A DNA stretch of 64,000 bases, taken from positions 372,001 through 436,000 of IMG/VR virus record IMGVR_UViG_3300034072_000758, one strand, 5' to 3'. A program made the translations under genes and the position numbers. Below the pieces are notes generated by a model. The model was not told the origin of the DNA. It searched no databases and saw only the letters and a program-made list of their open reading frames with translations. How positions within the stretch are numbered: the stretch's first letter is position 1; every line of letters starts with the position of its first letter. Positions 1 through 64,000 of this stretch are shown piece by piece.

Positions 1-39
1 CCGATTGTTATATTTCAATTAAATGAAGATAATCTTCCT

Positions 40-1578
40 TTGATTGATCCGGTTCCTACTACTACTTCGAGTAGTTTCTATCCAAATTTGATGTCTCGTT
101 TTTCGTTCACCGCGAAAAATTATTATTTTGAACTGTACAAAATCAATCATGATTTCAAAATTGGTGATCTTATTTCTGCTGATCCAGCCGGGTCGTCTTT
201 TCAAAAAACCAGCCCCGATTATCCGCATATTATCGGAGAGGTGACTTACACCTCCAACGGATCGAGTGTTTTTTTGGTCGATCCGTTTCAACAGATCAAT
301 GAAGATTTCGATTCGTTAATTGGTGATGTGGGCCAAGTCATTTATGCTAATGCTTCGGACGCTGGTGGAATGTCCCTTATGGGTAACCTTCCGGTCATGA
401 TTAAGCTTAGAAATAACACTAATTCTTTCGTGATTGGAAGTGGTTCCTCAACTGATGCCGGTGGTATCGTTAAACTAAATGGTATTTCGACTTCGGTTGG
501 TGATGGTTCGGCATCCGATTTTGTTTCGTATGTCAATGCTAATACGAATTTACATGGATGTGTGGCTTCTCTTCTCGCATCCCCTACAGTTATTTCCTCT
601 GATCCTTCGCAGTTGGGATATGGTGAACCAGCTTTTTACATCACGGGTGGGAATTATCCGGTCGCATCTATCAATGGTGTAAATGTTACATTTACTACCA
701 CAACTGTTGGCGAAGCGTCATACGGGGATACTTATGCGCTGGAAGAAGATTTGGCGACCGACATCAATGCCGCTAATATTCCGTTTATTGTGGCTTCCAC
801 GGAAATGAATAAATTGAAAATCAGTAATACTGATGGTGGTCCAATTGATATTGTAAACATCACTCCCGATTCTAGTGGCTACCATTTTGCTGGTACAGCT
901 TCGGCATCTGGTCTTCCGCTTTCTACCCCAGCGAATACAAGTAGCGGGATGATTCGCTTGGATGCGGTCGATGCTCGCGCTATCAACGTGTATGACGAAA
1001 TTGGTACAGCAGTAGATGATTTCGGATTGTATAGTTCTGAAAACGGTATCAAAGCTGCTGGTATTGTTATCGAGCAAGGTCTTCGCACTTCATCTAGCTA
1101 TGTTGTGACGAACATTCCGGCCCGCGATTCTTTGAATGCGGTTTTTGGTGACATATGTTTCGTAACAGATAAAGGTAACTCGGAGTGGGGCTACTATATC
1201 TATACTCTTGCGTCAGAGTGGGTGAAATTCGCAGATAAGGATTCCGCCGCAACAGATGCGCAATCTCTCGAAATCGAGATCGACGCTGAGAGTGATTTAG
1301 AGGGTCTGATCGCCGTGGTTTCAAACGGAAGCGGTATCAATATGGTCACGGTCAAAGTAATAGAAGCTTTTGACGCACCAGCAACCGTATCGGTAGGAGA
1401 CGACATAAACAACGTGAGATTAATGGATGTATCTCTCAATGATCTGACCGTTATTTCTGAATATTCATACACGCCATCATATCATTATACAACTGGTGGT
1501 GACACCAATATCAACTATTACTTGAACTTAAATGGTGCGACTACTGGTCGCGCAAAAATATCGATTTCTTACTCATAA
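40..1578 (+). CDS. Virion structural protein (fibre/baseplate-like, beta-rich); true start may lie upstream of the window
   Basis: 512-aa G/S/T/N-rich ORF; C-terminal ~100 aa (VTVKVIEAFD..ATVSVG) resembles the C-terminus of the next gene. Confidence 0.55.
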   Translation: MIDPVPTTTSSSFYPNLMSRFSFTAKNYYFELYKINHDFKIGDLISADPAGSSFQKTSPDYPHIIGEVTYTSNGSSVFLVDPFQQINEDFDSLIGDVGQVIYANASDAGGMSLMGNLPVMIKLRNNTNSFVIGSGSSTDAGGIVKLNGISTSVGDGSASDFVSYVNANTNLHGCVASLLASPTVISSDPSQLGYGEPAFYITGGNYPVASINGVNVTFTTTTVGEASYGDTYALEEDLATDINAANIPFIVASTEMNKLKISNTDGGPIDIVNITPDSSGYHFAGTASASGLPLSTPANTSSGMIRLDAVDARAINVYDEIGTAVDDFGLYSSENGIKAAGIVIEQGLRTSSSYVVTNIPARDSLNAVFGDICFVTDKGNSEWGYYIYTLASEWVKFADKDSAATDAQSLEIEIDAESDLEGLIAVVSNGSGINMVTVKVIEAFDAPATVSVGDDINNVRLMDVSLNDLTVISEYSYTPSYHYTTGGDTNINYYLNLNGATTGRAKISISYS

Positions 1579-1625
1579 GAATACGATTTTTTCTAAGTCT
1601 GTAGTTAATAAAAACGACTTTCTCC

Positions 1626-1632
1626 ATAAATA
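1626..1632 (+). promoter_or_regulatory. Candidate T4-like late promoter (ATAAATA)
   Basis: Motif 68 nt upstream of the fibre gene; the same motif occurs before other probable late genes. Confidence 0.5.
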
Positions 1633-1699
1633 CTGGTGCCTGAATTTTGGTTAATAGTTAACCAACACTTTAGTTTCAAACACCCTATAGGAGATACGT

Positions 1700-4600
1700 A
1701 TGTCTAATTTTAAAAATTTTGGACTTACAGGTGTCAGCAACGATGTTCAGTTTGGTAAAGGCGGCGCGCGCCTTACACAAATCAACGGGACATTTGCGGC
1801 AAAGAACGCTCAAGGTAACGCATTCGTAAGATTGCAAGTTGCCGAAGGTAATGCCGCTGAGGATGCTGTAACCGTAAGCCAACTGTCGAACGCAATTGCG
1901 AACGTCACAAGCCTCAATGATGGTCTTCAAGCCGAAATCGATGCTATTGAACTTGGCGCTGGTCTGAACACAGACGGCACATATTCGGCCCCGGTTTCGT
2001 CCAATTATCTGGAAAACGCAACCAGCCTCCGTGACGCTGATTCGCTTTTGGACGCCGCTCTCAAGTCGAACGTTGACGCTGTTTATACACGTCTCGATTC
2101 GGCAGACGCAAACACTACCGCTCTGTCCGGTAACGTAACTGCCCTAGAAGGCGATGTCGCCGCTCTGGAAGGCCGCGTTGACACAGTTGAAACAGACCTT
2201 GCTACATTGGAATCTGATCTGGCTGCTGAGACCTCCGCTCGTGAAGCCGCTGATCTGGCTATCAATTCGAACGTTTCGGCTGTTGCTGCTAACGTAGCCG
2301 CTGTTGCTTCGGGCCTGTCAAACACCAACGCAAACGTTTCCGCTCTGGAAGGTCGTGTAGTCACAGCCGAAGGCGACATCGACGCTCTCGAAACACGCAT
2401 GACAGCCGTCGAAGCCAACACTTCCGGCATCGCCGACCGTGTTGACGCTCTGGAAGCTAACGTCACAACACTTCAAGGTGATGTTTCCGCTCTGGAAATC
2501 GATCTGGCTGCTGAGACCTCCGCTCGTGAAGCCGCTGATCTGGCTATCAATTCGAACGTTTCGGCTGTTGCTGCTAACGTATCGGCTCTCCAAAGCGACG
2601 TTGCTGATCTGGAAGCTGGTCTGGCACAAGAAATCCTCGACCGTACCGCTGCGGATGATGCTCTGGAACTGGCTCTGGCCAATACAGATGCAAACGTTGC
2701 TACACTGTCGGGTTCCCTGTCGAACACCAACGCTAACGTAGCCGCTCTGGCTGCTAACGCTGTTCTTAAGGACGGTTCGGTTGCCTTCACTGGCGCTCTG
2801 AACATGGGTAACCACCTGATCTCGAACGTGGCTGAACCAGTATCCGCTCAGGACGCTGCTACAAAGAACTACGTCGATGGTAAGGTTGCTGGTCTGGGTA
2901 ACGCTTTTGACTACAAAGGCACAATCGACGCAGAAGGCGGTATCGACGCTGATACAGACACACAGTTTGATCTCGGTCGTGAAGCTGGTGACTACTATAA
3001 GATTGCCGTTGCTGGTGAAGTTACATCCGGCGCTGTCACAATCTTCTTCAACGTAGGCGACGGTCTGGTTTGGAACATTGCTGGTGGTATCGATAAGATC
3101 GACAACACTGATTCGGTTGTTCTCGGAACTGCTGGTCAGATTGAAGTTTCTGGTACAACAGACGTAGGCTTTACCGTTTCTATCGATGGTGATTATACTG
3201 CCGCTCGTCAACAAGAAGTTTCTGACGAAGCTAACGCTCGTGTCGCCGCCGATGGTATTCTGACACAAGCTATTTCCGACGAAGCTAACACCCGCGCTGC
3301 TGCTGATACTCTGATCAACAACGCCATCGACGCTGTTGAAGCTGATCTGGCTAACACCAACGCTAACGTAGCGGTCGTTGTTTCCAATCTGGCCAACACA
3401 GACGCAAACGTTGCCGCTCTGGATGGTCGTGTAGACACTGCCGAAGCCGACATCAACGCTCTGGAACTGGCTCTGGCCAACACAGACGCAAACGTTGCCG
3501 CTCTGGATGGTCGTCTGACAGCAGTTGAAGCCAACACAACCGGCATTGCTGGTCGTGTTGACGCTCTGGAAGCTAATTCGGTAATCCTGTTCTCGAATGT
3601 TGCCGCTCTGGAAGCCGCTGATACAGCAATCAATGCCAACGTTGCCGCTCTGGCCGCTGATCTGGCTAATACCAATGCTGATCTGGCTACTCTGGAAGGC
3701 CGCGTTGACACTGTTGAAACAGACCTCGCCACACTGGAAGGTCGTGTTGATACAGCCGAAGCCGACATCAACGCTCTGGAAGCTGCTGACGTTCTGATCA
3801 ATTCGAACGTAACGGCTCTGACCGGAACTGTTTCGGACCTTCAAGATGAAGTTGACGCAACACAAGCGGGTGCTGGTCTGGCAACAGACGGTTCATATGT
3901 TGTGCCAACAGGTACAACTTATATCAACAACACAACATCGCTCGCCAATGCCACTCTGGCTCTGGACGTTGCTGTTGCTAACGTTGCGCAAGCTCTCGAA
4001 AACCTCCAACAAGACGAAATCATTTCGCTCGATACTTTCACATCGGTTAAGGCTGCTAACACAGGCACACAGTTCAACGGAAACGTTGACGGTACTAAGA
4101 CCCTCGTTGGTGAAGTTCTGGCCGGTGCGGCGACAGACTCCAAGTTCGTTCTTGACACAAGAACTGCTGGTGAAATCGCTATCTCGGCTGTTTCTAACAC
4201 TGCCACAGACGTTGATCTGCGACTGGTTGCGCAAGGCGCTGGTCACGTAATCATCGGCGAAACAGGCGTTGGTTTCATCCAAGCCGACGATGGCTACGAC
4301 ATGACCGTTGCTGGTGGTGTTGGTGCTGATCTGAATCTCTTGGGCGCTGCCGTAAAGATCGGTTCGGAAGATGGAACATCGGTTGCTGAGTTCGTCGGTA
4401 CAAACGGCGCTGCTACAAAGGTAACTGTAACCAACGGCAACACTGCTGTTACTTTCGCTGCTACTGGCGCAACAAACACAGACCTCGTATTTGCTCCTTC
4501 GGGAACAGGTTCGGTCAATGTTTCGAACGCTAAGATCACAGGCGTTGCTAACGCTGTTGCTACCACAGACGCAGTAAACAAGGGTCAACTGGATACAGCG

Positions 4601-4942
4601 GTCGCCGCTTCTCAAGTTGGTTCCCTGCGCACTGTAGTTGCTTCGCTCACAGAAGTTGACGGCACAGTTGACATCGGCGTTGTTCTCGGAACAGTCGTTC
4701 GTATCAAGGTTCTGGTAACTGGTGCTTTCGGTTCGGGTACAACTATCACAGTTGGTTCGGACGCTGGTACAGCTAACGAACTCGCAACTGCTTCGGACAT
4801 CGATGAAGCTGCCGCTGGTGTTTACATCATCGAAACAGTTAAACAATACCTGTCGTCTTCGACAATCCAAGCAACAATCACCAACTCTACTCTGTCGGGT
4901 ACTGGTGCTGCTAAGGTTATCGTTGAGTACATCGCTGAGTAA
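1700..4942 (+). CDS. Long trimeric coiled-coil fibre protein (tail/head whisker-like)
   Basis: 1080 aa; heptad repeats (ANVAALEGRVDTAEADINALE); DAATKNYVD and DAVNKGQLD neck-like motifs; GGAG RBS; strong codon bias; followed by a terminator. Confidence 0.75.
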   Translation: MSNFKNFGLTGVSNDVQFGKGGARLTQINGTFAAKNAQGNAFVRLQVAEGNAAEDAVTVSQLSNAIANVTSLNDGLQAEIDAIELGAGLNTDGTYSAPVSSNYLENATSLRDADSLLDAALKSNVDAVYTRLDSADANTTALSGNVTALEGDVAALEGRVDTVETDLATLESDLAAETSAREAADLAINSNVSAVAANVAAVASGLSNTNANVSALEGRVVTAEGDIDALETRMTAVEANTSGIADRVDALEANVTTLQGDVSALEIDLAAETSAREAADLAINSNVSAVAANVSALQSDVADLEAGLAQEILDRTAADDALELALANTDANVATLSGSLSNTNANVAALAANAVLKDGSVAFTGALNMGNHLISNVAEPVSAQDAATKNYVDGKVAGLGNAFDYKGTIDAEGGIDADTDTQFDLGREAGDYYKIAVAGEVTSGAVTIFFNVGDGLVWNIAGGIDKIDNTDSVVLGTAGQIEVSGTTDVGFTVSIDGDYTAARQQEVSDEANARVAADGILTQAISDEANTRAAADTLINNAIDAVEADLANTNANVAVVVSNLANTDANVAALDGRVDTAEADINALELALANTDANVAALDGRLTAVEANTTGIAGRVDALEANSVILFSNVAALEAADTAINANVAALAADLANTNADLATLEGRVDTVETDLATLEGRVDTAEADINALEAADVLINSNVTALTGTVSDLQDEVDATQAGAGLATDGSYVVPTGTTYINNTTSLANATLALDVAVANVAQALENLQQDEIISLDTFTSVKAANTGTQFNGNVDGTKTLVGEVLAGAATDSKFVLDTRTAGEIAISAVSNTATDVDLRLVAQGAGHVIIGETGVGFIQADDGYDMTVAGGVGADLNLLGAAVKIGSEDGTSVAEFVGTNGAATKVTVTNGNTAVTFAATGATNTDLVFAPSGTGSVNVSNAKITGVANAVATTDAVNKGQLDTAVAASQVGSLRTVVASLTEVDGTVDIGVVLGTVVRIKVLVTGAFGSGTTITVGSDAGTANELATASDIDEAAAGVYIIETVKQYLSSSTIQATITNSTLSGTGAAKVIVEYIAE
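2216..2581 (+). repeat. Exact 81-bp direct repeat (2216-2296 and 2501-2581) inside the fibre gene
   Basis: Both copies encode DLAAETSAREAADLAINSNVSAVAANV. Confidence 0.9.
3388..3514 (+). repeat. Exact 43-bp direct repeat (3388-3430 and 3472-3514) inside the fibre gene
   Basis: Both copies encode LANTDANVAALDGR. Confidence 0.9.
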
Positions 4943-4969
4943 TCAGTAATATACAAGACTAAAAACACT

Positions 4970-4999
4970 AAGGACTGTGCTTCGGCACAGTCCTTTTTT
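4970..4999 (+). terminator. Intrinsic terminator
   Basis: AAGGACTGTGC-TTCG-GCACAGTCCTT plus T-run. Confidence 0.9.
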
Positions 5000-5034
5000 A
5001 TTGATCTAAAGTAAAATTCTTTAATTTCAGTGGG

Positions 5035-5062
5035 TTGACAGCATTCTTATATGTGATATAAT
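5035..5062 (+). promoter_or_regulatory. Sigma70-type early promoter
   Basis: TTGACA-16-TATAAT. Confidence 0.8.
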
Positions 5063-5111
5063 GGTGTCTGTAGTGGTGAATACCATTCTTTCTAATTTGG
5101 GAAGTAATAAT

Positions 5112-5636
5112 ATGAAAAGAGAACGCGATTCTCAGCGCTCTAAGCTTTATAAAGCCGAAGGGGTATTAGGGAAATATTCTAAACGTCTCGAAACTGTACC
5201 GCAGATAGAGCGTTATGTAAAAAAGGTCAGTGAGAAAGCCACCATCCAGCGTCGATATAAGCGTTTCTTGACGAGAAATATTATTGTGCGAGACGGGCGA
5301 GGTCGTCTCAGTGCTGGGGGTGACTATTCTGGAATTTGGATGCCGGTATGGTCTCGCACGGAATATCTGGTACTTCACGAATTGTCTCACACGCTTACTC
5401 AGCGAAAATACGGCCAGAAAGTCGCCGGTCATGGTTGGCAATATGCGGCGATCTATCTGGACCTTGTTCGTTTTGCATTGGGTGTAGAAGCGTTCGAATC
5501 TCTCAAAGAAAGTTTCAAAAAACATAAGGTTCGTTTCTCGGAAAAGAAAACTCGTCAGATTACAGATGAGCAACGCAAAGTTCTTATCGAACGAATGGCA
5601 AAGGCGCGCGAAGCAAAAGGGAAAAAGGCGGCGTAA
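5112..5636 (+). CDS. Putative zincin-like metalloprotease (HExxH)
   Basis: VLHELSH motif followed by GHG..Y/F; start set at ATG 5112 after the promoter. Confidence 0.5.
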   Translation: MKRERDSQRSKLYKAEGVLGKYSKRLETVPQIERYVKKVSEKATIQRRYKRFLTRNIIVRDGRGRLSAGGDYSGIWMPVWSRTEYLVLHELSHTLTQRKYGQKVAGHGWQYAAIYLDLVRFALGVEAFESLKESFKKHKVRFSEKKTRQITDEQRKVLIERMAKAREAKGKKAA

Positions 5637-5647
5637 GCCGTCTTTTT
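5622..5647 (+). terminator. Intrinsic terminator
   Basis: AAAAAGGCGGC-GTAA-GCCGTCTTTTT. Confidence 0.8.
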
Positions 5648-5693
5648 CATAAATATATACATAGTATTAAAAGGAAAATGGATCAATAGGATA

Positions 5694-6269
5694 ATGGAAT
5701 TAAAGCTTATCAGCCTTGTTGAACTGCCACTGGAAGTCATGAAAGACTGGTATTCCTGTGTAAAGATGTATGCACCGGAAGGATGTATATCGACGGTACA
5801 GAAGAAAACTCCAACGGGGTATAAGGATGTTTGCCTTGCGGTCAAGCGTATTGGTGATAAGTTTGAATACGTAATCGCATTAACCCGCAATCTCTCCGAA
5901 GAGGAAGTCGAAGAGATCATCGAAAACTTCGATTACAACGGGGATTATTCCATTGAATCATCGTCCGATCCAATTCAATCTCTGACGATGGACGAAGACA
6001 ATTACGAGCATATCTGTACCCAGATGGCTAAACATCGCCACGAGAAGTGGGTAAGAGAGCGTATAGAAGATGGCTGGCGATATGGCCCAGCTATGAGCTT
6101 GAAGAACAAGACTTCGCCTCTTCTTAAGCCGTGGCATGAATTATCAGACGAGCATAAGACCGTTGATCGTGATGAACCAGAACAGATCATAAAGATGCTG
6201 GCCGACAACGGCTATTATGTGATCAGTAAACACGAACTTGAAGGTATTAAAGCTCTGTTGAGGCTCTGA
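5694..6269 (+). CDS. RyR-repeat domain protein
   Basis: MAKHRHEKWVRERIEDGWRYGP...TSPLLKPWHELSDEHK matches the RyR repeat pattern; ATAAATA at 5649-5655. Confidence 0.65.
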   Translation: MELKLISLVELPLEVMKDWYSCVKMYAPEGCISTVQKKTPTGYKDVCLAVKRIGDKFEYVIALTRNLSEEEVEEIIENFDYNGDYSIESSSDPIQSLTMDEDNYEHICTQMAKHRHEKWVRERIEDGWRYGPAMSLKNKTSPLLKPWHELSDEHKTVDRDEPEQIIKMLADNGYYVISKHELEGIKALLRL

Positions 6270-6313
6270 TATTTAAATTGAAAGTAAATTCGTTCATATG
6301 TTATGGTTAATCC

Positions 6314-7660
6314 ATGAACGAGATTTTGAACATCATAGCCGCCCTCGAAGCTACCACAAAACGTAGTGACAAAGATCAAATCCTCATGGATGCCTTCATG
6401 TCGAAGAACTACCAGTTCTTCATTGGCCTCCAATATGCTTATGACAGTATGATCACGTTCGGCGTCAAAAAAGTCCCTCTGATAGAAGATACCGAAGAGA
6501 TCGAAGGAACTCTGACATTTGATCAGTTCATTGCTCTTTGTGACCAATTAGCCGCGCGCAAACTTACAGGAAACGCAGCAAAGACAGCGATCAACAACGC
6601 GGCTATGGCTTGTGACGCGAATCTCTGGAACAATTTCTTCCGCCGCATCTTGTTGAAGGATATGCGCTGTGGAATCGATGTGAGTTCGATCAACAAGGTG
6701 CTGACGAAACTTTCCATATCCGGGGGTGATCGTTTCCTTGTTCCCACCTTCGAATGTCAATCGGGGTATGACGTAAATAAGCATCCAAAGAAAATGGTCG
6801 GTCAGAAAATGATCGACACTAAGATGGATGGTGCTCGCTGCTTGGCGGTAATCGATCCGGTGAATATGACGGCAAAGCTCTATACGCGCACCGGTAATGA
6901 CATCGTAAATTACCCACATATCGAACGCGCGCTATTAAATCATTTCGCGCCCGCCTTTGACCAGAAGATCGTATTGGATGGCGAACTTATGGCTGACACG
7001 TTCAAAGGTGTCATGGAACAACTGAATCGAAAAAAGAATGTAGATACGTCCACTTCTCGATACTGTGTGTTTGACATCATCCCTTATGATCATTTCGCCA
7101 AGGGACAGTCGCCCATTACACAAATCGAACGTCACCAGATGCTTATGGCACTCCATGAACAATTCACGTCCAGCGGGGGCGTCGTGTCCCTCACGCCGAA
7201 GATGATGATCAATCTGGACACCGAAGAAGGCCGACTGGCTCTGAAAGAGTACAACAAGACCGTGCTGGAAAATGGTTTTGAAGGCGTTATGATCAAAGAC
7301 CCATTCGCGCCATATATTTGTAAAAAGAACACAAATTGGCTCAAGCTCAAGCCATTTATTGAGGTGAGTCTGAAAGTTGTAGGTCTTCTCGATGGCGACG
7401 AAAATAAAAAATTCAGCGATGTAGTTGGATCACTCGTGTGTGAGGGCGAAGACGAAGGTGTGTTTTATAAAGCGCAAGTCAGCAGCGGTATTTCCGAGGA
7501 AGAACGTGCTTTATGGAAAGCCGATCCTAATTTAGTGCTTGGACTTGTCGCAGAAATAATTGCGATGGAGTCGGACTTTGTTGAAAAAGGTAATTATTAC
7601 TCTTTGCGTCATCCTCGTTTGAAAGGATTTCGAGGATTTAAGAAGGGTGAAAAAATATAA
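6314..7660 (+). CDS. lig: ATP-dependent DNA ligase
   Basis: KMDGAR (motif I), LDGEL, EGVMIK, WLKLK motifs; C-terminal OB fold (SLRHPR). Confidence 0.95.
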   Translation: MNEILNIIAALEATTKRSDKDQILMDAFMSKNYQFFIGLQYAYDSMITFGVKKVPLIEDTEEIEGTLTFDQFIALCDQLAARKLTGNAAKTAINNAAMACDANLWNNFFRRILLKDMRCGIDVSSINKVLTKLSISGGDRFLVPTFECQSGYDVNKHPKKMVGQKMIDTKMDGARCLAVIDPVNMTAKLYTRTGNDIVNYPHIERALLNHFAPAFDQKIVLDGELMADTFKGVMEQLNRKKNVDTSTSRYCVFDIIPYDHFAKGQSPITQIERHQMLMALHEQFTSSGGVVSLTPKMMINLDTEEGRLALKEYNKTVLENGFEGVMIKDPFAPYICKKNTNWLKLKPFIEVSLKVVGLLDGDENKKFSDVVGSLVCEGEDEGVFYKAQVSSGISEEERALWKADPNLVLGLVAEIIAMESDFVEKGNYYSLRHPRLKGFRGFKKGEKI

Positions 7661-7734
7661 CGTTTCTTAACAATTTTCTTATTGCGGCGGGCTTCATCTT
7701 TATGATACGGTTACGTTAACCATAATTATAGAGT

Positions 7735-8325
7735 ATGCGTATGTCCTCAGTCTCACAAGCCGAACAGACCCCCGCCAAGTATGGAGTTGTGATTACAAAG
7801 AAGTTCTACAAGGATTTCAAAATTGAGCCTACGAGTCGGTTGTTCTACGGCAAGTTTCCATATCGTATAGAATACGTAAGTCGTCACACCTATTTGACGC
7901 CGCAAGGTGATAAAGAAATATATCACCAAAATAGAAGCAAATATTTCAAGAATGTTGAGGATATGAATGCTTTCATTGCTGAATATTCTCCACGCCGCAC
8001 GTTACACAAGTTTAAGGTCATAAATGTGCCGATCTCGGAAAAGCATATGACCGCTCTCAAATCTCCCAATAAAGATCATTTGAATAAAGTCGTATATCGA
8101 CAGACATATTTTCTACGGGAATATAAGTATTGCTGGGAGCTTCGCCGCGAAGTAACCGAGCTTCAACGAAATCTACTCAATGAAAAGTACCCGGAACTTG
8201 TAGTGAGTTCTCGAAACTTATTCGCTAAAATTTCCCTAGATGACGATATGCACGTGTTCCTTGAAGTAGCAGGAATGCGAGTGAAACAAGTAACAGAAGT
8301 AATCCTTATAGAGGAAGTCGCGTAA
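7735..8325 (+). CDS. Hypothetical protein
   Basis: 196-aa ORF in a co-directional operon. Confidence 0.6.
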   Translation: MRMSSVSQAEQTPAKYGVVITKKFYKDFKIEPTSRLFYGKFPYRIEYVSRHTYLTPQGDKEIYHQNRSKYFKNVEDMNAFIAEYSPRRTLHKFKVINVPISEKHMTALKSPNKDHLNKVVYRQTYFLREYKYCWELRREVTELQRNLLNEKYPELVVSSRNLFAKISLDDDMHVFLEVAGMRVKQVTEVILIEEVA

Positions 8326-8679
8326 ATGACAAAGCTTAATACAAAAATCGTTCGCCAACTGGTTTCATCTGGCGACATTCGTTTGAATACCGAAATTGAA
8401 GCTACCTATAGTGTGGCTGATTTGTCTGGACTTCCTGTAGCGACTTCGACCGGACGCTTCCGGGTACAAACTATTAAGATTATTAACGAGATCGCATACA
8501 TTCATTGCTTAGACCCTGATTCCAAGACACATAAAATCATTGCCGAAAACGTACTATCCATAGACGGTATGGATGTATCCCGGTTCGTTAATTCAAGTTT
8601 CAACAGTAACGTCCAGTCTTCAATCATCACCGCACCGCGTAAGCGCGGTCGGCCAAGAAAGAATGCTATCAATGGCTGA
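8326..8679 (+). CDS. Hypothetical protein with C-terminal AT-hook
   Basis: PRKRGRPRK motif. Confidence 0.55.
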   Translation: MTKLNTKIVRQLVSSGDIRLNTEIEATYSVADLSGLPVATSTGRFRVQTIKIINEIAYIHCLDPDSKTHKIIAENVLSIDGMDVSRFVNSSFNSNVQSSIITAPRKRGRPRKNAING

Positions 8680-8926
8680 TAATATCATTGATAGCCCAAT
8701 ACTTCGTATCACCAAAGATTACGAAAAAAGACTTCGAGCAAAGCAAAAAGAGATTGATGATCTCCAAACAAAGATTAATACTGTTCGCGGTATTAATGAA
8801 ATGCTTAAGCTTGAAATTTTAAACTTGGAGAATACTATTATGAATTTGAATAATTCCGTAGTACAAGCCACCGAACACGTCAAAAAATTAAAGAATAATC
8901 TACCAGAAGACCTTGATAATATTTGA
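8672..8926 (+). CDS. Small coiled-coil protein
   Basis: Heptad-like sequence; start moved to ATG 8672, overlapping the upstream gene end. Confidence 0.55.
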   Translation: MADNIIDSPILRITKDYEKRLRAKQKEIDDLQTKINTVRGINEMLKLEILNLENTIMNLNNSVVQATEHVKKLKNNLPEDLDNI

Positions 8927-8950
8927 TCCCTCTGTTAGAATAGCAGTATT

Positions 8951-9535
8951 ATGATGGGTGATACATTAGTTCTTAACACGGATGGCCAGCCGGTGAGCGT
9001 TACGCCACTGTCCGTCATGACGTGGCAAGATGCTATCAAGTCTATCTGGATTGGTAGCGTAAAAGTAGTTGAAGAATACGACGATTGGGTTGTTCGCAGC
9101 CCGTCGATGACCATGCGCGTCCCTTCGGTCGTCATGACCAAGTATTATATCGACGTGAAAAAGTCTGTCGGTTACAAGAAGGAAAATATCTTCCTTCGTG
9201 ACCACTATCAGTGTCAGTATTGCCATAAGAAGTTCCCAGAGCATCTTTTGACAATCGACCACGTACATCCTCAATCCAAGGGTGGTGCGTCGGTTTGGGA
9301 AAACGTCGCTACCTCTTGTTCGCCATGTAACAACAAGCGTGGGAACAATGGCAGTATCATGCCGTTGAACAAGCCATATCGTCCGTCTTATTACAAGCTG
9401 GTCGAACTCCGTAAACAATACCCGATTGTTGTTCCACATCAGTCTTGGGTAGATTACTTGGATTGGGACGAAAGTAAAATTAAAGTAATCGCAAGAAAAA
9501 AATCTTTCCAAAAAGATTTAATACTTGATTTTTGA
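8951..9535 (+). CDS. HNH endonuclease (McrA-like)
   Basis: RDHYQCQYC...TIDHVHPQSKGG...WENVATSCSPCNNKR. Confidence 0.9.
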   Translation: MMGDTLVLNTDGQPVSVTPLSVMTWQDAIKSIWIGSVKVVEEYDDWVVRSPSMTMRVPSVVMTKYYIDVKKSVGYKKENIFLRDHYQCQYCHKKFPEHLLTIDHVHPQSKGGASVWENVATSCSPCNNKRGNNGSIMPLNKPYRPSYYKLVELRKQYPIVVPHQSWVDYLDWDESKIKVIARKKSFQKDLILDF

Positions 9536-9581
9536 GCGTCTGTTAACTATACTTAATTAATTCCTACGGAGAATTAATTAA

Positions 9582-9806
9582 ATGACAGACAATACTCAAG
9601 ACAACGTTCCGTCTTTGGAAGTCACCGATATTCAAAACGCTATCAAGATCATTGATTTTGCTTGCGATCAAGGTGCTTTCAAAGGCTGGAACGTCATTAA
9701 GCAAGTGAACGGCGTCCGCGAACGCCTCAATGCTTTCGCCGAATTTGTAGAATCGCAAAAGTCGGAAGAAGAAGCCGCTCCGCAAGCATCGTCGGAGACC
9801 GCTTAA
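9582..9806 (+). CDS. Hypothetical protein
   Basis: 74-aa ORF with GGAG RBS and strong codon bias. Confidence 0.65.
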   Translation: MTDNTQDNVPSLEVTDIQNAIKIIDFACDQGAFKGWNVIKQVNGVRERLNAFAEFVESQKSEEEAAPQASSETA

Positions 9807-9807
9807 C

Positions 9808-10479
9808 ATGTCAGCAACAGCAACGCCCCCAACAAGACACTTGGCCCAATTGGTCAACACTGGCACACGAGTAGCTGTCGTCTACATGCAACTCCCTAAC
9901 GATCCAGAATATGCACTCGTTGTTGGTATCGATAGCCTTCCCCCGGTATTCCAAGACTTCATCACCGATCTTCTGCTGCGTGATGGTCAAAAGGTTACCA
10001 GTTTCGCTCAGACTCTTATGGGTCGTCAGATGCCGAACTCCACCAAGAGTGTTCTTCAAGGTCTCCATGAATCGGCTCTGCTTCAACGTGTGAGCGTTGA
10101 TAATGTCATGATGTTGCCGCGCGCCAACATGCCGATCCCTCTTCGTGCGATCCTCGAAGAAATGGGTAACTTGACCCGCACCGAGAACTCTACCAAGATC
10201 AACCAGTTCATGTTGAATGATCAGGTTGGTAAGTCTGAAAGCGCTAGGCAGCAAGCTAACGACTTTATTGCACAAGCTCAATTGCTCGAAGCCGATGCCC
10301 GCGCCTACCGCGAAAAGGCTTATGCTCTTTGGCCGGAACTGCGCCCAGCACCAGCCCCTATTTCCCAGCCGATTTCTGAAAGCGAGGTGTCTACGACAAC
10401 CACGGCGACGAAACGTGCGGCTCCAAAGGCCAAAGCTCCTGCCGCTAAGAAGAATACAAAGTCTAAAGTTGCCGGATAA
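9808..10479 (+). CDS. Hypothetical protein with basic low-complexity tail
   Basis: 223-aa ORF abutting the previous stop. Confidence 0.7.
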   Translation: MSATATPPTRHLAQLVNTGTRVAVVYMQLPNDPEYALVVGIDSLPPVFQDFITDLLLRDGQKVTSFAQTLMGRQMPNSTKSVLQGLHESALLQRVSVDNVMMLPRANMPIPLRAILEEMGNLTRTENSTKINQFMLNDQVGKSESARQQANDFIAQAQLLEADARAYREKAYALWPELRPAPAPISQPISESEVSTTTTATKRAAPKAKAPAAKKNTKSKVAG

Positions 10480-10513
10480 ATATGGTACTACTGGTTGAAA
10501 TACACCAGTAGTA

Positions 10514-10831
10514 TTGCAACATGGTATAGGGATTCAAATGGAAGATAAAAATTTTCTCAATCACATATTGGCGACCATGTACCCGTTGATCATAGATCAG
10601 AAATATGTAATTAGCGCTGACCTTACTGACTATACGGGGAAAAATATTATTCTTAGTGGTGACGACACTATGAAGCTTAAAGATAAGCGCTTCATGTCTC
10701 GTATTGATCGGATTGCTCTTACCGTCGATGTTCCGTTGCTGATGCGTGATTTTGTAAACAACTATATCACTCATATAGAAATGGAAGCTGACGATGACGA
10801 TGACGCATCAAGACCAACCTTACCTGAGTAG
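10514..10831 (+). CDS. Hypothetical protein
   Basis: ORF downstream of ATAAATA at 10476-10482. Confidence 0.55.
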   Translation: MQHGIGIQMEDKNFLNHILATMYPLIIDQKYVISADLTDYTGKNIILSGDDTMKLKDKRFMSRIDRIALTVDVPLLMRDFVNNYITHIEMEADDDDDASRPTLPE

Positions 10832-11192
10832 TGACGCACTTGATGCGAACCCTCATCTTTCAACCGATGTAGATGTGCTTCAAAGAGCAATAATTTCGCT
10901 CAAGAATGAAGTGGCTGAGTGGCGAAAGAAAGCTGCGGAAAACGATATAAACATAAACACTACATTAGAGCGTAAACTTAGTGAAAATCTCATGTTACTA
11001 AGAACGATTGGTGATGATTATCACGCCATTATAAATTATATGTGTTTGAAAGATATTGTAAAAGATAGCGAAGCTCTCCAAGCCCAATTCGATGAATTGT
11101 TTATTTGTTTGTCCCTCGTAATTTCTGAGGAAGACTACAATAAAAAATTGAAAGAGACCCGCCTAGAGTTATATAGTAAGGCTCGTAAGTAG
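10794..11192 (+). CDS. Hypothetical coiled-coil protein
   Basis: 132-aa ORF; start uncertain. Confidence 0.55.
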   Translation: MTMTHQDQPYLSSDALDANPHLSTDVDVLQRAIISLKNEVAEWRKKAAENDININTTLERKLSENLMLLRTIGDDYHAIINYMCLKDIVKDSEALQAQFDELFICLSLVISEEDYNKKLKETRLELYSKARK

Positions 11193-11211
11193 CGTAAAGA
11201 GTAAGCGTACA

Positions 11212-12210
11212 ATGACAAAAGCAAGTGAAATGATTGGCGATCCAAACGCCAGACTTATTCTCGACCACGGGTTTGTCCGTCTGGTTGATCATATGGGTAG
11301 CGACGGAGCCGTTGTCCAAGCCGCCCGAACCTCATATGGTGATGGTACTAAATCCGTATCCGCTGACACGGCCCTGATCCGTTATTTGATGCGTCACCAA
11401 CACACGTCTCCTTTTGAAATGTGTCAAGTGAAGCTTCATATCAAGATACCGATCTTCGTAATGCGTCAATTGGTTCGTCACCGCACAGCCTCACTGAATG
11501 AATATTCCGGTCGTTATTCTGTCATGACTGACGAGTTTTATGTGCCGGAAGATCATATGGTAAAGCCCCAGAGCCAAACCAATAACCAAGGCCGCGCCGG
11601 GGAACTTTCTGAAACAAATGTGGCTGGGGCGAAGTGGTTCATTCAGACAGCGAATGAAATGAGCTATGACATCTACAAGGCTCTCTTGGGACCAACGGAA
11701 GACACCGATAAGCGCGACGTGGTGTTTGATCCATATGACCCGAATGACCCGATGTTTGATCCCGATTTCAATGGCATCGCCCGCGAATTGGCCCGCACGG
11801 TTCTCCCGGTCAGTAATTACACCGAACTCTATTGGTGTCAAAATCTTCGCAATCTGTTCCATTTGATCAAACTGCGTTGGGATAAACATGCGCAGGAAGA
11901 AATTCGTATTTTGGCGAATGCTATCTATGATCTGGTTCTTCCTTTGTTCCCAGCCTCGGTCAAAGCATTTGATGATTATGTTCGTCTGGGTGTGTCTCTT
12001 TCCAGAATGGAAAAGGAAATCTTCGAGCGAATTATTGCTTCGACTGAATCCGCCAAGACTGTGTTCTCGCGCTGGTTGGTGGAAGCCGGTAGCGATAAAG
12101 TTTTCGCCGAGAAGAACGATCTTTCGGTTCGTGAATTGAAAGAGTTCGTTACTGAATGGAAGCTCCCGCTGTACGATGAAGCGGTAGAACATCTGGCCAC
12201 GCTGGCTTAA
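11212..12210 (+). CDS. thyX: Flavin-dependent thymidylate synthase
   Basis: RHRTASLNEYSGRY signature; HTSPFE; ELARTVLP. Confidence 0.97.
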   Translation: MTKASEMIGDPNARLILDHGFVRLVDHMGSDGAVVQAARTSYGDGTKSVSADTALIRYLMRHQHTSPFEMCQVKLHIKIPIFVMRQLVRHRTASLNEYSGRYSVMTDEFYVPEDHMVKPQSQTNNQGRAGELSETNVAGAKWFIQTANEMSYDIYKALLGPTEDTDKRDVVFDPYDPNDPMFDPDFNGIARELARTVLPVSNYTELYWCQNLRNLFHLIKLRWDKHAQEEIRILANAIYDLVLPLFPASVKAFDDYVRLGVSLSRMEKEIFERIIASTESAKTVFSRWLVEAGSDKVFAEKNDLSVRELKEFVTEWKLPLYDEAVEHLATLA

Positions 12211-12220
12211 TATAAAAAAG

Positions 12221-12242
12221 AAGGGGCCGAAAGGCCCCTTTT
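12221..12242 (+). terminator. Intrinsic terminator
   Basis: AAGGGGCC-GAAA-GGCCCCTTTT. Confidence 0.85.
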
Positions 12243-12408
12243 CAGTCGAAGTCGTAAGCAAAAAAGCAAGATCACAAGCAATCTTGTATTCGTATCCTAC
12301 CCGACATCGAAAAATAGTCAACTGAGAAAATACATTTAAATTGATTTTCTTTGTTCGACTCCGTTAATGTGGATTAACCATAATTCTTAAAAGAAGGATG
12401 AAAAGAAA

Positions 12409-12717
12409 ATGGCTCGCAAGAAGAAAGAAAAGATCAACGAGGTTAAGGAAATCCTGACCCCCGAAGATACCCGTCGCCTGAATGAGTACGTGGACGCTTC
12501 TCTGGCAATGTTCCTCGAAATTGACGACCGCAAGGAAGCTCAAACCGAGTTAGCTCAAAAGCTGGCCGAAGATTTCGGCTGGGAAAAGTCGGAAGTGATG
12601 GAAATCGCCAAGACCGCTTACAAGGGTTCCCTGCGTGACAAGGAACAAAAGATGGATCGTGTTCGCACGGCTCTGGAAGCTATTGGTCGCGGTTACGACT
12701 CCGAACAAGCCAACTAA
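12409..12717 (+). CDS. DsbA/GapR-like small DNA-binding protein
   Basis: Helical 102-aa protein (E..D.K....A.....ED.G.....V..IAK) directly upstream of the polymerase. Confidence 0.5.
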   Translation: MARKKKEKINEVKEILTPEDTRRLNEYVDASLAMFLEIDDRKEAQTELAQKLAEDFGWEKSEVMEIAKTAYKGSLRDKEQKMDRVRTALEAIGRGYDSEQAN

Positions 12718-12752
12718 ATATAACCCCATAACCGGACAGGTGGAATTTAAAT

Positions 12753-15524
12753 ATGTATGTTGACGCACTTTTTGATAGAAAAACCGATACTATTCTCGTA
12801 GCAGAGAGAGTAAATGGGGTGCGTGAGTTTGTTGAATACAGACCAGAACATACTCTTTATTATTACCATCCGTCCGGTTCTTCTCGATCCATCTTTGGTG
12901 ATCCACTTAAAAAGTTTGTCACCAACGATATGTTCAAGTTCAATAATGAACTGAAACGTCTACAAGACAAAGGCACCCAGATTTTCGAATCGGACGTGAA
13001 CCCGGTGTTCCGTTCTTTGGGTAAACACTACAAGGGCGTGGACTCTCCTGTCCTGAACGTTGCGTTTTTCGATATTGAGACCGACTTTCACAAGGAACGC
13101 GGGTTCGCCGACCCGAAAGACCCGTTCAATGCCGTTACCGCTATTACGGTCTATTTCAGCCATACCGAAAAGATGCACACGCTCGTGCTCAAGCCGCCCA
13201 CGGTCGATACCGAAGAGGCGTTCAAAATCTGTGCTGATTTTGAAGATACCGAGCTATACATCAACGAAGTCGATCTCTTGAAACGCTTTTTGGAAATGAT
13301 CGATGATGTTGACGTATTCACCGGCTGGAACTCTGAGACTTACGATATTCCATACACAGTAAACCGCATAGAGCGCCTTCTAGGTAAGGAAGCTCTCGCG
13401 GCCCTGTGTCTATGGGATAAGCTTCCGCGCGAACGCATTGTTATGAAGTTCAACAAGGAATATCAAACCTTTGATTTCCCCGGTCGCCCGCACTTAGATT
13501 ATCTGGAACTTTATAAGAAACATAACCCCCAACAGCTTCACAGCTATAAGCTGGATTTCGTATCCGAACATGAAGTTGGCGCGAACAAGACCAAATACAC
13601 CGGTACTCTGGATGATCTTTACAAAAAAGATTTTCGTCTGTTCATCGAATATAACAGAACTGACGTTGGCCTTCTTGTAAAGATCGATAAGAAGAAGAAA
13701 TTCTTGGACTTGGCCAACCAAGTCGCTCACGACAATGGTGTCGTTCTCCGCACGACTATGGGTTCGGTGGCGCTGGTCGAACAGGCTATTTTAAACGAGA
13801 TTCACGAAATGGGTCTCGTAGCACCAAATCGCCGCGTTGAAGAGGAAGAAATCGAAGACCTGTCCGATGATACGGATGGCTTCTACGACGATGAAGATGA
13901 TGATGACGGTGAAGACGATGGCAAGAAGCCGGTCGTTGGCGCTTATGTCGCGGTCCCGAAAGTTGGTATTCAAACCGACATCGGATGTATCGACATTAAT
14001 TCCCTGTATCCGTCTTGTATTCGCGCTTTGAATATGAGTCCTGAGACTCTGGCTGGACAGTTTATTCCGACTTATACGGACGCTTTTATCAATGAGCGTC
14101 TTGCTGTTCTACCTAAGAACAAGAAAGCCGACGCATGGGAAGGCGTGTTCTTCTGTAAAGAATACGGGCTGATCATGGATGAAGATACCGAGCATCCGAT
14201 CACGTTGGAAGCTCTGGATGGTCGTCATATCACGAAGACTGGTAAAGAGTGGTATGAGTTCATCTTTAATCCAGCCAACCATGTTTGTATCACTGCTAAC
14301 GGAACCTTGTTCAAAACGGACAAGGATGGGATCATCCCTGCCCTTTTGGCTCGCTGGTATTCCCAGCGTAAAGAGATGCAAAAGAATGAGCGTAAGTATA
14401 CGGACCTTCTTAAAGACCCGGATTTAGGTGAAGATCAGCGCAAGGAATACAAATTCCTCGAAGGTTTCTGGAACCAGCGCCAACAAGCACGTAAGATTTT
14501 GCTCAACTCCCTGTACGGCGCTCTGTTGAATGAAGGTCTGCGTTTCTATGACGCTCGTTTGGGTAAATCTGTTACTCTGACTGGACGTTCTATTGTCAAG
14601 CATATGAACTCCAAGATCAATGAAATCATTACCGGTGTATACGACTACAAGGGTGATGCGATCTTCTATTCAGATACCGACTCGTCATATTTCTCTGCCT
14701 ATCATTTCCGTGATCAATATCTTCCGTTGGAATGGAACCGAGATAACGTCATCGACATCTACGACATGATCTCGGATATGGTCAACGAGAGCTTTCCGGG
14801 TTTCATGAACAAGGCTTTCAACACCTCTATGGAGCGTGGTGGAGTTATTAAGGGTGGCCGCGAACTGGTGGCATCGAAGACGTTGTTCATTCGTAAGAAG
14901 AAGTATGCGGCCCTTATGTACGACAAAGAAGGGGATCGCTACGACCTTGACGGCAAGCCGGGTAAGCTGAAAGCGATGGGTCTTGATCTAAAGCGCGCCG
15001 ACACGCCGAGCTATATGCAAGACTTCCTCAAGGACATCCTAATGGGCGTCTTGACCGATACACCGATTGACGATCTGTACGAGCGCACCAAGCGATTCCG
15101 CGAAGAGTTCGTGGATAAGGACGGTTGGGAAAAAGGAACGCCCAAGGCAATCAAATCTTTCTCGGACTTCCTGAAACGCTTTGAAACGGGCGACACATCT
15201 AAAACAATTCCCGGCCACGTCCGCGCTGGGATCAATTGGAATCGCATGTGTGATGTTTATGATGATCGTTTTGCCATGCGTTGTACGGATGGCACCAAAG
15301 TTATCATGTGTGCGCTGAAAAAGAATGCTTTGGGTATGGAGCGTATCGCTTATCCGATTGACGAACCGCATTTACCAGACTGGTTCAAGGAGCTTCCATT
15401 TGATCATGAGGCGATGGAAGAAACCATTATCGATAAGAAACTCGATAACCTGATTGGTGTTCTTGAGTGGGACATCAATAAAACTAAGAATTTCATGGCC
15501 GAAGACCTGTTCGTGTTTGAATAA
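12753..15524 (+). CDS. Family B DNA polymerase (T4 gp43-like)
   Basis: ExoI FDIET; motif A DINSLYPS; motif B KILLNSLYG; motif C YSDTDS; KKKYA; acidic insertion before motif A. Confidence 0.97.
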   Translation: MYVDALFDRKTDTILVAERVNGVREFVEYRPEHTLYYYHPSGSSRSIFGDPLKKFVTNDMFKFNNELKRLQDKGTQIFESDVNPVFRSLGKHYKGVDSPVLNVAFFDIETDFHKERGFADPKDPFNAVTAITVYFSHTEKMHTLVLKPPTVDTEEAFKICADFEDTELYINEVDLLKRFLEMIDDVDVFTGWNSETYDIPYTVNRIERLLGKEALAALCLWDKLPRERIVMKFNKEYQTFDFPGRPHLDYLELYKKHNPQQLHSYKLDFVSEHEVGANKTKYTGTLDDLYKKDFRLFIEYNRTDVGLLVKIDKKKKFLDLANQVAHDNGVVLRTTMGSVALVEQAILNEIHEMGLVAPNRRVEEEEIEDLSDDTDGFYDDEDDDDGEDDGKKPVVGAYVAVPKVGIQTDIGCIDINSLYPSCIRALNMSPETLAGQFIPTYTDAFINERLAVLPKNKKADAWEGVFFCKEYGLIMDEDTEHPITLEALDGRHITKTGKEWYEFIFNPANHVCITANGTLFKTDKDGIIPALLARWYSQRKEMQKNERKYTDLLKDPDLGEDQRKEYKFLEGFWNQRQQARKILLNSLYGALLNEGLRFYDARLGKSVTLTGRSIVKHMNSKINEIITGVYDYKGDAIFYSDTDSSYFSAYHFRDQYLPLEWNRDNVIDIYDMISDMVNESFPGFMNKAFNTSMERGGVIKGGRELVASKTLFIRKKKYAALMYDKEGDRYDLDGKPGKLKAMGLDLKRADTPSYMQDFLKDILMGVLTDTPIDDLYERTKRFREEFVDKDGWEKGTPKAIKSFSDFLKRFETGDTSKTIPGHVRAGINWNRMCDVYDDRFAMRCTDGTKVIMCALKKNALGMERIAYPIDEPHLPDWFKELPFDHEAMEETIIDKKLDNLIGVLEWDINKTKNFMAEDLFVFE

Positions 15525-15580
15525 AATTGAAAAACCCGCAGTTATCTGCTAGTTTTTCTTTCGTGAGGTAAATAAAAAGT

Positions 15581-16312
15581 ATGCGTAACCAGTTGTTAGA
15601 TGTGCTCTCAAAGACAGCAAGACTCTTTGATGCTTTGAAATTCACAGTAAGTGGAGATCGTGAGATCACCATTATTGGTTGGGACACATCCCAACACCTT
15701 TTCGTTGTTGGTACATTGACCAATGATGTTCCTGAGTTTGCTGGTGATTTTGCGATCACCAACCTGAAACTCTTGGATGGTCTGTTGAATTTCCCCAACT
15801 ACAAGACTGATGACGCTGTTATCACTGCCAAGAAGCGCGAAATAGATGGTTCAACAACTATCGAGTCTTTGGAGTTCAGGAATCCAAAGACTAAAAACTT
15901 CTCGGATTTTCGTCTGAGAAACACGAAGCTGATGAAAACGCCAAAGATCGTGAAGCCCGATTGGGATGTCACGGTAACTCTGGATGCCGGTAAGCTGGCT
16001 GAGTTTGAAAAATTGGTTTCGCTGTACAAAGAGTTCGATAAAGACTTTGGCCTCCATATAAAAGATGGCGACCTCTATGCGACGATTGGCACACAATCCA
16101 GCGCCACCCAAAGCACACAAATGGTTTTGGTCGAAGGTGTGGATTCCGAACTCCGTTCTGGCTTGGTTTGGAGCATGGCTATGTTCCAAGCTGTTATCGG
16201 TCAGGTCGGCAAGACCCCCACCATTAAAGTAGCTCGTGGTGGCGTCATGTCCATTTCCACGAAATCCGAACATGGGGTCTACGAATATCTAATCAGAGCA
16301 AAGAGAGTATAA
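15581..16312 (+). CDS. Sliding clamp (gp45-like)
   Basis: 243 aa, DFAITNLKLLDGLL pattern, immediately after the polymerase. Confidence 0.6.
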   Translation: MRNQLLDVLSKTARLFDALKFTVSGDREITIIGWDTSQHLFVVGTLTNDVPEFAGDFAITNLKLLDGLLNFPNYKTDDAVITAKKREIDGSTTIESLEFRNPKTKNFSDFRLRNTKLMKTPKIVKPDWDVTVTLDAGKLAEFEKLVSLYKEFDKDFGLHIKDGDLYATIGTQSSATQSTQMVLVEGVDSELRSGLVWSMAMFQAVIGQVGKTPTIKVARGGVMSISTKSEHGVYEYLIRAKRV

Positions 16313-16318
16313 AATATA

Positions 16319-16864
16319 ATGTTTAAAATACCATTTAAATGGCTCCCAGCCGCATGGGGATTGAAAGGTAAGGCTTATAAGCAAGCCGAAGCCTATTACA
16401 ATTTCAAAGAGGGCGAAACTCTCGACCGTAAACTACTCGATATTGAGTTTGACGGTCAACCGCCAGAAGAGAAAGTTCTGGCACTAGACAAGAAGTATGG
16501 AAAGCTTTCGAGCTACGATTACGATCTTGAATTGATCGAGCAACAAGACTTGGACCTCGATAGTAAAAACCTTGCTATTCTCGAAGTGAAGAAGAAGCAC
16601 GGTAAAATTCAAGACTTTGAGTATCGCCGAGACAAAGCTGAAATTGAACAAGAGCCTTGGGTTGACATCATCGATCACGGTTTCGACCCGGAGCAAATGA
16701 TCAACGGTTTCTATATGTCGTTTGCTTGGAACTCTCATTGGATCGATCTTTTGAGACGCCACGGATACAACGGAAAGACCGAAGAAGAAATTATCGACCA
16801 GTGGTACACCGATGTGTGTAACAGTCAGGTCCAAAGCGTTTTAGACGGAAAAGAAGACGAGTAA
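16319..16864 (+). CDS. Conserved hypothetical protein
   Basis: 181-aa ORF in the replication operon. Confidence 0.65.
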   Translation: MFKIPFKWLPAAWGLKGKAYKQAEAYYNFKEGETLDRKLLDIEFDGQPPEEKVLALDKKYGKLSSYDYDLELIEQQDLDLDSKNLAILEVKKKHGKIQDFEYRRDKAEIEQEPWVDIIDHGFDPEQMINGFYMSFAWNSHWIDLLRRHGYNGKTEEEIIDQWYTDVCNSQVQSVLDGKEDE

Positions 16865-17979
16865 TGACTACCTACGCTATAGTTGACGTTGCTAACCTGT
16901 TTCATCGGGCCAGACATGCGGTGCGAGGCGACACGTTCACCAAAGCCGGAATGACCCTGAATATTATTTTCAGAAGCATCAAGAAACTATATCGTGACTT
17001 CAATGCCGATCACGTGGTTCTGTGTGCGGAAGGTCGTAGCTGGCGTTATGACCTTTTCCCAGAATACAAGATCAAGAGTAAGTTGAAGCGCATTAATCTG
17101 GATGCCAACGACAAAGAAGAAGAACAGATTTTCTACGACACAATGAATGAGTTCATTGAGTTTATGAGAACCCAATCTCGTTGTACAGTCCTTCAAGCCC
17201 AAGGCGTCGAAGGCGATGATTTCATGGCGCGCTGGACCCAACTTCACCCGGAAGATAATCATATCATATTGTCCGGCGATAACGATTTCCTTCAATTGGT
17301 ATCCGATAATGTTTCTCTCTATAACGGGATGGAAAATTACCATATAACCAGCAAGGGTGTGTTCAATGAAAAGCAACAGGAAATGTATTTCCTGATTTCG
17401 CCATCAGACGGTAAGCTGAAAGTAAAAGGCACCGTTGAGGACGTGCGTAAAAAGCATGAAAAGGACGAAAAAGCCAAGGTGAAAGCTGACCCCAATTATG
17501 AACCCACCCCATTTGAGTTCGCTCCCGAAAAAGAATGGTGGAAGAAAGCCCTATTCTTGAAGATCATTCGTGGTGATGCCAGTGATGGCATATTCTCAGC
17601 CTACCCCGGTGTTCGATATAATGGTTCCTCGAAGCGCGTGGGTATTCACGAAGCTTGGGAGGATCGTGAAGCCCAAGGATACGCATGGAATAACTTCATG
17701 CTCTCGACTTGGGAAAAGGCCGAATATGGTGGTGAAACCAAGACGGTTACAGTCAAGGAAGAGTTCGCGTTTAACGAAATGCTTATCGATTTGACTAAGC
17801 AACCTGATAACATCAAAGAGATCATGGATCACGCGATCATCCAAGCGGTCAATAAGCCAACGGTTTCTATGGTTGGAATCAATTTCACCCGTTTCTGTAA
17901 GAAGCATGAACTCCCGCTCTTGTCTAAGGAATCGGATTTCCACGCTCAATATCTGGGGGCTGGATATGGCCGCAATTAA
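16864..17979 (+). CDS. RNase H / 5'-3' exonuclease (T4 rnh-like)
   Basis: N-terminal IVDVANL, EGDD, SGDNDFLQL and IRGDASDGI motifs of the 5' nuclease family. Confidence 0.9.
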   Translation: MTTYAIVDVANLFHRARHAVRGDTFTKAGMTLNIIFRSIKKLYRDFNADHVVLCAEGRSWRYDLFPEYKIKSKLKRINLDANDKEEEQIFYDTMNEFIEFMRTQSRCTVLQAQGVEGDDFMARWTQLHPEDNHIILSGDNDFLQLVSDNVSLYNGMENYHITSKGVFNEKQQEMYFLISPSDGKLKVKGTVEDVRKKHEKDEKAKVKADPNYEPTPFEFAPEKEWWKKALFLKIIRGDASDGIFSAYPGVRYNGSSKRVGIHEAWEDREAQGYAWNNFMLSTWEKAEYGGETKTVTVKEEFAFNEMLIDLTKQPDNIKEIMDHAIIQAVNKPTVSMVGINFTRFCKKHELPLLSKESDFHAQYLGAGYGRN

Positions 17980-18175
17980 AGACTTTTCAGCCAAGGTGAA
18001 AAAAGCCAATCTTATTGGCTCCAATGAGATCAGGCTTTCGACTAAGGAAGCCATCGATCTCGTTACGGACATTAATGCGGTCCTTGCCGACTTAGCCGAA
18101 CTCTCTCGTAAGCTACAGGCCACAGAGAAGCTTCTGGGGGCCGAAATCATCATGGATGGTGGTGAATTTGAGTGA
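17966..18175 (+). CDS. Hypothetical protein
   Basis: 69-aa ORF from ATG 17966 overlapping the upstream gene end. Confidence 0.55.
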   Translation: MAAIKDFSAKVKKANLIGSNEIRLSTKEAIDLVTDINAVLADLAELSRKLQATEKLLGAEIIMDGGEFE

Positions 18176-18503
18176 CGCGCCTTTGAGGACGGCTTTGGCC
18201 GCTACTATCGATGGTTTGTGGGAAATCACCACGGCTGTTGTGGATACCGATCCCAACAAAGACACAAATGTATCCCATCTGCGATGGATGTTGGAAACCC
18301 TTGAAGAGAACATAAACGATTATCCCACCGATAAGATTAGTCGATGGATCGGATACGTTCAAGGTGTCATGGCTATGAAGGGTTTGATCAGCGTGAAAGC
18401 CGAGCGGGATAGAACCCGCCCGTTATTTCATGATGCATATTCGGCAATGGGACAGTCAATCCCGCCTACACTCTCGAATAAAACTGAGGATCACGAACGT
18501 TAA
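18156..18503 (+). CDS. Hypothetical protein
   Basis: 115-aa ORF; KISRWIGYVQG motif. Confidence 0.55.
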   Translation: MVVNLSDAPLRTALAATIDGLWEITTAVVDTDPNKDTNVSHLRWMLETLEENINDYPTDKISRWIGYVQGVMAMKGLISVKAERDRTRPLFHDAYSAMGQSIPPTLSNKTEDHER

Positions 18504-19392
18504 GGGCGATCAGTCGCAGCCAGTTCGGCGAATTGCGAAGATCAAACGAGTTCTGAACCAGACGGATAGTCACCGGCTTGGTGAGAATACCATTGCGTTC
18601 CAACTCGCGGATAACTTCGATCACTTCATGCTTTTGCTGATCCGTGAGATTGGACTTGATGTGATCCTTGATCTGATCGATATAGCCTAACATTTCTTGG
18701 TTCGTGAACCAAAGATCGATAGTATAGGCGCGCGAAACAACGGCGCTGTCCCATTGAGACAGACGGCGATTTGAAATGAAGATGATCCTTCCCGAATAAT
18801 CGATCTTGTTAGGAAGATGGGCGCAGACGTAGGAATAGACCGCCATTTTTTTGATAGGATCGATATGGCTGTCGTCGCTGAAATCGTCAACTTCGCAATA
18901 GTCCTTCGGCGTCTTATAAGACGTATAAGGCAGGAAACGTTCAATATCTTCGAGTGTGGGAACGTTGCGAAGAATACGGGACATGGATTCGACCCAAATC
19001 TTGCGCTCGTCCGGGGTCATGACCGCTGTGTTGAACGACCGGGCGGTGTCATAAGAGACTTGTTTGACTTCGCCGGTATTGAGAGCGCCTTTGAGGATGT
19101 TGATACCGTTGGCATCATCGATCACAGCATCACAATCATCGAATACCAGAAGGCCGTCGAGATTTTCCACGAGCTTGCGATACAGAGACGCGACGGTGAT
19201 GTTACCAGTGGCCGAACAGAAGTCGATACCTTCCTTAAGACCAAGTTCCTCGATCTTCTTGAAAACGTGGTGGGATTTACCGCAGCCGGGAGCACCGGTA
19301 ACGATCAGAGACTTCGTATTCATAGTCTTTCCGCCAGCGATCAGTTCAACGTAATCGTTGAGAATATCGTACTGCTGGTTCATATCGCGCAT
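18466..19392 (-). CDS. P-loop ATPase (AAA-like)
   Basis: Walker A GAPGCGKS, Walker B LLVFDDCD, IIFISN sensor; GGAG RBS before ATG 19392. Confidence 0.85.
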   Translation of the reverse strand: MRDMNQQYDILNDYVELIAGGKTMNTKSLIVTGAPGCGKSHHVFKKIEELGLKEGIDFCSATGNITVASLYRKLVENLDGLLVFDDCDAVIDDANGINILKGALNTGEVKQVSYDTARSFNTAVMTPDERKIWVESMSRILRNVPTLEDIERFLPYTSYKTPKDYCEVDDFSDDSHIDPIKKMAVYSYVCAHLPNKIDYSGRIIFISNRRLSQWDSAVVSRAYTIDLWFTNQEMLGYIDQIKDHIKSNLTDQQKHEVIEVIRELERNGILTKPVTIRLVQNSFDLRNSPNWLRLIALNVRDPQFYSRV

Positions 19393-19455
19393 TCGAAGTC
19401 TCCTATATTTTGTATTACTCAACTCTACTATAAATCCAATAAATGTCAATGTATG

Positions 19456-19484
19456 TTGACAGCATAAAAACAAAATATTATACT
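19456..19484 (+). promoter_or_regulatory. Sigma70-type promoter
   Basis: TTGACA-17-TATACT; predicted start site coincides with ATG 19491. Confidence 0.75.
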
Positions 19485-19490
19485 GCGCCT

Positions 19491-20051
19491 ATGAAAATGA
19501 TAGATAGTGAAAATCCCGCATCTGTAAAATTACAGAAAGACGCATTTGAGTTCGCTGCGACCGCGCACCGTTCGATTAATCAACTGCGTAAGTATACCCA
19601 GACGCCGTATGAAGGTCATCCCTTTGCGGTGGGTCAAATGCTGATCAATCTGGTTCCAGAAGCAACACCGGAAGATGTCGCATCCGCGTATTTACATGAC
19701 GTGGTTGAAGATACTCCCGTGAAGATCGAAGAAATCTATGAGAAGTTTGGTCCGGTGGTTGGACAAAACGTTGATGGCTTGACTGACGTAAGCAAGCCAG
19801 AAGACGGCAACCGCAAATTCCGTAAGGAAATGGACAAAGAACATACTCTGGAACAACCAGTCAATGTTCTGAACATCAAGCTGGTGGACTTTCTTCATAA
19901 CCAAGAGAGTATCTTGGAATATGACCCGGACTTTGCGACCGTGTGGTGTCGTGAAAAGGCCAAGATTATCTTCGATCCGAGGATGGATAAGGCGTCTCCG
20001 GTCCTTCTGGAAAAGGCTCGTAACGCATTCAGGTCGTGGTACAAAGCTTGA
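19491..20051 (+). CDS. HD-domain small alarmone hydrolase (RelA/SpoT/Mesh1-like)
   Basis: AFEFAATAH...Q.RK....PY..HP..V...LHDVVEDT...KLVDFLHN. Confidence 0.85.
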   Translation: MKMIDSENPASVKLQKDAFEFAATAHRSINQLRKYTQTPYEGHPFAVGQMLINLVPEATPEDVASAYLHDVVEDTPVKIEEIYEKFGPVVGQNVDGLTDVSKPEDGNRKFRKEMDKEHTLEQPVNVLNIKLVDFLHNQESILEYDPDFATVWCREKAKIIFDPRMDKASPVLLEKARNAFRSWYKA

Positions 20052-20106
20052 CAATACTTTGATCCTATACTATAAGTGTGGGGAAACTAATATAAAGGGA
20101 CATTTT

Positions 20107-21018
20107 ATGGACTATATCTTCGACATCGATGGTACTATTGCGGACGTTAAGCACCGCTTACACTTCATCGAGAATGGTAATCGTGACTGGCCGGGGTTCT
20201 TCAAGGCCATGATTCACGACTCGCCTATCGTTGATATGTTTACGATGGCCCATGAATTGAAAAAGGCTGGCGGAAACATTTTGGTTTCGACCGCGCGCCC
20301 CGATGACTATCAGCAAGAGACTATCGACTGGATGGTTGCTTTGGGCTTCCCATACGACAAGCTGTATATGCGCGCGGCTGGTGACTTCCGCCGCGACAGC
20401 ATTGTCAAGGAAGAACTGCTGTTACAGATGGTTCAAGACGGCTATGATCCGAAGGTCGCATTCGATGACAAGGTTAATGTTATCGAAATGTACCGCAACA
20501 ACGGTCTGATCGCTTTACAGTGCGACGCTGACGCCGAGAAGATCAGCCCGTATGCTGGTCAAACTCTGCTTCACGTTCTGGTCGGGCCTTCGGGCGCGGG
20601 TAAGTCTACGTATATCGCCAAGAACTACAAGGAAACCGATGTGGTGTCTTCGGACGGCATTCGTCTCTGGTTGTTCGGTGATTTTGATACGGCGCATACC
20701 CCGGAAAATTTGAAGCGTACTTGGTCTACGGTCTATGCGTTCGTCGCTGCCCGTCTGGCGAATGGTATTTTCACGGTTCTCGATGCGACCAACATCAAGG
20801 CCAAGGATCGTCTGGAAGTTTTCAAGCATGTCCCCAAGGGCGTTCTCGTGAACTACATTCTGATTGATCGTCCTCTGGATGATAAGCTGCGGGATCGTGG
20901 CTGGCGTCCTGAGTCTTTGGTGTTGAAGCACCACAAGACTTTCCAGTCGTCCGTTAAGTCGGCTCTGGCTGGGGATGACCGCCCTGACGTGTTCGTATTC
21001 GATAAGCGTGAAAAGTAA
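20107..21018 (+). CDS. Polynucleotide 3'-phosphatase / 5'-kinase (Pnk-like, HAD then P-loop)
   Basis: FDIDGT HAD motif, RAAGDFRRDSIVKEE, FDD; GPSGAGKST and VLDATN kinase motifs. Confidence 0.85.
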   Translation: MDYIFDIDGTIADVKHRLHFIENGNRDWPGFFKAMIHDSPIVDMFTMAHELKKAGGNILVSTARPDDYQQETIDWMVALGFPYDKLYMRAAGDFRRDSIVKEELLLQMVQDGYDPKVAFDDKVNVIEMYRNNGLIALQCDADAEKISPYAGQTLLHVLVGPSGAGKSTYIAKNYKETDVVSSDGIRLWLFGDFDTAHTPENLKRTWSTVYAFVAARLANGIFTVLDATNIKAKDRLEVFKHVPKGVLVNYILIDRPLDDKLRDRGWRPESLVLKHHKTFQSSVKSALAGDDRPDVFVFDKREK

Positions 21019-22172
21019 TGTATATTTCGCAAGAACAGGTGGATGCCTATCTCGCCAAAGTGGATTTATCCGACAGCGAGAATGGTGTCCACGCCATCAA
21101 TATCATCAAGGACCGGGTTATTCAGGCAATTTCTGAATGGTCCGGCCTTGAACCGGCTGTGATTAATCCAGACCCAATCGTTGAAGTCTCAGATAACTTC
21201 GACAATTTGTATTATGACGAGAACGCCATCGCGCGTGACCCTCGTTATACGCATTATGTCGATGCTCACCACATTTTCCGTACCCAAATGACATCGGCTA
21301 TTCCGCCGTTCCTGAGAAAGTACGCCAGATCATACACGGGCCTCGACACATCCTTGTTCCTTGCGGCACACGGGCTGGTCTATCGCCGGGATGTTATCGA
21401 CCGCACCCATGTGGGTGAACCACACCAATTGGACCTATGGGTTCTGAATCGGTCGCGCCGCTTGAATCGGAATGATCTGGTGGATATGATCGGTGTGGTT
21501 TTGAACACATTGCTTCCCGGCTGTAAATATCGTTGTAATGAGACCTATCACCCATACACTATCAATGGTCTCGAAGTTGAAGTGTGGTTTGGTACGGAAA
21601 AGACAGGGCGGTGGGTGGAAGTATTAGAATGTGGTGAAGCGCACCCTTGGCTTCTGGACGATACCTATATGAACAGCAGACATGACCGTTGGACCGGCCT
21701 TGCTATGGGTATCGGTCTGGATCGTCTGTGTATGCTTCTCAAGGGCATTGATGACATTCGCCTGTTGCGCAGCACGGACCCTCGCGTGGCCGTTCAGATG
21801 GCGAACCTTAAGCCGTACAAGGGAGTCAGTAAGCAACCGGCCATCAACCGCGATATGTCTCTGTGCGTTCAAGAAGTCGATATGGAAAATATCGGCGGTC
21901 GTGTCCGTGAGGCTCTTGGCGAGCGCGCCGATTGGTTGGAAGAAATCGAGCTTCGTAAGGATTTCTCTTATGATGAAATACCCGATCAGGCGCGGGAGCG
22001 TCTGGGTATCCAACCGGGTCAGCGCAATATTCTGTTGCGTTTGATCCTGCGTTCCCCCACCGATAGCATTCCCAAAGAAATTGGGAATGAAATTTATGAC
22101 ATCGTATACCGAGTCATTAACGAAGGAGCCGGGGGATACGAAATAAAATACTCTGGAAAAGGAAAAGAATAA
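21018..22172 (+). CDS. Single-chain PheS-like class II ligase with C-terminal anticodon-binding (FDX-ACB-like) domain
   Basis: FRTQMTS; motif 2 GLVYRRDVIDRTH..PHQLD; HPYTINGLEVE; WVEVLECG; motif 3 GLAMGIGLDRLCML; C-terminal INRDMSL..LR.ILRS. Confidence 0.8.
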   Translation: MYISQEQVDAYLAKVDLSDSENGVHAINIIKDRVIQAISEWSGLEPAVINPDPIVEVSDNFDNLYYDENAIARDPRYTHYVDAHHIFRTQMTSAIPPFLRKYARSYTGLDTSLFLAAHGLVYRRDVIDRTHVGEPHQLDLWVLNRSRRLNRNDLVDMIGVVLNTLLPGCKYRCNETYHPYTINGLEVEVWFGTEKTGRWVEVLECGEAHPWLLDDTYMNSRHDRWTGLAMGIGLDRLCMLLKGIDDIRLLRSTDPRVAVQMANLKPYKGVSKQPAINRDMSLCVQEVDMENIGGRVREALGERADWLEEIELRKDFSYDEIPDQARERLGIQPGQRNILLRLILRSPTDSIPKEIGNEIYDIVYRVINEGAGGYEIKYSGKGKE

Positions 22173-22173
22173 T

Positions 22174-22578
22174 ATGTCTCAACCACCGTATGCTACGATT
22201 ACCGCTCACAAGGGTCACCTTGTCTGTGAACTTCTGGTAGATGGTGACGTTCCCGGTGCCGTAGCGTCCAGTATCAATAACCCCGGTCGTTTCGGTCAGG
22301 TTATCATGGACACCAGTATCCATCTGGGTATTTCGGCAGAAGCCGTTGCGCTTCTGAAAACGATCAAGCGCGGGAGGGACGCTATCGGTGATGTCGATTG
22401 GTTCACCACGGCGGACGGTAAGGCGGCGTTTTGTTGGATTGGTGGTCCAAAGGCTCTGATCCGAGTCGAAGGGGCTGTTGGTTCTCGTGAATATATCGGC
22501 GCTACTAATATCGAGGGTAAGTACGTGCTCGTAGCCAATGATGTTCCAGCCGAAGCCATAGAAGCCATCGAAGCATAG
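22174..22578 (+). CDS. Hypothetical protein
   Basis: 134-aa ORF closing the operon. Confidence 0.65.
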   Translation: MSQPPYATITAHKGHLVCELLVDGDVPGAVASSINNPGRFGQVIMDTSIHLGISAEAVALLKTIKRGRDAIGDVDWFTTADGKAAFCWIGGPKALIRVEGAVGSREYIGATNIEGKYVLVANDVPAEAIEAIEA

Positions 22579-22603
22579 AAAAAGCCCCTTTCGGGGCTTT
22601 TTT
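22579..22603. terminator. Bidirectional intrinsic terminator
   Basis: AAAAAGCCCC-TTTC-GGGGCTTTTTT between convergent genes. Confidence 0.85.
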
Positions 22604-22604
22604 G

Positions 22605-22880
22605 TTATCGTTTGGATCGGGATACGCTGCGAAGAGGATGTCGTTTTTTCGGGTGAACCCGGCGTTCGAGAAGTAGGGGCTTGCGCGCTTCGCCGTCATC
22701 GTACTTTTTATATTTAAAGATCGGCCCTTCAAAGTCGCGCTTAAATAGTTCGTCACGGATTACGATCCCCTCACGTCTTTCTTCGTTTATAACTTGAATG
22801 TCAGGATCGATTTTCGCCGTTTCTTGGCGAATGTGATCTAGTTCCTCAGCGGTAGCATTCTCAACAACAAAAATCTTCAT
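22605..22880 (-). CDS. Hypothetical protein
   Basis: GGAGG RBS before ATG 22880. Confidence 0.55.
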   Translation of the reverse strand: MKIFVVENATAEELDHIRQETAKIDPDIQVINEERREGIVIRDELFKRDFEGPIFKYKKYDDGEARKPLLLERRVHPKKRHPLRSVSRSKR

Positions 22881-23007
22881 GTGACCCTCCAACCAAATAA
22901 TATTCGTTACTCTATATTATATCTACAGATTGTCAAGTAATAATTCAGAAAAAAATTGATTTACTGTATTCCTCTAAGTTATACTTAAGAATCTTTGAGG
23001 ATAAAAT

Positions 23008-23739
23008 ATGAGTAATACTTTAGTAACCGCATGGTTTGATATTGGTAGAGTAAATTGGAACCAACACTCAAGAAGCGCGGAAGAATATATCGACCGATTT
23101 TCTAATCTAGCAAAGCTAGATACCAATTTGATAATTTACACTACCCGCAATTACGCGGGTAGACTTGAGAAGATCAGAGCCGATAACGGATTCTCGAATT
23201 TGACGAAAGTTGTAATCGTTGAATTTCCCGATCCAAAGTACGCCGATATATTAAAAGCTATTGAAGAAACCCAACAACATCCTGATTTCACTAAGCATTT
23301 AATGGCTGATGTTACAGGTCTCCCTCAGTATCAATATCCCGAATACGTGCTCGTTACTACCCTCAAGTCCTCATTCGTGGCGGATGCCATTGAACGTGGG
23401 TTAGTAACCACCGAACATGCCACTTGGGTAGATTTCGGCTTCATGGTGACACCATCAACTGAACTGGTTATCCCACCATTGTATCCTGAGCATATTTCAG
23501 CTTTTCCGCTCGAAGAAATCGCGGACCCGGATGCGTTCATTTATGACTCTATCGTCAATGCGTATTCAACACCGTCCACCAAATTATTCACAGCCCCGGT
23601 AACCATGTGGCGTTCATTATCAGATGAAATGCTTATTGCTTTGGAACTGGTGCTTGAAAATGGAATGGTGGCCAAAGATACCGTTCTGTTTTCCATTTGT
23701 AACATTAAATTCCCGCATGTTTTTGAGAGCAATCGATAA
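23008..23739 (+). CDS. HtrL/YibB-like glycosyltransferase-related protein
   Basis: TLVTAWFDIGR N-terminus; K..FVADAI; WVDFG. Confidence 0.65.
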   Translation: MSNTLVTAWFDIGRVNWNQHSRSAEEYIDRFSNLAKLDTNLIIYTTRNYAGRLEKIRADNGFSNLTKVVIVEFPDPKYADILKAIEETQQHPDFTKHLMADVTGLPQYQYPEYVLVTTLKSSFVADAIERGLVTTEHATWVDFGFMVTPSTELVIPPLYPEHISAFPLEEIADPDAFIYDSIVNAYSTPSTKLFTAPVTMWRSLSDEMLIALELVLENGMVAKDTVLFSICNIKFPHVFESNR

Positions 23740-25115
23740 TGAATAAGCTTGTAATATTTGATCTTGACGGTGTTTTGCTTGATAGCCGAGAACTCCATTA
23801 TGAATCGCTCAACGCGGCCTTAGCCAAGGTTGGCCAAGAATATATCATCACCCGCGACGAACACCTGAGCCTGTACGATGGCCTCAACACCACGAAGAAG
23901 CTTCGTATGCTCACCGAGCGTAAGGGCCTCCCAGCGGGCTTACACCAGCAAGTATGGGAAGACAAGCAAGCGGCCACCTTTGACCTGATCAAGCGCTTCC
24001 CACTGTCTCCCAAGGCCGTACAAGCGTGTCAGGAGATTAAGAAACGCGGCTGGAAGATCGCCGTGGCCTCCAACAGCATCCGCGAGACTGTAAAGCTGGC
24101 TTTGATGGCTATTGGTATCATGGAATATGTAGACGTGTTCGTAAGCAACGAAGACGTGACCCGGACGAAGCCTTACCCGGAAATGTATTGGCAAGCTATG
24201 ACCAAATTGAACGCCTTGCCCCGCAACACCATCATCTGTGAAGACTCACACATTGGCCGACAAGGCGCGCTGGATTCGGGTGCTAATCTGTTACCTATCG
24301 AAAATTCAGAGACTTGGACCGTCTCTGACATAACAAATCTTATTCAAGAAGTGGAAAACAAATCTATGGAACGCATTGCGTGGATTGATAAAAAGCTCAA
24401 CGTTCTTATCCCGATGGCGGGCGCTGGATCGCGCTTCGCCGATGCGGGCTATACCTTCCCTAAGCCTCTGATCGAGGTCCGTGGTAAGCCGATGATACAA
24501 GTGGTCGTTGAGAATCTTAACATACAAGCTAATTATATTTTCGTGGTCCAGAAAGCGCACTATGAAAAATATGATCTGGAACATGTGCTGAATAACATTG
24601 CCCCCGGCTGTAAGATTATTCAGACCGATGGCTTGACCGAAGGCGCTGCCTGTACTGCCCTGCTGGCCAAGGAATATATCGACAACGATGCCCCGCTGTT
24701 TTTTGCCAACTCGGATCAATTTGTGGAATGGAACAGCAATGAAGTCCTGTATGCCTTCAACGCGGATGGGATCGACGGTGGTATCGTTACGTTCGATGCC
24801 AATCACCCGAAATGGTCTTATGCCAAGGTAGGCGAAGATGGTTTTGTTTCGGAAGTTGCTGAGAAGAAAGTAATCTCCAACGATGCTACGGTCGGCTTCT
24901 ATTGGTGGAAACAAGGTTCGGATTTTGTAAAATATGCCGAACAAATGATAGAAAAGAATATCCGTGTCAACAATGAGTTCTATGTTTGCCCGGTATTTAA
25001 TCAGGCTATCGAAGACGGTAAGAAGATTCGTGTCAAGAAGACCGATGGTATGTGGGGGATCGGAACGCCGGAAGACCTCAACACCTTCTTGGAAAACTAC
25101 AAGGGTAAAATTTAA
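23739..25115 (+). CDS. Fused HAD phosphatase + sugar-nucleotidyltransferase
   Basis: FDLDGVL / KPYPE / EDS HAD motifs; IPMAGAGSRF...PKPLI nucleotidyltransferase motif; GIGTPEDL. Confidence 0.9.
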   Translation: MNKLVIFDLDGVLLDSRELHYESLNAALAKVGQEYIITRDEHLSLYDGLNTTKKLRMLTERKGLPAGLHQQVWEDKQAATFDLIKRFPLSPKAVQACQEIKKRGWKIAVASNSIRETVKLALMAIGIMEYVDVFVSNEDVTRTKPYPEMYWQAMTKLNALPRNTIICEDSHIGRQGALDSGANLLPIENSETWTVSDITNLIQEVENKSMERIAWIDKKLNVLIPMAGAGSRFADAGYTFPKPLIEVRGKPMIQVVVENLNIQANYIFVVQKAHYEKYDLEHVLNNIAPGCKIIQTDGLTEGAACTALLAKEYIDNDAPLFFANSDQFVEWNSNEVLYAFNADGIDGGIVTFDANHPKWSYAKVGEDGFVSEVAEKKVISNDATVGFYWWKQGSDFVKYAEQMIEKNIRVNNEFYVCPVFNQAIEDGKKIRVKKTDGMWGIGTPEDLNTFLENYKGKI

Positions 25116-25118
25116 CCC

Positions 25119-25856
25119 ATGAAAGTCGCCGTTCTATTTTATGGCCAACCTCGCTTCTGTAATGTTCTTGAATTGGTCAAGAACATTCAGGAGACGATCA
25201 TCAATAATGGTCATGATGTTGACGTGTATTCCCACTGCTGGTTTGAGCCGTCTGGGAGCTACACTGCTTCCACTTGGACCAACATGACCAGCACGACGAA
25301 AATGGTTCCAGACAACGCTATTGAGGTCATACGTAAGGAATATAAACCCGTTCGTATGCTGATCGATAAGCCACAGACATTCACGATTGATCCTGAAATA
25401 CTGGCATTCATCAATGATCCGGCTAAACACTGGAACCATGTCGGTGTTCCGTGGAACCAAAATATTTCAAATGTTCTCAGTCAGCTTAAAAGTGTTCAGA
25501 ACGTTTCTCGATTAGTTGATGATAGCTATGATTGGTATATTTTGGCTCGCTATGATGCTATCATTAAGAACTTTCCAGACCTGAATACTTGTGATCCTTC
25601 TTTGTTCTATTTGAACAATGTACATCATAAAATGCCAGATATGATCCAATTGTTTAGCAAGAAGTATCTGACTTGGGCGCAGAATGTATTCGATGATCAT
25701 AAGCAAGTTTATACCAATCTGATCGAACCCAGCCCCGAAGGCTTTAAACTTGCCGCTTTTGAAAAATATCACACGCGCCAAGACCTTAATCCTACAAATA
25801 TGAGGGCTTACGCCCTTCGAATACAAGGCGATCAGTTGGTCGTTCAATGGAATTAA
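25119..25856 (+). CDS. Putative glycosyltransferase-like protein
   Basis: MKVAVLFYGQPR, DVYSHCW and YDWYILARYD motifs typical of polysaccharide-locus proteins. Confidence 0.55.
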   Translation: MKVAVLFYGQPRFCNVLELVKNIQETIINNGHDVDVYSHCWFEPSGSYTASTWTNMTSTTKMVPDNAIEVIRKEYKPVRMLIDKPQTFTIDPEILAFINDPAKHWNHVGVPWNQNISNVLSQLKSVQNVSRLVDDSYDWYILARYDAIIKNFPDLNTCDPSLFYLNNVHHKMPDMIQLFSKKYLTWAQNVFDDHKQVYTNLIEPSPEGFKLAAFEKYHTRQDLNPTNMRAYALRIQGDQLVVQWN

Positions 25857-25873
25857 TATATAGGAAATATAAT

Positions 25874-26128
25874 ATGAGAATAAAAATTGGAAACACTTGG
25901 TTCAGCCCAAAAGATCATGCGATCATGGTTGAACTTACAGACGCTGACAAAGAAAATATCGCGGCCATGCCAGAAGAAGCACACAAGTATGCTCAATTTC
26001 CCGACACTGATTTGTCGTCTGCGGATGATAAAAGAGCGTGGATGCGTGATGAACTAGAAATCGTTGAATCGATTTACATGAAAGCAAACGTGAATACCAC
26101 GACCAGTTATAAGTTGGACCGGTCATGA
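25874..26128 (+). CDS. Hypothetical protein
   Basis: AGGA RBS before ATG 25874. Confidence 0.55.
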   Translation: MRIKIGNTWFSPKDHAIMVELTDADKENIAAMPEEAHKYAQFPDTDLSSADDKRAWMRDELEIVESIYMKANVNTTTSYKLDRS

Positions 26129-26583
26129 TACTCATTGCTCACCGTGGATTATTCGAAGGACCGAATGAAAACCTAGAGAATACCCCCGAACAGATCGTCA
26201 CGGCTTTGTATGAAGGATACCATGCTGAGATCGATGTTTGGTACGAAGATGGCACTTGGTGGCTGGGGCATGATGCTCCGCAATATGAAACCACTTATGA
26301 TTTCCTTTCACAAGATGGTCTCTGGATACATTGTAAAAATATGGAGGCTGCTAGTAAGCTCGCTCTCGACCCCACAAAACATATCTTCTACCACAACACG
26401 GATGCCTTGACCCTGACATCCAAAAGTATTTTGTGGACCTATCCCGGCCAACAGTTGTTTGGCAATAGCATTTGGGTACAGCCGGAATGGGAACGCGGGT
26501 GGGAAGATCATGTCACGAAAACAAATTGCTTTGGTATATGCTCCAAGCATGTTCAAAAGATAAGAGCCATCCTCAGAAAGTAA
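26125..26583 (+). CDS. Glycerophosphodiester phosphodiesterase / PLC-like protein
   Basis: IAHRG...ENT...EIDV...LGHD...WIHCKN. Confidence 0.8.
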   Translation: MILIAHRGLFEGPNENLENTPEQIVTALYEGYHAEIDVWYEDGTWWLGHDAPQYETTYDFLSQDGLWIHCKNMEAASKLALDPTKHIFYHNTDALTLTSKSILWTYPGQQLFGNSIWVQPEWERGWEDHVTKTNCFGICSKHVQKIRAILRK

Positions 26584-26584
26584 G

Positions 26585-26610
26585 AAAGCCGCCCCAGAAG
26601 GGCGGCTTTT
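26585..26610. terminator. Bidirectional intrinsic terminator
   Basis: AAAGCCGCCC-CAGAA-GGGCGGCTTTT. Confidence 0.85.
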
Positions 26611-26611
26611 A

Positions 26612-27454
26612 TTATGCGGCGACCTTTTCTTTGACCAGTGCCGGTCGTTCGAGAACCGTTTGACATTGGCCATTGTATTCGTCGTGTTCCTTGACCGTGC
26701 CTTTCAGCTTGATCACCTTACCCAGATCATTTCTGTCCGGCGAGAACGATACGCTCTTGATCACATAGCAGACGCCGTTAGCATCTACCAGAGTGGTGAT
26801 GGATACCCACTCGGTCACCCCGAAGCGCATGTACGCTTGGCGATGATAGCCGCTGATACGGATGATGGTAGCCTCGATAGACAGGCGCTCGCCGACTTCA
26901 CCCACAGTTTTGAGGGGATCGGGCTTCGGTAGAAGAAGATGCGTGTATCGCGTGTTGATTTCCGTGCGCAGGACTTCCATAAGCGAATCGACTTCAAACG
27001 TGTCGCATTCCGATACCCATTGGATATAGCCCAGCGGGAGATTTTCGATGCGATAGCCTTTATACTTACCGAAAGAGACCAGACCTTGAAGAAGATCGTG
27101 ACGCAGGGACACTTCGCGGGCGGCGCGTTCGGCCTTCCAGCGAATTTCGCGTTCTTCGGCTTCCTTGGCACGACGCTCGCGTTCTTCCTTGTTGGCGCGG
27201 GTGATGTCGCGCAGTTCGCGTTCGATCAGGCTTTTTTCGTCGGCGCGCAGCGGAATGTCCGTGGTCAGCGAAATGACGATAGCCTTTTCGATAGCTAGAT
27301 CGAGATCGTTGGACAGATTTTGGAGGTGGAACGAGCGGACTTCGCGGCAAACTGTTCCGTTGCGCAGATGATACTCGTGAACATAGGTCTGGCGCAGGGT
27401 GAACAGAGCGTTCGTGGCACCGATGCTGATGAAGAGATTAGCGGTGAAAGCCAT
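26612..27454 (-). CDS. Hypothetical protein with FGKYKG motif and C-terminal OB-like domain
   Basis: SFGKYKG..I..LPLGYIQW; C-terminal K.TVKEH.EY.G..QT.L.R. Confidence 0.65.
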   Translation of the reverse strand: MAFTANLFISIGATNALFTLRQTYVHEYHLRNGTVCREVRSFHLQNLSNDLDLAIEKAIVISLTTDIPLRADEKSLIERELRDITRANKEERERRAKEAEEREIRWKAERAAREVSLRHDLLQGLVSFGKYKGYRIENLPLGYIQWVSECDTFEVDSLMEVLRTEINTRYTHLLLPKPDPLKTVGEVGERLSIEATIIRISGYHRQAYMRFGVTEWVSITTLVDANGVCYVIKSVSFSPDRNDLGKVIKLKGTVKEHDEYNGQCQTVLERPALVKEKVAA

Positions 27455-27521
27455 ATTTTATTCTCCTATCCAATATTCAATATGAACATCATACAGGAGT
27501 TTATGTTGTTGTCAAGACAAC

Positions 27522-27926
27522 CTATGCGTATTTTACCGCGAAAGCTGTAAGATAATTCTCAACATCTTCTGGTTTGGTTTTTTTGTAAATCTTTAAGGTT
27601 GTTTTCTTTCGGTCGAACTCGCATTGAAGAATATGAATAGCACCACCCTCGTAGTTCAAATAATATTCGTCGCAAGTGTAATCGAACAATTCCTCTACAT
27701 GGAAATCGAAAGATAGAAATAAATTGAATAGCTTTTTATGGATAATGGTTAGTTCCATACGCAAACCAGATATAAAATTCAATCGTAGTTGAACCTCGTC
27801 ATTAGATCGAATGATTACCGTTCTTCGATTGGATTTTCCATCCAGCCCATAAAAATTAACTTGTTCGTTGCCAGTGGTTTCCCACAAGTTGTAGATCAAC
27901 CTAGCTGTGATAAATGAGAAGCCCAT
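27522..27926 (-). CDS. Hypothetical protein
   Basis: 134-aa AT-rich ORF. Confidence 0.5.
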   Translation of the reverse strand: MGFSFITARLIYNLWETTGNEQVNFYGLDGKSNRRTVIIRSNDEVQLRLNFISGLRMELTIIHKKLFNLFLSFDFHVEELFDYTCDEYYLNYEGGAIHILQCEFDRKKTTLKIYKKTKPEDVENYLTAFAVKYA

Positions 27927-28074
27927 TGGGAAAACCTTGTTATTTTTCTCTTATTATTCCGATATTTAAGAGATAAATTCAGTATATGTCAAGTTGTAAT
28001 TCGGAAAAAACCACCCTAAACTAATAGCCTAAAAGTGTCTAAATATTTTAGACGAACAGTAAAATGAAAACAAA

Positions 28075-28314
28075 ATGGACATCATCAAGTTCCCAAAATC
28101 AGGTAAAAAACCCTTTGAAGTGACCAAGCTTGAAAAAGATAAGCTTATGACTTCATCGTCAATGACTTTTAGCTGTGACTGTGGAAATAAAATGGAAATT
28201 ACTACTTCACACATGCTGTTCAAGAACATGGAGTTCTATTGCCCCAACTGTGGGACCGCATATCGAATAAACAATCCCGCTTTCAAACAGCCTCCTAAAC
28301 CACCAATCAAGTAA
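28075..28314 (+). CDS. Small zinc-ribbon protein
   Basis: CDCG...CPNCG. Confidence 0.65.
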   Translation: MDIIKFPKSGKKPFEVTKLEKDKLMTSSSMTFSCDCGNKMEITTSHMLFKNMEFYCPNCGTAYRINNPAFKQPPKPPIK

Positions 28315-28660
28315 AGTCGCCGATTCCATATTTCTGGCAAAGAGCAATGAGAGCTTTTGCCCCAGCTTCCTTTGTGAAAGTTATATGGAAGTGTTCTACG
28401 CCATCACCCCAATCACCTCGATCAATAATCAGCGCGTGAGCATGAGCCGCAAGTACATCTTTTACTTCGGGCGACAATTCATACATTGCGCGAGTTATTT
28501 CATTATGTTCGGCTTTTATAGTTAGTGGATTGTCGAATGATGGGTCGATCATAAATTTCCATTTGGCTGGAATCACTTGCCTTTTGGTGTGCTCATAACT
28601 AACTCTTGACTTATTGATGTAGTCTATTTGTTCTTCTTTGCTCAAATCATTCCACCGCAT
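28307..28660 (-). CDS. Hypothetical protein
   Basis: 117-aa ORF with GAGG RBS. Confidence 0.55.
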   Translation of the reverse strand: MRWNDLSKEEQIDYINKSRVSYEHTKRQVIPAKWKFMIDPSFDNPLTIKAEHNEITRAMYELSPEVKDVLAAHAHALIIDRGDWGDGVEHFHITFTKEAGAKALIALCQKYGIGDFT

Positions 28661-28729
28661 AGCTACCTCTTTTAAATTGTGTTTTCATTTCTCATTAACT
28701 ATAATCACAATACACTATTGAGGTAAAAT

Positions 28730-29095
28730 ATGTCAATTCCTTCCTTCACACCAAATAGACAAACGGTTCAACTCAAGTCTTTCAAACCATTGCCTAACCG
28801 TTTGTTCGTCACCGATATGGACCGTGGCGAAAAAAAGACCAAGAGTGGTCTCATTGTCATCGATGATAACGGTACAGATCGTGGCATCCGCCCCCGCTGG
28901 GCTAAAGTCTGGGCTATCGGCGAAGGTGTTCAAGACATCGAAGTCGGTCAATGGATTTTGATTGAACATGGCCGCTGGTCATTCAAGATGACCTTCGAAT
29001 TTGAAGGTCAGGATGAAGCCGTAAATGTTTGGCAGGTTGACTATCTTGGCGATCATATTATGCTCGTGTCGGACACTCCACCACTGGAAGACTAA
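28730..29095 (+). CDS. GroES-like co-chaperonin
   Basis: FKPLPNRLFV...KTKSGLIV...AKVWAIGEG...EVGQ. Confidence 0.85.
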   Translation: MSIPSFTPNRQTVQLKSFKPLPNRLFVTDMDRGEKKTKSGLIVIDDNGTDRGIRPRWAKVWAIGEGVQDIEVGQWILIEHGRWSFKMTFEFEGQDEAVNVWQVDYLGDHIMLVSDTPPLED

Positions 29096-29673
29096 TGCTT
29101 CTGACCAATGATAATATTTGTATGTCAGGTGGCGCTATCGGCGCAGACCTCCAATGGGGCGCTATAGCTGGCTGTATGGGCCATACGGTGATCCATTGGG
29201 GGTTTGCTGGCCATCGAACAGATGCTCCCCCACAGGAGGTCGTGAAGCTTACGGACGAGCAATTGGATGTAGCTAACGAGCATTGTAAGCGAGCCAGCTT
29301 GTCTTTGAAGCGTTACTATCCGCCAAAAAGCGAGTTCGTTAAAAATTTACTTCGCCGTAATTATTATCAAATATGTGAGTCGGATAGGGTCTACGCTATT
29401 GCTGAGATCGTAGATAATCAGGTACAGGGCGGAACAGCTTGGGCCGTTCAAATGTTCATTGATAAGAACAATGGCGACGTTTGTGAAGTCTATGTGTTCG
29501 ACCAAGACCAAGATTGTTGGTTCATGTGGGGCGGAGCTATCTGGGTAGCCGTAGACCAACCTCCTACGCCTCACGGTGTTTGGGCGGGTATCGGTACTCG
29601 AAAGCTACGAGACAACGGTAAGAACGCCATCAGAGCCATTTTGGGATGGACAAAAGACAAAGCCCCCGCATAG
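29095..29673 (+). CDS. Putative SLOG-superfamily (DprA/YpsA-like) nucleotide-binding protein
   Basis: SGGAIGAD glycine loop, RRNY.QI, GGTAWAVQM, WAGIGTR. Confidence 0.5.
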   Translation: MLLTNDNICMSGGAIGADLQWGAIAGCMGHTVIHWGFAGHRTDAPPQEVVKLTDEQLDVANEHCKRASLSLKRYYPPKSEFVKNLLRRNYYQICESDRVYAIAEIVDNQVQGGTAWAVQMFIDKNNGDVCEVYVFDQDQDCWFMWGGAIWVAVDQPPTPHGVWAGIGTRKLRDNGKNAIRAILGWTKDKAPA

Positions 29674-29828
29674 CGAGGGCTTTTCTTATTTGTTGCGCTG
29701 GCGCGTCTTGGCGTCGAACACATCGATTTTGTATTTCTTCCGCAACTCCCTAATCTTGTCCGAGTTTTGCTCGTGCTCGATGGTGGCGAGTTGGACCAAA
29801 AGAAATTCTATGTCCCGGCGTTCTTCGG

Positions 29829-30113
29829 TCACATCGCCCAACTTTTGCCGTCTTCGAAATTACGAGCCAGATCAGAGAGTTGGTTATAATAAACGGCCAC
29901 CCCACAGGGGATGCCGTTCGGAAACTTTTCCATGACCATTTGCCAGATCGCGCTCTCACCACGCGAGTATAGGATAAGAGCGTTTTCAAACGCTAGATCG
30001 GCGCGTAGTTTTTCTTGTAGGCGAGTATTGTCCGCAACCCGTTCTTCGCCGTGATGTTTGCTGGTATATTCGCCGTTGGCGGCATCACGAGCAACAGTGC
30101 TTTCGTTTTTCAT
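29829..30113 (-). CDS. Hypothetical protein
   Basis: GGAG RBS; 94 aa. Confidence 0.55.
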   Translation of the reverse strand: MKNESTVARDAANGEYTSKHHGEERVADNTRLQEKLRADLAFENALILYSRGESAIWQMVMEKFPNGIPCGVAVYYNQLSDLARNFEDGKSWAM

Positions 30114-30122
30114 TATCTCTCC

Positions 30123-30461
30123 TTAAAAGTCTGCCATGTTGAAGTCCATCGAAATCGAGGCCCAAGCCTTGAGTTCGTTGATATTGTAATCGCCGATGGA
30201 AGCCAGCGGGAAGGTCAGTTCACGCAGAACTTGTTGAGCGACCAGCTTCTTGTCGCCGTCATACTTTTCGAAGAGAACCTTGAGGCTCGCCAGAACATTG
30301 GCGCGCGTCGAATATTCGGTGAAGTCGCGCACCAGATAGGCTGTCAGACCACGGTTGTCAGTCAGGCTCTTGGCCAGAAGCTCGCTGTTTTGTTTGGCCA
30401 GCGTATCGCAGCGGGCGATTTCGGTATTGATGGTTTCGAGATCAAAGGCCAGACGGGGCAT
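30123..30461 (-). CDS. Hypothetical protein
   Basis: GGAG RBS; 112 aa; strong codon bias. Confidence 0.6.
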   Translation of the reverse strand: MPRLAFDLETINTEIARCDTLAKQNSELLAKSLTDNRGLTAYLVRDFTEYSTRANVLASLKVLFEKYDGDKKLVAQQVLRELTFPLASIGDYNINELKAWASISMDFNMADF

Positions 30462-30556
30462 ATTTTATGTCTCCATAGTGATTGAATATAGTCCCAATGT
30501 ATCATAAGATTATTTGCTGTCAATGGATAAATATAGTAATATTTGGAGATACACTT

Positions 30557-31765
30557 ATGTCGAATAACGATTGGTATAAAAATTTCAAGAAGCTCACAGA
30601 AGCAGCAGACGACCAAGAAGAAACAGGCGACGTAAATTTCTACGTTTATGCTCAGGATATTACTCAACACATGAACGAGAAGTTCATGAAAAAAGAAAAC
30701 CTCAAGAGTGTTTTTGAACTTATGTTGATCTGTGATGGTGAAGCTACTCACGTCGCATCCCTCACCGCCTCTAGCTATTATATCACGCTGGGTTATCGCG
30801 TTGTTCCAAACTACTCGGTGGATACCGAAGAACAGAGAGAACACATCGATTCTCTGGAAATGGACCTGAAAGCAGAAGATCACGAAGGTCACGGCTATAC
30901 GAAGTTTATGGATTATCATTCCATCCCGAAAGATCGTGTTTCTGAATTGGTTCCATTTGAGCGCCAAGATACCGATAAAGAGACTTGGGAAGAAGCCGAA
31001 GAATATTTTAGTGGTAACGATCATTCTCCACCCATCACTCATTATCATTCATCGGTTCATGAAGAGGTTGTGGATGAGCAAGCACCGCCCGTTCAAGATA
31101 CCGAAGAGTTTGTTCCGGGTGATGATGTTCATCTAGGTTTCGGCGTCAAGGGTGGCGCGGGTTTTACTGGCAAGCTGGATAAAATCGAGAATGGTCAAGC
31201 TCATATTACAAACGCTCAAGGTAAAACCTACAAAGGTCCAGCCGACCGCTTGAGCCGTGATCAAAATGCAAAGCCAAATGGTGTCGGACAGGCGAAAGGC
31301 CAACCAACACCAGCCAATATGGTTAAGAAGCTTCCAGCCAATTTCGTAAAGCTCCCAGAAGGCGATGAGCAATTCGAAAAGCCTCGCCTCAAGCTTGTAA
31401 AAGCATTCTCCGGTGAAACTAACGGTAAGCAACTCATGGCCAAGGTCTATAAAGATATGGATTGGAATGAGTATCGCGTAAAGCATTATGAGAATGGTAG
31501 CCACCTCACGGAAGCCGATTATCATACGAATGATAAAGAAGAGGCTCTTGAATATGCTAAGAATTATGCGAATGGTAAATTTGAAACTCAAACCCACCAA
31601 CCCGAATATCGTTACGATTATGACCGCTTGTCGGGAACGGGTATTATCGTTCGACTTTCAGATAATACTACCTCTCTACGCTATACCGGAGAAGATGCGG
31701 AACGTCTTCGTCACATGTCAGATGATGAATTAAAAGACGAAGCCGAAACACAAGATTTTGACTAA
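30557..31765 (+). CDS. Acidic modular protein, candidate internal head protein
   Basis: GGAG RBS, ATAAATA at 30527-30533, N-terminal WYKNFKKLTEA. Confidence 0.6.
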   Translation: MSNNDWYKNFKKLTEAADDQEETGDVNFYVYAQDITQHMNEKFMKKENLKSVFELMLICDGEATHVASLTASSYYITLGYRVVPNYSVDTEEQREHIDSLEMDLKAEDHEGHGYTKFMDYHSIPKDRVSELVPFERQDTDKETWEEAEEYFSGNDHSPPITHYHSSVHEEVVDEQAPPVQDTEEFVPGDDVHLGFGVKGGAGFTGKLDKIENGQAHITNAQGKTYKGPADRLSRDQNAKPNGVGQAKGQPTPANMVKKLPANFVKLPEGDEQFEKPRLKLVKAFSGETNGKQLMAKVYKDMDWNEYRVKHYENGSHLTEADYHTNDKEEALEYAKNYANGKFETQTHQPEYRYDYDRLSGTGIIVRLSDNTTSLRYTGEDAERLRHMSDDELKDEAETQDFD

Positions 31766-31794
31766 AAAAGGCGGGGAACTTCCCCGCCTTTTTT
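31764..31794. terminator. Bidirectional intrinsic terminator
   Basis: AAAAAAGGCGGGG-AACTT-CCCCGCCTTTTTT. Confidence 0.9.
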
Positions 31795-33148
31795 ATAGTA
31801 TAAGTCTCCAAAGAGCGTTCGAAAACACACCTTCGAGGGGTAATATCCATTCTCCATCTACCCACTTAAGCTGTTTGTTATTGTGGTTATTCACAACAAA
31901 CTCTTCGTCAGGGCTTGTGGCTGCGGAGAATACGACTTCCCAATGATTGTTGACATATTGAATTATGTCATTTTCTTTAGCGGTCAGAGCACCCCATGCT
32001 TGAGATACGCCGCCGATGTCGTTGAGAAGCAGATAGCGTTGGCCATTTACTTCCGGTGGAAGCTTCTGGTTTGGGTAGGTTTCCATCGGGTTGATTACCG
32101 CATCAATGGGCGGCAATGTATTCGACGGAAGAGTCATTGGGTCAATTGACCAGTACAGAACACTAGGATCGTTCGTATATTCGATTGTTCCCAAAATACC
32201 AGTTCTGTCATCAACCTTCGCGGTAAGTAATATTTGGCTTGCTGCTGGTCGCAATACCCCAAAAGTGCTGATCAATTTGCGCCACGAATATGGATCACCA
32301 TTTTCATCAACTTCACTTGCTTTCGGCCCCAATAGCTTCATGCGATTACCGCTAATCATGACAGAGTGGTTACCAAGTGTTTCAACGACATAACCCATAT
32401 CGGTTGACAGCATGTCGCCCCCATCCATTATAACCCCCGGAATAGGAGCACTGTCGGTCATGTTGGTAATGACGCGCTCGATCAGCTTTTGTTCCGTGAC
32501 CAAGGCCGGTGGAGATAGCCAGAATTTAATCTTGAGCGTAATCGACGCGATGTCGATTTCGTCAGATGAACCGATAGGAATACTGCGCGAAGACAGAGTA
32601 AGGTCCGGGTCTGGGGTACAGAGCGTAATAGCACCCCAATCCAATGGGTTCTCGCTATTTTGAATTTGGAAATCGGGATAGATTGCTAAACCAATTTGTT
32701 CGAGTATCTGTTGTTTTTGATCCCAATTGCTCGTCCAAAGATCGACCTGAATAGTCATTTCAAACGGTAATGGCATCAGGCGACGAACGGAATACGAACG
32801 CCCGCGATCCCCGGTGTATTGTCCGGTCTGTTCATCGAAATGGCGTTCGGTCACTTGAACGGTGCTCTCGTGTGTTGGGTTCTGTAAGTCTTCACGGCTA
32901 AAGCGCAAGCCGGTTTGGAAAACAGTGATCATCGGACACACGTTCAGAGCCGATTCGCTTTGGTTTCGGATAATGTTTGCTACAACTTCGTTCGTAATAG
33001 CCATGCGGCAAGGCACAGATTTAAGCTCAGGCTCCAAATCACCACGACGCCCGGTCATGTATTGGTAACCTGAGAAAGCACGAACAATTTGTTCTAGGTA
33101 GCGGACTTGCTGACGATCATAAAAATAATCGATCTTAGTGATTGCCAT
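31793..33148 (-). CDS. Tail completion / sheath stabilizer protein (T4 gp15-like) with C-terminal extension
   Basis: YFYD.Q..RY......FS; PLPFEMTIQVDLWTSNWDQKQQILEQI; WLSPPA. Confidence 0.7.
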   Translation of the reverse strand: MAITKIDYFYDRQQVRYLEQIVRAFSGYQYMTGRRGDLEPELKSVPCRMAITNEVVANIIRNQSESALNVCPMITVFQTGLRFSREDLQNPTHESTVQVTERHFDEQTGQYTGDRGRSYSVRRLMPLPFEMTIQVDLWTSNWDQKQQILEQIGLAIYPDFQIQNSENPLDWGAITLCTPDPDLTLSSRSIPIGSSDEIDIASITLKIKFWLSPPALVTEQKLIERVITNMTDSAPIPGVIMDGGDMLSTDMGYVVETLGNHSVMISGNRMKLLGPKASEVDENGDPYSWRKLISTFGVLRPAASQILLTAKVDDRTGILGTIEYTNDPSVLYWSIDPMTLPSNTLPPIDAVINPMETYPNQKLPPEVNGQRYLLLNDIGGVSQAWGALTAKENDIIQYVNNHWEVVFSAATSPDEEFVVNNHNNKQLKWVDGEWILPLEGVFSNALWRLIL

Positions 33149-33151
33149 TTA

Positions 33152-33487
33152 TTACTCCTTTGGAGCTTCTGGCTCGCTCTTTTGCTCATCATCTTGGTCG
33201 TTGTCAAACTCGACTTCGCCCGACAATACGCCATTGCTCAGAGAAATCTTTTCGATCTTCCCAAAAGCCAGTGTCACGACAATAACACCAATAAGTCCCA
33301 GAACAATCCAGAGGCCAACAGCCAAAGCATTCACTCGACCTTCGGCGGCGGTTTCTGGCCACGGAAGGTAAGCGATGCTGGCGATGATCCAAGACGCAAG
33401 GGCGGTAACCACCATACCCGCGCCTAAAAGGATAGCGAATGTGATCAGTTGAAGCTTGCGTAAAGCGTTTATAATTTTATCCCACAT
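33152..33487 (-). CDS. Two-TM membrane protein
   Basis: Two hydrophobic segments and an acidic C-terminus; late operon. Confidence 0.6.
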   Translation of the reverse strand: MWDKIINALRKLQLITFAILLGAGMVVTALASWIIASIAYLPWPETAAEGRVNALAVGLWIVLGLIGVIVVTLAFGKIEKISLSNGVLSGEVEFDNDQDDEQKSEPEAPKE

Positions 33488-33499
33488 TCGCGTATTTCC

Positions 33500-33826
33500 T
33501 TATTCTTCGTCTACGAGTTTACGGCCTTTCTTTTCGGCAGTCTTTGGTGTTTGCTTTTCAACAGGAGCGGCAGCAAGCTTCTTGATAGCTTCTGCTGGCG
33601 ATTCAAAGAAATCATCACCCATGTCCTTTATGGAAACTTGTCTGACCTTTACGGCCTTCGGGTTATGCTTGTTGTACTTCTGAGCTTCGGCAGTCAGAAC
33701 TTCACCACGCGCACCAATCAGGTCGCCACGAGCGTTCATTTTACCATTACCCAGAGCAATGGCATTGGGATTGGCGGCGATCAAAGCGGCCATGTTTACT
33801 TGTCTACCTTTGAGAGACTTAGCCAT
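33500..33826 (-). CDS. Conserved hypothetical protein
   Basis: 108 aa, MNARGDLIG motif. Confidence 0.65.
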   Translation of the reverse strand: MAKSLKGRQVNMAALIAANPNAIALGNGKMNARGDLIGARGEVLTAEAQKYNKHNPKAVKVRQVSIKDMGDDFFESPAEAIKKLAAAPVEKQTPKTAEKKGRKLVDEE

Positions 33827-33856
33827 AGTAATTAATACCTCAATATTGTGTACTAT

Positions 33857-33864
33857 TATTTATA
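33857..33864 (-). promoter_or_regulatory. T4-type late promoter TATAAATA
   Basis: Exact T4 late consensus upstream of the operon containing the tail-completion gene. Confidence 0.6.
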
Positions 33865-33983
33865 TGAAAATAGTCCCCTAGATTTCGATGAAATTTTTAA
33901 TTACCGATTTAAATTGAAAAATATAGTTAATATTTGGTAGGATCGATTTCGACTAGATAATTGGCACCCAAAAAACAAGCACC

Positions 33984-35441
33984 ATGAGCAAAGAAGCAAC
34001 TCTCAAGATTTTGGACGAAGTGAACGTCAAATTTGACGGCCTCGATCCTTCCACTCGTCGCAAGATTAGTGACGCATGTAAGTATTTCATGCCCTATGCG
34101 CGCCACACCCCCCTATTCAAGTTAGGACGCTGGGATGGATATGTTAACTTCGCTACTGTTGGTGGTGGAACATATCTCAATCTTCTTGAGCAAGTCTTAC
34201 CTATCGTAGTTGAAGAGGGCTACGATCTCAAGCTCGATGATCGACGGGTCAATTACAATTTCGATTTCAAGCCAATTGGAACGGATTTCCTTTCGGATAC
34301 TCTTTGGCCGGAAGGTCACCGTTTCGCGGGCGAACCGATCATGCTGCGTGAAGATCAGGTAGAGGCCGTCAATCGATACCTTGCCAACCCTCATGGCATC
34401 CAGTGTCTCTCTACGGGGTTTGGTAAGACGATCCTCTCCGCCACATTGTCAAAGATTGTGGAGCCTTATGGTCGATCAATTGTGATCGTCCCGTCTAAGA
34501 CACTTGTTGAACAGACCGAAGAAGATTTTAAGAACATCGGTCTTGATGCTGGTGTGTTTTTCGGTGACCGCAAAGAATGGAATAAGACCCACACGATTTG
34601 TACATGGCAATCACTTTCTGTGCTCACAAAGAAAACTCGCCGCGATGAAGTGGAATGTACGATCCACGATTTCCTAGATGGCGTGATCGCAGTTCAAGTG
34701 GACGAATGCCACGGCCTGAAAGCCAACGAGCTTCGTGATGTAATGTGTGGTCCTATGGCCAATGTGCCAATCCGCTGGGGAATGACCGGCACTATTCCAA
34801 AGCAAGACTTCGAGCGAGTGTCCTTACAAATTACCATCGGTGGTGTCGTTGGCGAAGTTCGGGCTAAAGAACTTCAAGACGCCGGGTTCCTGTCAAAATG
34901 TGAGATCAACATTCTTCAAACTGAGGATGATCATGTGTCGTTCGCGGCCTATGACAAGGAATATAAATTCCTGACATCAGACGAAGATAGGTTGCGCTGG
35001 ATTGGTGAACTCGCCAATAGCCTAGAAGGCAACACGTTGGTTCTTGTCAATCGCATTGAAACTGGCAAGTCCTTGACGGCCATGATCGATAATGCGGTAT
35101 TCGTCTCTGGTGGGATGAAAACTAAAGCGCGCAAAGAAGAGTTCAAGGACACTAACCAATCGGACAACAAAACCCTTGTGGCAACATTCGGGGTTATGTC
35201 TACGGGTGTGAATATCCCGAAGATTCACAATCTCATTCTGGTAGAATGCGGCAAGTCGTTTGAGCGTACTATTCAGTCGGTAGGCCGTGTTCTTCGCCGT
35301 GCTGATGGTAAAAGCAAAGCTGACATCTACGATGTGTGCTCTACGCTCAAGTTCTCCAAGAAGCATCTTACCGAGCGTAAGAAGTATTACAAGGAAGCTG
35401 AATACCCATTCAAGATCACGAAAGTGAAATACAATGCGTAG
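33984..35441 (+). CDS. uvsW: UvsW-like superfamily 2 DNA helicase
   Basis: Walker A STGFGKT, DECH, GMTGT, STGVNIP, QSVGRVLR. Confidence 0.92.
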   Translation: MSKEATLKILDEVNVKFDGLDPSTRRKISDACKYFMPYARHTPLFKLGRWDGYVNFATVGGGTYLNLLEQVLPIVVEEGYDLKLDDRRVNYNFDFKPIGTDFLSDTLWPEGHRFAGEPIMLREDQVEAVNRYLANPHGIQCLSTGFGKTILSATLSKIVEPYGRSIVIVPSKTLVEQTEEDFKNIGLDAGVFFGDRKEWNKTHTICTWQSLSVLTKKTRRDEVECTIHDFLDGVIAVQVDECHGLKANELRDVMCGPMANVPIRWGMTGTIPKQDFERVSLQITIGGVVGEVRAKELQDAGFLSKCEINILQTEDDHVSFAAYDKEYKFLTSDEDRLRWIGELANSLEGNTLVLVNRIETGKSLTAMIDNAVFVSGGMKTKARKEEFKDTNQSDNKTLVATFGVMSTGVNIPKIHNLILVECGKSFERTIQSVGRVLRRADGKSKADIYDVCSTLKFSKKHLTERKKYYKEAEYPFKITKVKYNA

Positions 35442-35868
35442 GCACGGCTATTTCCTTACCATGAGTAAAACACAACGAGAAATCTATGTCGAGCGCGTCT
35501 TGCCGGTAGATGAAGAAATTGTGTTTCCTATTTTGGTGGAAATAGCCCCTCAACTTCCTGAGATACAGGAAAACAAGTTTTACTACTATATCATGAAGGG
35601 AAAGGCGAGAATTGCTTTCATCACAAAGCGCCTCGATAACATGTGTGTGGGGAGATATATTCTCAAGGATGGAAAATGGTCAGCCCCGACTTGTTTCAAA
35701 AACGAATGCTTCGCGCGAGGTCGATCATTGACCGCTATTCTTCCGCCGTTTCTGATAGACGAAGAATGGGCTAAAGAAGTCGCGGACAAGTCAGTATATG
35801 GGCGTTCTAAAGCTTTATCTCTGGCGGACTTGGAACGCATTGGTGGTGGTACTCCCGACCAGAATTGA
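35434..35868 (+). CDS. Hypothetical protein
   Basis: 144-aa ORF; 3' end overlaps the antisense tRNA-Glu. Confidence 0.55.
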   Translation: MRRHGYFLTMSKTQREIYVERVLPVDEEIVFPILVEIAPQLPEIQENKFYYYIMKGKARIAFITKRLDNMCVGRYILKDGKWSAPTCFKNECFARGRSLTAILPPFLIDEEWAKEVADKSVYGRSKALSLADLERIGGGTPDQN

Positions 35869-35921
35869 ACTGGCACTCTCCGCTTGAAAGGCGGGCGTCA
35901 TGACCATTAGACCACGGGAGC
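35847..35921 (-). tRNA. tRNA-Glu(UUC), third in transcript
   Basis: Cloverleaf GCTCCCG..CTTTCAA..TTCAATT..GGGAGT-A-CCA. Confidence 0.92.
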
Positions 35922-35945
35922 ATAGTCAACAAAGTGTTAAATTGT

Positions 35946-36020
35946 TGGTACTCCCAACGGGATTCGAACCCGTGTCGCCGGATTGAAAGTCCAGCATCCT
36001 GACCACTAGAAGATGGGAGC
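35946..36020 (-). tRNA. tRNA-Glu(UUC), second in transcript
   Basis: Cloverleaf, loop CTTTCAA, encoded CCA. Confidence 0.92.
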
Positions 36021-36053
36021 ATAGAAAATCAAAAGCCCGATCTCTCGTTCTTT

Positions 36054-36127
36054 TGGTACTCCCTACGGGAATCGAACCCGCGTTGTCAGATTGAAAGTCT
36101 GTTGTCCTGCCATTAGACGAAGGGAGC
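36054..36127 (-). tRNA. tRNA-Glu(UUC), first in transcript
   Basis: Cloverleaf, loop CTTTCAA, encoded CCA. Confidence 0.92.
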
Positions 36128-36165
36128 ATAAAGCCTCAAACCCTCGTCTATAAACGAAGGTGAGG

Positions 36166-36201
36166 TTAGCGTTCCTCTCGTTCCTCTCGGATGGCAAACA
36201 T
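36166..36201 (-). CDS. Glu-rich leader peptide MFAIREEREER
   Basis: AAGGA RBS; ATG TTT GCC ATC CGA GAG GAA CGA GAG GAA CGC TAA; stop is 38 nt upstream of the first tRNA-Glu. Confidence 0.7.
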   Translation of the reverse strand: MFAIREEREER

Positions 36202-36272
36202 AACAACAGTTCCTTAAAAAGCGCACATGCGCGTTGGTAGATAATTGTTCTATCAGAAACTATTTATCTGTG

Positions 36273-36653
36273 TCAAGCTTTTTGTTGTAAATAGTTTGGA
36301 ATAAAATGCGACACGTTCGGGTAAACCCAGCATGGGTCTTCTCGGTCGATCTCGATTGATTCCTCAGCATCAAAATCGTATCTGGTTAAAAATTCGTCTA
36401 ACGTATAAACGAATAAAAAATTTTGTGTCGGAATGCCATTTTTTAGGCGATGATACTCATCGAATGAGAGGATTTTTTTATACGCAAAAGAGCGGTGTAT
36501 TTCCCCTATTTGTGCGTTTGGCATTGGCACGAACGCATTGAGTTCAGCAAAGACCCGTTCATATTCGGCGTCAAGATCGTTGAGAAATGATTTCTTGCTT
36601 TCTCGTTCAACGGTGAAAATACCACCATCTACTACAATGATCAGACGTTCCAT
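36273..36653 (-). CDS. Hypothetical protein
   Basis: 126-aa ORF. Confidence 0.55.
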   Translation of the reverse strand: MERLIIVVDGGIFTVERESKKSFLNDLDAEYERVFAELNAFVPMPNAQIGEIHRSFAYKKILSFDEYHRLKNGIPTQNFLFVYTLDEFLTRYDFDAEESIEIDREDPCWVYPNVSHFIPNYLQQKA

Positions 36654-36771
36654 TGCTGTATATCCCTGTCAGTTAGTTCTCTCGATATAGCGCCACATTT
36701 ATCAATTTGTCAAATTCTAAAATTGACATCAAGAAAGGTGATTTGGTAGTTTTAAAAATGGAGTAAAGAGT

Positions 36772-37389
36772 ATGGTCAATTTCGCAGCCCTAGTAGCCAA
36801 ACCTATCGGACATGGTTTCACAGCCAATGCCGTGAAATATTATGAAGATACGGTGGTTGAACTTGCTTATAGCGGTAAGTTCGAAGAAGGCTCTTTTGAT
36901 CATCGGTTCATCGAAAGTCTCAGCAATCAGGCCGAATGGACAACAAGACAGTTCGATTGTCTTAAGAAACTGTTCGACCGCAATAAGATCGACCACTCGT
37001 CTCATAGATTGCGCACTCCCGTCCGCGAAAGCAACCGTCTCCTAGAGGATGAAATTCGATTTCTGGGCGATAACTTAGTAATCGTAACTAACAGCAACAG
37101 ACGGTATTCCGAGAAGCAAGAAATACTGACTGAACTTGGGGCCGAATATATCAAGAAACATCGGTTCTGGCAGATTACCATCGATAATCTGGATGTCATA
37201 GATATTCTGATTACTTATGCCGAAGAGTTCGGGGCGACTGTTGACGAAATAACCGCCCTGTATCTTGAAAGCTGCGATAGAAATATCGTAACGGTAGATG
37301 TTCAAGATGACGCTATTCATCTTCATTTGGTGGGTGAACCTCTTCTCGAATGCTTTATTAAAAATATGATGATCGGGGAAGCGATATGA
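36772..37389 (+). CDS. Hypothetical protein
   Basis: GGAG RBS; 205 aa. Confidence 0.65.
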   Translation: MVNFAALVAKPIGHGFTANAVKYYEDTVVELAYSGKFEEGSFDHRFIESLSNQAEWTTRQFDCLKKLFDRNKIDHSSHRLRTPVRESNRLLEDEIRFLGDNLVIVTNSNRRYSEKQEILTELGAEYIKKHRFWQITIDNLDVIDILITYAEEFGATVDEITALYLESCDRNIVTVDVQDDAIHLHLVGEPLLECFIKNMMIGEAI

Positions 37390-37952
37390 ACCGCAACTTC
37401 AAACTCCCGTATACGTCCGCGAATTGTCGCCAATTGGTTCGATTGAGCCAGCTAAAAGAAATAGTGCTTCCCGACGAAATAATTGAGAAAGCAAAAGAAG
37501 ACGTGGTTTCTTGTCCAGACTTATCAGCACAAGAAGCCGAGACCGTACAGCGAATGATTGATCTTGATTTCGATTTTACCCTACGATCTTCGCCGTTTAT
37601 GTTATCTCTGTTGATCTATGCGGCGGACAAAGCTGGTCGATCATTGAAATATTATGATCGCTTAAATCGATATGAGAAATCCGAAGAATACAGCATTCTT
37701 CGAGAAATGGATCAAATCGCAGCGCCGGATTTGATGACGATAAAAGAAAATATTATTGTCACTACTCGTGGTAATTTGAAATACATGCCCGGTGTAAAGC
37801 TTATAATGGGGCGTTTGACAGATGCCTTGTTCTCGGAACTTATAGAGAAAAATCTTTTACTAGAAAAAAGTAGAATGACTACTTTGACAGAAGAACGATT
37901 GTCTAGCTATGACAGTCAATTGATGAAATTTTATTTGAATTTGATCGAATAA
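37386..37952 (+). CDS. Hypothetical protein
   Basis: ATGA overlap with the previous gene. Confidence 0.6.
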   Translation: MNRNFKLPYTSANCRQLVRLSQLKEIVLPDEIIEKAKEDVVSCPDLSAQEAETVQRMIDLDFDFTLRSSPFMLSLLIYAADKAGRSLKYYDRLNRYEKSEEYSILREMDQIAAPDLMTIKENIIVTTRGNLKYMPGVKLIMGRLTDALFSELIEKNLLLEKSRMTTLTEERLSSYDSQLMKFYLNLIE

Positions 37953-37989
37953 AATCATTAAAACCGGTTTTAATGAACATAAATACTAT

Positions 37990-38292
37990 ATGTTCATATA
38001 CATCATCAGCGACGGCACCAGTGTTAAAATTGGGATTAGCAAGACACCCGAAAAGCGCCTTAAGCAGCTTCAAACCGGGCATCCCAAGAAGCTGATCTTG
38101 TGTAAGGTCCGCGAGGTTCCCGACGACCGCGCCAAGAAGCTGGAAAACATCATTCACAGAACTTGCGGCCATTACCGTCTCAAAGGAGAGTGGTTCTCGA
38201 TGTCATTGCCTCTGGCTGAATCGATGGTTCATGATGTTCTTTTGAGAACTGATGAATTGAAAAATCTTGACAATTATTTCATACTTAACTAA
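37990..38292 (+). CDS. GIY-YIG (T5orf172-like) nuclease
   Basis: FIYII...VKIGISK.PEKRLKQLQTG...LE..IH....GEWF. Confidence 0.85.
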   Translation: MFIYIISDGTSVKIGISKTPEKRLKQLQTGHPKKLILCKVREVPDDRAKKLENIIHRTCGHYRLKGEWFSMSLPLAESMVHDVLLRTDELKNLDNYFILN

Positions 38293-38323
38293 AATATGGA
38301 GGATTAGCACGGAGTAATGTAAA

Positions 38324-38863
38324 GTGATTTACGGATACGAATATGATGAAGAAGAAATAAATGATTTCAATGAAGTTGAATTGTCTCTTCCAGAGAGAAC
38401 TATTATTTACAACCAACTCGAATTACTTAAAGCTGCCGATTATAAGCATCAAGATACTTATACAAAAGCACAATCCATCCTTGAACTAGGATTAGAAAAT
38501 GTGTATCCACAAGAAGTGTTTTTAACTTATCACCCAATTTTGAAACCGAAAGATACGATGAAATTTGTCTCTAACGTTTTGGAAATGTTTGTTCGCATAC
38601 GTAGGTCTTATTTGAAACATAATCTGGATGAAGTATTGAAATATGACGGATTCGATTCTACGGACGAATCAGATTATTACACAGCCGCTAATTTTCTTTT
38701 TGATAATAATGTGGATTATCGTGAAATAAAGAAGTATCACCACAATTCTTTTTGTAACGAAGGTCGGTATACAGACTTACTTATGAAATACAAGCTTATG
38801 TTAATTCCGTCTGAATACCATTTAACTGTTGAAAATTTGCGAAACTTAGAGAGCGGTTATTAA
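38324..38863 (+). CDS. YfbU-family protein
   Basis: LS..ER.I..NQ..LL; V..VLEMF; GFD...E..Y...A.FL pattern; visibly AT-rich. Confidence 0.6.
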   Translation: MIYGYEYDEEEINDFNEVELSLPERTIIYNQLELLKAADYKHQDTYTKAQSILELGLENVYPQEVFLTYHPILKPKDTMKFVSNVLEMFVRIRRSYLKHNLDEVLKYDGFDSTDESDYYTAANFLFDNNVDYREIKKYHHNSFCNEGRYTDLLMKYKLMLIPSEYHLTVENLRNLESGY

Positions 38864-39075
38864 CCGCGCTCGTATTTCGATTTACCCTCAAACAGGCTCT
38901 CGTATGTTCCTGAGTCTTTATGCTCGTTGTACAAGGCTTCCAGATCGACCGGAGCATCTTCCAACAGCGCATCTAGCTCTGGGTCAAGATGGTCGTAAGT
39001 AGCGTTCAAGAGGGTCTGTAGAACGTCCTCTGGAAGCTCATGAACGTAATAGACTTGGCGACTATCCTTCGTCAT
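38860..39075 (-). CDS. Hypothetical protein
   Basis: 71-aa acidic ORF. Confidence 0.5.
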   Translation of the reverse strand: MTKDSRQVYYVHELPEDVLQTLLNATYDHLDPELDALLEDAPVDLEALYNEHKDSGTYESLFEGKSKYERG

Positions 39076-39403
39076 GATCAGGACGCTGGAACAGGGTTTG
39101 GGTAACTGTGAATTTGAAGTTCTCTATCTTGGCATTCACGCAGCTATGAGCGAAGCGCGGCAAAACATTTGTCTTGCGAAACTCGTCATATGCCGAAGGG
39201 ACGTTGGTTTGGACAGGGGCCTTTACGTGATCATCTTCAATGTAATAAAGATAGGCCGTATTGATGTCTACGGCAAATTCTTGACCATTTTCAGAGCCAA
39301 GTAAGAAAGTCGATTCTAAAACAGAAACGTTCTTCAATGGGAGATCGTGATCCGATTCAATCAGCGCCAATGCTTCTTGTAATTTCTTATACCAATTCGA
39401 CAT
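39062..39403 (-). CDS. Hypothetical late protein
   Basis: ATAAATA at 39425-39431 (minus strand); N-terminal WYKKLQEA. Confidence 0.55.
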   Translation of the reverse strand: MSNWYKKLQEALALIESDHDLPLKNVSVLESTFLLGSENGQEFAVDINTAYLYYIEDDHVKAPVQTNVPSAYDEFRKTNVLPRFAHSCVNAKIENFKFTVTQTLFQRPDHDEG

Positions 39404-39432
39404 ATCAATACCTCTAATATAAGGTATTTATG

Positions 39433-39458
39433 AAAAAACCGCCGATTAACGGCGGTTT
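39433..39458 (-). terminator. Intrinsic terminator
   Basis: AAACCGCC-GTTAATC-GGCGGTTTTTT on the minus strand. Confidence 0.75.
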
Positions 39459-39462
39459 AACT

Positions 39463-39702
39463 TTAGTCTCTTTTGTGTCCGGTATTGATCTCTTGAATCA
39501 AAATCGATGGCGCATTATCGCCTGTCAGGCGTTCGACGCATTTTTCGATATTGTCAAATTTATCTTCAAGCTGGGGATCGGTACGGGCTACCTTGACCGT
39601 GATGCCCTTTTCTTCCAGAGCATTGACGATGACCGGGATTAACGAAGTTTTACCTTCATGCTCGTTGCCTTGGATGCTGATAACAATGTTAGCGAGTGCC
39701 AT
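39463..39702 (-). CDS. Small P-loop-like protein
   Basis: GNEHEGKT motif, 79 aa. Confidence 0.5.
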   Translation of the reverse strand: MALANIVISIQGNEHEGKTSLIPVIVNALEEKGITVKVARTDPQLEDKFDNIEKCVERLTGDNAPSILIQEINTGHKRD

Positions 39703-39711
39703 ATCTTTCTC

Positions 39712-40062
39712 CTATAAGTTCATTCGGCGTTTTGCGTTGGCGAGATAGGTGTGAATGTTCTCCTTACCAATCTCGTTCATGCTGTGTACCGTGTAGGCTG
39801 GGAGCTTGAGGTCATTGTCTATACAATGATCTACCAACCATTTGGCACAATCATAGCCTGTTTTTTCTACGTTGAACACCCCGCCATAATGTAGATCAGC
39901 CAAATCGTGATCGAAAGACACATGTGCGGGGAGGCCGTTATTTATGATGTAATCTTTGAACTCGTCAAAGTTACGGACAATAACGTATGAAGCCACCGGA
40001 AGCTTCACCCAAGTGACTTCCGATGGCTCACGCATGTCATCTAAGAACAGATGATATGTCAA
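39712..40062 (-). CDS. Cyclic-phosphate-processing receiver-like domain protein
   Basis: LFLDD.R.P; SFDHDL; TGYDCAKWL; HS.N..G..NI. Confidence 0.7.
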   Translation of the reverse strand: MTYHLFLDDMREPSEVTWVKLPVASYVIVRNFDEFKDYIINNGLPAHVSFDHDLADLHYGGVFNVEKTGYDCAKWLVDHCIDNDLKLPAYTVHSMNEIGKENIHTYLANAKRRMNL

Positions 40063-41294
40063 AGAAGGCTATCCCATGTGTTGCGATGGCGGGATGCCAC
40101 GCGCATCAGTTCGACTTCAACCACTTGGTCTTCGAACTTGATCTGATAAGTGAACGTGCCAATCTTGCGGTTGATACCAACCAGATGTTCACCACTGAAC
40201 AGGATGGGGTGACACCAAACACGAATGACTTTGCGCTGAGGCGCGTCATTGGTTTGGACCGCATCTTCGTCACCATCTTCGTCGTCGTCCTCTCCATACG
40301 CTTCGTATTCGAGGAAGTCTTCTTCAACCGAAATACCAGCCTTAGCAGCCGAGATAGGGTCGTAGATAGTGGTCATGTGTGAACGCTCACCCAGCTTTTT
40401 ACCGAGGAAGTAAATGTCCACGCGGTTTTCATCTGTCCCGAACGGATTGATCCACAGTTCCTTTTGGTTCTGTCTCAACACCGGCTCACCATTCAGTGTC
40501 GTGCGAATAGTGAACATGCTGGTTTCGTTAGCCGGGGTGACGTTCAGGACAGAAATAGCCTGTGTCACGGTTTCCGAATAGCGATTCATTTCTTCAACCA
40601 GCGACTTCAAGATGTCGAAGTTGAGCTTTTCGCCCATCGTGAACTTCAAGTTCAGAATTTGCGCGGTCTTAGACTGGTCTTTCAGGCAGTCCTTACAATA
40701 TTCCGTGATGAAGTCTTCTTCCAGACCCTTGTATTCGAAGCGATAAAATACGCGACTAGGACGGTTCGTGATATGCGAGTTCAGGCGGTACTCGTCATTA
40801 CAAGTCAGCAGGAACAGTTTTTTACTGTTGAACACGCCATCCAGAAGGGTCAGGAGGTGTGGCTGATGTTCGTCCTTGTCATACACCTTCTCGAACTCGT
40901 CAAAGATGACCACAGCCGGGGTATCGATGCTCGACATGAAGGTATTGAAAGGATCGCCGTAGAACGGGGAGTTGATCAGGATAACCGGAAGGCCCGTTTC
41001 CTGAGCCAGCAAGGCGATGCGCTTGGCCAACAGGGTTTTACCCGAACCCTTTTCACCGATCAGCAGAGCGCCGGTTTGCGCTGGACGATCATGGAAGGTT
41101 CCGAGGATGCGGTTCGCGCGAGTGTCGATGTCACCGTAAATCTTCTTCGGCATTTCGAAATCATCGACTGTTTCGAGGAAAAAGCCTCGTGTTTGCGAAA
41201 GCTTAACCACGTAGGTCTTCGGTTCGAGAAAATCAGTCGTGGCGCTGGAACTGGCGATGAATACGCAGTTACCTTCTTTCGTATAATGGGTCAT
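40059..41294 (-). CDS. AAA+ ATPase
   Basis: GEKGSGKT; VIFDEFEK; LLTLLDG; LLTCN; NRPSR. Confidence 0.9.
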   Translation of the reverse strand: MTHYTKEGNCVFIASSSATTDFLEPKTYVVKLSQTRGFFLETVDDFEMPKKIYGDIDTRANRILGTFHDRPAQTGALLIGEKGSGKTLLAKRIALLAQETGLPVILINSPFYGDPFNTFMSSIDTPAVVIFDEFEKVYDKDEHQPHLLTLLDGVFNSKKLFLLTCNDEYRLNSHITNRPSRVFYRFEYKGLEEDFITEYCKDCLKDQSKTAQILNLKFTMGEKLNFDILKSLVEEMNRYSETVTQAISVLNVTPANETSMFTIRTTLNGEPVLRQNQKELWINPFGTDENRVDIYFLGKKLGERSHMTTIYDPISAAKAGISVEEDFLEYEAYGEDDDEDGDEDAVQTNDAPQRKVIRVWCHPILFSGEHLVGINRKIGTFTYQIKFEDQVVEVELMRVASRHRNTWDSLL

Positions 41295-41430
41295 TAAATC
41301 CTCTGGGGAACGCTACTGGATGCCGTAAGTTATAGTTAACAGGATTTATTTCGAGACACAATAAAAAAATGGTAAATATCTTATGAAAAAATAAATTGAT
41401 TTTTCATAGGCCAGAGGACTAGAATTTCAC

Positions 41431-41769
41431 ATGCTAATGGACTTTTCGCATCTGAGTACAGAAGAACTCAGTAAACGTATGATGGAGCTTTCCAAAAAAT
41501 TCAATATCGCACAGCGCACTAATAGTGGTTCTACCGAGCAACTACAAGTCGTTTTGAACAGTCTTCGTTTTGAATTACAATCCAGAATGAGCACGAAGAT
41601 TGCCGAGGACATGTATAAGAAGATACCAACCGTGGTAGATTCTGATCCAGACCTCAACGAGAAGAATTATAAGCCGAAGCCGCCGAAAACGGACACTGAA
41701 AAGAAAAAAGAAAAGATCACTCAGAACCCGTTCCAAAAAACATCTAAACCAACTTCGGGAGAATTTTAA
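41431..41769 (+). CDS. Hypothetical protein
   Basis: 112-aa ORF. Confidence 0.6.
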   Translation: MLMDFSHLSTEELSKRMMELSKKFNIAQRTNSGSTEQLQVVLNSLRFELQSRMSTKIAEDMYKKIPTVVDSDPDLNEKNYKPKPPKTDTEKKKEKITQNPFQKTSKPTSGEF

Positions 41770-42473
41770 TGGACGAAGACGACGATACACCGATGATCAC
41801 GCAGCGCTTTCATTTCAATGCGCAAGCCACACGCTACATCGATAACGCGGTGTTTCCCTTCATCATCGAAGCCAGAGCGCTATTTGATTATCACAGCGAA
41901 AATGAAGACGAAATCGTTTTCTGCCTAGAGAAAATCCAATACTGGATCGACCATGTTCTTGATAATTCAGTCATGTTTTCGGTCTCCAACAAAACCGCTC
42001 GATCCATTTTCCTTAGTGAAAATCAAGCCCCCGATAACATGATGATCATTACCCCGGATGACCCGGATGATGATATGTTCTTGGCGGTAGTCTTGGCAAA
42101 ACTTCAAGCTTTGGGTGGTGATCATATCACTTTTGGTTCTCTGGAATTGACACGCCCCAACCGCATGGGTATTTCGTCCATCATCTTCAACGGTGCTGAT
42201 AAGGAGCCATGCTCTCTTCTGCCTAGTGGAGAGGATTGGTTCGGTGACGCCCCTCGTAGGTATTTTGATAAGCCGTGGTGGGAACGTGATGACGGAAGCT
42301 CATTCGATGCTTTGCCGTCCGATAACCAAGATCATACGGTTCGTCCAGCTTGGGCTTTCGATTTCGAGTTCTTACGAGAGAAGCACCCAATCACCCCAAA
42401 TAGACCAAAACCAACCCCACCAACAGGCGGCGTCGGGTTCGTAGCAAAAATTATTGACGGCGGCAAAAAGTGA
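41769..42473 (+). CDS. Conserved hypothetical protein
   Basis: 234-aa ORF coupled to the DnaE-like fragment. Confidence 0.65.
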   Translation: MDEDDDTPMITQRFHFNAQATRYIDNAVFPFIIEARALFDYHSENEDEIVFCLEKIQYWIDHVLDNSVMFSVSNKTARSIFLSENQAPDNMMIITPDDPDDDMFLAVVLAKLQALGGDHITFGSLELTRPNRMGISSIIFNGADKEPCSLLPSGEDWFGDAPRRYFDKPWWERDDGSSFDALPSDNQDHTVRPAWAFDFEFLREKHPITPNRPKPTPPTGGVGFVAKIIDGGKK

Positions 42474-42991
42474 ACCGACTTGTAAATCGGGATGGAAGCA
42501 TTATCGTAAGCGCTGAGGATATTTCCAAGGCACTTACGACCGCCTGTCCCTCCGACAAAATCTTTGTAGATCGCATCACCGATGATGTACGTGCCTACAA
42601 TGAATGGTGTGAGAAGCGCTTCAAGCCAGATTTCAAGATCGAAGTGAGGGAATATACGCCACCCACCCCGGAAGATCATGTTCAGCAATCACAAATCTGG
42701 AACATACCCTCTGGCTATAAAACGGTTGATGCTAGAGAATATGTTTTGGGGTTGTGTCAGACCCCGGCTGAACTGGATCGCGTAAATTACGAAATGGCTC
42801 TATTTGAAGAACGTGAGCTAATGCCACTTCTCCAATTGATGATTTATTTGGTTGACGAGTTCCGCAAACACAAAATCGTTTGGGGTGTCGGTCGCGGGTC
42901 ATCTTGTGCCAGTTATGTCCTGTTCCTGATTGGTATCCACAAAATCGATTCAATCAAGTACGGATTGGACGTTCACGAGTTCCTTAAGTAG
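42470..42991 (+). CDS. DnaE (Pol III alpha)-like N-terminal fragment
   Basis: RVNYEM..F; WGVGRGSSCASYVLFLIGIHKIDSIKYGL..EFL matches the DnaE GRGS region. Confidence 0.8.
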   Translation: MNRLVNRDGSIIVSAEDISKALTTACPSDKIFVDRITDDVRAYNEWCEKRFKPDFKIEVREYTPPTPEDHVQQSQIWNIPSGYKTVDAREYVLGLCQTPAELDRVNYEMALFEERELMPLLQLMIYLVDEFRKHKIVWGVGRGSSCASYVLFLIGIHKIDSIKYGLDVHEFLK

Positions 42992-43274
42992 ATTCGATTA
43001 TTTCGAGATCGTTGAGGCCATTCAACACCATTTCGGAAGGAATGGTGTTGTTGTGATTCAGGCTCCACAAAGCGCTGGTATGGGGGATATTCGCTTTGTG
43101 TAAAGCTTCTTGAGCAAGCGACAATCCCATTTCGTCACGAAGGGTAGCGCTCATTTCCTTTGCGCTGGTGAAGGTATAATTCTTCGTCACCGGAGCAATC
43201 AGATAACCCATATGAAAGGTCATATTATCAAAATCGATATGAAAATATCGATCCGCTGATTTACAAATGAACAT
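42984..43274 (-). CDS. Hypothetical protein
   Basis: GGAGG RBS; 96 aa. Confidence 0.5.
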   Translation of the reverse strand: MFICKSADRYFHIDFDNMTFHMGYLIAPVTKNYTFTSAKEMSATLRDEMGLSLAQEALHKANIPHTSALWSLNHNNTIPSEMVLNGLNDLEIIEST

Positions 43275-43394
43275 ATGGCCTCCATGTATAACGTAATTAT
43301 TTGATTATCTCATATTTTTTACATATGTCAATAGAAATAAATTGTTGAGACTCCATCAATATGATACTATATTATAATAAAGGAAATACTATAC

Positions 43395-43898
43395 ATGAGA
43401 ATACTTTTAGAAAACAATAAATCTTTCCATCTAAATGAGATACCAGATACAGTCGATCACATTTATTATTGTGTACTCGATTATTCTAATCCCAATACTG
43501 ATGTTGATTTCTTTCAAATTCCGTTGATCTTCATGGAACAGTTTCCTAGACCATCGGCGGAATTAATGATTGGGAAGTATCGTATTCAAATGCCGTTGGA
43601 TTGGTCAGTAATCATCGCGGATAAAAACCTTGGTTTGCTTGAGGTCATGGAAATCAAGCATTTGAATGATCGCCAGTTCGACGCATTCGTTCTTAATCCT
43701 TCGGCTTATATGCCGCAATTTTACGACATCAGTATCAATAATATCTACCCAGATGTGAACTGGTGCGTACCTAAGCTGAAAAAAGGGCATATTCTCGTAG
43801 TGCCTCTGTCAGACGAACCCGATCCGCCTTGTGCGTATTTCGTCAAGGAAACAAACAAGCTTCACGACAGCTTGGATATTTCGAGAATTTTATCATAG
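43395..43898 (+). CDS. Conserved hypothetical protein
   Basis: AAGGA RBS; 167 aa. Confidence 0.7.
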   Translation: MRILLENNKSFHLNEIPDTVDHIYYCVLDYSNPNTDVDFFQIPLIFMEQFPRPSAELMIGKYRIQMPLDWSVIIADKNLGLLEVMEIKHLNDRQFDAFVLNPSAYMPQFYDISINNIYPDVNWCVPKLKKGHILVVPLSDEPDPPCAYFVKETNKLHDSLDISRILS

Positions 43899-43910
43899 GA
43901 AGAATGTAAC

Positions 43911-44249
43911 ATGTCAAGAAAAAACAAGATTTTAGCAATGGTCCAAGACCATGATCGTTTTATAGGTATCGGAAACGTCAAGCAATCGGGCTACCTCGCC
44001 AAGGAAATTTTTCATGAATTGCTTGGTTATGTTGATGATCTGGAAGAACGTGTCTCGAAGCTGGAAGCGTCAACTACAGTTACCGTCGCGTCTTCTGTTC
44101 CAGAAGGTCTTATCCAGCCAAAGCCGGTAAAAAAGGCCACCGCACCAAAAAATACATTGAAAACCGCCGCAACTACGGTTAAGAAAGAAAGTGAATCGGT
44201 TCCTTCCACACCGTCAAAGCGTCCTGTAAAGAAGAATGTCAAAGTTTAA
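43911..44249 (+). CDS. Hypothetical protein with basic tail
   Basis: 112-aa ORF. Confidence 0.6.
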   Translation: MSRKNKILAMVQDHDRFIGIGNVKQSGYLAKEIFHELLGYVDDLEERVSKLEASTTVTVASSVPEGLIQPKPVKKATAPKNTLKTAATTVKKESESVPSTPSKRPVKKNVKV

Positions 44250-44727
44250 GCTCGACATATTTGAGACCCTAGCGGCGGTTGATAGCCGCAACTTTGATTT
44301 CCTTCAAAGTAAATCCGATGATGAACGGAAAGCTTTCGCCCCCGTGGTGGTTATGCGATGGGCTTCCGCCATCACCGATGGTAAATCGGCGGGGAATCAG
44401 ATCGTAGCGGTGAACGAGAAAGTCAATAAGGACTTCTGGGACATCGCCGATCACCCCGATTTACAATTCCGCCTGATGGCATCCGCAGGAATGGGGCGAA
44501 AACAACGCCACGAATGGATTGCTAACGCCAAGGCAGACAAGTCTTCCAATAAGCTCATTTCTTTCATACAGTCGATTTATCCTGAATACAATGACATGGA
44601 AGCGAACATAGTCCTGAGTAAGTTTAATATTGACTCGTTCAAATACTTTTTAGTATCTTGTGCTGTAGAAGAAAAAGAAGAAAAAGACTTACTCAATGCC
44701 TTCAAAGCCCACCTTAAGTATCTTTAA
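44236..44727 (+). CDS. Putative clamp-loader small subunit (gp62-like)
   Basis: LDIF..L.A.D....DF......E.K.F.P.V.MRWAS pattern. Confidence 0.5.
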   Translation: MSKFKLDIFETLAAVDSRNFDFLQSKSDDERKAFAPVVVMRWASAITDGKSAGNQIVAVNEKVNKDFWDIADHPDLQFRLMASAGMGRKQRHEWIANAKADKSSNKLISFIQSIYPEYNDMEANIVLSKFNIDSFKYFLVSCAVEEKEEKDLLNAFKAHLKYL

Positions 44728-45523
44728 GTGCCATAGTTGTGGTGGTGAGTTCAAGTCAAAGGCTCGCTACCAGAATCATGTATGCGGCGCACCGCTCAAA
44801 TGCGATACACCTAAGCCCAAAAAAACCCCGCGCCCCAAGATCGTGAAGAACGACATATTTGAGTGCGAGTTTTGCGGTAAAGAATATAAATCACAAGCAT
44901 CGTTTGAAAAACACGCTTGTGAAAAAAAGCTTCGCTACATAAATCGAGACGAACGAGTTGAACGGACAGCATTCGACATCTATGCCAAGTGGTATAGAAT
45001 GACTATGTACCGCGACACTACGGAAATTCTTTTCATAAAGAGTCCTTCGTATTCGGCTTTTATAGATTTCGCCAAGTTCATTATCGAAGTCCAACCACCG
45101 CAAAAATGGTTTCACTATTTGGAGTGGTTGGTGAAAAAGCAAGTTCGAAATACCGATTGGTGTACTCAAGAAAAGTACAGCGAATACTTGCGGTTCCTGA
45201 TCCGCAATGAGACCTACGAAAATGCCATCGAGAGATCGGCAATTGTCGTATTGAAGCACTGTGTTCAAAGCGGAATTGAGCCTCGTGATTTTATGGCCAA
45301 AGTGTCCATCCCGTTGGTGGTACTCTGGTTGGAAACTGGACGTATCAGCCCGTGGATTTTGCTGATGTCCGATAATAAAAACAAACTCATGTCTCGACTG
45401 TCCAATGAAGAAGCAACTCGCATGACGCAGATCATCGATGTCCAATATTGGAACAAAAAAATTGACTTCGACCAGAAAAGAAAGGATACTGCTAAGTATC
45501 TACTTAGACAGTTAGAAATATGA
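44696..45523 (+). CDS. C2H2 zinc-finger-containing protein
   Basis: CHSCG..F..H and CEFCGKEY..H motifs. Confidence 0.7.
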   Translation: MPSKPTLSIFKCHSCGGEFKSKARYQNHVCGAPLKCDTPKPKKTPRPKIVKNDIFECEFCGKEYKSQASFEKHACEKKLRYINRDERVERTAFDIYAKWYRMTMYRDTTEILFIKSPSYSAFIDFAKFIIEVQPPQKWFHYLEWLVKKQVRNTDWCTQEKYSEYLRFLIRNETYENAIERSAIVVLKHCVQSGIEPRDFMAKVSIPLVVLWLETGRISPWILLMSDNKNKLMSRLSNEEATRMTQIIDVQYWNKKIDFDQKRKDTAKYLLRQLEI

Positions 45524-45765
45524 GTGAAGAACAAGTACCGGCGGGAATGTATTCCCAGCCGCACAATATGGATACCCCAGACGATATTCCCGCTAGATTG
45601 TCTACCGATGGTTTGCGCGACCGTGCGTTGATTGCGCAGTGCTTGAAGGAAAATCAGCTTCTTAGGGAACAAATAAGTAAGCTGAACCGCAAAATGCTAT
45701 CACTCTCCAATCAATTACATACCATAAAAAACGAACTTAAAAGAAAAGTCGATAAGAGGGACTGA
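45520..45765 (+). CDS. Small coiled-coil protein
   Basis: ATGA overlap; heptad pattern. Confidence 0.55.
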   Translation: MSEEQVPAGMYSQPHNMDTPDDIPARLSTDGLRDRALIAQCLKENQLLREQISKLNRKMLSLSNQLHTIKNELKRKVDKRD

Positions 45766-45768
45766 TAC

Positions 45769-46221
45769 ATGGCGTATGTCAGAGTAAATGATATGGAGAC
45801 CGACCGCCGTTTGGACTTCATTGTATTCCCAGATGATGATTATCTGGACGATTTCTGGGAAAAGGAAGACCCGTTACTTAAAGCAATCACGCATGATTTC
45901 TTTAAGGATCGTGTTCGCTGGTGTGATCTGTCCCCGGTACATTATCGCTTTCTCATAATCGAGACAATGAAAGTCTTGACCAAACTGGACGATCCCCGAT
46001 TCCGCGACGAAGACGATGAAGTGGTCAAGAACCTCAAGTTCCTCCTATGCGGCCTCGTGAGATCAACGCAGGATGTTACTGATGCTTTGGTGGAGTTCAT
46101 TAAGATCGACCGTCTAAACGATGGTGAAGTTCTGTTCAATTTCACCATGTCCGCAAACATGCTTCTTGAACTGAGTAGGAAGCCGAAGAAAGGCTTGAAG
46201 GTCGTTGTAGATAATGGCTAA
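45769..46221 (+). CDS. Hypothetical protein
   Basis: 150-aa ORF. Confidence 0.6.
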   Translation: MAYVRVNDMETDRRLDFIVFPDDDYLDDFWEKEDPLLKAITHDFFKDRVRWCDLSPVHYRFLIIETMKVLTKLDDPRFRDEDDEVVKNLKFLLCGLVRSTQDVTDALVEFIKIDRLNDGEVLFNFTMSANMLLELSRKPKKGLKVVVDNG

Positions 46222-46798
46222 GGTCAATACAGACATCGATATAGATTTTGCGGATCGTGCGGCTATTCTCGTCAAATTGCCGCATATACCGGCTATGCTT
46301 CAAAAGAGCGATGGTCCGGCTCCGCACAATTCTGGTGTTTATTTTCAGCAGCCTATCATTGACCCGATCAACAAGCTACCCATTCTGGATGCCGATCAAG
46401 CCGAAGAACACGGGTTCTTCAAGATCGATTTTTTGAACAATTCATTGTATGACGGTATCCGAGACGAAGCTCACTTAATCGATCTCATGACACAAGAACC
46501 CATGTGGGAACTGTTGTGGAATGAGGCGGTGTCGTCTAAGCTGGCCCATTTGGGTAAGGCTCAAGCCATAATAAACAAAATACAACCACAAAATATTGAG
46601 GAACTGGCGATAGTAATATCGCTAACGCGACCGGGTAAAGCGTACCTTCTGGATGCCTCCATTGAAGAAATTCGTGAGAATATTTGGAAGAAAGAAGAGA
46701 AATTTTATTTCAAAAAAGCTCACGCAATAGCTTACGCTACCTCCATTGTGGTTCAATTGAACTTCATGTGCGAAAAGCTGCTGGCTGATGACCGATGA
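46214..46798 (+). CDS. DnaE (Pol III alpha)-like catalytic-region fragment
   Basis: DIDIDF catalytic motif; HNSGVY; GFFKIDFL; P..IEELA..ISL.RPG; FKKAHAIAYA. Confidence 0.85.
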   Translation: MAKVNTDIDIDFADRAAILVKLPHIPAMLQKSDGPAPHNSGVYFQQPIIDPINKLPILDADQAEEHGFFKIDFLNNSLYDGIRDEAHLIDLMTQEPMWELLWNEAVSSKLAHLGKAQAIINKIQPQNIEELAIVISLTRPGKAYLLDASIEEIRENIWKKEEKFYFKKAHAIAYATSIVVQLNFMCEKLLADDR

Positions 46799-47123
46799 AT
46801 TAATTGTATATAGCACAACACTCTTTGCTCAAAGTAAGCACTTTAGGGTGCCATTGATCGATCTCACGATTAACGAATGCCATCTGGATAGTGGGCGGTT
46901 CTATAAATTTCGTAAAATAGAATGTTCGTATACTGTCCCCATTATGATTGATAGAAGCTCTAGTCAGCGGGTTGTAGATTTTTTTACTGACAAAGTAGAG
47001 CTAATCAAAGATAAGCCGTGGGATGTGGAAATTCTTTCACACCATGTTAATAAAATTGAAATTCGATTTAAATTTCATTATGATGAAGACGCAGTAATTT
47101 TTAAGTTGTTGAGTACCCAATGA
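46788..47123 (+). CDS. Hypothetical protein
   Basis: 111-aa ORF. Confidence 0.5.
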   Translation: MTDELIVYSTTLFAQSKHFRVPLIDLTINECHLDSGRFYKFRKIECSYTVPIMIDRSSSQRVVDFFTDKVELIKDKPWDVEILSHHVNKIEIRFKFHYDEDAVIFKLLSTQ

Positions 47124-47647
47124 TACACATGGTTCCAAAAGATGTTCTTCACATCACAGATTGTAATCTGATCAGTACAAATAACGGATATAGTTCGAGC
47201 GGTATTAACGTATCTCTCGACTTATCCAAGATCAGCAATACCACTCGGTTCATGGATGATATTCAAGAAGGACTTATGAACCTTGGCTATGTTGTTGCGA
47301 TTTTACAAAACTTTAACCTGTACGACAAGTTTTTAGAACCCACCGATGTTCGGAAATACTTTGATACCGTGCCATGTGATGTGTATATGCAACCCGTATA
47401 CGGAATGACTTACAATCTTTTGTTCGCAGACATAAATGAGTACAATCGATTTGTGACCTATAAAGGTTTTCATTCTTTTCGAGTGAAAAGCCAATCAGTC
47501 CACGCCGAAATTGATACTTATTTCCAACAAATGCCGCCTACTCAGCGCTTTAGACACGACCGGGCTTCCGACCGAGTTGTCTTCACGAGCGATCACGATG
47601 CTACAGCATTCAAAGTAAGATTTTCGGAAAATGTGTACGAAATATGA
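47120..47647 (+). CDS. Hypothetical protein
   Basis: 175-aa ORF. Confidence 0.55.
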   Translation: MIHMVPKDVLHITDCNLISTNNGYSSSGINVSLDLSKISNTTRFMDDIQEGLMNLGYVVAILQNFNLYDKFLEPTDVRKYFDTVPCDVYMQPVYGMTYNLLFADINEYNRFVTYKGFHSFRVKSQSVHAEIDTYFQQMPPTQRFRHDRASDRVVFTSDHDATAFKVRFSENVYEI

Positions 47648-48255
47648 GAAATATAGTAGCGTTCGTCGGATTTAAAGGTTGTGGTAAGAACTCCGCAGCA
47701 AACATACTCACTCGATATGGATATACCAACTTTGCTTATGCCGATTCACTAAAGGATACGGTGGCTACGATCTTTTGCTGGGATCGTAAAATGGTCGAAG
47801 GTGATACCGCAGAAAGTCGCGTTTGGCGCGAAACTGTGGACACTTGGTGGGCTAAGAAGCTGGATATGCCACACTTCACACCGCGCTTCGCACTTCAATA
47901 CGTTGGAACTGATCTTTTTCGTAAACATTTTCACACTAATGTGTGGCTGATGAATATGGAGCGCCGAATTGATTTGGTGGGAACCGATATTGCTATAACA
48001 GATTGTCGTTTTCCAAATGAAATCGGATTAGTTCGTGAGCTTGGGGGTACGATCATTCGTATCAAACGTGGTGATGAACCTATTTGGTATAACGATGCTT
48101 TGCTTGCGAATACCGAACAAAACTTTTCCATTATGGAAAAACACGGCATTCATGAAAGTGAATGGGCTTGGATTGGCCAACATTATCATCACGTAATCGA
48201 GAACTCTTCTTCTATTGACAGATTAGAACAGGCCGTGCTATCTGTCGTGAAATAA
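47644..48255 (+). CDS. Deoxynucleoside monophosphate kinase
   Basis: GFKGCGKN; FAYADSLKD; PRFALQYVGTD; ITDCRFPNE; HESE. Confidence 0.9.
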   Translation: MRNIVAFVGFKGCGKNSAANILTRYGYTNFAYADSLKDTVATIFCWDRKMVEGDTAESRVWRETVDTWWAKKLDMPHFTPRFALQYVGTDLFRKHFHTNVWLMNMERRIDLVGTDIAITDCRFPNEIGLVRELGGTIIRIKRGDEPIWYNDALLANTEQNFSIMEKHGIHESEWAWIGQHYHHVIENSSSIDRLEQAVLSVVK

Positions 48256-48273
48256 ATCACGTTAGGAGTAGTC

Positions 48274-48801
48274 ATGCGCCGCAAGCTGTCATTTCAAACT
48301 AAAGATATAAAGACCCCGGAATTGCTGGTTCTTTATGTGCTTGTTCGCACCGACATGGCCTCTATGAGTAGCGGTCGATCCGCCGCCCAAGTCGGCCACG
48401 CGACTACTCAGTTCGAGTTCGACGCCAGCAACTCACCATCGAATGACCCGGAAATCGATGCTCTGCGTGTTCTGTCCGGCATCACTTCGACTGGTCCCGT
48501 GAATCCGGCTCTGGATCAAAAGATCGCCGCGTGGAAAGCTTCAACCCGTGGTGGCTTCGGTACACAAATCGTTCTGAATTGCCCGTCCGCCGCAGAAATG
48601 TATGCGCGGGTTGAGAAGGCTCAGGCAGCTAACGTTCACGCTGGGATTGTCAACGACCCGGAGTATTTCGTTCAAGATGGGCGCGCATTTCATCCAATTT
48701 CCGTGGATACCTGCGCATACATCTTCGGGCGGAAGGACGAATGTTTCCCCTTCGTCGGGGATATGGCATTGCTGATGGATAAAGATTTTCTGAATAGGTA
48801 A
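48274..48801 (+). CDS. Peptidyl-tRNA hydrolase, Pth2 type
   Basis: YVLVRTDM..MSSGRSAAQVGHA; QIVL; IVND. Confidence 0.75.
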   Translation: MRRKLSFQTKDIKTPELLVLYVLVRTDMASMSSGRSAAQVGHATTQFEFDASNSPSNDPEIDALRVLSGITSTGPVNPALDQKIAAWKASTRGGFGTQIVLNCPSAAEMYARVEKAQAANVHAGIVNDPEYFVQDGRAFHPISVDTCAYIFGRKDECFPFVGDMALLMDKDFLNR

Positions 48802-48806
48802 TTGAT

Positions 48807-49394
48807 ATGGCTACCTATTCAGAACTTCCCGATCCACCAGAGTCGCCCAAGAAACAAGGCCGGAACATGCCAGCCAAAGAATTTTACAAGATCGTGAATG
48901 CCGAAGGTCATTACTTTGACAATAATAACTTCGGCCCAAACAATCATGGCCAAATTTTCAAGGTCCACAATGACGCATTGGCTGTCGCGCGGCGACTGGC
49001 CATAAATGATGGTCATAATTGTACGCTGGAAACTTGCGTTACGGTGCCTGTGAGCCAAGAGGTCATGTTTGATGATCCGCAAGTTCTTTATCTGATCGAA
49101 GTTAGACAAAAGCTGAAAAATATCGATGGCAACATCGCACAGCATTTGTTCCGAATGTCTTTGACACACGATGTCAGGGAATACCCATTCGTTATTCATC
49201 GCAATCCGATTGATAAATCTGAAAACAAATTTATCAAGACCGAAGCTGAGATCGATTATGTCATATCGTCCAAGAAGACGCGCTGGCGCTATCTCTCAGT
49301 TCGAACACTGGATGATGTCATGATGCTCAAGCTCATTATGGGAGCGGACTTTCTCATGGCCATCGATCTCGAAACTTTTGAAGTTTTGAAATAA
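48807..49394 (+). CDS. Hypothetical protein
   Basis: 195-aa ORF. Confidence 0.6.
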   Translation: MATYSELPDPPESPKKQGRNMPAKEFYKIVNAEGHYFDNNNFGPNNHGQIFKVHNDALAVARRLAINDGHNCTLETCVTVPVSQEVMFDDPQVLYLIEVRQKLKNIDGNIAQHLFRMSLTHDVREYPFVIHRNPIDKSENKFIKTEAEIDYVISSKKTRWRYLSVRTLDDVMMLKLIMGADFLMAIDLETFEVLK

Positions 49395-49772
49395 TCAGTC
49401 TGTTGCCATGTGAAGAATAAAACGGCCATCATCTGCCTTGTTTATAAACAAGGGTGTCAGGTGAGGGCCGAAACCCGTGTCCGCAGCTTCAATATCTTTG
49501 TACACCAACCCAGACATCTGGTGAAGAAGAACGATACGATAGGCTTTGTTACAACGCACAAACAAAGTTAGCTTTATCTGATCATCTTTATATGGTTGTG
49601 AGCCTACAGGAATAGCGATACATTTTGTCGAAGCCTCCATATGGCTTACATCCGATACTTGCGGATTAACATAAATCGATGGGGGTGTAATTATAGGTGT
49701 TGCTACCGGCGCACTACTTACCAGCAACATTGAACTCAATACTAAACTGATCATTGAAATACGGTCCTTCAT
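49395..49772 (-). CDS. Hypothetical secreted/membrane-anchored protein
   Basis: Signal-peptide-like N-terminus. Confidence 0.5.
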   Translation of the reverse strand: MKDRISMISLVLSSMLLVSSAPVATPIITPPSIYVNPQVSDVSHMEASTKCIAIPVGSQPYKDDQIKLTLFVRCNKAYRIVLLHQMSGLVYKDIEAADTGFGPHLTPLFINKADDGRFILHMATD

Positions 49773-49810
49773 GGTATCTTTATAGTATCATAATCTTTTC
49801 TCAAATACTA

Positions 49811-49838
49811 TTGACAAATGAATTTCTACTGGTAAATT
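49811..49838 (+). promoter_or_regulatory. Sigma70-type promoter
   Basis: TTGACA-16-TAAATT with upstream TG. Confidence 0.6.
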
Positions 49839-49859
49839 GATTGTAACAATGGAGGTTTT

Positions 49860-50543
49860 ATGCTTATCCCTGATCTGGCTGAACTCATGTCCCGAAAAGA
49901 AGACCTCCACCCGGAATTGGCGGAGTGTCTTACCGATGGCGCTCTAGGCCGAATGATCCACAATCGCTATATCATTGAGCCGATTTATCATGAGCAAATG
50001 AATGCTCTGACCAATGCCCGCTATGTCGCCAAGAAGCTCGCCGCCGAAGAGGCTTTGGCTCAGGGTAATGCCTCGCGGTTTGTATACCTCAACGAGCGCC
50101 CTTATCGCTTTGAAGCCTTTATGGAAGCCATAGCGGCCCGTGCTGTGGACGAAGAGGAAACCTTCAACACGCTCTTGTCGTCCGTCTGGATGGATAGCGA
50201 GAACATCCATGCGTATGTGGAAGAATGGAAAAGCGTGTGGAAGCTCTCGAATCCGGCATTGATAATGTCGGATGAAGACCGTGTTATCTTCGATTCGCTT
50301 CCAGCCACCATCACTATCTATCGTGGTCTTGACAACGTAACTGGTACTCTGGAAGGTATGTCGTGGACTGTCAGTAAGGAACGCGCTAAGTGGTTTGCCA
50401 AGCGCTTTTCGGCGGTCGAACCGGTGATCGCATCGGTTACTATCGCCAAAGATAAGATATATGCCTATCTGGGTGGTCGCAACGAGGAAGAAATCGTTGT
50501 AAACCCGGACGATCTCGAAGACATCATTGTGGAGGATTTATGA
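49860..50543 (+). CDS. Hypothetical protein
   Basis: GGAGG RBS; IYRG...SWT..RAKWFA..R.EEEI motif. Confidence 0.7.
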   Translation: MLIPDLAELMSRKEDLHPELAECLTDGALGRMIHNRYIIEPIYHEQMNALTNARYVAKKLAAEEALAQGNASRFVYLNERPYRFEAFMEAIAARAVDEEETFNTLLSSVWMDSENIHAYVEEWKSVWKLSNPALIMSDEDRVIFDSLPATITIYRGLDNVTGTLEGMSWTVSKERAKWFAKRFSAVEPVIASVTIAKDKIYAYLGGRNEEEIVVNPDDLEDIIVEDL

Positions 50544-50794
50544 TACGGAACCCGTTTAAGATCGATTATTCCCGCCGCAACTTTGATGGTGTCGTGAAGG
50601 CATATGAGACCAAAGGCCGTATGCTGTTCTACCCGGACGGTTCACGGTGTAACGGTAATTCGTTCGCCGCCGACTTCTGGCGTGGATACGATGGTATCAA
50701 TGCGAAACAATGGGATACTGAGTCCCGCAAGATGCTAGGCTACGTGTTCTTCCGTGCGGGGCAGCTTGTCCGTAAAAACGAGGTATCCGCATGA
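50540..50794 (+). CDS. Hypothetical protein
   Basis: ATGA overlap. Confidence 0.6.
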   Translation: MIRNPFKIDYSRRNFDGVVKAYETKGRMLFYPDGSRCNGNSFAADFWRGYDGINAKQWDTESRKMLGYVFFRAGQLVRKNEVSA

Positions 50795-51147
50795 GCCGGG
50801 GCCTCAAAGTTCAGGTTAAGTGTGAGCGGTGTAAACAACCGTTCATGGCGCGCATAGCAGACCGCAAGCGCGGCTGGGGTAAATTTTGCTCCAAGTCCTG
50901 TAAAGCCGTAGTTCAGGAGAAGCGTACTGGTCAATACGCACATTTTATGAATGGCGTTAACAGCCCAGAGAAGTCTAATCGCTGGACGGACGAAGACGGC
51001 AACCAGAAGGCCCGCCGCTGGCTTCGCAATGGTAAGTCCGTGGTGTCCACAACGGATCATATGACTGGTGAAGTCTCCATCGAACAGTTCAACCGACATG
51101 GCGAATCGGATGGCTTCTATCTGTCTCCGGGTGAGGATGACTTCTGA
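50791..51147 (+). CDS. Zinc-finger protein
   Basis: CERCKQPF...RG.GKFCSKSC. Confidence 0.65.
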   Translation: MSRGLKVQVKCERCKQPFMARIADRKRGWGKFCSKSCKAVVQEKRTGQYAHFMNGVNSPEKSNRWTDEDGNQKARRWLRNGKSVVSTTDHMTGEVSIEQFNRHGESDGFYLSPGEDDF

Positions 51148-51398
51148 TGAACATCAAAAGCATACGCCTTGTATACGAGTATGCGGGGGAGATCGCCGAA
51201 CGGTTGGGCGGCGGTGTCCGGTATGAGAAGCGTGGCAATCACCCAAAGATCGTGTTTGAATATAAAGACACGACCTATAAGCTACCTGTAACGACGCACC
51301 CGAAGCGCGGCGAGCAAAATCAAATGGATTGGGTACGTCAGCGCTTCACCCAACACGCCAAGCGCATTGATCAACGGGAACTAGAGATCGCCGAATAA
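51147..51398 (+). CDS. HicA-like small protein
   Basis: 83 aa, KRGNHPKIVF...LP.TTHP pattern. Confidence 0.4.
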   Translation: MNIKSIRLVYEYAGEIAERLGGGVRYEKRGNHPKIVFEYKDTTYKLPVTTHPKRGEQNQMDWVRQRFTQHAKRIDQRELEIAE

Positions 51399-51584
51399 GC
51401 TATAGCGTCTTCGGTGCTGGTAAGCGCTTGGCCATACTGACCGAAATCACGGTTGGATCATCGCTCAAGCGAGCGTAATCTTCCTCCGCCATGTCGATGG
51501 TATATGTCCCCGATAATCGATCTCACCGTTACATAATCGGGTGGGGAACTTCCGGCCTTCATTTTTCATATCGTCTCCTGATAA

Positions 51585-51613
51585 AAAGACCCACCCGATT
51601 ACTCAGGTGGGTC
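51585..51613. terminator. Bidirectional terminator
   Basis: AAAAGACCCACC-loop-GGTGGGTCTTT. Confidence 0.7.
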
Positions 51614-51770
51614 TTTGCTTTAACACAAGAGATAACCCACTCTTTTAGGGAGTTTTATCGTGGGGCGTTCCACGTTTTAGGAGACCGGCATGACTAAACC
51701 CATCACCGATATAAAAAGCATACACCACTCATTGAAGATTGCGCAATTTATTTTTACAGTTTCTTAACAT

Positions 51771-51928
51771 AAAAAAAAGAGCACCGGAACGAGGACCGAT
51801 GCTCTTTCTTTTTCCAACCCCAAATTAATGGGAACGGTGAGTTTCACTTGAACACCTCAAGAGTTGTTAACGCGGTGCGTTCCGCATCACAGACATTCGA
51901 GAAAGGAGTAAACAAAATGTCTGCGAAG
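51771..51928 (-). ncRNA. Candidate multi-hairpin sRNA with anti-SD loop
   Basis: TTTACT-16-TATTAT promoter (51960-51933); four hairpins; 12-bp terminator with T-run. Confidence 0.55.
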
Positions 51929-51989
51929 CCTTATAATATATGGGAAAATTTACTTAGTAAACTTTTTTTCAGAAAAATGAAAAAATAAT

Positions 51990-52018
51990 TTGACAAAGAT
52001 TCGTGGATTTTGATAAAT
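51990..52018 (+). promoter_or_regulatory. Promoter region of the main tRNA operon
   Basis: TTGACA at 51990 with ATAAATA at the -10 position. Confidence 0.55.
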
Positions 52019-52094
52019 AGAATTGTAACGGACGAAACCGCATGTTGCGATCTCGCCCACCATCACGAAATTCAAGAAGGAAAGACCCTTTCAA

Positions 52095-52235
52095 ATGTTT
52101 GCCGCCGTCGCCACCATGATCAATATTGCCAATCAAGTCGATACCGACTTTGATATGGCTATTGCCATGCCCGCCACGCAGCAGCCATTTAGCGTGGGGT
52201 CAATCCATCTGACAGGTGATGATACTGGAATTTAA
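52095..52235 (+). CDS. 46-aa tRNA-operon leader peptide
   Basis: GAAGGA RBS; MFAAVATMINIANQVDTDFDMAIAMPATQQPFSVGSIHLTGDDTGI. Confidence 0.7.
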   Translation: MFAAVATMINIANQVDTDFDMAIAMPATQQPFSVGSIHLTGDDTGI

Positions 52236-52304
52236 AACAGTTCACACCAATCAAAACAGATAAGGATCGACCCCCGAAGCGCAAAGTTTCGGGGGTTTTC
52301 TTTT
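52196..52304 (+). promoter_or_regulatory. Attenuator: antiterminator and intrinsic terminator
   Basis: Terminator ACCCCCGAAG-CGCAAAG-TTTCGGGGGT plus T-run (52270-52304); GGGGTCAATCC (52196-52206) pairs 10/11 with GGATCGACCCC (52264-52274). Confidence 0.7.
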
Positions 52305-52349
52305 GTCTAAACACTTTGTCCGAAGTTTGTATACAAATTTAGGACATAT

Positions 52350-52421
52350 GCCACGATAGCTGAGAAGGATTAGCGGCTGTCTGAAAAGCAGTAGAGAGAC
52401 GTTCGATACGTCTTCGTGGCA
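52350..52421 (+). tRNA. tRNA-Phe(GAA), atypical D-loop
   Basis: GCCACGA/TCGTGGC acceptor; loop CTGAAAA. Confidence 0.85.
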
Positions 52422-52422
52422 C

Positions 52423-52496
52423 AGTAGATTAGCTCAGTCTGGTAGAGCACACGCTTGATAAGCGTTAGGTCACTGGTTCAAATCCAGTATCTACTA
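52423..52496 (+). tRNA. tRNA-Ile(GAU)
   Basis: Cloverleaf; loop TTGATAA. Confidence 0.9.
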
Positions 52497-52497
52497 C

Positions 52498-52570
52498 GGT
52501 CGATTAGCTCAGTTGGTAGAGCACTGTCTTGATAAGGCATAGGTCGCTGGTTCGAATCCAGCATCGACTA
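52498..52570 (+). tRNA. tRNA-Ile(GAU), second copy
   Basis: Cloverleaf; loop TTGATAA. Confidence 0.92.
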
Positions 52571-52594
52571 CCTCCTTCGGGAGACTTTATTAAT

Positions 52595-52668
52595 GTAGCC
52601 GTAGCTCAGTCTGGTAGAGCATCTGGTTGAAACCCAGAGTGTCAGTGGTTCAAATCCACTCGGTTACA
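52595..52668 (+). tRNA. tRNA-Phe(GAA), second copy
   Basis: Cloverleaf; loop TTGAAAC. Confidence 0.9.
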
Positions 52669-52670
52669 CT

Positions 52671-52748
52671 TGCGGATTGGGGGAGCTTGGAGTCCCCGCT
52701 GGCCTCATAAGCCAGAGATCACCGGTTCAAGTCCGGTATCCGCTCCCA
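52671..52748 (+). tRNA. tRNA-Met(CAU), initiator-like
   Basis: 1:72 T-T mismatch; loop CTCATAA; encoded CCA; lacks the GGG/CCC anticodon-stem pairs. Confidence 0.75.
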
Positions 52749-52796
52749 ATACTTCCCTCCGGGGATGTAGTCTTTGACATTGTGAATAACGATTAT

Positions 52797-52870
52797 ACAA
52801 GCGTAGCTCAGTCCGGTAGAGCGACGGTCTCATACGCCGTTTGTCGCAGGTTCGAATCCTGCCGCTTGTA
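52797..52870 (+). tRNA. tRNA-Met or Ile2 (CAU)
   Basis: Cloverleaf; loop CTCATAC. Confidence 0.85.
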
Positions 52871-52871
52871 C

Positions 52872-52947
52872 TGAGGGTTGGTGTAGTAGGTAACATAGCT
52901 GACTTTGAATCAGAAGATGGCAGGTTCGAGACCTGCACCCTCAGCCA
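52872..52947 (+). tRNA. tRNA-Gln(UUG)
   Basis: T1-A72; loop CTTTGAA; encoded CCA. Confidence 0.92.
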
Positions 52948-52951
52948 ATAT

Positions 52952-53023
52952 TTCCGTGTAGCTCAATGGTAGAGCACCCGCCTGTTAAGCGGACGGTTGC
53001 TGGTTCGAGTCCAGCCACGGGAG
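52952..53023 (+). tRNA. tRNA-Asn(GUU)
   Basis: Cloverleaf; loop CTGTTAA. Confidence 0.92.
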
Positions 53024-53033
53024 CGGAGGGATT

Positions 53034-53154
53034 GTAGGTGGACCAGATGGCATGGGGAACCTTCATATGTGAATGTCGTATAAGTGAACCCGTATAGGGT
53101 GAATACGCTCCCCCTATGTTGGGAGAGATTGTGGTTCGAATCCACACGTTTACA
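53034..53154 (+). ncRNA. tRNA-like element with an expanded, non-canonical centre
   Basis: Perfect T-arm TGTGG-TTCGAAT-CCACA; weak acceptor stem; no canonical anticodon loop. Confidence 0.45.
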
Positions 53155-53155
53155 C

Positions 53156-53231
53156 CTGAGTGTGGGGGAGTCTGGCCGTCCCTGTCGGTTTTGGAAACCG
53201 AAGATCGTGAGTTCAAATCTCACCACTCAGA
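53156..53231 (+). tRNA. tRNA-Pro(UGG)
   Basis: Cloverleaf; loop TTTGGAA. Confidence 0.9.
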
Positions 53232-53276
53232 CAAGGCATTGTAGGTGGGCGTTCGCGCGGTGAAACCTTCGATTAT

Positions 53277-53353
53277 GGTGATGTATCTCAGTCTGGTAGA
53301 GAGGCGCGTTGTCAGCGCGACGGTCGCGGGTTCGAATCCCGTCTTCACCGCCA
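53277..53353 (+). tRNA. tRNA-Asp(GUC)
   Basis: Cloverleaf; loop TTGTCAG; encoded CCA. Confidence 0.9.
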
Positions 53354-53354
53354 A

Positions 53355-53426
53355 GGTCTCATAGTTCATCGGTTAGAACACCGCCCTGTCACGGCGGAGG
53401 GACGGGTTCGATTCCCGTTGAGATCG
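53355..53426 (+). tRNA. tRNA-Asp(GUC), second copy
   Basis: Cloverleaf; loop CTGTCAC. Confidence 0.92.
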
Positions 53427-53428
53427 CC

Positions 53429-53650
53429 CTACAGAATTGTAATCTCGTCAGCCTTCACAGTGAAAGCTAAATCCTTACCGGAGACTTCGAAATGGTATTC
53501 ACCATTTCCCAGATCGACAAGCATATCGCTCACCGTACCTTTTTTCACCCTGCGATTTTGACCGTATTGAGTAACGGTGATCGACTTGTTGAGCGATGCT
53601 TTGAGCTTTGGTTGGCGAGCATACGCCATGAGCTTTTCGGAGAGTTTCAT
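53429..53650 (-). CDS. Hypothetical protein
   Basis: Last gene of a five-gene antisense cassette. Confidence 0.55.
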   Translation of the reverse strand: MKLSEKLMAYARQPKLKASLNKSITVTQYGQNRRVKKGTVSDMLVDLGNGEYHFEVSGKDLAFTVKADEITIL

Positions 53651-53895
53651 GGTTTGTTCAGTGCCTCTAAAATGACTTTGATATTCTCGATCATCCGAGC
53701 TTTACCGGCGTCGTCGTGAGCCGCATAAATTTCATCCAAAGTTTTTTCTTTGGGTTTAATCGGATCGGGAACTGATGTGTCGCCAGCCAATCGTAAGCTA
53801 TTGCTCATGCTAACATATTCGCGGGCTTCTTCTAATGTGGAACAACCATGTCCCAATAAAGGTTGCCACCGATTGTCTGCGAAAAACTCGATCAT
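53647..53895 (-). CDS. Hypothetical protein
   Basis: Start moved to ATG 53895 (ATGA overlap with the upstream stop). Confidence 0.55.
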   Translation of the reverse strand: MIEFFADNRWQPLLGHGCSTLEEAREYVSMSNSLRLAGDTSVPDPIKPKEKTLDEIYAAHDDAGKARMIENIKVILEALNKP

Positions 53896-54227
53896 ACGGA
53901 TGTCAATCCGGCTTTGAGACACCATGCGTTCCATTGATCTTGGGCGTAGTTCATGGCGTCTTGTTCCGTGACACCCTTTTCGGAAAGACACTTCAAGCTA
54001 TGGTCCGGGTTCTTCCCACCAAACCACGCAGTCATTTTGACATGTGGTCCATGAACGCTCATGTTGACGCAGCGATCACCGTGGTATGTGCGCTCGATAG
54101 TACAGACCCTATACGATCCTGACCAACCTTCGATCTTAGAGACGCCAGCCCAACTAATAGTGGGTAAGCCGGGAGCGCTCCAATCGTCCGGTGTCTTCTT
54201 GGTCTTTGGTTTCCAAACTAAGGTCAT
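53892..54227 (-). CDS. Hypothetical protein
   Basis: ATGA-coupled; 111 aa. Confidence 0.6.
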   Translation of the reverse strand: MTLVWKPKTKKTPDDWSAPGLPTISWAGVSKIEGWSGSYRVCTIERTYHGDRCVNMSVHGPHVKMTAWFGGKNPDHSLKCLSEKGVTEQDAMNYAQDQWNAWCLKAGLTSV

Positions 54228-54775
54228 TTCGTCACCAGTTCTGCCAACGCGGCCTTGGCTTCCTCGACAGCCAGTTGCATTTGACCCATTTCTTCAAAGG
54301 TCATTTGGATCGGACCATTGGTAGCTAAGTGGACGTTGATGCCCTTTGTGGGGTTCTTCATTTGGTCGAACCGTTCTTCGTCATAATAGTTCGATTGGAA
54401 TTTAATGGCATCCTGTAATGTTTTATAATTACCCGGATACCGAGCCATAGATTCTTTTGCCTGATGAAGAATGTATTCATCGACGGTGGCGAATTGAGCA
54501 AGATCGGGATTAGTCCCGCGATAATATTTGTAATTGTAACCTGAACCCAGATTGACGATGATTACCACCTGACTTCCACGAGAGAAAGTCTTTCGGATTT
54601 CGACTTGAGGAAAGCCTAGCTTAATCCCGGTGATTTTGGCTTTCCAAGCCACTTTATCATCGTCGCTCATGTTGGATTGATAGCCGCCCGTAGGACCACC
54701 ATCGAAGCCATAGTCGTCGGCCCATTCTTGCTTGGTTTTGACTTTTTTGGGTTTATCCCACATTAGCAAGGGCAT
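54224..54775 (-). CDS. Hypothetical protein
   Basis: 183 aa; GAGG RBS. Confidence 0.65.
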   Translation of the reverse strand: MPLLMWDKPKKVKTKQEWADDYGFDGGPTGGYQSNMSDDDKVAWKAKITGIKLGFPQVEIRKTFSRGSQVVIIVNLGSGYNYKYYRGTNPDLAQFATVDEYILHQAKESMARYPGNYKTLQDAIKFQSNYYDEERFDQMKNPTKGINVHLATNGPIQMTFEEMGQMQLAVEEAKAALAELVTK

Positions 54776-54776
54776 A

Positions 54777-55079
54777 CTATTCCTCGATACGATGTTTGAT
54801 TACGGTATGGACTGTTCGGGTTTCTACGACAACATACTGTACGGGCGTTTTATTATATGTGCGCTGCCGCTCAATGAATGCCTTGGTACTTTCAAGCGTC
54901 GGAAAGCCATTGGCACGATCCCCGCGCCCCATGTTGATTTCTTGAAGATGTGGATAACCATTGTCGATCATCACCTCAAAATCGACGCTAGTGTATGTCT
55001 TCTCATTATTTTGAGGATCGCTCAAGATAATCTCCATGAAAATGTTGCGATAATATATCACGACATTTTCATTCGTCAA
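54777..55079 (-). CDS. Hypothetical protein
   Basis: 100 aa. Confidence 0.55.
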   Translation of the reverse strand: MTNENVVIYYRNIFMEIILSDPQNNEKTYTSVDFEVMIDNGYPHLQEINMGRGDRANGFPTLESTKAFIERQRTYNKTPVQYVVVETRTVHTVIKHRIEE

Positions 55080-55083
55080 TCAT

Positions 55084-55157
55084 CTGTGTGTAGCTCAGTT
55101 TGGTAGAGTGTTCGCCTCGGACGCGAAAGGCCGCAGGTTCAAATCCTGTCACACAGA
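55084..55157 (+). tRNA. tRNA-Pro(CGG)
   Basis: Cloverleaf; loop CTCGGAC. Confidence 0.92.
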
Positions 55158-55159
55158 CC

Positions 55160-55276
55160 TTAGAACGTGATCGACATCTTGTTCAAATAAATGAACAGAA
55201 CGATCAGTGATCCGATGGCACTCCAAATGAGGATGCCGAAGATAAGCTTAAAAGCTCGGTCGTAAGAAGATTTCAT
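55160..55276 (-). CDS. 38-aa single-TM membrane peptide
   Basis: GAGG RBS; MKSSYDRAFKLIFGILIWSAIGSLIVLFIYLNKMSITF; below the ORF-track cutoff. Confidence 0.55.
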   Translation of the reverse strand: MKSSYDRAFKLIFGILIWSAIGSLIVLFIYLNKMSITF

Positions 55277-55359
55277 TTTAGTTTCCTCAGTGTTTTCTAC
55301 GATGATCACTGTTTTTTACACAAATGTCAATAATATTTAGCGACATAATGTCGCAGTAT

Positions 55360-55431
55360 GCTCAGGTAGGTCAGTGGTAGACCGTCTCTTTCGTAATGAG
55401 AATGCCGGGGGTTCGATTCCCTCTCTGAGCA
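55360..55431 (+). tRNA. tRNA-Thr(CGU)
   Basis: Cloverleaf; loop TTCGTAA. Confidence 0.88.
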
Positions 55432-55475
55432 CGGACTTCATTAAGTGTCTATTGAAAAGAAAGGAGGACAACGAA

Positions 55476-55706
55476 ATGCAAGTACAAACCCACAAACAAG
55501 TAAAACTCCATCGCAACAACGAACGCGATACTCGTTGGATTCCTTCTGAGTTCGCTCATGAAGGGCGAACGGTAGACCTGAAAAATGGCGGCGAGTGGAG
55601 CCGTGGATGGATTGTTAAGGAAGTATTTGACCCCGCTGTGGAATCAAAGTATATTCAAGAACAGTCCCAGAACTACAAGAACCACCGTAAGGCAACTGAC
55701 GTGTGA
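55476..55706 (+). CDS. Hypothetical protein
   Basis: AAGGAGG RBS before ATG 55476. Confidence 0.65.
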   Translation: MQVQTHKQVKLHRNNERDTRWIPSEFAHEGRTVDLKNGGEWSRGWIVKEVFDPAVESKYIQEQSQNYKNHRKATDV

Positions 55707-55735
55707 TTCGTGAGGGACGCTCTGTCCCTCATTAT

Positions 55736-55806
55736 TGAGGGATGGTGTAACGGTAACACATCTGACTCTGACTCAGAAGTTCTAGGTTCGAATCCTAGTC
55801 CCTCAA
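55736..55806 (+). tRNA. tRNA-Gln(CUG)
   Basis: T1-A72; loop CTCTGAC. Confidence 0.92.
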
Positions 55807-55817
55807 CAAGGTATGTT

Positions 55818-56099
55818 ATGCGACTTATGACCTCCGATGAAATACAACCCTTGGAAAAGAAGTTCATGGGGTACATTTCGACTCCGGTGTTGGATATTGA
55901 TGGGATCGGTCAGTTATGCGTTAATAGAGTATATATTCCTACTGATAAACTTGGTATCGGCAAATGGTATGTCACAGATGTGGCGACACCCGATGCGCAT
56001 TTCGCCTTCATTCGTAACCCAGATCATTCGATCATGGAGGTAATTGTTTCCGGGGATACATCAGACGAGTATCTGATGAAGTTGGCCGTATGTCTTTAA
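55818..56099 (+). CDS. Hypothetical protein
   Basis: Start reassigned downstream of the tRNA. Confidence 0.5.
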   Translation: MRLMTSDEIQPLEKKFMGYISTPVLDIDGIGQLCVNRVYIPTDKLGIGKWYVTDVATPDAHFAFIRNPDHSIMEVIVSGDTSDEYLMKLAVCL

Positions 56100-56482
56100 T
56101 CGAAACATCTAGCCTGTCTGGGCTTGAGGCGATGGCTATAGATTATGGCTTGGATGGCTTTCACGAGTATGCCAACAAATTTTCTTTTTTTATGCGTCTC
56201 GAAGAAGTCGATTACGACAAGTTCATAACCGAAGAATTGGTTATGGAAGTTGATGGATATTCTTTTCGGTTTAAAACCAACCCAGAAGAAACAGACGCAG
56301 AAATGGCATATGGCTGGCTTAAGTGTATATACACCGATACTTTTGAAGTTTCTATCGTCGGCGACGTAGAGCAAAACGAAAGTAAGCAACTTGTCACGAG
56401 TAACAGTTTGTCGCAAGATGAACTTGAAGATATAGTGTTTCGGTTAGCGTTGTTGACCAGTGATTACGGTATGGTCGATTAG
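56090..56482 (+). CDS. Hypothetical protein
   Basis: 130 aa; stop lies inside tRNA-Val. Confidence 0.55.
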   Translation: MSLIETSSLSGLEAMAIDYGLDGFHEYANKFSFFMRLEEVDYDKFITEELVMEVDGYSFRFKTNPEETDAEMAYGWLKCIYTDTFEVSIVGDVEQNESKQLVTSNSLSQDELEDIVFRLALLTSDYGMVD

Positions 56483-56547
56483 CTCAGTGGTAGAGCGCTC
56501 CCTTGACATGGGAGAGGCCGTAGGTTCGAACCCTACATCGACCACCA
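56473..56547 (+). tRNA. tRNA-Val(GAC)
   Basis: Cloverleaf; loop TTGACAT; encoded CCA. Confidence 0.92.
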
Positions 56548-56644
56548 ATTTTATTTTGGTGACTAAGTAAATTTAAATTGTAAATGCTTTGATGGGTGTG
56601 GTTATATCAGAAAAACCACAAAACAAAACTATCGGAGCAAAGCA

Positions 56645-56770
56645 ATGTCTAAGCCAGATTTCTTACGTCACTGTAATTTCCTCACGCCCGCTCAGGTTCG
56701 TGGGGTAACAATTACTCAGCCAGTAGCCCAACCGGCTGAAAAACAAGATGCTGTGGATAAAAGTAAATAA
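56645..56770 (+). CDS. 41-aa small ORF
   Basis: GGAG RBS; MSKPDFLRHCNFLTPAQVRG... Confidence 0.4.
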   Translation: MSKPDFLRHCNFLTPAQVRGVTITQPVAQPAEKQDAVDKSK

Positions 56771-56811
56771 ATATTTACAGCATGGCCTTGAATGTTGTAT
56801 TCTAGGCTTAT

Positions 56812-56885
56812 CGGGGTTTAGCGCAGTCTGGTAGCGCGTCCGTTTTGGGTGCGGAAGGTCGAGAGTTCGAATCCCTCAATCCCGA
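56812..56885 (+). tRNA. tRNA-Pro(UGG), second copy
   Basis: Cloverleaf; loop TTTGGGT. Confidence 0.92.
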
Positions 56886-56919
56886 CATGTCCACGGTAAC
56901 CATTCCGTAATGCGAAAGG

Positions 56920-56948
56920 CCCTGCCACCGGAAGGTGGTGGGGTTTTT
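56920..56948 (+). terminator. Intrinsic terminator
   Basis: CCCTGCCACC-GGAA-GGTGGTGGGG plus T-run. Confidence 0.75.
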
Positions 56949-57021
56949 CATTTCCCAACAAAATAAATTGACTTGAAAATCTTCTTTGTGCGATGATCGT
57001 TCATCAGTATAAGAGAGTATC

Positions 57022-57324
57022 ATGTTAAAACTATCGACCGAAGTTCAAAACATTTTGTATAAGGCTGTAACGTTAGAAAACGAATACATGCCTACAGACT
57101 TAGAAATCACTACTTTGGGTGATTTTCTTCTGAATGTAGTCGAGCGCGCTCCCGATGCTGATTTTTTGGATCACCCGGAGATATTCGTCACGGTGTTTGA
57201 TTTGATGCTTAATTACACAAGTACAGTATGCCCCAATCATCCTCGTGTTCAATATATACGAGACCTGAAACAATTCTTTGAAGCACTTTGGAAAGACAAA
57301 AATGAAACTCGAAAAACTAATTAG
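57022..57324 (+). CDS. Hypothetical protein
   Basis: 100 aa. Confidence 0.55.
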   Translation: MLKLSTEVQNILYKAVTLENEYMPTDLEITTLGDFLLNVVERAPDADFLDHPEIFVTVFDLMLNYTSTVCPNHPRVQYIRDLKQFFEALWKDKNETRKTN

Positions 57325-57730
57325 TGACGCGAAAAAAGGTGACGCTCCGTCTCAGTATAGCATTGGTATGCTATATGGTTACGGTACGCCGCTGACGCCG
57401 GACTTTTCCGAAGCAATCTTCTGGTTTGAAAAAGCCAGAGAACAGGATCACGCTGAGGCCATTTATAATCTCGGTGCGATTTATCAGTTCGAAGAGAACT
57501 TCAAAAATCTGGAAATTGCTAATCAGTATTTCGAAGAAGCTGCCAAGCTGAAACACGATGTCGCTGCGTACAATCTCGGTCTGAACTATATGACCGGCCA
57601 CGGAGTTCGTAAGGATGACGAGAAGGCGAAGTATTGGTTCGAGCAAGCCATTTTGTTTGGCAATAAGGTTGCGGTAACTATGTTGGCGCAATTGAAAACA
57701 AATCCAACTTTTTATAAAAGAGTTGCTTGA
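57302..57730 (+). CDS. Sel1-like repeat protein
   Basis: Three A.Y.LG..Y..G...A..WFE.A repeats. Confidence 0.9.
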   Translation: MKLEKLISDAKKGDAPSQYSIGMLYGYGTPLTPDFSEAIFWFEKAREQDHAEAIYNLGAIYQFEENFKNLEIANQYFEEAAKLKHDVAAYNLGLNYMTGHGVRKDDEKAKYWFEQAILFGNKVAVTMLAQLKTNPTFYKRVA

Positions 57731-57755
57731 CAGATCAAAACTGTTGATATATAAC
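57727..57755 (+). promoter_or_regulatory. Sigma70-type promoter for the large ncRNA
   Basis: TTGACA-17-TATAAC directly before the first long stem. Confidence 0.55.
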
Positions 57756-57762
57756 CTTAGAC

Positions 57763-59074
57763 ATGGTGATGAACCGGTGACTTGAGCTTTGGTAAAGCTC
57801 GAATTTACCAGTTAAAGAGAATTAAGCTGGTCCCCGATTTGCTTAGTTCGACGGTTCATCATCATATTGAACTAAATTGGATGGAGAGGTTGCGGTAACG
57901 AGTCCCCAGAGTCATTTGACTCAGCCTTTGGACTTAACCCCGTCCGTGCTTTTCGGTGTGGTAGCTCAAGATTGACAAGAGCGTTCCATCCAATTTAGTT
58001 TAATTGGGTAAGTCTTCGGGCCTACCGTTGGGGGAAGGATCAACACGGCTGCTGGCATGTTCCAGACAGGTGCCTTCCCTTTTAAATTCGCTCGAAAGAG
58101 CAAAGAGATTGTTCGGTAGGATCAAATCTTGGGTGATCGTGCGCTGGTCATCATGAGATAAAAGACCGGGGGCTAGTCCAGCCTCAAGTATCGGTGAAAG
58201 TCCGATCCGAACAACCAAATTCTGTGCTTCGTTGCGAAAGCGAAGGGGATTGACAGTCAGTCCCTAGCCTCATTGGAGGTCATCACAGAACGTTACCCCA
58301 CGGTGAAATATACGTGTGGCAGAGGGAGAGAGCCAATTGCGAGGAAATGCGCGCCGGTCTTTCCCTCATATAATTCGCTTGAAAGAGCAAATAACAAGTT
58401 GGCCGCTCGCATGATCGTTCCGAGAGGTAAGAGCAAAGATCGGTAGATGTTTCTACCAAATTGACGCCAACAACCGAGAAAGAGGGAACTACGGGCCTAA
58501 CCAATCCGTAAATCTCTCAGTGAGTGGACAGGAGTTGCGGACGCCCTTGGTCGGGAAGGTCACAACTCCGAAGTTGCTCAAAGTTTGGGCCGAAAGGCCA
58601 TAGCCGCGTGGTGACGAACCAGTAAGTCGGCTACGAGTTTCACCGAGAATGAGGCTGGGTGTACCCGTAAGTCCTCTACTCTCTGGTGTTTAAAGTTGAA
58701 TACGGACGAGCGCCCTGTGCGCGAACAGGTGATGGGCGCAGCCCTAGAGGATGGCAACGTCCGCTATACCTTCGGGGAAGCATCGGTTGGTAGTGATTAA
58801 TCCAATCCGCTCGTGTTCTACTCTAAACATTTCGGGTGACTAACATTTAGGGCTGGGGTCGCTACCCAAATCCGGTGTTGGTGTACAATTAATGAACGGC
58901 AAACTAGACTTGTTTCAGTAATTCTTTGTGCTGGCTTATTTGATAGAGCAAACAGCCTGAAAACTAAATAGAATACTCCCTGTGTGATCTGGCACTGGCA
59001 GGATTGTGGTTGACAAGACCCACTCGGCGAGTCTAAATGGACAGGCATTTACGGTACGCCTACTTATTACCGTT
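57763..59074 (+). ncRNA. Large ornate structured RNA, GOLLD-like
   Basis: ~1.3 kb without a credible ORF; dense stems with GNRA/UUCG loops and long-range pairings; ends at tRNA-Ala. Confidence 0.75.
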
Positions 59075-59076
59075 AT

Positions 59077-59149
59077 GGGGCCATAGCTCAGTTGGTAGAG
59101 CACCTGCTTTGCAAGCAGGATGTCGTCGGTTCGACTCCGACTGGCTCCA
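59077..59149 (+). tRNA. tRNA-Ala(UGC)
   Basis: G3-U70; loop TTTGCAA. Confidence 0.95.
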
Positions 59150-59266
59150 CTCGAATTTTGTGATAGATCGCCCCATAGGGGATATGCGTCCGTCACAGAG
59201 TTCCGGGGTTTGGGCCGCTTCCTCTCAAAAAGAAAAAGCGGTCGCTTAAGTTTTCGGAGTTGCGTA

Positions 59267-59596
59267 ATGAACCGGGCAGAAGCATTACTTGGCACAAAGC
59301 CAAAAGTTCCTAATCAGGTTCCTCCCGAAGCTAAACAACATATTCATGAATGCATCAAAAACGCCATGAATAATGGCGACACATCCTGCTATATCAATGT
59401 CCACGATCACCGTGTTCCTATCAGCACACTCGATTTGGAAGTCATTGAAGTATACCTCAAAGCCGAAGGATATAGATGTCATGTCCATTCCTATACGGAT
59501 GAACATGGCAGCGATGATGTTCTAGTCATCAAATGGGGAGAAACTTTCTTCGAAAGAGTGAAAAGATGGTTCCGTTCTATCCAAGAAAAAAACTAA
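59267..59596 (+). CDS. Hypothetical protein
   Basis: GGAG RBS before ATG 59267. Confidence 0.65.
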   Translation: MNRAEALLGTKPKVPNQVPPEAKQHIHECIKNAMNNGDTSCYINVHDHRVPISTLDLEVIEVYLKAEGYRCHVHSYTDEHGSDDVLVIKWGETFFERVKRWFRSIQEKN

Positions 59597-59877
59597 AAGT
59601 ATATTACGGATACTACTACTCCAAAAGTCCCCAACCGGTGCGCGGGCGAAGATATTTGGGTTGGTATCGCCGGAATGCAACACGCTTTCATCGTATTTAC
59701 CGCGTAGTAGAAAGCGTTGCTACGCTTGATCCACCAATTCGTCCCGGTCTTCCCAGAATGTATTTTACGGTCAAGTATTCCGGTCGTGATTGGGATTACG
59801 GTGAATTGAATTGGACCAAAGAACAGGCCGATGAACGTTGGCTGAACAGAAGAAACGAAGGTGCTTGTTTCACCTGA
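59566..59877 (+). CDS. Hypothetical protein
   Basis: Basic/aromatic ORF; start uncertain. Confidence 0.45.
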   Translation: MVPFYPRKKLKVYYGYYYSKSPQPVRGRRYLGWYRRNATRFHRIYRVVESVATLDPPIRPGLPRMYFTVKYSGRDWDYGELNWTKEQADERWLNRRNEGACFT

Positions 59878-59879
59878 TA

Positions 59880-59986
59880 TGGGCTGCTTGGAGTTTAGCT
59901 GGGTTCGAATCCCGCTCGATCCACCATTAAGATTGGGTCGATGTCACCGGAAGACAAGAGCGGGTTCGAGTCCCGTCCAGTCCACA
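59880..59986 (+). ncRNA. Anticodon-less double tRNA-like (Ala minihelix) element with crossed acceptor stems
   Basis: Two T-arms; TCGATCC-A-CCA pairs with the downstream GGGTCGA (G3-U70); GGGCTG pairs with the distal CAGTCC. Confidence 0.6.
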
Positions 59987-59994
59987 CCCTTTAT

Positions 59995-60067
59995 GGGGCC
60001 ATAGCTCAATTGGTAGAGCGCAAGTATGGCATACTTGAGGTCGCCGGTTCGATCCCGGCTGGCTCCA
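59995..60067 (+). tRNA. tRNA-Ala(GGC)
   Basis: G3-U70; loop ATGGCAT. Confidence 0.92.
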
Positions 60068-60085
60068 CATTTATTAGTTGACAGC

Positions 60086-60113
60086 TTGACAACAAAATAA
60101 AACCTGTTACTCT
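60086..60113 (+). promoter_or_regulatory. Sigma70-type promoter
   Basis: TTGACA-16-TACTCT with extended TG. Confidence 0.6.
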
Positions 60114-60145
60114 CCTGAATAACTCTAATATCAGGAGAATAAAAT

Positions 60146-61045
60146 ATGGTACATCAACCCATGCGTGGTCCGCAAATCGGCTCCGTTTCCGACTACGACG
60201 ACTATGACGATTATGGCTATTCGGAAATGGATAGCTATGGCATCGTTCGTCGGCATCGCAGCCAAAAAGAAAATATCAACAATTCTAAATGGGTTGATCC
60301 TATTCACGGTGGTCGCCGAACGAAACAGTCCGATCCCTATTACTTCTCCGAATATTTCCTTTTCGGTCGTCACGGCGACATCAAGCAAAAGGGCGTCACT
60401 GGCGATTATAGTGATCGTCTGAGTGAATGGGATCGTCTTCGTTATGACTTTCTGATGCGCAAGCATGTGCCGAATGGTTGGATGCGCGCAAGTCCTAGCC
60501 AACTCGAACCCTTCCTGACCGAATATTTCGGGGTCTTCAAGAACATCAAGGTGGTGGCTCTGGCCGAAGGCTGTAAAATGAGCGGCTATAACTACTTCAT
60601 CGTCTGGTATACATACGAAGAAGTGGCCGAACGCTCGAAGCCGAAGATCAAGCGCAAGATTGAGGCTGAAAGGAACAAGCTCAAGGAAGCCGAAGATCAA
60701 GGCTACCGCAATTCCGATCTGGGGATGTACCTTAAGTCGGCGGTGCGGGCGCTGGTCAGCGCGGCTCGTCCTATGTTCGGTGGCAAGCCCAAGGTTCACT
60801 GGCGCATTGACGCTCGTATCAAGCGTCTGGAAGCCATGACTATCGATGATCGCAAGCGCAAGAAGGGTGAGTTCAACAAACTCGCTAAGCGCATCCTCAA
60901 GCTGCTGAACGACACCAAGGCGGACCTGACCGCTCAAAAGTCGTACTACAGTTCCGATCTGGACAAGGCGATTGAAACCGTCGAAACCAAGATCAAGGAC
61001 TACAATACGCCGGGGTATAACCCATACGCGCGGGGCGCAGAATAA
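60146..61045 (+). CDS. Hypothetical protein (probably two domains)
   Basis: AGGAG RBS; 299 aa. Confidence 0.7.
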   Translation: MVHQPMRGPQIGSVSDYDDYDDYGYSEMDSYGIVRRHRSQKENINNSKWVDPIHGGRRTKQSDPYYFSEYFLFGRHGDIKQKGVTGDYSDRLSEWDRLRYDFLMRKHVPNGWMRASPSQLEPFLTEYFGVFKNIKVVALAEGCKMSGYNYFIVWYTYEEVAERSKPKIKRKIEAERNKLKEAEDQGYRNSDLGMYLKSAVRALVSAARPMFGGKPKVHWRIDARIKRLEAMTIDDRKRKKGEFNKLAKRILKLLNDTKADLTAQKSYYSSDLDKAIETVETKIKDYNTPGYNPYARGAE

Positions 61046-61482
61046 TGATCGTCGGCGAGTTCAAAACCGCAACCGGCATGACGACCATCTTTCATGATGC
61101 GGATGGTTATCATGTCAACGCCGCTGGTCGAGAAGACATTCACGGGGCGATGACGGCGGATGCGGTCGTTCGTTATCTTTGCGGTGCTTTGATCAGCGCC
61201 AATCACAAGCTGGGTATTGACCAGTTTGAAGATATGGAAGCGTTCGAAGAAACCGATCCGGGGATCGAAGCTGCCGCCTCCTTCTATCGTCAATTGGGGG
61301 ATGGTGACGAAGTTTATTCATTTGTTCCTCTAAACGAAGTGTGTATCCGTGGTACTCCCGAACGGCTGAAAGCTCTAGGGGAGTTTCTGATCGAAAGTTC
61401 AACTATGAGTGACGATCACGCACATTTCCAAACTCAGGGCGGCGTCAAGCCCGATTTCGTTGTGGTTAAGTCAGATGAATGA
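61045..61482 (+). CDS. Hypothetical protein
   Basis: TAATG coupling. Confidence 0.6.
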   Translation: MIVGEFKTATGMTTIFHDADGYHVNAAGREDIHGAMTADAVVRYLCGALISANHKLGIDQFEDMEAFEETDPGIEAAASFYRQLGDGDEVYSFVPLNEVCIRGTPERLKALGEFLIESSTMSDDHAHFQTQGGVKPDFVVVKSDE

Positions 61483-61855
61483 AAAACTGGAAGCCAAACT
61501 TGCTTGGGAAAAACTCTGTAAGCAAGCAAATACCAATCCGGCCTATACGCGCGACGTTGTGTTATCGACGGATAACAGTTTCCGCATCGCGGCTAAATCG
61601 GCGGTCGATGATCGATACGCGGATTGCGTATCAATAGAAATTTCGCATGAGGGTGATCCCCAGATGGGTTGGTCTTATGCTCATTTCTCACCGGCCCGTG
61701 CGCGTCTGTTCGCTCACATGCTAATCGAACGTGCCGATGCGCTGGAAGCAAAAAACGGCGTAGAGATCATCGATACCGAAAGCCTACAAGATCAGGCGCA
61801 TCGTCTTCGGGTGGCGGTTGATGAAAAACGCCGAAAGCTGGGATTGTTGAAATGA
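61475..61855 (+). CDS. Hypothetical protein
   Basis: Start at ATG 61475, overlapping the upstream gene end. Confidence 0.6.
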   Translation: MNEKLEAKLAWEKLCKQANTNPAYTRDVVLSTDNSFRIAAKSAVDDRYADCVSIEISHEGDPQMGWSYAHFSPARARLFAHMLIERADALEAKNGVEIIDTESLQDQAHRLRVAVDEKRRKLGLLK

Positions 61856-62055
61856 AACATTCCGACTTTGAACTCAACATGGAGTTTCGATGCGGTGGTA
61901 GTGATTGGAAAGTCACCGACATCGGAACTCGCACAATTATTGCCATCAAACTTACGGGTACGATCAACGACCTAACGTGGCTTGCTGGTCCGCCATACGC
62001 TCTCGAAGAAGTAGTCTTCGATGAAAATGATTTCGCAGGATGTGAAGTAATATGA
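61852..62055 (+). CDS. Hypothetical protein
   Basis: ATGA coupling; W.VTDIGTRTIIAI. Confidence 0.6.
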   Translation: MKHSDFELNMEFRCGGSDWKVTDIGTRTIIAIKLTGTINDLTWLAGPPYALEEVVFDENDFAGCEVI

Positions 62056-62375
62056 AATTGATTATTCTTCAAGCTGAACACGCAGAAGCCGCAATCGCTA
62101 CTCGCATCGTAACTCTGGAATACGAGTCAAAAGAAGCTGTCGATAAGTTGATCGAAGGCTACCTAGCATCGGCCCCCAAGCCGTTTACTTGGCGCGAATA
62201 CCGAGCGACTACGCCGGAAGAACGAGCCAAAAGAAAAGAAGAACGGGAAAATTGGGCTAAAGCTCAACCCGATCTTCAAATCGGCAAAGCGAAATTCCCA
62301 GCCGAAGTTCTTGTAAGGGCTTCTACTTACGTGTATGATCTGAATGCGTTCTTCGAAGAGTTTAAGGAAGGTTAA
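62052..62375 (+). CDS. Hypothetical protein
   Basis: ATGA coupling. Confidence 0.6.
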   Translation: MKLIILQAEHAEAAIATRIVTLEYESKEAVDKLIEGYLASAPKPFTWREYRATTPEERAKRKEERENWAKAQPDLQIGKAKFPAEVLVRASTYVYDLNAFFEEFKEG

Positions 62376-62378
62376 TTC

Positions 62379-62648
62379 ATGTACCACTTCATCGCCCTAC
62401 TTCTCACGTTTCTTCACGTGATCATCGCCATCATTGTTGGTGGTATCGGTTCAGTTTTGTTCATGTTCAGGACAAAAAATTTCCGCGATCTGACCGCAAT
62501 GATTCTGGTCATCGGTGGCATCTATATGCTGATCGGGGCTATTTTCTTCCCGGTGTTTGCTATCGGTTCGTTCGCCCTGTTCTGGCCAGTTTACATCGTC
62601 ACCCTGTATCTTCTTCACATCAAGAAAGAAGACAATACGCTCACATAA
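62379..62648 (+). CDS. Small multi-TM membrane protein
   Basis: Hydrophobic; stop lies inside tRNA-Thr. Confidence 0.65.
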   Translation: MYHFIALLLTFLHVIIAIIVGGIGSVLFMFRTKNFRDLTAMILVIGGIYMLIGAIFFPVFAIGSFALFWPVYIVTLYLLHIKKEDNTLT

Positions 62649-62714
62649 GTTCAATTGGTAGACTATCTCCTTGGTACGGAGGCAGTAGGAGTTCGAGTCT
62701 CCTTGTGAGCACCA
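62639..62714 (+). tRNA. tRNA-Thr(GGU)
   Basis: GCTCACA/TGTGAGC acceptor; loop TTGGTAC; encoded CCA. Confidence 0.88.
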
Positions 62715-62741
62715 TAATCGTTATTCACAAGGATCACTCAA

Positions 62742-62909
62742 ATGATGATATTCACTTGGCTATTGTCAGCGGCTTCGCTAAACAATCAGGCACATCTTAG
62801 AAATTTGCCGAAGACCAAGATCGACCCAGCACCGAATGAGCATCCGGTTACGGAAACACCTCCAAAAAAGAAAAAGAGAGCTTGGTTCTCTTTGTTGGAC
62901 ACCGACTGA
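62742..62909 (+). CDS. 55-aa small protein
   Basis: AAGGA RBS; MMIFTWLLSAASL...KKKKRAWFSLLDTD. Confidence 0.45.
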   Translation: MMIFTWLLSAASLNNQAHLRNLPKTKIDPAPNEHPVTETPPKKKKRAWFSLLDTD

Positions 62910-62910
62910 T

Positions 62911-64000
62911 TCACACGAACCAGTCGGTTCCTTCTTTTGTATCCAATAGGGTGACGCCGCGTTCGGCCAAAGCATTCCGAATGATGTCCGCCATGACCCA
63001 ATCTTTACCGGCTCTTGCCAGATTGCGGTCGTAGATCAGACCTTCGATGATTTCACGCTCGTCCTTAGACACATTCTTGAACCAATCCTCGTATCGATGA
63101 TTGAGGACACCAAGCAATTGCGCAGCCGCAACGAACTCGGACTTGGTTTCCGGCTTCATCAAACTGGATAATTCAGCCAGAGCCAAAGGCGTATTCAGAT
63201 CATCATGAAGATGATCGAGGAATGATTGTGGCACCGGAACTTCGTGCGTGGTGAGCTTTGCCGTCTGGCGCAGGAAGGCATAGTAGCCATCCAGCCGGTT
63301 CTTCGTGGTTTGAAGAAGTTCTGGGGTCCAATTCAAGACGGTTCTATAATGCGCTGAGAGCAACGCCAAGCGCACGATTTCCCCATCCCATTCCTTTACG
63401 AGATCGTGGACCAACACGACATTCCCTACCGACTTGGACATCTTGCCGTTATTGGTCAGGAACTCGTTATGCATCCAGTAGCGGGAATACTCGTGATTAT
63501 GGCCGCAATGACCTTGAGCACATAACCCCTGAGAGATTTCATTCTCATGGTGCGGAAAGGCCAAGTCTATACCCCCGCCATGAATGTCGATAGGAAGACC
63601 CAGATTGGCTTCAATCATGGCCGAGCACTCAATGTGCCAACCGGGGCGTCCAGCACCCCACGGACTTTCCCAAGCCGGTTCACCGGGCTTCGACGGTTTC
63701 CATAGTACGAAGTCTTTTTGGTCGCGCTTATACGACACCTCACCGATCCGGCTTTCGGCTTCGTCATCCGAACCATTGGAGAAAACACCATGATCCGGGT
63801 ATGAATCCACGTCAAACAAAACGTGACCTTCCGACACATACGCATGGCCGTTCTTGATCAGACGCACAATCATGTCGATCATGGCCGGGATATGGTTGGT
63901 CGCCAGAGGTTCAATGGGAGGCCGTAGGACGCCCACGGAGGCCATGTCTTGACGATATATGTCCGTGTAGCGTTCAGCAATAACCTTGTAGTCCACGCCC
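62911..64000 (-). CDS. cysS: Cysteinyl-tRNA synthetase (N-terminus beyond the window)
   Basis: DFVLWK..WESPWGAGRPGWHIECSAM; DIHGGGIDLAFPHHENE; WMHNE; KMSKS; DDLNTP; ADIIRNAL. Confidence 0.96.
   Translation of the reverse strand, partial: GVDYKVIAERYTDIYRQDMASVGVLRPPIEPLATNHIPAMIDMIVRLIKNGHAYVSEGHVLFDVDSYPDHGVFSNGSDDEAESRIGEVSYKRDQKDFVLWKPSKPGEPAWESPWGAGRPGWHIECSAMIEANLGLPIDIHGGGIDLAFPHHENEISQGLCAQGHCGHNHEYSRYWMHNEFLTNNGKMSKSVGNVVLVHDLVKEWDGEIVRLALLSAHYRTVLNWTPELLQTTKNRLDGYYAFLRQTAKLTTHEVPVPQSFLDHLHDDLNTPLALAELSSLMKPETKSEFVAAAQLLGVLNHRYEDWFKNVSKDEREIIEGLIYDRNLARAGKDWVMADIIRNALAERGVTLLDTKEGTDWFV

Follow-up and report, generated by a model that had tools for sequence, protein, structure and literature searches.

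Phage tRNA genes are currently explained in two ways, as codon-usage compensation and as spare parts against host tRNA loss and tRNA-cutting defence systems (PMC11555353, PMC12409363), whereas the control of their expression is essentially unknown. A tRNA array in an uncultured giant phage with an unknown host, represented by a 517-kb metagenomic contig (IMG/VR record IMGVR_UViG_3300034072_000758), raises the question of whether such genes could be switched by the speed at which a leader peptide is decoded. We addressed this question in silico for a stretch of 64,000 nucleotides of this contig (positions 372,001 to 436,000, in the following referred to as the window). The array is preceded by a short ORF, which is written almost only in codons read by the phage's own tRNA genes, and by a terminator that is predicted to be switchable. 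In the absence of transcription or translation data, the most likely interpretation is that the phage makes these tRNAs only when the respective codons are decoded slowly. Our literature searches retrieved no description of such a mechanism for tRNA genes.

Organization and codon content of the leader

A sigma-70-like promoter, recognized by consensus matching only, is located at 51990-52019 on the plus strand and consists of the -35 element TTGACA (51990-51995), an 18-nt spacer ending in TG, and the -10 element TAAATA. The pattern TTGACA-N15-TGNTA is enriched in the window (11 occurrences found, 4.9 expected). Downstream of the promoter, a 5' hairpin of the transcript (52030-52058) contains the motif CGCATGT, and the combination of promoter and motif occurs only twice in the 517-kb contig, both times at tRNA leaders. 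The leader ORF (52095-52235) comprises 46 codons plus TAA, starts with ATG, and had been called as a gene in the source assembly. Its codon-usage log-odds are positive in this frame, although the antisense frame also scores positive. The Shine-Dalgarno motif AAGGA (52077-52081) lies 13 nt before the ATG, which is a rather long spacing. The ORF is followed by a strong intrinsic terminator with a 12-bp stem containing seven G-C pairs and a 5-nt loop (52269-52297) and the tail TTCTTTTG, with the T tract extending the element to 52306. An additional hairpin of unknown role in the spacer before the first tRNA (52316-52343) contains the palindrome TTTGTATACAAA.

Based on ARAGORN and Rfam, the terminator is followed on the plus strand by 11 tRNA genes (52350-53428) in the order Phe, Ile, Ile, Phe, Met, Met, Gln, Asn, Pro, Asp, and Asp. 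Further tRNA genes, namely Pro(CGG), Thr(CGU), Gln(CUG), Val(GAC), Pro(UGG), Ala(UGC), Ala(GGC), and Thr(GGU), are scattered among small ORFs at 55084-62714. The best promoter-like match between the terminator and the first tRNA of the array scores only 8 of 12 (TAAACA at 52308), compared with 9-10 upstream of four of the scattered tRNAs.

The first-pass annotation had claimed that the first 32 residues of the peptide use only the ten amino acids whose tRNAs follow on this strand in the window. This observation is real. Codons 1-32 (52095-52190) use only, and use all of, M, F, A, V, T, I, N, Q, D, and P, and 39 of the 46 residues overall belong to this set. Of the 32 codons, 21 are Watson-Crick cognates of a phage anticodon, 10 are read by G:U wobble, and one (CCC) has no standard reader, and 12 of the 14 distinct anticodons are sampled. 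As the ten residues make up 0.533 of the long ORFs in the window, the chance probability of the run is 0.533^32 = 1.8e-9. The run, which extends to 35 codons with the three upstream, is the longest in all six frames (the next is 20). Among 6,542 ORFs of 8-90 codons from 253 kb of phage DNA it ranks first, at 5.5e-8 against 4.7e-5 for the next. However, that the set comprises exactly ten amino acids depends on the window edge: Asn, Val, and Gly tRNAs follow at the window-equivalent positions 68250-68611, and Gly occurs three times in the tail of the peptide. Moreover, only seven of the ten amino acids have tRNAs in the array directly behind the terminator, and against this seven-residue set the enrichment is modest (rank 26 of 6,542). 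Twelve of the 32 codons are Ala, Val, or Thr. Their tRNA genes are located 3-10 kb downstream, beyond five minus-strand genes that score as coding, and some have promoter-like sites of their own. Hence, control of these tRNAs by the leader is not demonstrated.

Predicted alternative structures and ribosome stalling

The leader folds far better than shuffled sequences (z = -7.8), and codons 1-32 fold on themselves as a long imperfect hairpin (52093-52190). The first-pass annotation had also proposed that GGGGTCAATCC (52196-52206) pairs with 52264-52274. This pairing was confirmed, and the full helix joins 52192-52211 (region 2) with 52257-52282 (region 3), which overlaps the 5' arm and loop of the terminator. 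The duplex energy of this predicted antiterminator is -27.2 kcal/mol, stronger than 997 of 1000 shuffles of the ORF. Alternatively, region 2 can pair with the Shine-Dalgarno region (region 0, 52074-52089; -17.1 kcal/mol). The 3:4 duplex has an energy of -22.9 kcal/mol, and the terminator hairpin alone -22.2 kcal/mol. In a co-transcriptional fold series, region 2 first pairs with the Shine-Dalgarno region, the antiterminator is the minimum-free-energy state while the transcript ends at 52275-52290, and the terminator wins at full length.

To predict the effect of ribosome position, a ribosome footprint was masked codon by codon. At equilibrium, the full-length RNA formed the terminator for every ribosome position (P >= 0.89), so this calculation could not discriminate and the switch must be kinetic. 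We therefore folded the transcript truncated before the 3' arm of the terminator. The antiterminator occupancy was 0.52-0.65 for A-site codons 1-30 and 0.00-0.09 for codons 33-40, and thus the stall-sensitive region coincides with the composition-restricted codons 1-32. It should be noted that this is a thermodynamic model and not a kinetic one. In the truncated RNA the antiterminator also forms without any ribosome (0.65), and the barrier from the Shine-Dalgarno-paired state is only about 9.5 kcal/mol. The untranslated state may therefore read through. In addition, both the Shine-Dalgarno site and the AUG are paired in the free RNA.

These results support a ribosome-mediated transcription attenuator, which we regard as the more probable explanation of the locus. 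According to this model, host-type RNA polymerase would start near 52020 and a ribosome would load on the leader ORF. If all codons are decoded fast, the ribosome would be on or beyond region 2 when region 3 emerges, so that the terminator forms and transcription stops before the tRNA genes. If decoding of any of the first ~30 codons is slow, the ribosome would lag, regions 2 and 3 would pair and sequester the 5' arm of the terminator, and the polymerase would read into the tRNA genes. As these codons are chosen only from amino acids for which the phage carries tRNA genes, the element would work as negative feedback on the supply of exactly those charged tRNAs. Translation of the ORF, the kinetics, the regulatory outcome, and the physiological trigger are inferred. 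In particular, nothing shows that tRNA cleavage by host defence nucleases is the trigger, as the first-pass annotation had suggested for depleted or cleaved tRNAs.

The strong predicted structure could also indicate a structured non-coding 5' leader of the tRNA precursor, which serves for example as a processing, stability, or protein-binding element and contains the ORF only incidentally. The long hairpin, the palindrome at 52316-52343, and a ~230-nt leader without an ORF before the first tRNA array of Sinorhizobium phage Phosso would agree with this view. However, structure alone does not explain why one reading frame is confined to 28 of the 64 codons for 32 codons, and a terminator with a T tract in the middle of a precursor needs a way to be bypassed. 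We consider this alternative unlikely.

Leaders and tRNA genes in related phages

The window's leader has no homologue with which covariation could be tested. A search of 5.8 billion proteins with the peptide retrieved only the query itself, a second contig from Logan has identical DNA, and megablast and blastn against phage records found nothing. Scans of IMG/VR for the promoter combined with ATGTTTGCC, or with the CGCATGT hairpin, returned only the two known sites in this contig plus chance hits without tRNAs.

An independent case was found in a distant relative, a 509-kb contig (L012) in which a neighbouring gene is 42% identical to the window's. Here, a promoter, a Shine-Dalgarno site, a 53-codon ORF containing LLPLPLPVLLPL, and a terminator (L012 positions 15017-15050) precede a tRNA island that holds only Pro and Leu tRNAs, namely Pro(GGG), Leu(CAA), three Pro(UGG), Leu(UAG), and Leu(UAA). 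The Leu/Pro window of this ORF ranks first among the 6,542 small ORFs, at 9.5e-10, and samples all five anticodons by their Watson-Crick codons. The predicted antiterminator occupancy was 0.57-0.78 with the ribosome at codon 22 and on the Leu/Pro run (codons 25-35), intermediate (0.34) at codon 24, and 0.00-0.07 at almost every other position. Thus, leader content tracks tRNA content, and the core of the first-pass interpretation, which would have failed if leader composition did not track the tRNA repertoire in relatives, passed this test. A protein search with the L012 peptide retrieved only two near-identical variants. These close relatives of L012 (L027 and L028) keep the run with only two synonymous Leu changes, and show compensatory changes in two stems (C-G to U-A in the terminator and A-U to G-C in a UUCG hairpin), whereas the C-terminal tails of the peptides differ. 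That the Leu and Pro identities are kept by synonymous changes is also not explained by a purely structural role of the RNA.

It appears unlikely that the ORF is an ordinary small phage gene with its own terminator, followed by an independently transcribed tRNA array whose match to the peptide composition is coincidental. A gene caller did call it, the hydrophobic Leu/Pro stretch of the L012 peptide could pass for a membrane segment, and small ORFs followed by terminators also occur upstream of tRNAs without significant enrichment. However, the coincidence would have to occur at least twice at rank 1 of 6,542 in two distant phages, each time with the right amino acids. Furthermore, the stall windows coincide with the enriched codons, in the L012 family the RNA-pairing segments are conserved but the C-terminal tail is not, and the best promoter-like match after the window's terminator is weaker than those upstream of four of the scattered tRNAs.

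A further possibility, which we regard as less likely, is that the same attenuator responds to amino-acid supply (charging) in the infected cell and not to tRNA abundance or cleavage, so that tRNA output would be tuned to the general translational state. Ribosome stalling reports charged tRNA whatever limits it, as established for the trp, his, leu, thr, and ilv leaders. The integration of ten amino acids over 30 codons in the window's leader fits a general speed gauge, and its codons are common rather than rare in the phage's own genes. In contrast, the regulated product is tRNA and not a biosynthetic enzyme, so extra tRNA would not relieve amino-acid starvation, and the sampling of each of five anticodon species by its exact codon in L012 points to tRNA species rather than to two amino acids.

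We found no such leaders beyond these phages in the genomes examined. Phosso and Agrobacterium phage Atu_ph07, the nearest sequenced jumbo phages (DNA polymerase 45-47% identical), have large tRNA islands with small ORFs in between and sigma-70-like promoters. The first array of Phosso follows two promoters and its leader without an ORF, whereas the only candidate in Atu_ph07, gp469 plus a terminator, is not significantly enriched in cognate residues (rank 257 of 6,542). In an Ochrobacterium jumbo phage the tRNAs are embedded in operons, and in E. coli MG1655 no Phe-rich ORF was present in about 100 nt upstream of pheV or pheU. Within the phage studied here, leaders were also absent before the scattered single tRNAs and the Asn-Val-Gly cluster, where an Asn-rich 13-codon ORF is out of frame inside a real gene. 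None of the other homologues of the neighbouring 227-aa gene has tRNAs nearby, and an alignment of these proteins was too divergent to serve as a search query. Scans for the 224-aa neighbour of the L012 leader in IMG/VR and in the metagenome collection found nothing, and a 20-nt region-2 pattern gave 16 chance hits without tRNAs.

Known attenuators and the second, Glu-rich unit

The leader-peptide attenuators of enterobacterial amino-acid operons (trpL, hisL, leuL, pheL) likewise have a promoter, a short ORF with a Shine-Dalgarno site, regulatory codons, mutually exclusive hairpins (1:2, 2:3, 3:4), and an intrinsic terminator, and a stalled ribosome favours the antiterminator. The L012 leader fits this four-segment scheme closely. 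In the phage, however, the downstream genes encode tRNAs instead of biosynthetic enzymes. The window's leader has no run of one codon but a 30-codon region drawn from ten amino acids, its region 1 folds on itself, and the competitor for region 2 is the Shine-Dalgarno region. Multivalent leaders such as those of ilvGMEDA (Leu, Val, Ile) and thr (Thr, Ile) appear to sense two or three related amino acids whose synthesis the operon serves, whereas the two (L012) or ten (window) amino acids here are unrelated and defined by the downstream tRNA genes. The pheST (pheM) attenuator and T-box riboswitches also tie expression of translation components to the availability of charged tRNA through antitermination, but pheM senses only Phe and controls a synthetase, and T-boxes bind uncharged tRNA directly with a specifier loop and need no ORF. 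Only tRNA matches reached the Rfam gathering score, and with permissive filters and E up to 1 no leader or T-box hit was obtained in the sequences searched (L008, L007, and L027). The papers on phage tRNA arrays among our literature hits concern what the tRNAs do, which offers a functional reason for making them on demand, and none that we found describes how an array is switched.

If confirmed, this mechanism would extend leader-peptide attenuation from amino-acid biosynthesis to tRNA genes themselves, with a simple feedback rule of making tRNA only when it is short, and with delay integrated over many different codons. The codon content of such leaders could also serve as a signature of regulated tRNA islands in metagenomic phage genomes. 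A broader reading, which is about as likely as not, is that a clade of giant phages uses such leaders to fire tRNA arrays only when the host's decoding capacity for the respective codons falls, for instance after host tRNA decay or cleavage by anticodon nucleases. The window's version, with ten amino acids and 12 anticodons read as cumulative delay over 30 codons, would then be the broadest-spectrum attenuator known.

A second, minimal unit is located on the minus strand of the window (36128-36276). It comprises a promoter (36276-36248) close in sequence to that of the main leader, a 5' hairpin, an 11-codon ORF encoding MFAIREEREER (36201-36166), and a hairpin (36165-36134) abutting the first of three tRNA-Glu(UUC) genes (35847-36127). 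As noted in the first-pass annotation, which regarded this ORF as a Glu leader, both ORFs start with ATGTTTGCC. However, the Glu mini-ORF does not fit the same stall logic and is mechanistically unclear: the hairpin lacks a good U tract and is blocked only by a ribosome at codons 9-12, as in pyrBI-type coupling. This, together with the lack of ribosome protection of tRNA transcripts, could suggest the opposite polarity or a mere coupling role, in which a closely following ribosome prevents termination, either at the intrinsic hairpin or by Rho, and good translation means more tRNA. For the main leader this is improbable, because its stop codon is 34 nt upstream of the terminator stem, so a terminating ribosome cannot cover the stem. 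In L012 a defined antiterminator is predicted to form only on stalling, and positive feedback would not explain codons matched to the tRNA set. Nevertheless, with four Glu codons before three tRNA-Glu genes, the Glu enrichment of the mini-ORF ranks 4th of 6,542.

Leader ORF composition and the phage tRNA complement

The window is part of a 516,805-bp viral contig, IMGVR_UViG_3300034072_000758 (JGI Ga0310127_000012), with window position w corresponding to contig position 372,000 + w. It encodes a family-B-type DNA polymerase, a ligase, a helicase, and a tail sheath protein. The polymerase is only 45-47% identical to those of the jumbo phages Phosso and Atu_ph07, and 42-45% identical to those of the listed Rak2-like phage 121Q and its relatives. 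No sequenced phage is close at the DNA level.

The first-pass annotation had described a 46-codon ORF (52095-52235) with a ribosome-binding site and a strong intrinsic terminator in front of a tRNA array, and these features were confirmed. A Shine-Dalgarno-like AAGGA is located at 52077-52081, and the terminator at 52269-52297 consists of 12 pairs, 7 of them G-C, with a 5-nt loop and a T tract. Further upstream, an A run, a hairpin and a T run at 51763-51812 look like a bidirectional terminator that closes the upstream operon and leaves the leader with its own promoter, although this was seen by eye only and is not listed by the terminator scan. ARAGORN and Rfam agreed on 22 tRNA genes. On the + strand, a tight array of 11 genes at 52350-53428 (Phe, Ile, Ile, Phe, Met, Met, Gln, Asn, Pro, Asp, Asp), in which Phe, Ile, Met, and Asp are each present twice, is followed by eight scattered genes up to 62714 (Pro, Thr, Gln, Val, Pro, Ala, Ala, Thr), whereas three tRNA-Glu genes are located on the minus strand at 35847-36127. 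The first tRNA after the terminator (Phe, GAA; 52350-52422, + strand) scores lowest but one among the tRNAs of the window (52 bits) and has an unusual D arm. Between the terminator and this tRNA, a hairpin at 52316-52343 (+ strand) contains the perfect palindrome TTTGTATACAAA and could be an operator or a processing site. Almost every tRNA gene, including the Glu genes, is preceded by TAT or CAT directly before its first base, which may represent a shared context for 5' processing.

The first 32 residues of the leader peptide use only, and all of, the ten amino acids served by tRNAs on the + strand, and 39 of the 46 residues overall belong to this set. Of the 32 codons, 21 are exact Watson-Crick cognates of a phage anticodon, 10 need G:U wobble, and one (CCC) has no standard reader. 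Twelve of the 14 anticodon species are sampled. As the ten residues account for 0.533 of the residues in the long ORFs of the window, a run of 32 has a probability of 1.8e-9, and this run is the longest in all six frames (35 codons against 20 for the next). We also scored 6,542 ORFs of 8-90 codons, obtained from 253 kb of this and other phage DNA, with the same windowed binomial statistic, and the leader ranked first (5.5e-8 against 4.7e-5 for the next). The ten-residue set corresponds to 28 of the 64 codons and excludes every codon with G in the middle position. Therefore, base composition and the hairpin do not explain the restriction. However, the set is defined by the edge of the window: Asn, Val, and Gly tRNAs follow at window-equivalent 68250-68611, with no more up to 83740, and Gly occurs three times in the tail of the peptide, so that 42 of 46 residues have a phage tRNA in the region read. 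Moreover, only seven of the ten amino acids are served by the array directly behind the terminator, and against that set the ORF ranked 26th of 6,542.

Twelve of the 32 sensing codons encode Ala, Val, or Thr, whose tRNA genes lie 3-10 kb downstream and are separated from the array by five called, overlapping minus-strand ORFan genes (53429-55037). Codon usage supports these genes as coding although they have no known homologues. The stop codon of the last one abuts the 3' end of tRNA-Asp, with no terminator for either strand. Several of the scattered tRNAs also have promoter-like sites of their own. Given the seven-residue set, the chance that all twelve remaining residues are Ala, Val, or Thr is about 0.31^12. 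Hence, the link to those tRNAs is real, but it is probably not simple operon membership. Either the read-through transcript runs on through the antisense block, or the leader gauges the whole set of phage-supplied tRNAs.

Alternative RNA structures and ribosome position

The leader transcript folds much better than shuffled versions (z = -7.8). Region 2 (52192-52211) can pair with the Shine-Dalgarno region (52074-52089; -17.1 kcal/mol) or with region 3 (52257-52282; -27.2 kcal/mol), which overlaps the 5' arm of the terminator, while the terminator stem itself is -22.9 kcal/mol. The 2:3 complementarity is stronger than in 997 of 1000 shuffles of the ORF, and the pairing of 10 of 11 bases that the first-pass annotation had proposed is the core of this helix. 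Folding of successive transcript lengths without a ribosome gave a clear order of events. Region 2 first pairs with the Shine-Dalgarno region, switches to region 3 once the transcript ends at 52275-52290, which is about 10 kcal/mol more favourable, and returns to its first partner when the terminator is complete. The estimated refolding barrier is about 9.5 kcal/mol. At equilibrium the complete RNA always forms the terminator, wherever a ribosome is placed, and any switch must therefore be kinetic, as in classical attenuators.

To determine where a stalled ribosome would matter, a ribosome footprint (15 nt before to 13 nt after the first A-site base) was masked at every codon of the transcript truncated before the 3' arm of the terminator. 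The fraction of region 3 paired with region 2 was 0.52-0.65 for A-site codons 1-30, fell through codons 31-32, and was 0.00-0.09 for codons 33-40. It rose again near the stop codon, but there the ribosome would sit inside the 45-nt loop that the helix would close, which we infer to be sterically impossible. The window in which a delay allows antitermination thus coincides with the composition-restricted window, and the composition relaxes exactly where the sequence becomes constrained by pairing. This suggests a timer that adds up delay over about 30 codons of ten kinds, rather than a stall at a run of one codon.

A Pro/Leu leader in a distant phage

The leader peptide has no homologue. In contrast, the 227-aa gene located 1.5 kb upstream has homologues, and its best hit (42% identical) lies on a 509,001-bp contig from NCBI assembly GCA_040384025.1. 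About 4 kb downstream of that gene, this contig (locus L012) carries a TTGACA...TATAAA promoter, a Shine-Dalgarno site, a 53-codon ORF that also starts Met-Phe, a strong terminator (15017-15050), and an isolated island of seven tRNA genes comprising Pro(GGG), Leu(CAA), three Pro(UGG), Leu(UAG), and Leu(UAA). No other standard tRNA lies in the 40 kb read around the island, although ARAGORN reported a tRNA of undetermined identity with a two-base anticodon 'cc' 7 kb away (14050-14130, + strand, of the sequence designated L023). Codons 25-36 of the ORF read LLPLPLPVLLPL, a window that ranked first of 6,542 (9.5e-10), and its codons include the exact Watson-Crick codon of each of the five anticodon species. 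The predicted fold is that of a textbook four-segment attenuator, in which the Leu/Pro run pairs with 14938-14980, and when the run is masked, that segment pairs with the 5' arm of the terminator. Codon by codon, antiterminator occupancy was 0.57-0.78 for A-site codons 22 and 25-35, 0.34 at codon 24, and 0.00-0.07 at every other position, including with no ribosome. Thus, leader content changes with tRNA content between two distant phages, which is the outcome that the first-pass annotation had named as the test of its interpretation.

Two short contigs, L027 and L028, carry variants of this leader that are 94% identical in peptide, and in L027 the same first three tRNAs follow. The sequence upstream of the promoter is diverged, while the leader is conserved from the -35 element onward. 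The Leu/Pro run shows only two changes, both synonymous for Leu, whereas the C-terminal tail of the peptide and the spacer before the terminator differ in sequence and length. The terminator carries one compensatory C-G to U-A change and one G.U to A-U change, and a UUCG hairpin just before the Shine-Dalgarno site carries a compensatory A-U to G-C change. The changed base in the 5' arm of the terminator still pairs with region 2 as G.U. With three sequences this evidence is thin, but every change goes the expected way. In addition, three to five copies of ATGTCCGCATATG, followed by a conserved TTGACA, lie between the terminator and the first tRNA in L012 (15125-15235) and in the matching part of L027. 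These may be regulator binding sites or a second promoter.

Other tRNA units and known attenuators

Upstream of the three tRNA-Glu genes lie a promoter very like the main one, a 5' hairpin with the same CGCATGT core, and an 11-codon ORF that starts with the same nine bases and holds four Glu codons. The enrichment of this ORF ranked 4th of 6,542, and the combination of promoter and hairpin motif occurs only at these two places in the whole 517-kb contig. However, the hairpin after the ORF has a poor U tract and directly abuts the tRNA, and only a ribosome at codons 9-12 blocks it. Its mechanism is unclear, and we regard the Glu unit as suggestive and not as a second proof.

Other tRNA clusters lack such leaders. 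The Asn-Val-Gly cluster beyond the window (positions 5207-5621 of the sequence designated L009, window-equivalent about 68200-68611) has its own TTGACT-17-TATAGT promoter about 25 nt upstream, with a -10 region resembling that of the main leader's promoter, and nothing else. The scattered tRNAs have none. The first array of Phosso follows two promoters and a leader with no ORF, and an Ochrobacterium jumbo phage embeds its tRNAs in operons. In Atu_ph07, the annotated 42-aa ORF gp469 (L047 6246-6063, minus strand), which has a Shine-Dalgarno site and is followed by a strong terminator, lies directly upstream of Ala, Arg, and Phe tRNAs and shows the same layout as the leader described here, but the enrichment of cognate residues in this only candidate is not significant (rank 257 of 6,542). 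The device therefore seems confined to a sub-clade and to particular islands.

A tRNA-matched leader-peptide attenuator is the best-supported explanation of these data, with moderate confidence for the element in the window and higher confidence for L012, whereby either tRNA loss or amino-acid shortage may act as the trigger. On this interpretation the element works like the trp, his, leu, and pheA leaders, and the L012 version could be filed with them on anatomy. It differs from these leaders in the class of its target, tRNA genes, and it matches no Rfam leader family or T-box. Full-text literature searches, which omitted much of the older subscription literature, returned no paper whose listed title or abstract describes leader-peptide attenuation of tRNA genes in phages or elsewhere, and the MG1655 sequence shows no Phe-rich leader ORF in about 100 nt upstream of the E. 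coli tRNA-Phe genes pheV or pheU. The multivalent ilv and thr leaders probably sense two or three amino acids, and ten would probably be unprecedented. Interestingly, a gene for a PTH2-type peptidyl-tRNA hydrolase (Pfam PF01981; 48274-48801, + strand) lies 3.3 kb upstream of the leader. A stall-based sensor would produce peptidyl-tRNA, so this neighbourhood may not be accidental.

What the first reader, a model, noticed from the sequence alone, without database searches (positions are those of the whole stretch)
57763..59074. ~1.3-kb ornate non-coding RNA (GOLLD-like or new) next to tRNA-Ala
No credible ORF lies between a sigma70 promoter and tRNA-Ala(UGC). Stable tetraloop stems are dense (GCTC-GAAA-GAGC, GGCC-GAAA-GGCC, GTC-TTCG-GGC) and there are long-range pairings: TTGTTCGG/CCGAACAA; TTCTGTG/CACAGAA; AGGCTG ~58652 with CAGCCT ~58933; GTGTACC with GGTGTAC. 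An internal repeat TTCGCT(C/T)GAAAGAGCAAA occurs at ~58087 and ~58374. Established: GOLLD and ROOL RNAs are giant phage-associated RNAs found next to tRNA genes, of unknown function. From memory, the GAAAGAGCAAATAAC and CAGCCTGAAA segments resemble GOLLD. The locus is longer than the ~0.8 kb typical of GOLLD.
Basis: partly seen in the sequence, partly recalled or inferred. Interest (0 to 1): 0.8.

Follow-up and report, generated by a model that had tools for sequence, protein, structure and literature searches.

The report
Orphan giant RNA beside phage tRNA
A 517-kb phage genome has a 1.0-1.3 kb gene-free, strongly folding stretch with its own promoter just upstream of a tRNA gene; it is most likely a new large non-coding RNA, unrelated in sequence to the known giant phage RNAs GOLLD and ROOL, but no relatives exist to prove it.

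Summary
The observation largely holds. Window 57731-59076 is the largest ORF-free gap in the window, has no coding periodicity, and lies between a near-consensus sigma70 promoter and tRNA-Ala(UGC). The 998-nt core (57763-58760) folds far better than shuffles: z about -7 against a genome background of -2.4 +/- 1.7, rank 2 of 41. Two long helices are far beyond chance, and the first starts at the predicted transcript 5' end.

The GOLLD resemblance is not supported. No Rfam family, including GOLLD, ROOL and group I/II introns, matches even at E <= 10.

The phage is a deep singleton (nearest polymerase 44-53% identical). Scans of viral, metagenome, genome and annotated-phage collections found no orthologue, so there is no covariation evidence. 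The internal 'duplicated module' reduces statistically to a 19/20 repeat. The one external look-alike, in a 412-kb phage, is only marginally significant. The last ~300 nt are unstructured.

Best reading (about 0.55): an early-transcribed, stable structured RNA co-transcribed with tRNA-Ala and released by RNase P. It would be a new family within the known kind of large tRNA-island phage RNAs (GOLLD, ROOL, phage K lnc001). Main rival: a functionless structured tRNA leader.

The parts
57727..57755 (+). Sigma70-type promoter: -35 TTGACA (57727-57732), 17-nt spacer, -10 TATAAC (57750-57755). The -35 hexamer contains the TGA stop codon of the upstream Sel1-repeat gene.
   Evidence: 11/12 match, among the five best on the + strand. 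The same perfect -35 hexamer precedes the tRNA-Glu cluster, tRNA-Met and several gene starts. Function is inferred, not shown.
57763..57865 (+). 5' terminal domain. It is closed by a 13-bp helix (57763-57775 with 57853-57865) that starts at the predicted transcript 5' end (about 57761-57763), and it encloses three hairpins.
   Evidence: I1, perfect 14-bp core; all pairs p > 0.8; 73% of nucleotides confidently paired. About 0.003 such repeats are expected by chance in 1.3 kb (my estimate).
57866..58004 (+). Second domain, closed by a 19-bp helix (57867-57885 with 57985-58003). It directly abuts the first helix, so the two may stack coaxially.
   Evidence: 20 nt, 95% complementary; p > 0.8.
58030..58222 (+). 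'Module 1': P1 stem 58031-58038 with 58073-58080; invariant hairpin UUCGCUC-GAAA-GAGCAAA at 58087-58104; P3 closing helix 58109-58116 with 58207-58214, which competes with the long-range helix; then AACAACC.
   Evidence: P3 is predicted only when the 5' part is folded alone, not in the full-length fold.
58221..58289 (+). Three-hairpin cluster closed by UCUGUG/CACAGA. It includes a GAAA tetraloop hairpin at 58227-58245.
   Evidence: (all four helices p > 0.8).
58322..58480 (+). 'Module 2': P1 58322-58330 with 58359-58367; hairpin UUCGCUU-GAAA-GAGCAAA at 58374-58391; P3 58398-58403 with 58466-58471; then AACAACC.
   Evidence: Similarity to module 1 outside the 20-mer is not significant.
58173..58660 (+). 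Candidate long-range helix (58179-58186 with 58650-58657, plus 58191-58199 with 58638-58646) closing a central domain of about 480 nt.
   Evidence: p > 0.8 in the full-length fold; -35.2 kcal/mol versus -29.6 +/- 2.2 in shuffles; 4 of 191 as good. Suggestive only.
58482..58780 (+). 3' structured region. It includes the hairpins at 58482-58518 and 58531-58569, GGCC-GAAA-GGCC at 58588-58599, GCGCCC/GGGCGC at 58710-58739, and the GCAA hairpin at 58747-58772.
58781..59076 (+). Poorly structured linker running up to the tRNA, with no confident pairs, no terminator and no good promoter.
   Evidence: 0-13% of nucleotides confidently paired; z = +1.2 for 58801-59100.
59077..59150 (+). tRNA-Ala(UGC), probably co-transcribed. 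RNase P cleavage at its 5' end would define the 3' end of the upstream RNA.
   Evidence: (74.9 bits). Co-transcription and processing are inferred from the absence of an intervening promoter or terminator and from established pre-tRNA processing.

Best explanation
Window 57763 to about 58780, possibly extending to 59076, is the gene for a large, highly structured non-coding RNA of a 517-kb T4-like 'huge' phage.

Proposed mechanism, with the status of each step:
1. The host sigma70 RNA polymerase starts at about 57762 from a near-consensus promoter. The promoter is present in the sequence; its use is inferred.
2. The 5' end is immediately locked into a 13-bp helix that abuts a 19-bp helix. Both helices are statistically robust. 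The idea that they protect the RNA from 5'-end-dependent decay is inferred.
3. About 1 kb folds into a chain of helix-closed domains carrying several GAAA tetraloops. These include two copies of an invariant 20-nt hairpin element. This is a prediction supported by thermodynamics.
4. Transcription runs without a terminator through a floppy linker of about 300 nt into tRNA-Ala(UGC). RNase P cleavage then releases the RNA (inferred).
5. The free RNA acts as an abundant, stable RNA particle or scaffold in the infected cell, in the manner of GOLLD, ROOL and phage K lnc001. Because it is embedded in a tRNA and aminoacyl-tRNA-synthetase island, its role plausibly touches translation or tRNA handling (speculative).

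It is a new family, not a GOLLD or ROOL member.
For: - Non-coding by every test.
- The promoter is among the best in the window and of the same type as those before this phage's tRNA genes.
- The 5' helix starts at the predicted transcription start.
- Folding energy of the 998-nt core: -382.9 versus -321.8 +/- 9.0 kcal/mol, z = -6.8.
- Against 40 size-matched windows of the same genome (mean -2.4, sd 1.7) it ranks second, behind only a window with three terminators and two tRNAs.
- GC rises to 0.50-0.54, against 0.40-0.43 in the flanks.
- Strand indicators favour +: GNRA/UNCG hairpins 5 versus 1, and MFE -383 versus -346 kcal/mol. All tRNAs of this island (52350-62714) and the flanking genes are on the + strand.
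- There is no intrinsic terminator inside the region, although the phage uses canonical terminators elsewhere.
- A 20-nt hairpin element is repeated 19/20, flanked each time by analogous helices and followed by AACAACC.
- Precedent: phage K lnc001 has the same layout (own early promoter, about 0.97 kb, directly upstream of tRNAs) and is that phage's most abundant transcript (PMC9241854). It has no Rfam family either and a similar z of -5.7.
Against: - No orthologue was found anywhere, so there is no covariation.
- There are no expression data.
- The genome as a whole folds better than shuffles. With arbitrary 300-nt windows the locus is not an outlier.
- The z-score is nearly the same on the minus strand (-6.1).
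- Tetraloop enrichment is only p of about 0.02.
- The two 'modules' are not significantly similar outside the 20-mer.
- The L006 look-alike is marginal once controls and multiple testing are considered.
- The long-range helix has p of about 0.02, so a single global fold is not established.
- The last ~300 nt are unstructured, and the 3' end is undefined except by the tRNA.
Confidence: 0.55

Rival explanations
1. Functionless leader or spacer. The stretch is simply the long 5' leader of the tRNA-Ala transcript, made of decayed genes, tRNA remnants or mobile-DNA scars. Its hairpins are incidental, and it is degraded after RNase P cleavage.
For: - tRNA-Ala has no promoter of its own, so the region must be transcribed anyway.
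- Short D-arm-like remnants occur at 58934-58950 and 58783-58793.
- No homologue and no covariation.
- The 3' ~300 nt are unstructured.
- This genome's background z is already negative.
- The second-largest gap in the window is ordinary intergenic DNA.
Against: - Phage genomes are compact, and this is the largest gene-free gap in 64 kb.
- Energy excess of about 6 kcal per 100 nt over 1 kb ranks at the top of the genome.
- GC is raised relative to both flanks and to the other intergenic gap.
- The 13-bp and 19-bp helices, exactly at the predicted 5' end, are hard to explain as decay.
- The tRNA model finds no pseudo-tRNA even at E <= 10.
Confidence: 0.25
2. Several independent small RNAs or cis-regulatory hairpin elements, strung together rather than forming one large fold.
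For: - Most confident helices are local, each closing a domain of 20-140 nt.
- The long-range helix is only marginally significant.
- The 20-nt element recurs as a unit, and possibly as a small stand-alone element of about 150 nt in another phage.
Against: - There is only one good promoter and no internal terminator over 1.3 kb, while this phage uses canonical terminators elsewhere.
- No Rfam sRNA or cis-regulatory family matches.
Confidence: 0.12
3. A DNA-level element, such as a replication origin, a recombination or packaging site, or protein-binding operators. The imperfectly palindromic 20-mer would be a binding site.
For: - Structure z-scores are almost strand-symmetric.
- The 20-mer is an imperfect palindrome present twice.
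- T4-type origins combine a promoter with a downstream non-coding stretch (established knowledge).
Against: - The region is GC-enriched, not AT-rich, and lacks iterons.
- Cumulative GC skew shows no turning point here.
- The motif occurs nowhere else in the window and nowhere else in the 517-kb contig.
- The GNRA bias is strand-specific.
Confidence: 0.05
4. A hidden protein-coding gene: recoded stop codons, frameshifts, small proteins or a pseudogene.
For: Huge phages sometimes reassign stop codons (established knowledge).
Against: - All three stop codons occur 4-13 times in every frame. The longest read-through frame is 182 codons, on the antisense strand.
- No periodicity.
- No suppressor tRNA among the 22 tRNAs.
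- All other genes in the window read in the standard code.
- No family hits.
Confidence: 0.02

Closest known systems
GOLLD RNA (Rfam RF01998)
   Same: Encoded by phages, next to or within tRNA islands, sometimes covalently linked to tRNAs through a floppy linker. Very large (many members over 800 nt), ornate, with no ORF and unknown function. A variable 5' part and a separate 3' part (bioRxiv 10.1101/2024.12.08.627333).
   Different: No match to the GOLLD covariance model at gathering score or at E <= 10, so the universally conserved 3' region is absent. Here the best-structured part is the 5' two-thirds and the 3' end is floppy. The structured core is about 1.0 kb. Multimerisation is untested.
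ROOL RNA (Rfam RF03087)
   Same: Phage and prophage RNA near tRNA islands, highly structured, with no known protein partner and unknown function. It can be as abundant as 16S rRNA.
   Different: No covariance-model match. ROOL is roughly 0.6-0.7 kb, with a defined P1-P19 architecture and pseudoknots. None of that is recognisable here.
Staphylococcus phage K lnc001 (no Rfam family)
   Same: The same gene layout: own early host-type promoter, roughly 1 kb of ORF-free sequence, then tRNA genes on the same strand. There is no Rfam match and the folding z is comparable (-5.7 versus -6.8) (PMC9241854).
   Different: I did not compare the two sequences directly. The genomes differ greatly in GC content and host. 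Phage K's RNA has transcript evidence and this one has none. Phage K is a 148-kb herellevirus; this is a 517-kb T4-like phage.
Small element in IMGVR_UViG_3300011989_000257 (L006, minus strand about 400 to 305)
   Same: It shares the 19-mer ATTCGCTYGAAAGAGCAAA plus two collinear 10-nt blocks with module 2, and the same stem / GAAA-hairpin / stem arrangement. It is non-coding, in a tRNA island of a 412-kb phage, and on the tRNA strand.
   Different: It is only about 100-150 nt, not 1 kb. The flank similarity is marginal against controls. No protein similarity between the two loci was detectable.

Membership tests
GOLLD (RF01998) | Sequence and structure match to the family covariance model, in particular the universally conserved 3' region | tested here: not met
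   cmscan of Rfam 15 gave no hit at gathering score and none at E <= 10 with relaxed filters on 57500-59300. Caveat: a genuine tRNA intron in another huge phage scored only 11.3 bits against the group I model, so extreme divergence cannot be excluded.
GOLLD (RF01998) | Encoded in a phage or prophage, near tRNA genes | tested here: met
   T4-like huge phage. 22 tRNAs and a CysRS in the window, with tRNA-Ala immediately downstream.
GOLLD (RF01998) | Homo-oligomeric RNA-only nanocage (14-mer) | not testable with these tools
   Needs in-vitro transcription plus cryo-EM or mass photometry.
ROOL (RF03087) | Match to the family covariance model (P1-P19 with pseudoknots) | tested here: not met
   No hit.
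ROOL (RF03087) | Phage or prophage location near tRNA islands | tested here: met
ROOL (RF03087) | Length of about 0.6-0.7 kb | tested here: not met
   The structured core is about 1.0 kb and the whole gap is 1.35 kb.
Group I / group II self-splicing introns | Covariance-model match and interruption of a host gene (flanking exons) | tested here: not met
   No Intron_gpI or group II hit even at E <= 10. The upstream Sel1 gene ends at a normal stop and the downstream tRNA-Ala is intact at 74.9 bits.
Other known large or structured bacterial RNAs (OLE, HEARO, raiA, RNase P, tmRNA, rRNA, 6S, riboswitches) | Covariance-model match | tested here: not met
   The GAAAGUCC and ACAGAAC strings reminiscent of RNase P lie only about 85 nt apart and cannot form P4 (read).
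Functional class: large tRNA-adjacent phage lncRNA (as phage K lnc001) | ORF-free stretch of at least 0.5 kb with its own promoter, on the tRNA strand and adjacent to tRNA genes | tested here: met
   compare phage K.
Functional class: large tRNA-adjacent phage lncRNA (as phage K lnc001) | Abundant discrete transcript during infection | not testable with these tools
   No transcriptome is available. The phage is known from one metagenome contig only.
Any structured RNA family | Covariation (compensatory changes) among homologues | tested here: inconclusive
   No orthologues were found. Comparing the internal repeat copies and L006 shows differing but still paired P1 and P3 stems. However, the copies are not significantly alike outside the 20-mer, so these are not valid covariation tests.

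The most novel reading that the evidence does not exclude
This is the founding member of a third, unrelated class of giant ornate phage RNA (about 1 kb or more). It would be built from repeated GAAA-tetraloop modules, tethered to a tRNA, and would self-assemble into a higher-order RNA particle or otherwise act on the translation apparatus of a huge phage that carries its own tRNAs and aminoacyl-tRNA synthetase. If so, large tRNA-island RNAs have arisen repeatedly and independently in phages.
Probability: 0.15. Interest if true: 0.85.

Novelty: new variant of a known kind. Interest (0 to 1): 0.55.

Why it matters
GOLLD and ROOL were recently shown to form RNA-only nanocages larger than a ribosome, yet their function is unknown. 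Both live beside phage tRNA genes, and phage K has an unrelated abundant RNA in the same position. A third or fourth unrelated family in the same genomic niche, here in a 517-kb phage with 22 tRNAs and a CysRS nearby, would suggest that the niche itself selects for big structured RNAs. That would narrow hypotheses towards tRNA or translation-linked roles.

Practically, the sequence is a ready single-molecule candidate for in-vitro transcription, chemical probing and cryo-EM, none of which needs homologues. The work also shows a limit of current practice. The phage is such a deep singleton that comparative methods (R-scape, Rfam) have no power here, and a genuine tRNA intron in a similar phage barely registers in Rfam.

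Tried and rejected
1. GOLLD, ROOL or any Rfam family: no hit at gathering score or at E <= 10.
2. Hidden gene or recoding: rejected.
3. DNA relatives:
   - blastn against 50,697 phage records found none, for the whole RNA or for the module core at E <= 10.
   - The 18/19-mer motif was scanned in viral contigs, metagenome contigs and genome contigs. Apart from L006, every hit I inspected lacks the flanking blocks and is a chance match. Those in metagenome contigs lie in coding sequence, and those in genome contigs are taxonomically scattered. L005 was not inspected individually.
   - A relaxed, covariation-tolerant pattern found only the window's own contig and L006.
   - Using tRNA-Ala as an anchor found only the window's own contig.
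4. Protein-anchored synteny:
   - The 299-aa neighbour has no homologue among 5.8 billion proteins and occurs on a single contig.
   - The Sel1 neighbour is found only on the window's own contig.
   - CysRS led to Sinorhizobium phage Phosso, whose equivalent region is densely coding.
   - polB relatives are at most 53% identical.
5. Internal duplication as covariation evidence: I first read it as a duplicated module of about 290 nt with compensatory changes. Shuffle tests show no significant similarity outside the 20-mer. Downgraded.
6. L006 homology: downgraded to marginal after controls. The L006 island has no comparable ORF-free gap.
7. RNase P-like strings, pseudo-tRNA arrays and an 11-nt tetraloop receptor: considered from the sequence and rejected.
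8. The second large gap (51399-52349) as a sister RNA: it is ordinary intergenic DNA with three terminators and a promoter.
9. MAFFT could not put the module stems in structural register. The first long duplexfold tests were uninformative and were replaced.
10. No positive control of the Rfam GOLLD and ROOL models on a canonical member was run.

Full report
**What the window is**

The window is part of a 516,805-bp metagenomic phage contig (IMGVR_UViG_3300034072_000758, also Ga0310127_000012). Window coordinate plus 372,000 gives the contig coordinate. The phage encodes a T4-type family B DNA polymerase, an ATP-dependent ligase, a gp15-like tail sheath stabiliser and helicases. The window also holds 22 tRNA genes and a cysteinyl-tRNA synthetase at 62911-63996.

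The closest polymerases are only 44-53% identical. Among annotated phages these are Sinorhizobium phage Phosso and Agrobacterium phage Atu_ph07. The phage is therefore a deep singleton.

**Checking the observation: is it non-coding?**

- tRNA-Ala(UGC) lies at 59077-59150.
- Between the stop codon of the Sel1-repeat gene (57728-57730) and the tRNA there is no ORF above 76 aa on either strand.
- All three stop codons occur in all six frames, so no reassignment rescues a frame. Period-3 power is 2.0, against 5.7-42 for neighbouring genes.
- None of the small ORFs matches Pfam or PHROGs.
- JGI's independent gene caller left the stretch empty.
- It is the largest ORF-free gap in the 64 kb.

The second-largest gap (51399-52349) is ordinary intergenic DNA with three canonical intrinsic terminators and a promoter. 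This contrast is useful: the phage uses standard terminators, yet none lies inside the candidate.

**Transcription signals**

TTGACA (57727-57732), a 17-nt spacer and TATAAC (57750-57755) match the sigma70 consensus at 11 of 12 positions. This is one of the five best sites on the + strand. The same perfect -35 hexamer precedes the tRNA-Glu cluster, tRNA-Met and several gene starts.

No comparable promoter lies between the candidate and tRNA-Ala. The tRNA is therefore most likely co-transcribed, and RNase P processing would define the RNA's 3' end. That last step is inferred from established pre-tRNA biology.

**Structure, with controls**

The raw z-scores looked striking: -7.0 for 57760-58420 and -3.2 for 58420-59076. 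However, this genome folds better than shuffles everywhere.

| Window size | Genome background | Candidate |
|---|---|---|
| 300 nt, arbitrary boundaries | mean z = -1.4 | about -3; not an outlier |
| 660 nt | n = 50 | 5' part: largest energy excess (-6.7 kcal per 100 nt, z = -6.8); 3' part at background (z = -2.7) |
| 998 nt | mean -2.4, sd 1.7, n = 40 | core 57763-58760: z = -6.8 (-7.3 with pooled sd); rank 2 of 41 |

The only 998-nt window that ranks higher holds three terminators and two tRNAs. Base-pair probabilities give confident helices from 57763 to about 58780 and none beyond.

Two helices are far beyond chance:
- A 13-bp helix, 57763-57775 with 57853-57865, which begins exactly at the predicted transcript start.
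- An abutting 19-bp helix, 57867-57885 with 57985-58003.

A long-range 8+9-bp helix (58179-58199 with 58638-58657) is only suggestive, with 4 of 191 shuffles as good. GNRA/UNCG hairpins number 5 against 1.6 +/- 1.3 in shuffles (p of about 0.02), and 5 against 1 between the strands.

The z-score is almost the same on the minus strand (-6.1). The strand call therefore rests on the promoter, the tRNA orientation, the tetraloop bias and the lower absolute energy of the + strand. GC rises to 0.50-0.54 inside, against 0.40-0.43 in the flanks.

**Identity**

No Rfam 15 family matches at gathering score or at E <= 10. That covers GOLLD, ROOL, OLE, HEARO, group I and II introns, RNase P and tmRNA.

There is a further caution on Rfam negatives. 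In another huge phage (L006), a genuine 530-nt intron at position 37/38 of tRNA-Arg(UCU) scores only 11.3 bits against the group I model. Rfam therefore excludes recognisable members of known families, not extremely diverged ones.

**Search for relatives**

| Search | Result |
|---|---|
| blastn, annotated phages, whole RNA | no match |
| blastn, annotated phages, module core at E <= 10 | chance hits only |
| 18-mer motif, viral contigs | only L006 of interest |
| Relaxed covariation-tolerant pattern, viral contigs | own contig and L006 only |
| 19-mer motif, metagenome contigs | chance or coding hits |
| 19-mer motif, genome contigs | chance hits |
| tRNA-Ala anchor, viral contigs | own contig only |
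| 299-aa neighbour, 5.8 billion proteins | no homologue |
| Phosso CysRS neighbourhood | densely coding, no equivalent gap |

L006 is a 412-kb phage contig. There the motif lies in a non-coding stretch of a tRNA island, on the tRNA strand, with two further collinear 10-nt blocks shared with the second repeat copy.

**Self-correction on the comparative evidence**

I first read the RNA as containing two paralogous modules of about 290 nt. Each has a P1 stem, the invariant UUCGCUY-GAAA-GAGCAAA hairpin and a P3 stem, followed by AACAACC, with compensatory differences between copies. A covariance model built from module 2 alone recovers module 1 (E = 0.003) and L006 (E = 0.007), and nothing else below E = 0.1 in 70 kb.

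Shuffle tests then showed that the two modules are not significantly alike outside the 20-mer (p of about 0.5 upstream and 0.1 downstream). The L006 flanks (p = 0.02 and 0.10) barely exceed 41 chance-hit controls. What survives is a 19/20 repeated hairpin element with analogous flanking helices, plus a marginal external look-alike. This is not valid covariation evidence.

**Comparison with what is known**

GOLLD and ROOL are phage RNAs near tRNA islands, of unknown function, that form RNA-only nanocages. [quoted passage not shown]

Phage K has two lncRNAs likened to them by position and abundance. lnc001 is the most abundant transcript and has its own early promoter (PMC9241854). In the phage K genome the lnc001 gap (about 0.97 kb) lies directly upstream of tRNA-Asp/Phe/Trp. 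It has no Rfam match and folds with z = -5.7.

The candidate shares the layout and thermodynamic signature of this class, but it belongs to none of the sequence families.

**Verdict**

The most likely reading (about 0.55) is a new, orphan large structured RNA of about 1.0 kb. It would be transcribed early by host polymerase, have its 5' end locked in long helices, be tethered through a floppy linker of about 300 nt to tRNA-Ala, and be released by RNase P.

The main rival (about 0.25) is a functionless structured tRNA leader. Smaller rivals are a string of independent small elements, a DNA-level site, and a hidden gene.

The 'GOLLD-like' interpretation is not supported. The 'new' alternative is plausible but unproven, because this phage has no relatives to compare.

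Noticed in passing
L006 (IMGVR_UViG_3300011989_000257), minus strand 1217 to 613: tRNA-Arg(UCU) interrupted by a 530-nt intron at anticodon-loop position 37/38 (ARAGORN). Rfam's group I intron model gives only 11.3 bits (E = 4.2), so this is either a very divergent group I intron or something else.
   Followed up: partly
L006 minus strand about 470 to 296: Non-coding element of about 150 nt downstream of that tRNA. It is predicted to fold as a multi-helix junction closed by AGGAACG/CGTTCCT and followed by a T-run, and it contains the same 19-mer GAAA hairpin as the window RNA.
   Followed up: partly
L006 3234-3318 (minus strand): Sub-threshold Y RNA-like (YrlA) match between two tRNA-Gly genes (39.2 bits versus a gathering score of 69; E = 4e-6). 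It may be a tRNA-like module or a degenerate tRNA.
   Followed up: no
window 52350-62714 and 62911-63996: A translation island: 19 tRNA genes on the + strand interspersed with small orphan ORFs, next to a phage-encoded cysteinyl-tRNA synthetase on the minus strand that runs off the window end. Three further tRNA-Glu copies lie at 35847-36127 on the minus strand.
   Followed up: partly
window 51399-52349: Second-largest ORF-free gap, just upstream of the main tRNA cluster. It contains three canonical intrinsic terminators (about 51586-51620, 51770-51812 and 52268-52300), a TTGACA promoter at 51990 and a possible small ORF. It looks like ordinary intergenic DNA, with z = -5.1 driven by the terminators.
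   Followed up: yes
window 39700-40359: Strongest z-score of the 660-nt scan (-8.5), spanning the 3' end of the AAA-ATPase gene (minus strand) and the region beyond it. Only weak terminator-like hairpins and modest inverted repeats were found, so it is unexplained.
   Followed up: partly
L047 (Staphylococcus phage K, KF766114) 37679-38650, minus strand: The published, highly abundant lnc001 locus upstream of tRNA-Asp/Phe/Trp has no Rfam family (nothing at E <= 0.01) and a folding z of -5.7. It appears to be an unclassified large phage RNA. The lnc002 area gives a near-threshold DUF3800-I RNA hit (43.4 versus 44.2 bits) at 13632-13768.
   Followed up: partly
window 58783-58793 and 58934-58950: Short stretches resembling the D-arm of the adjacent tRNA-Ala (10/11 and 14/17 identical). 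They may be remnants of decayed tRNA genes within the floppy 3' part of the locus. The tRNA model finds no pseudo-tRNA at E <= 10.
   Followed up: partly
window 60146-61045: A 299-aa ORF next to the locus has no homologue among 5.8 billion clustered proteins and no Pfam or PHROG match. It is a true orphan gene.
   Followed up: partly
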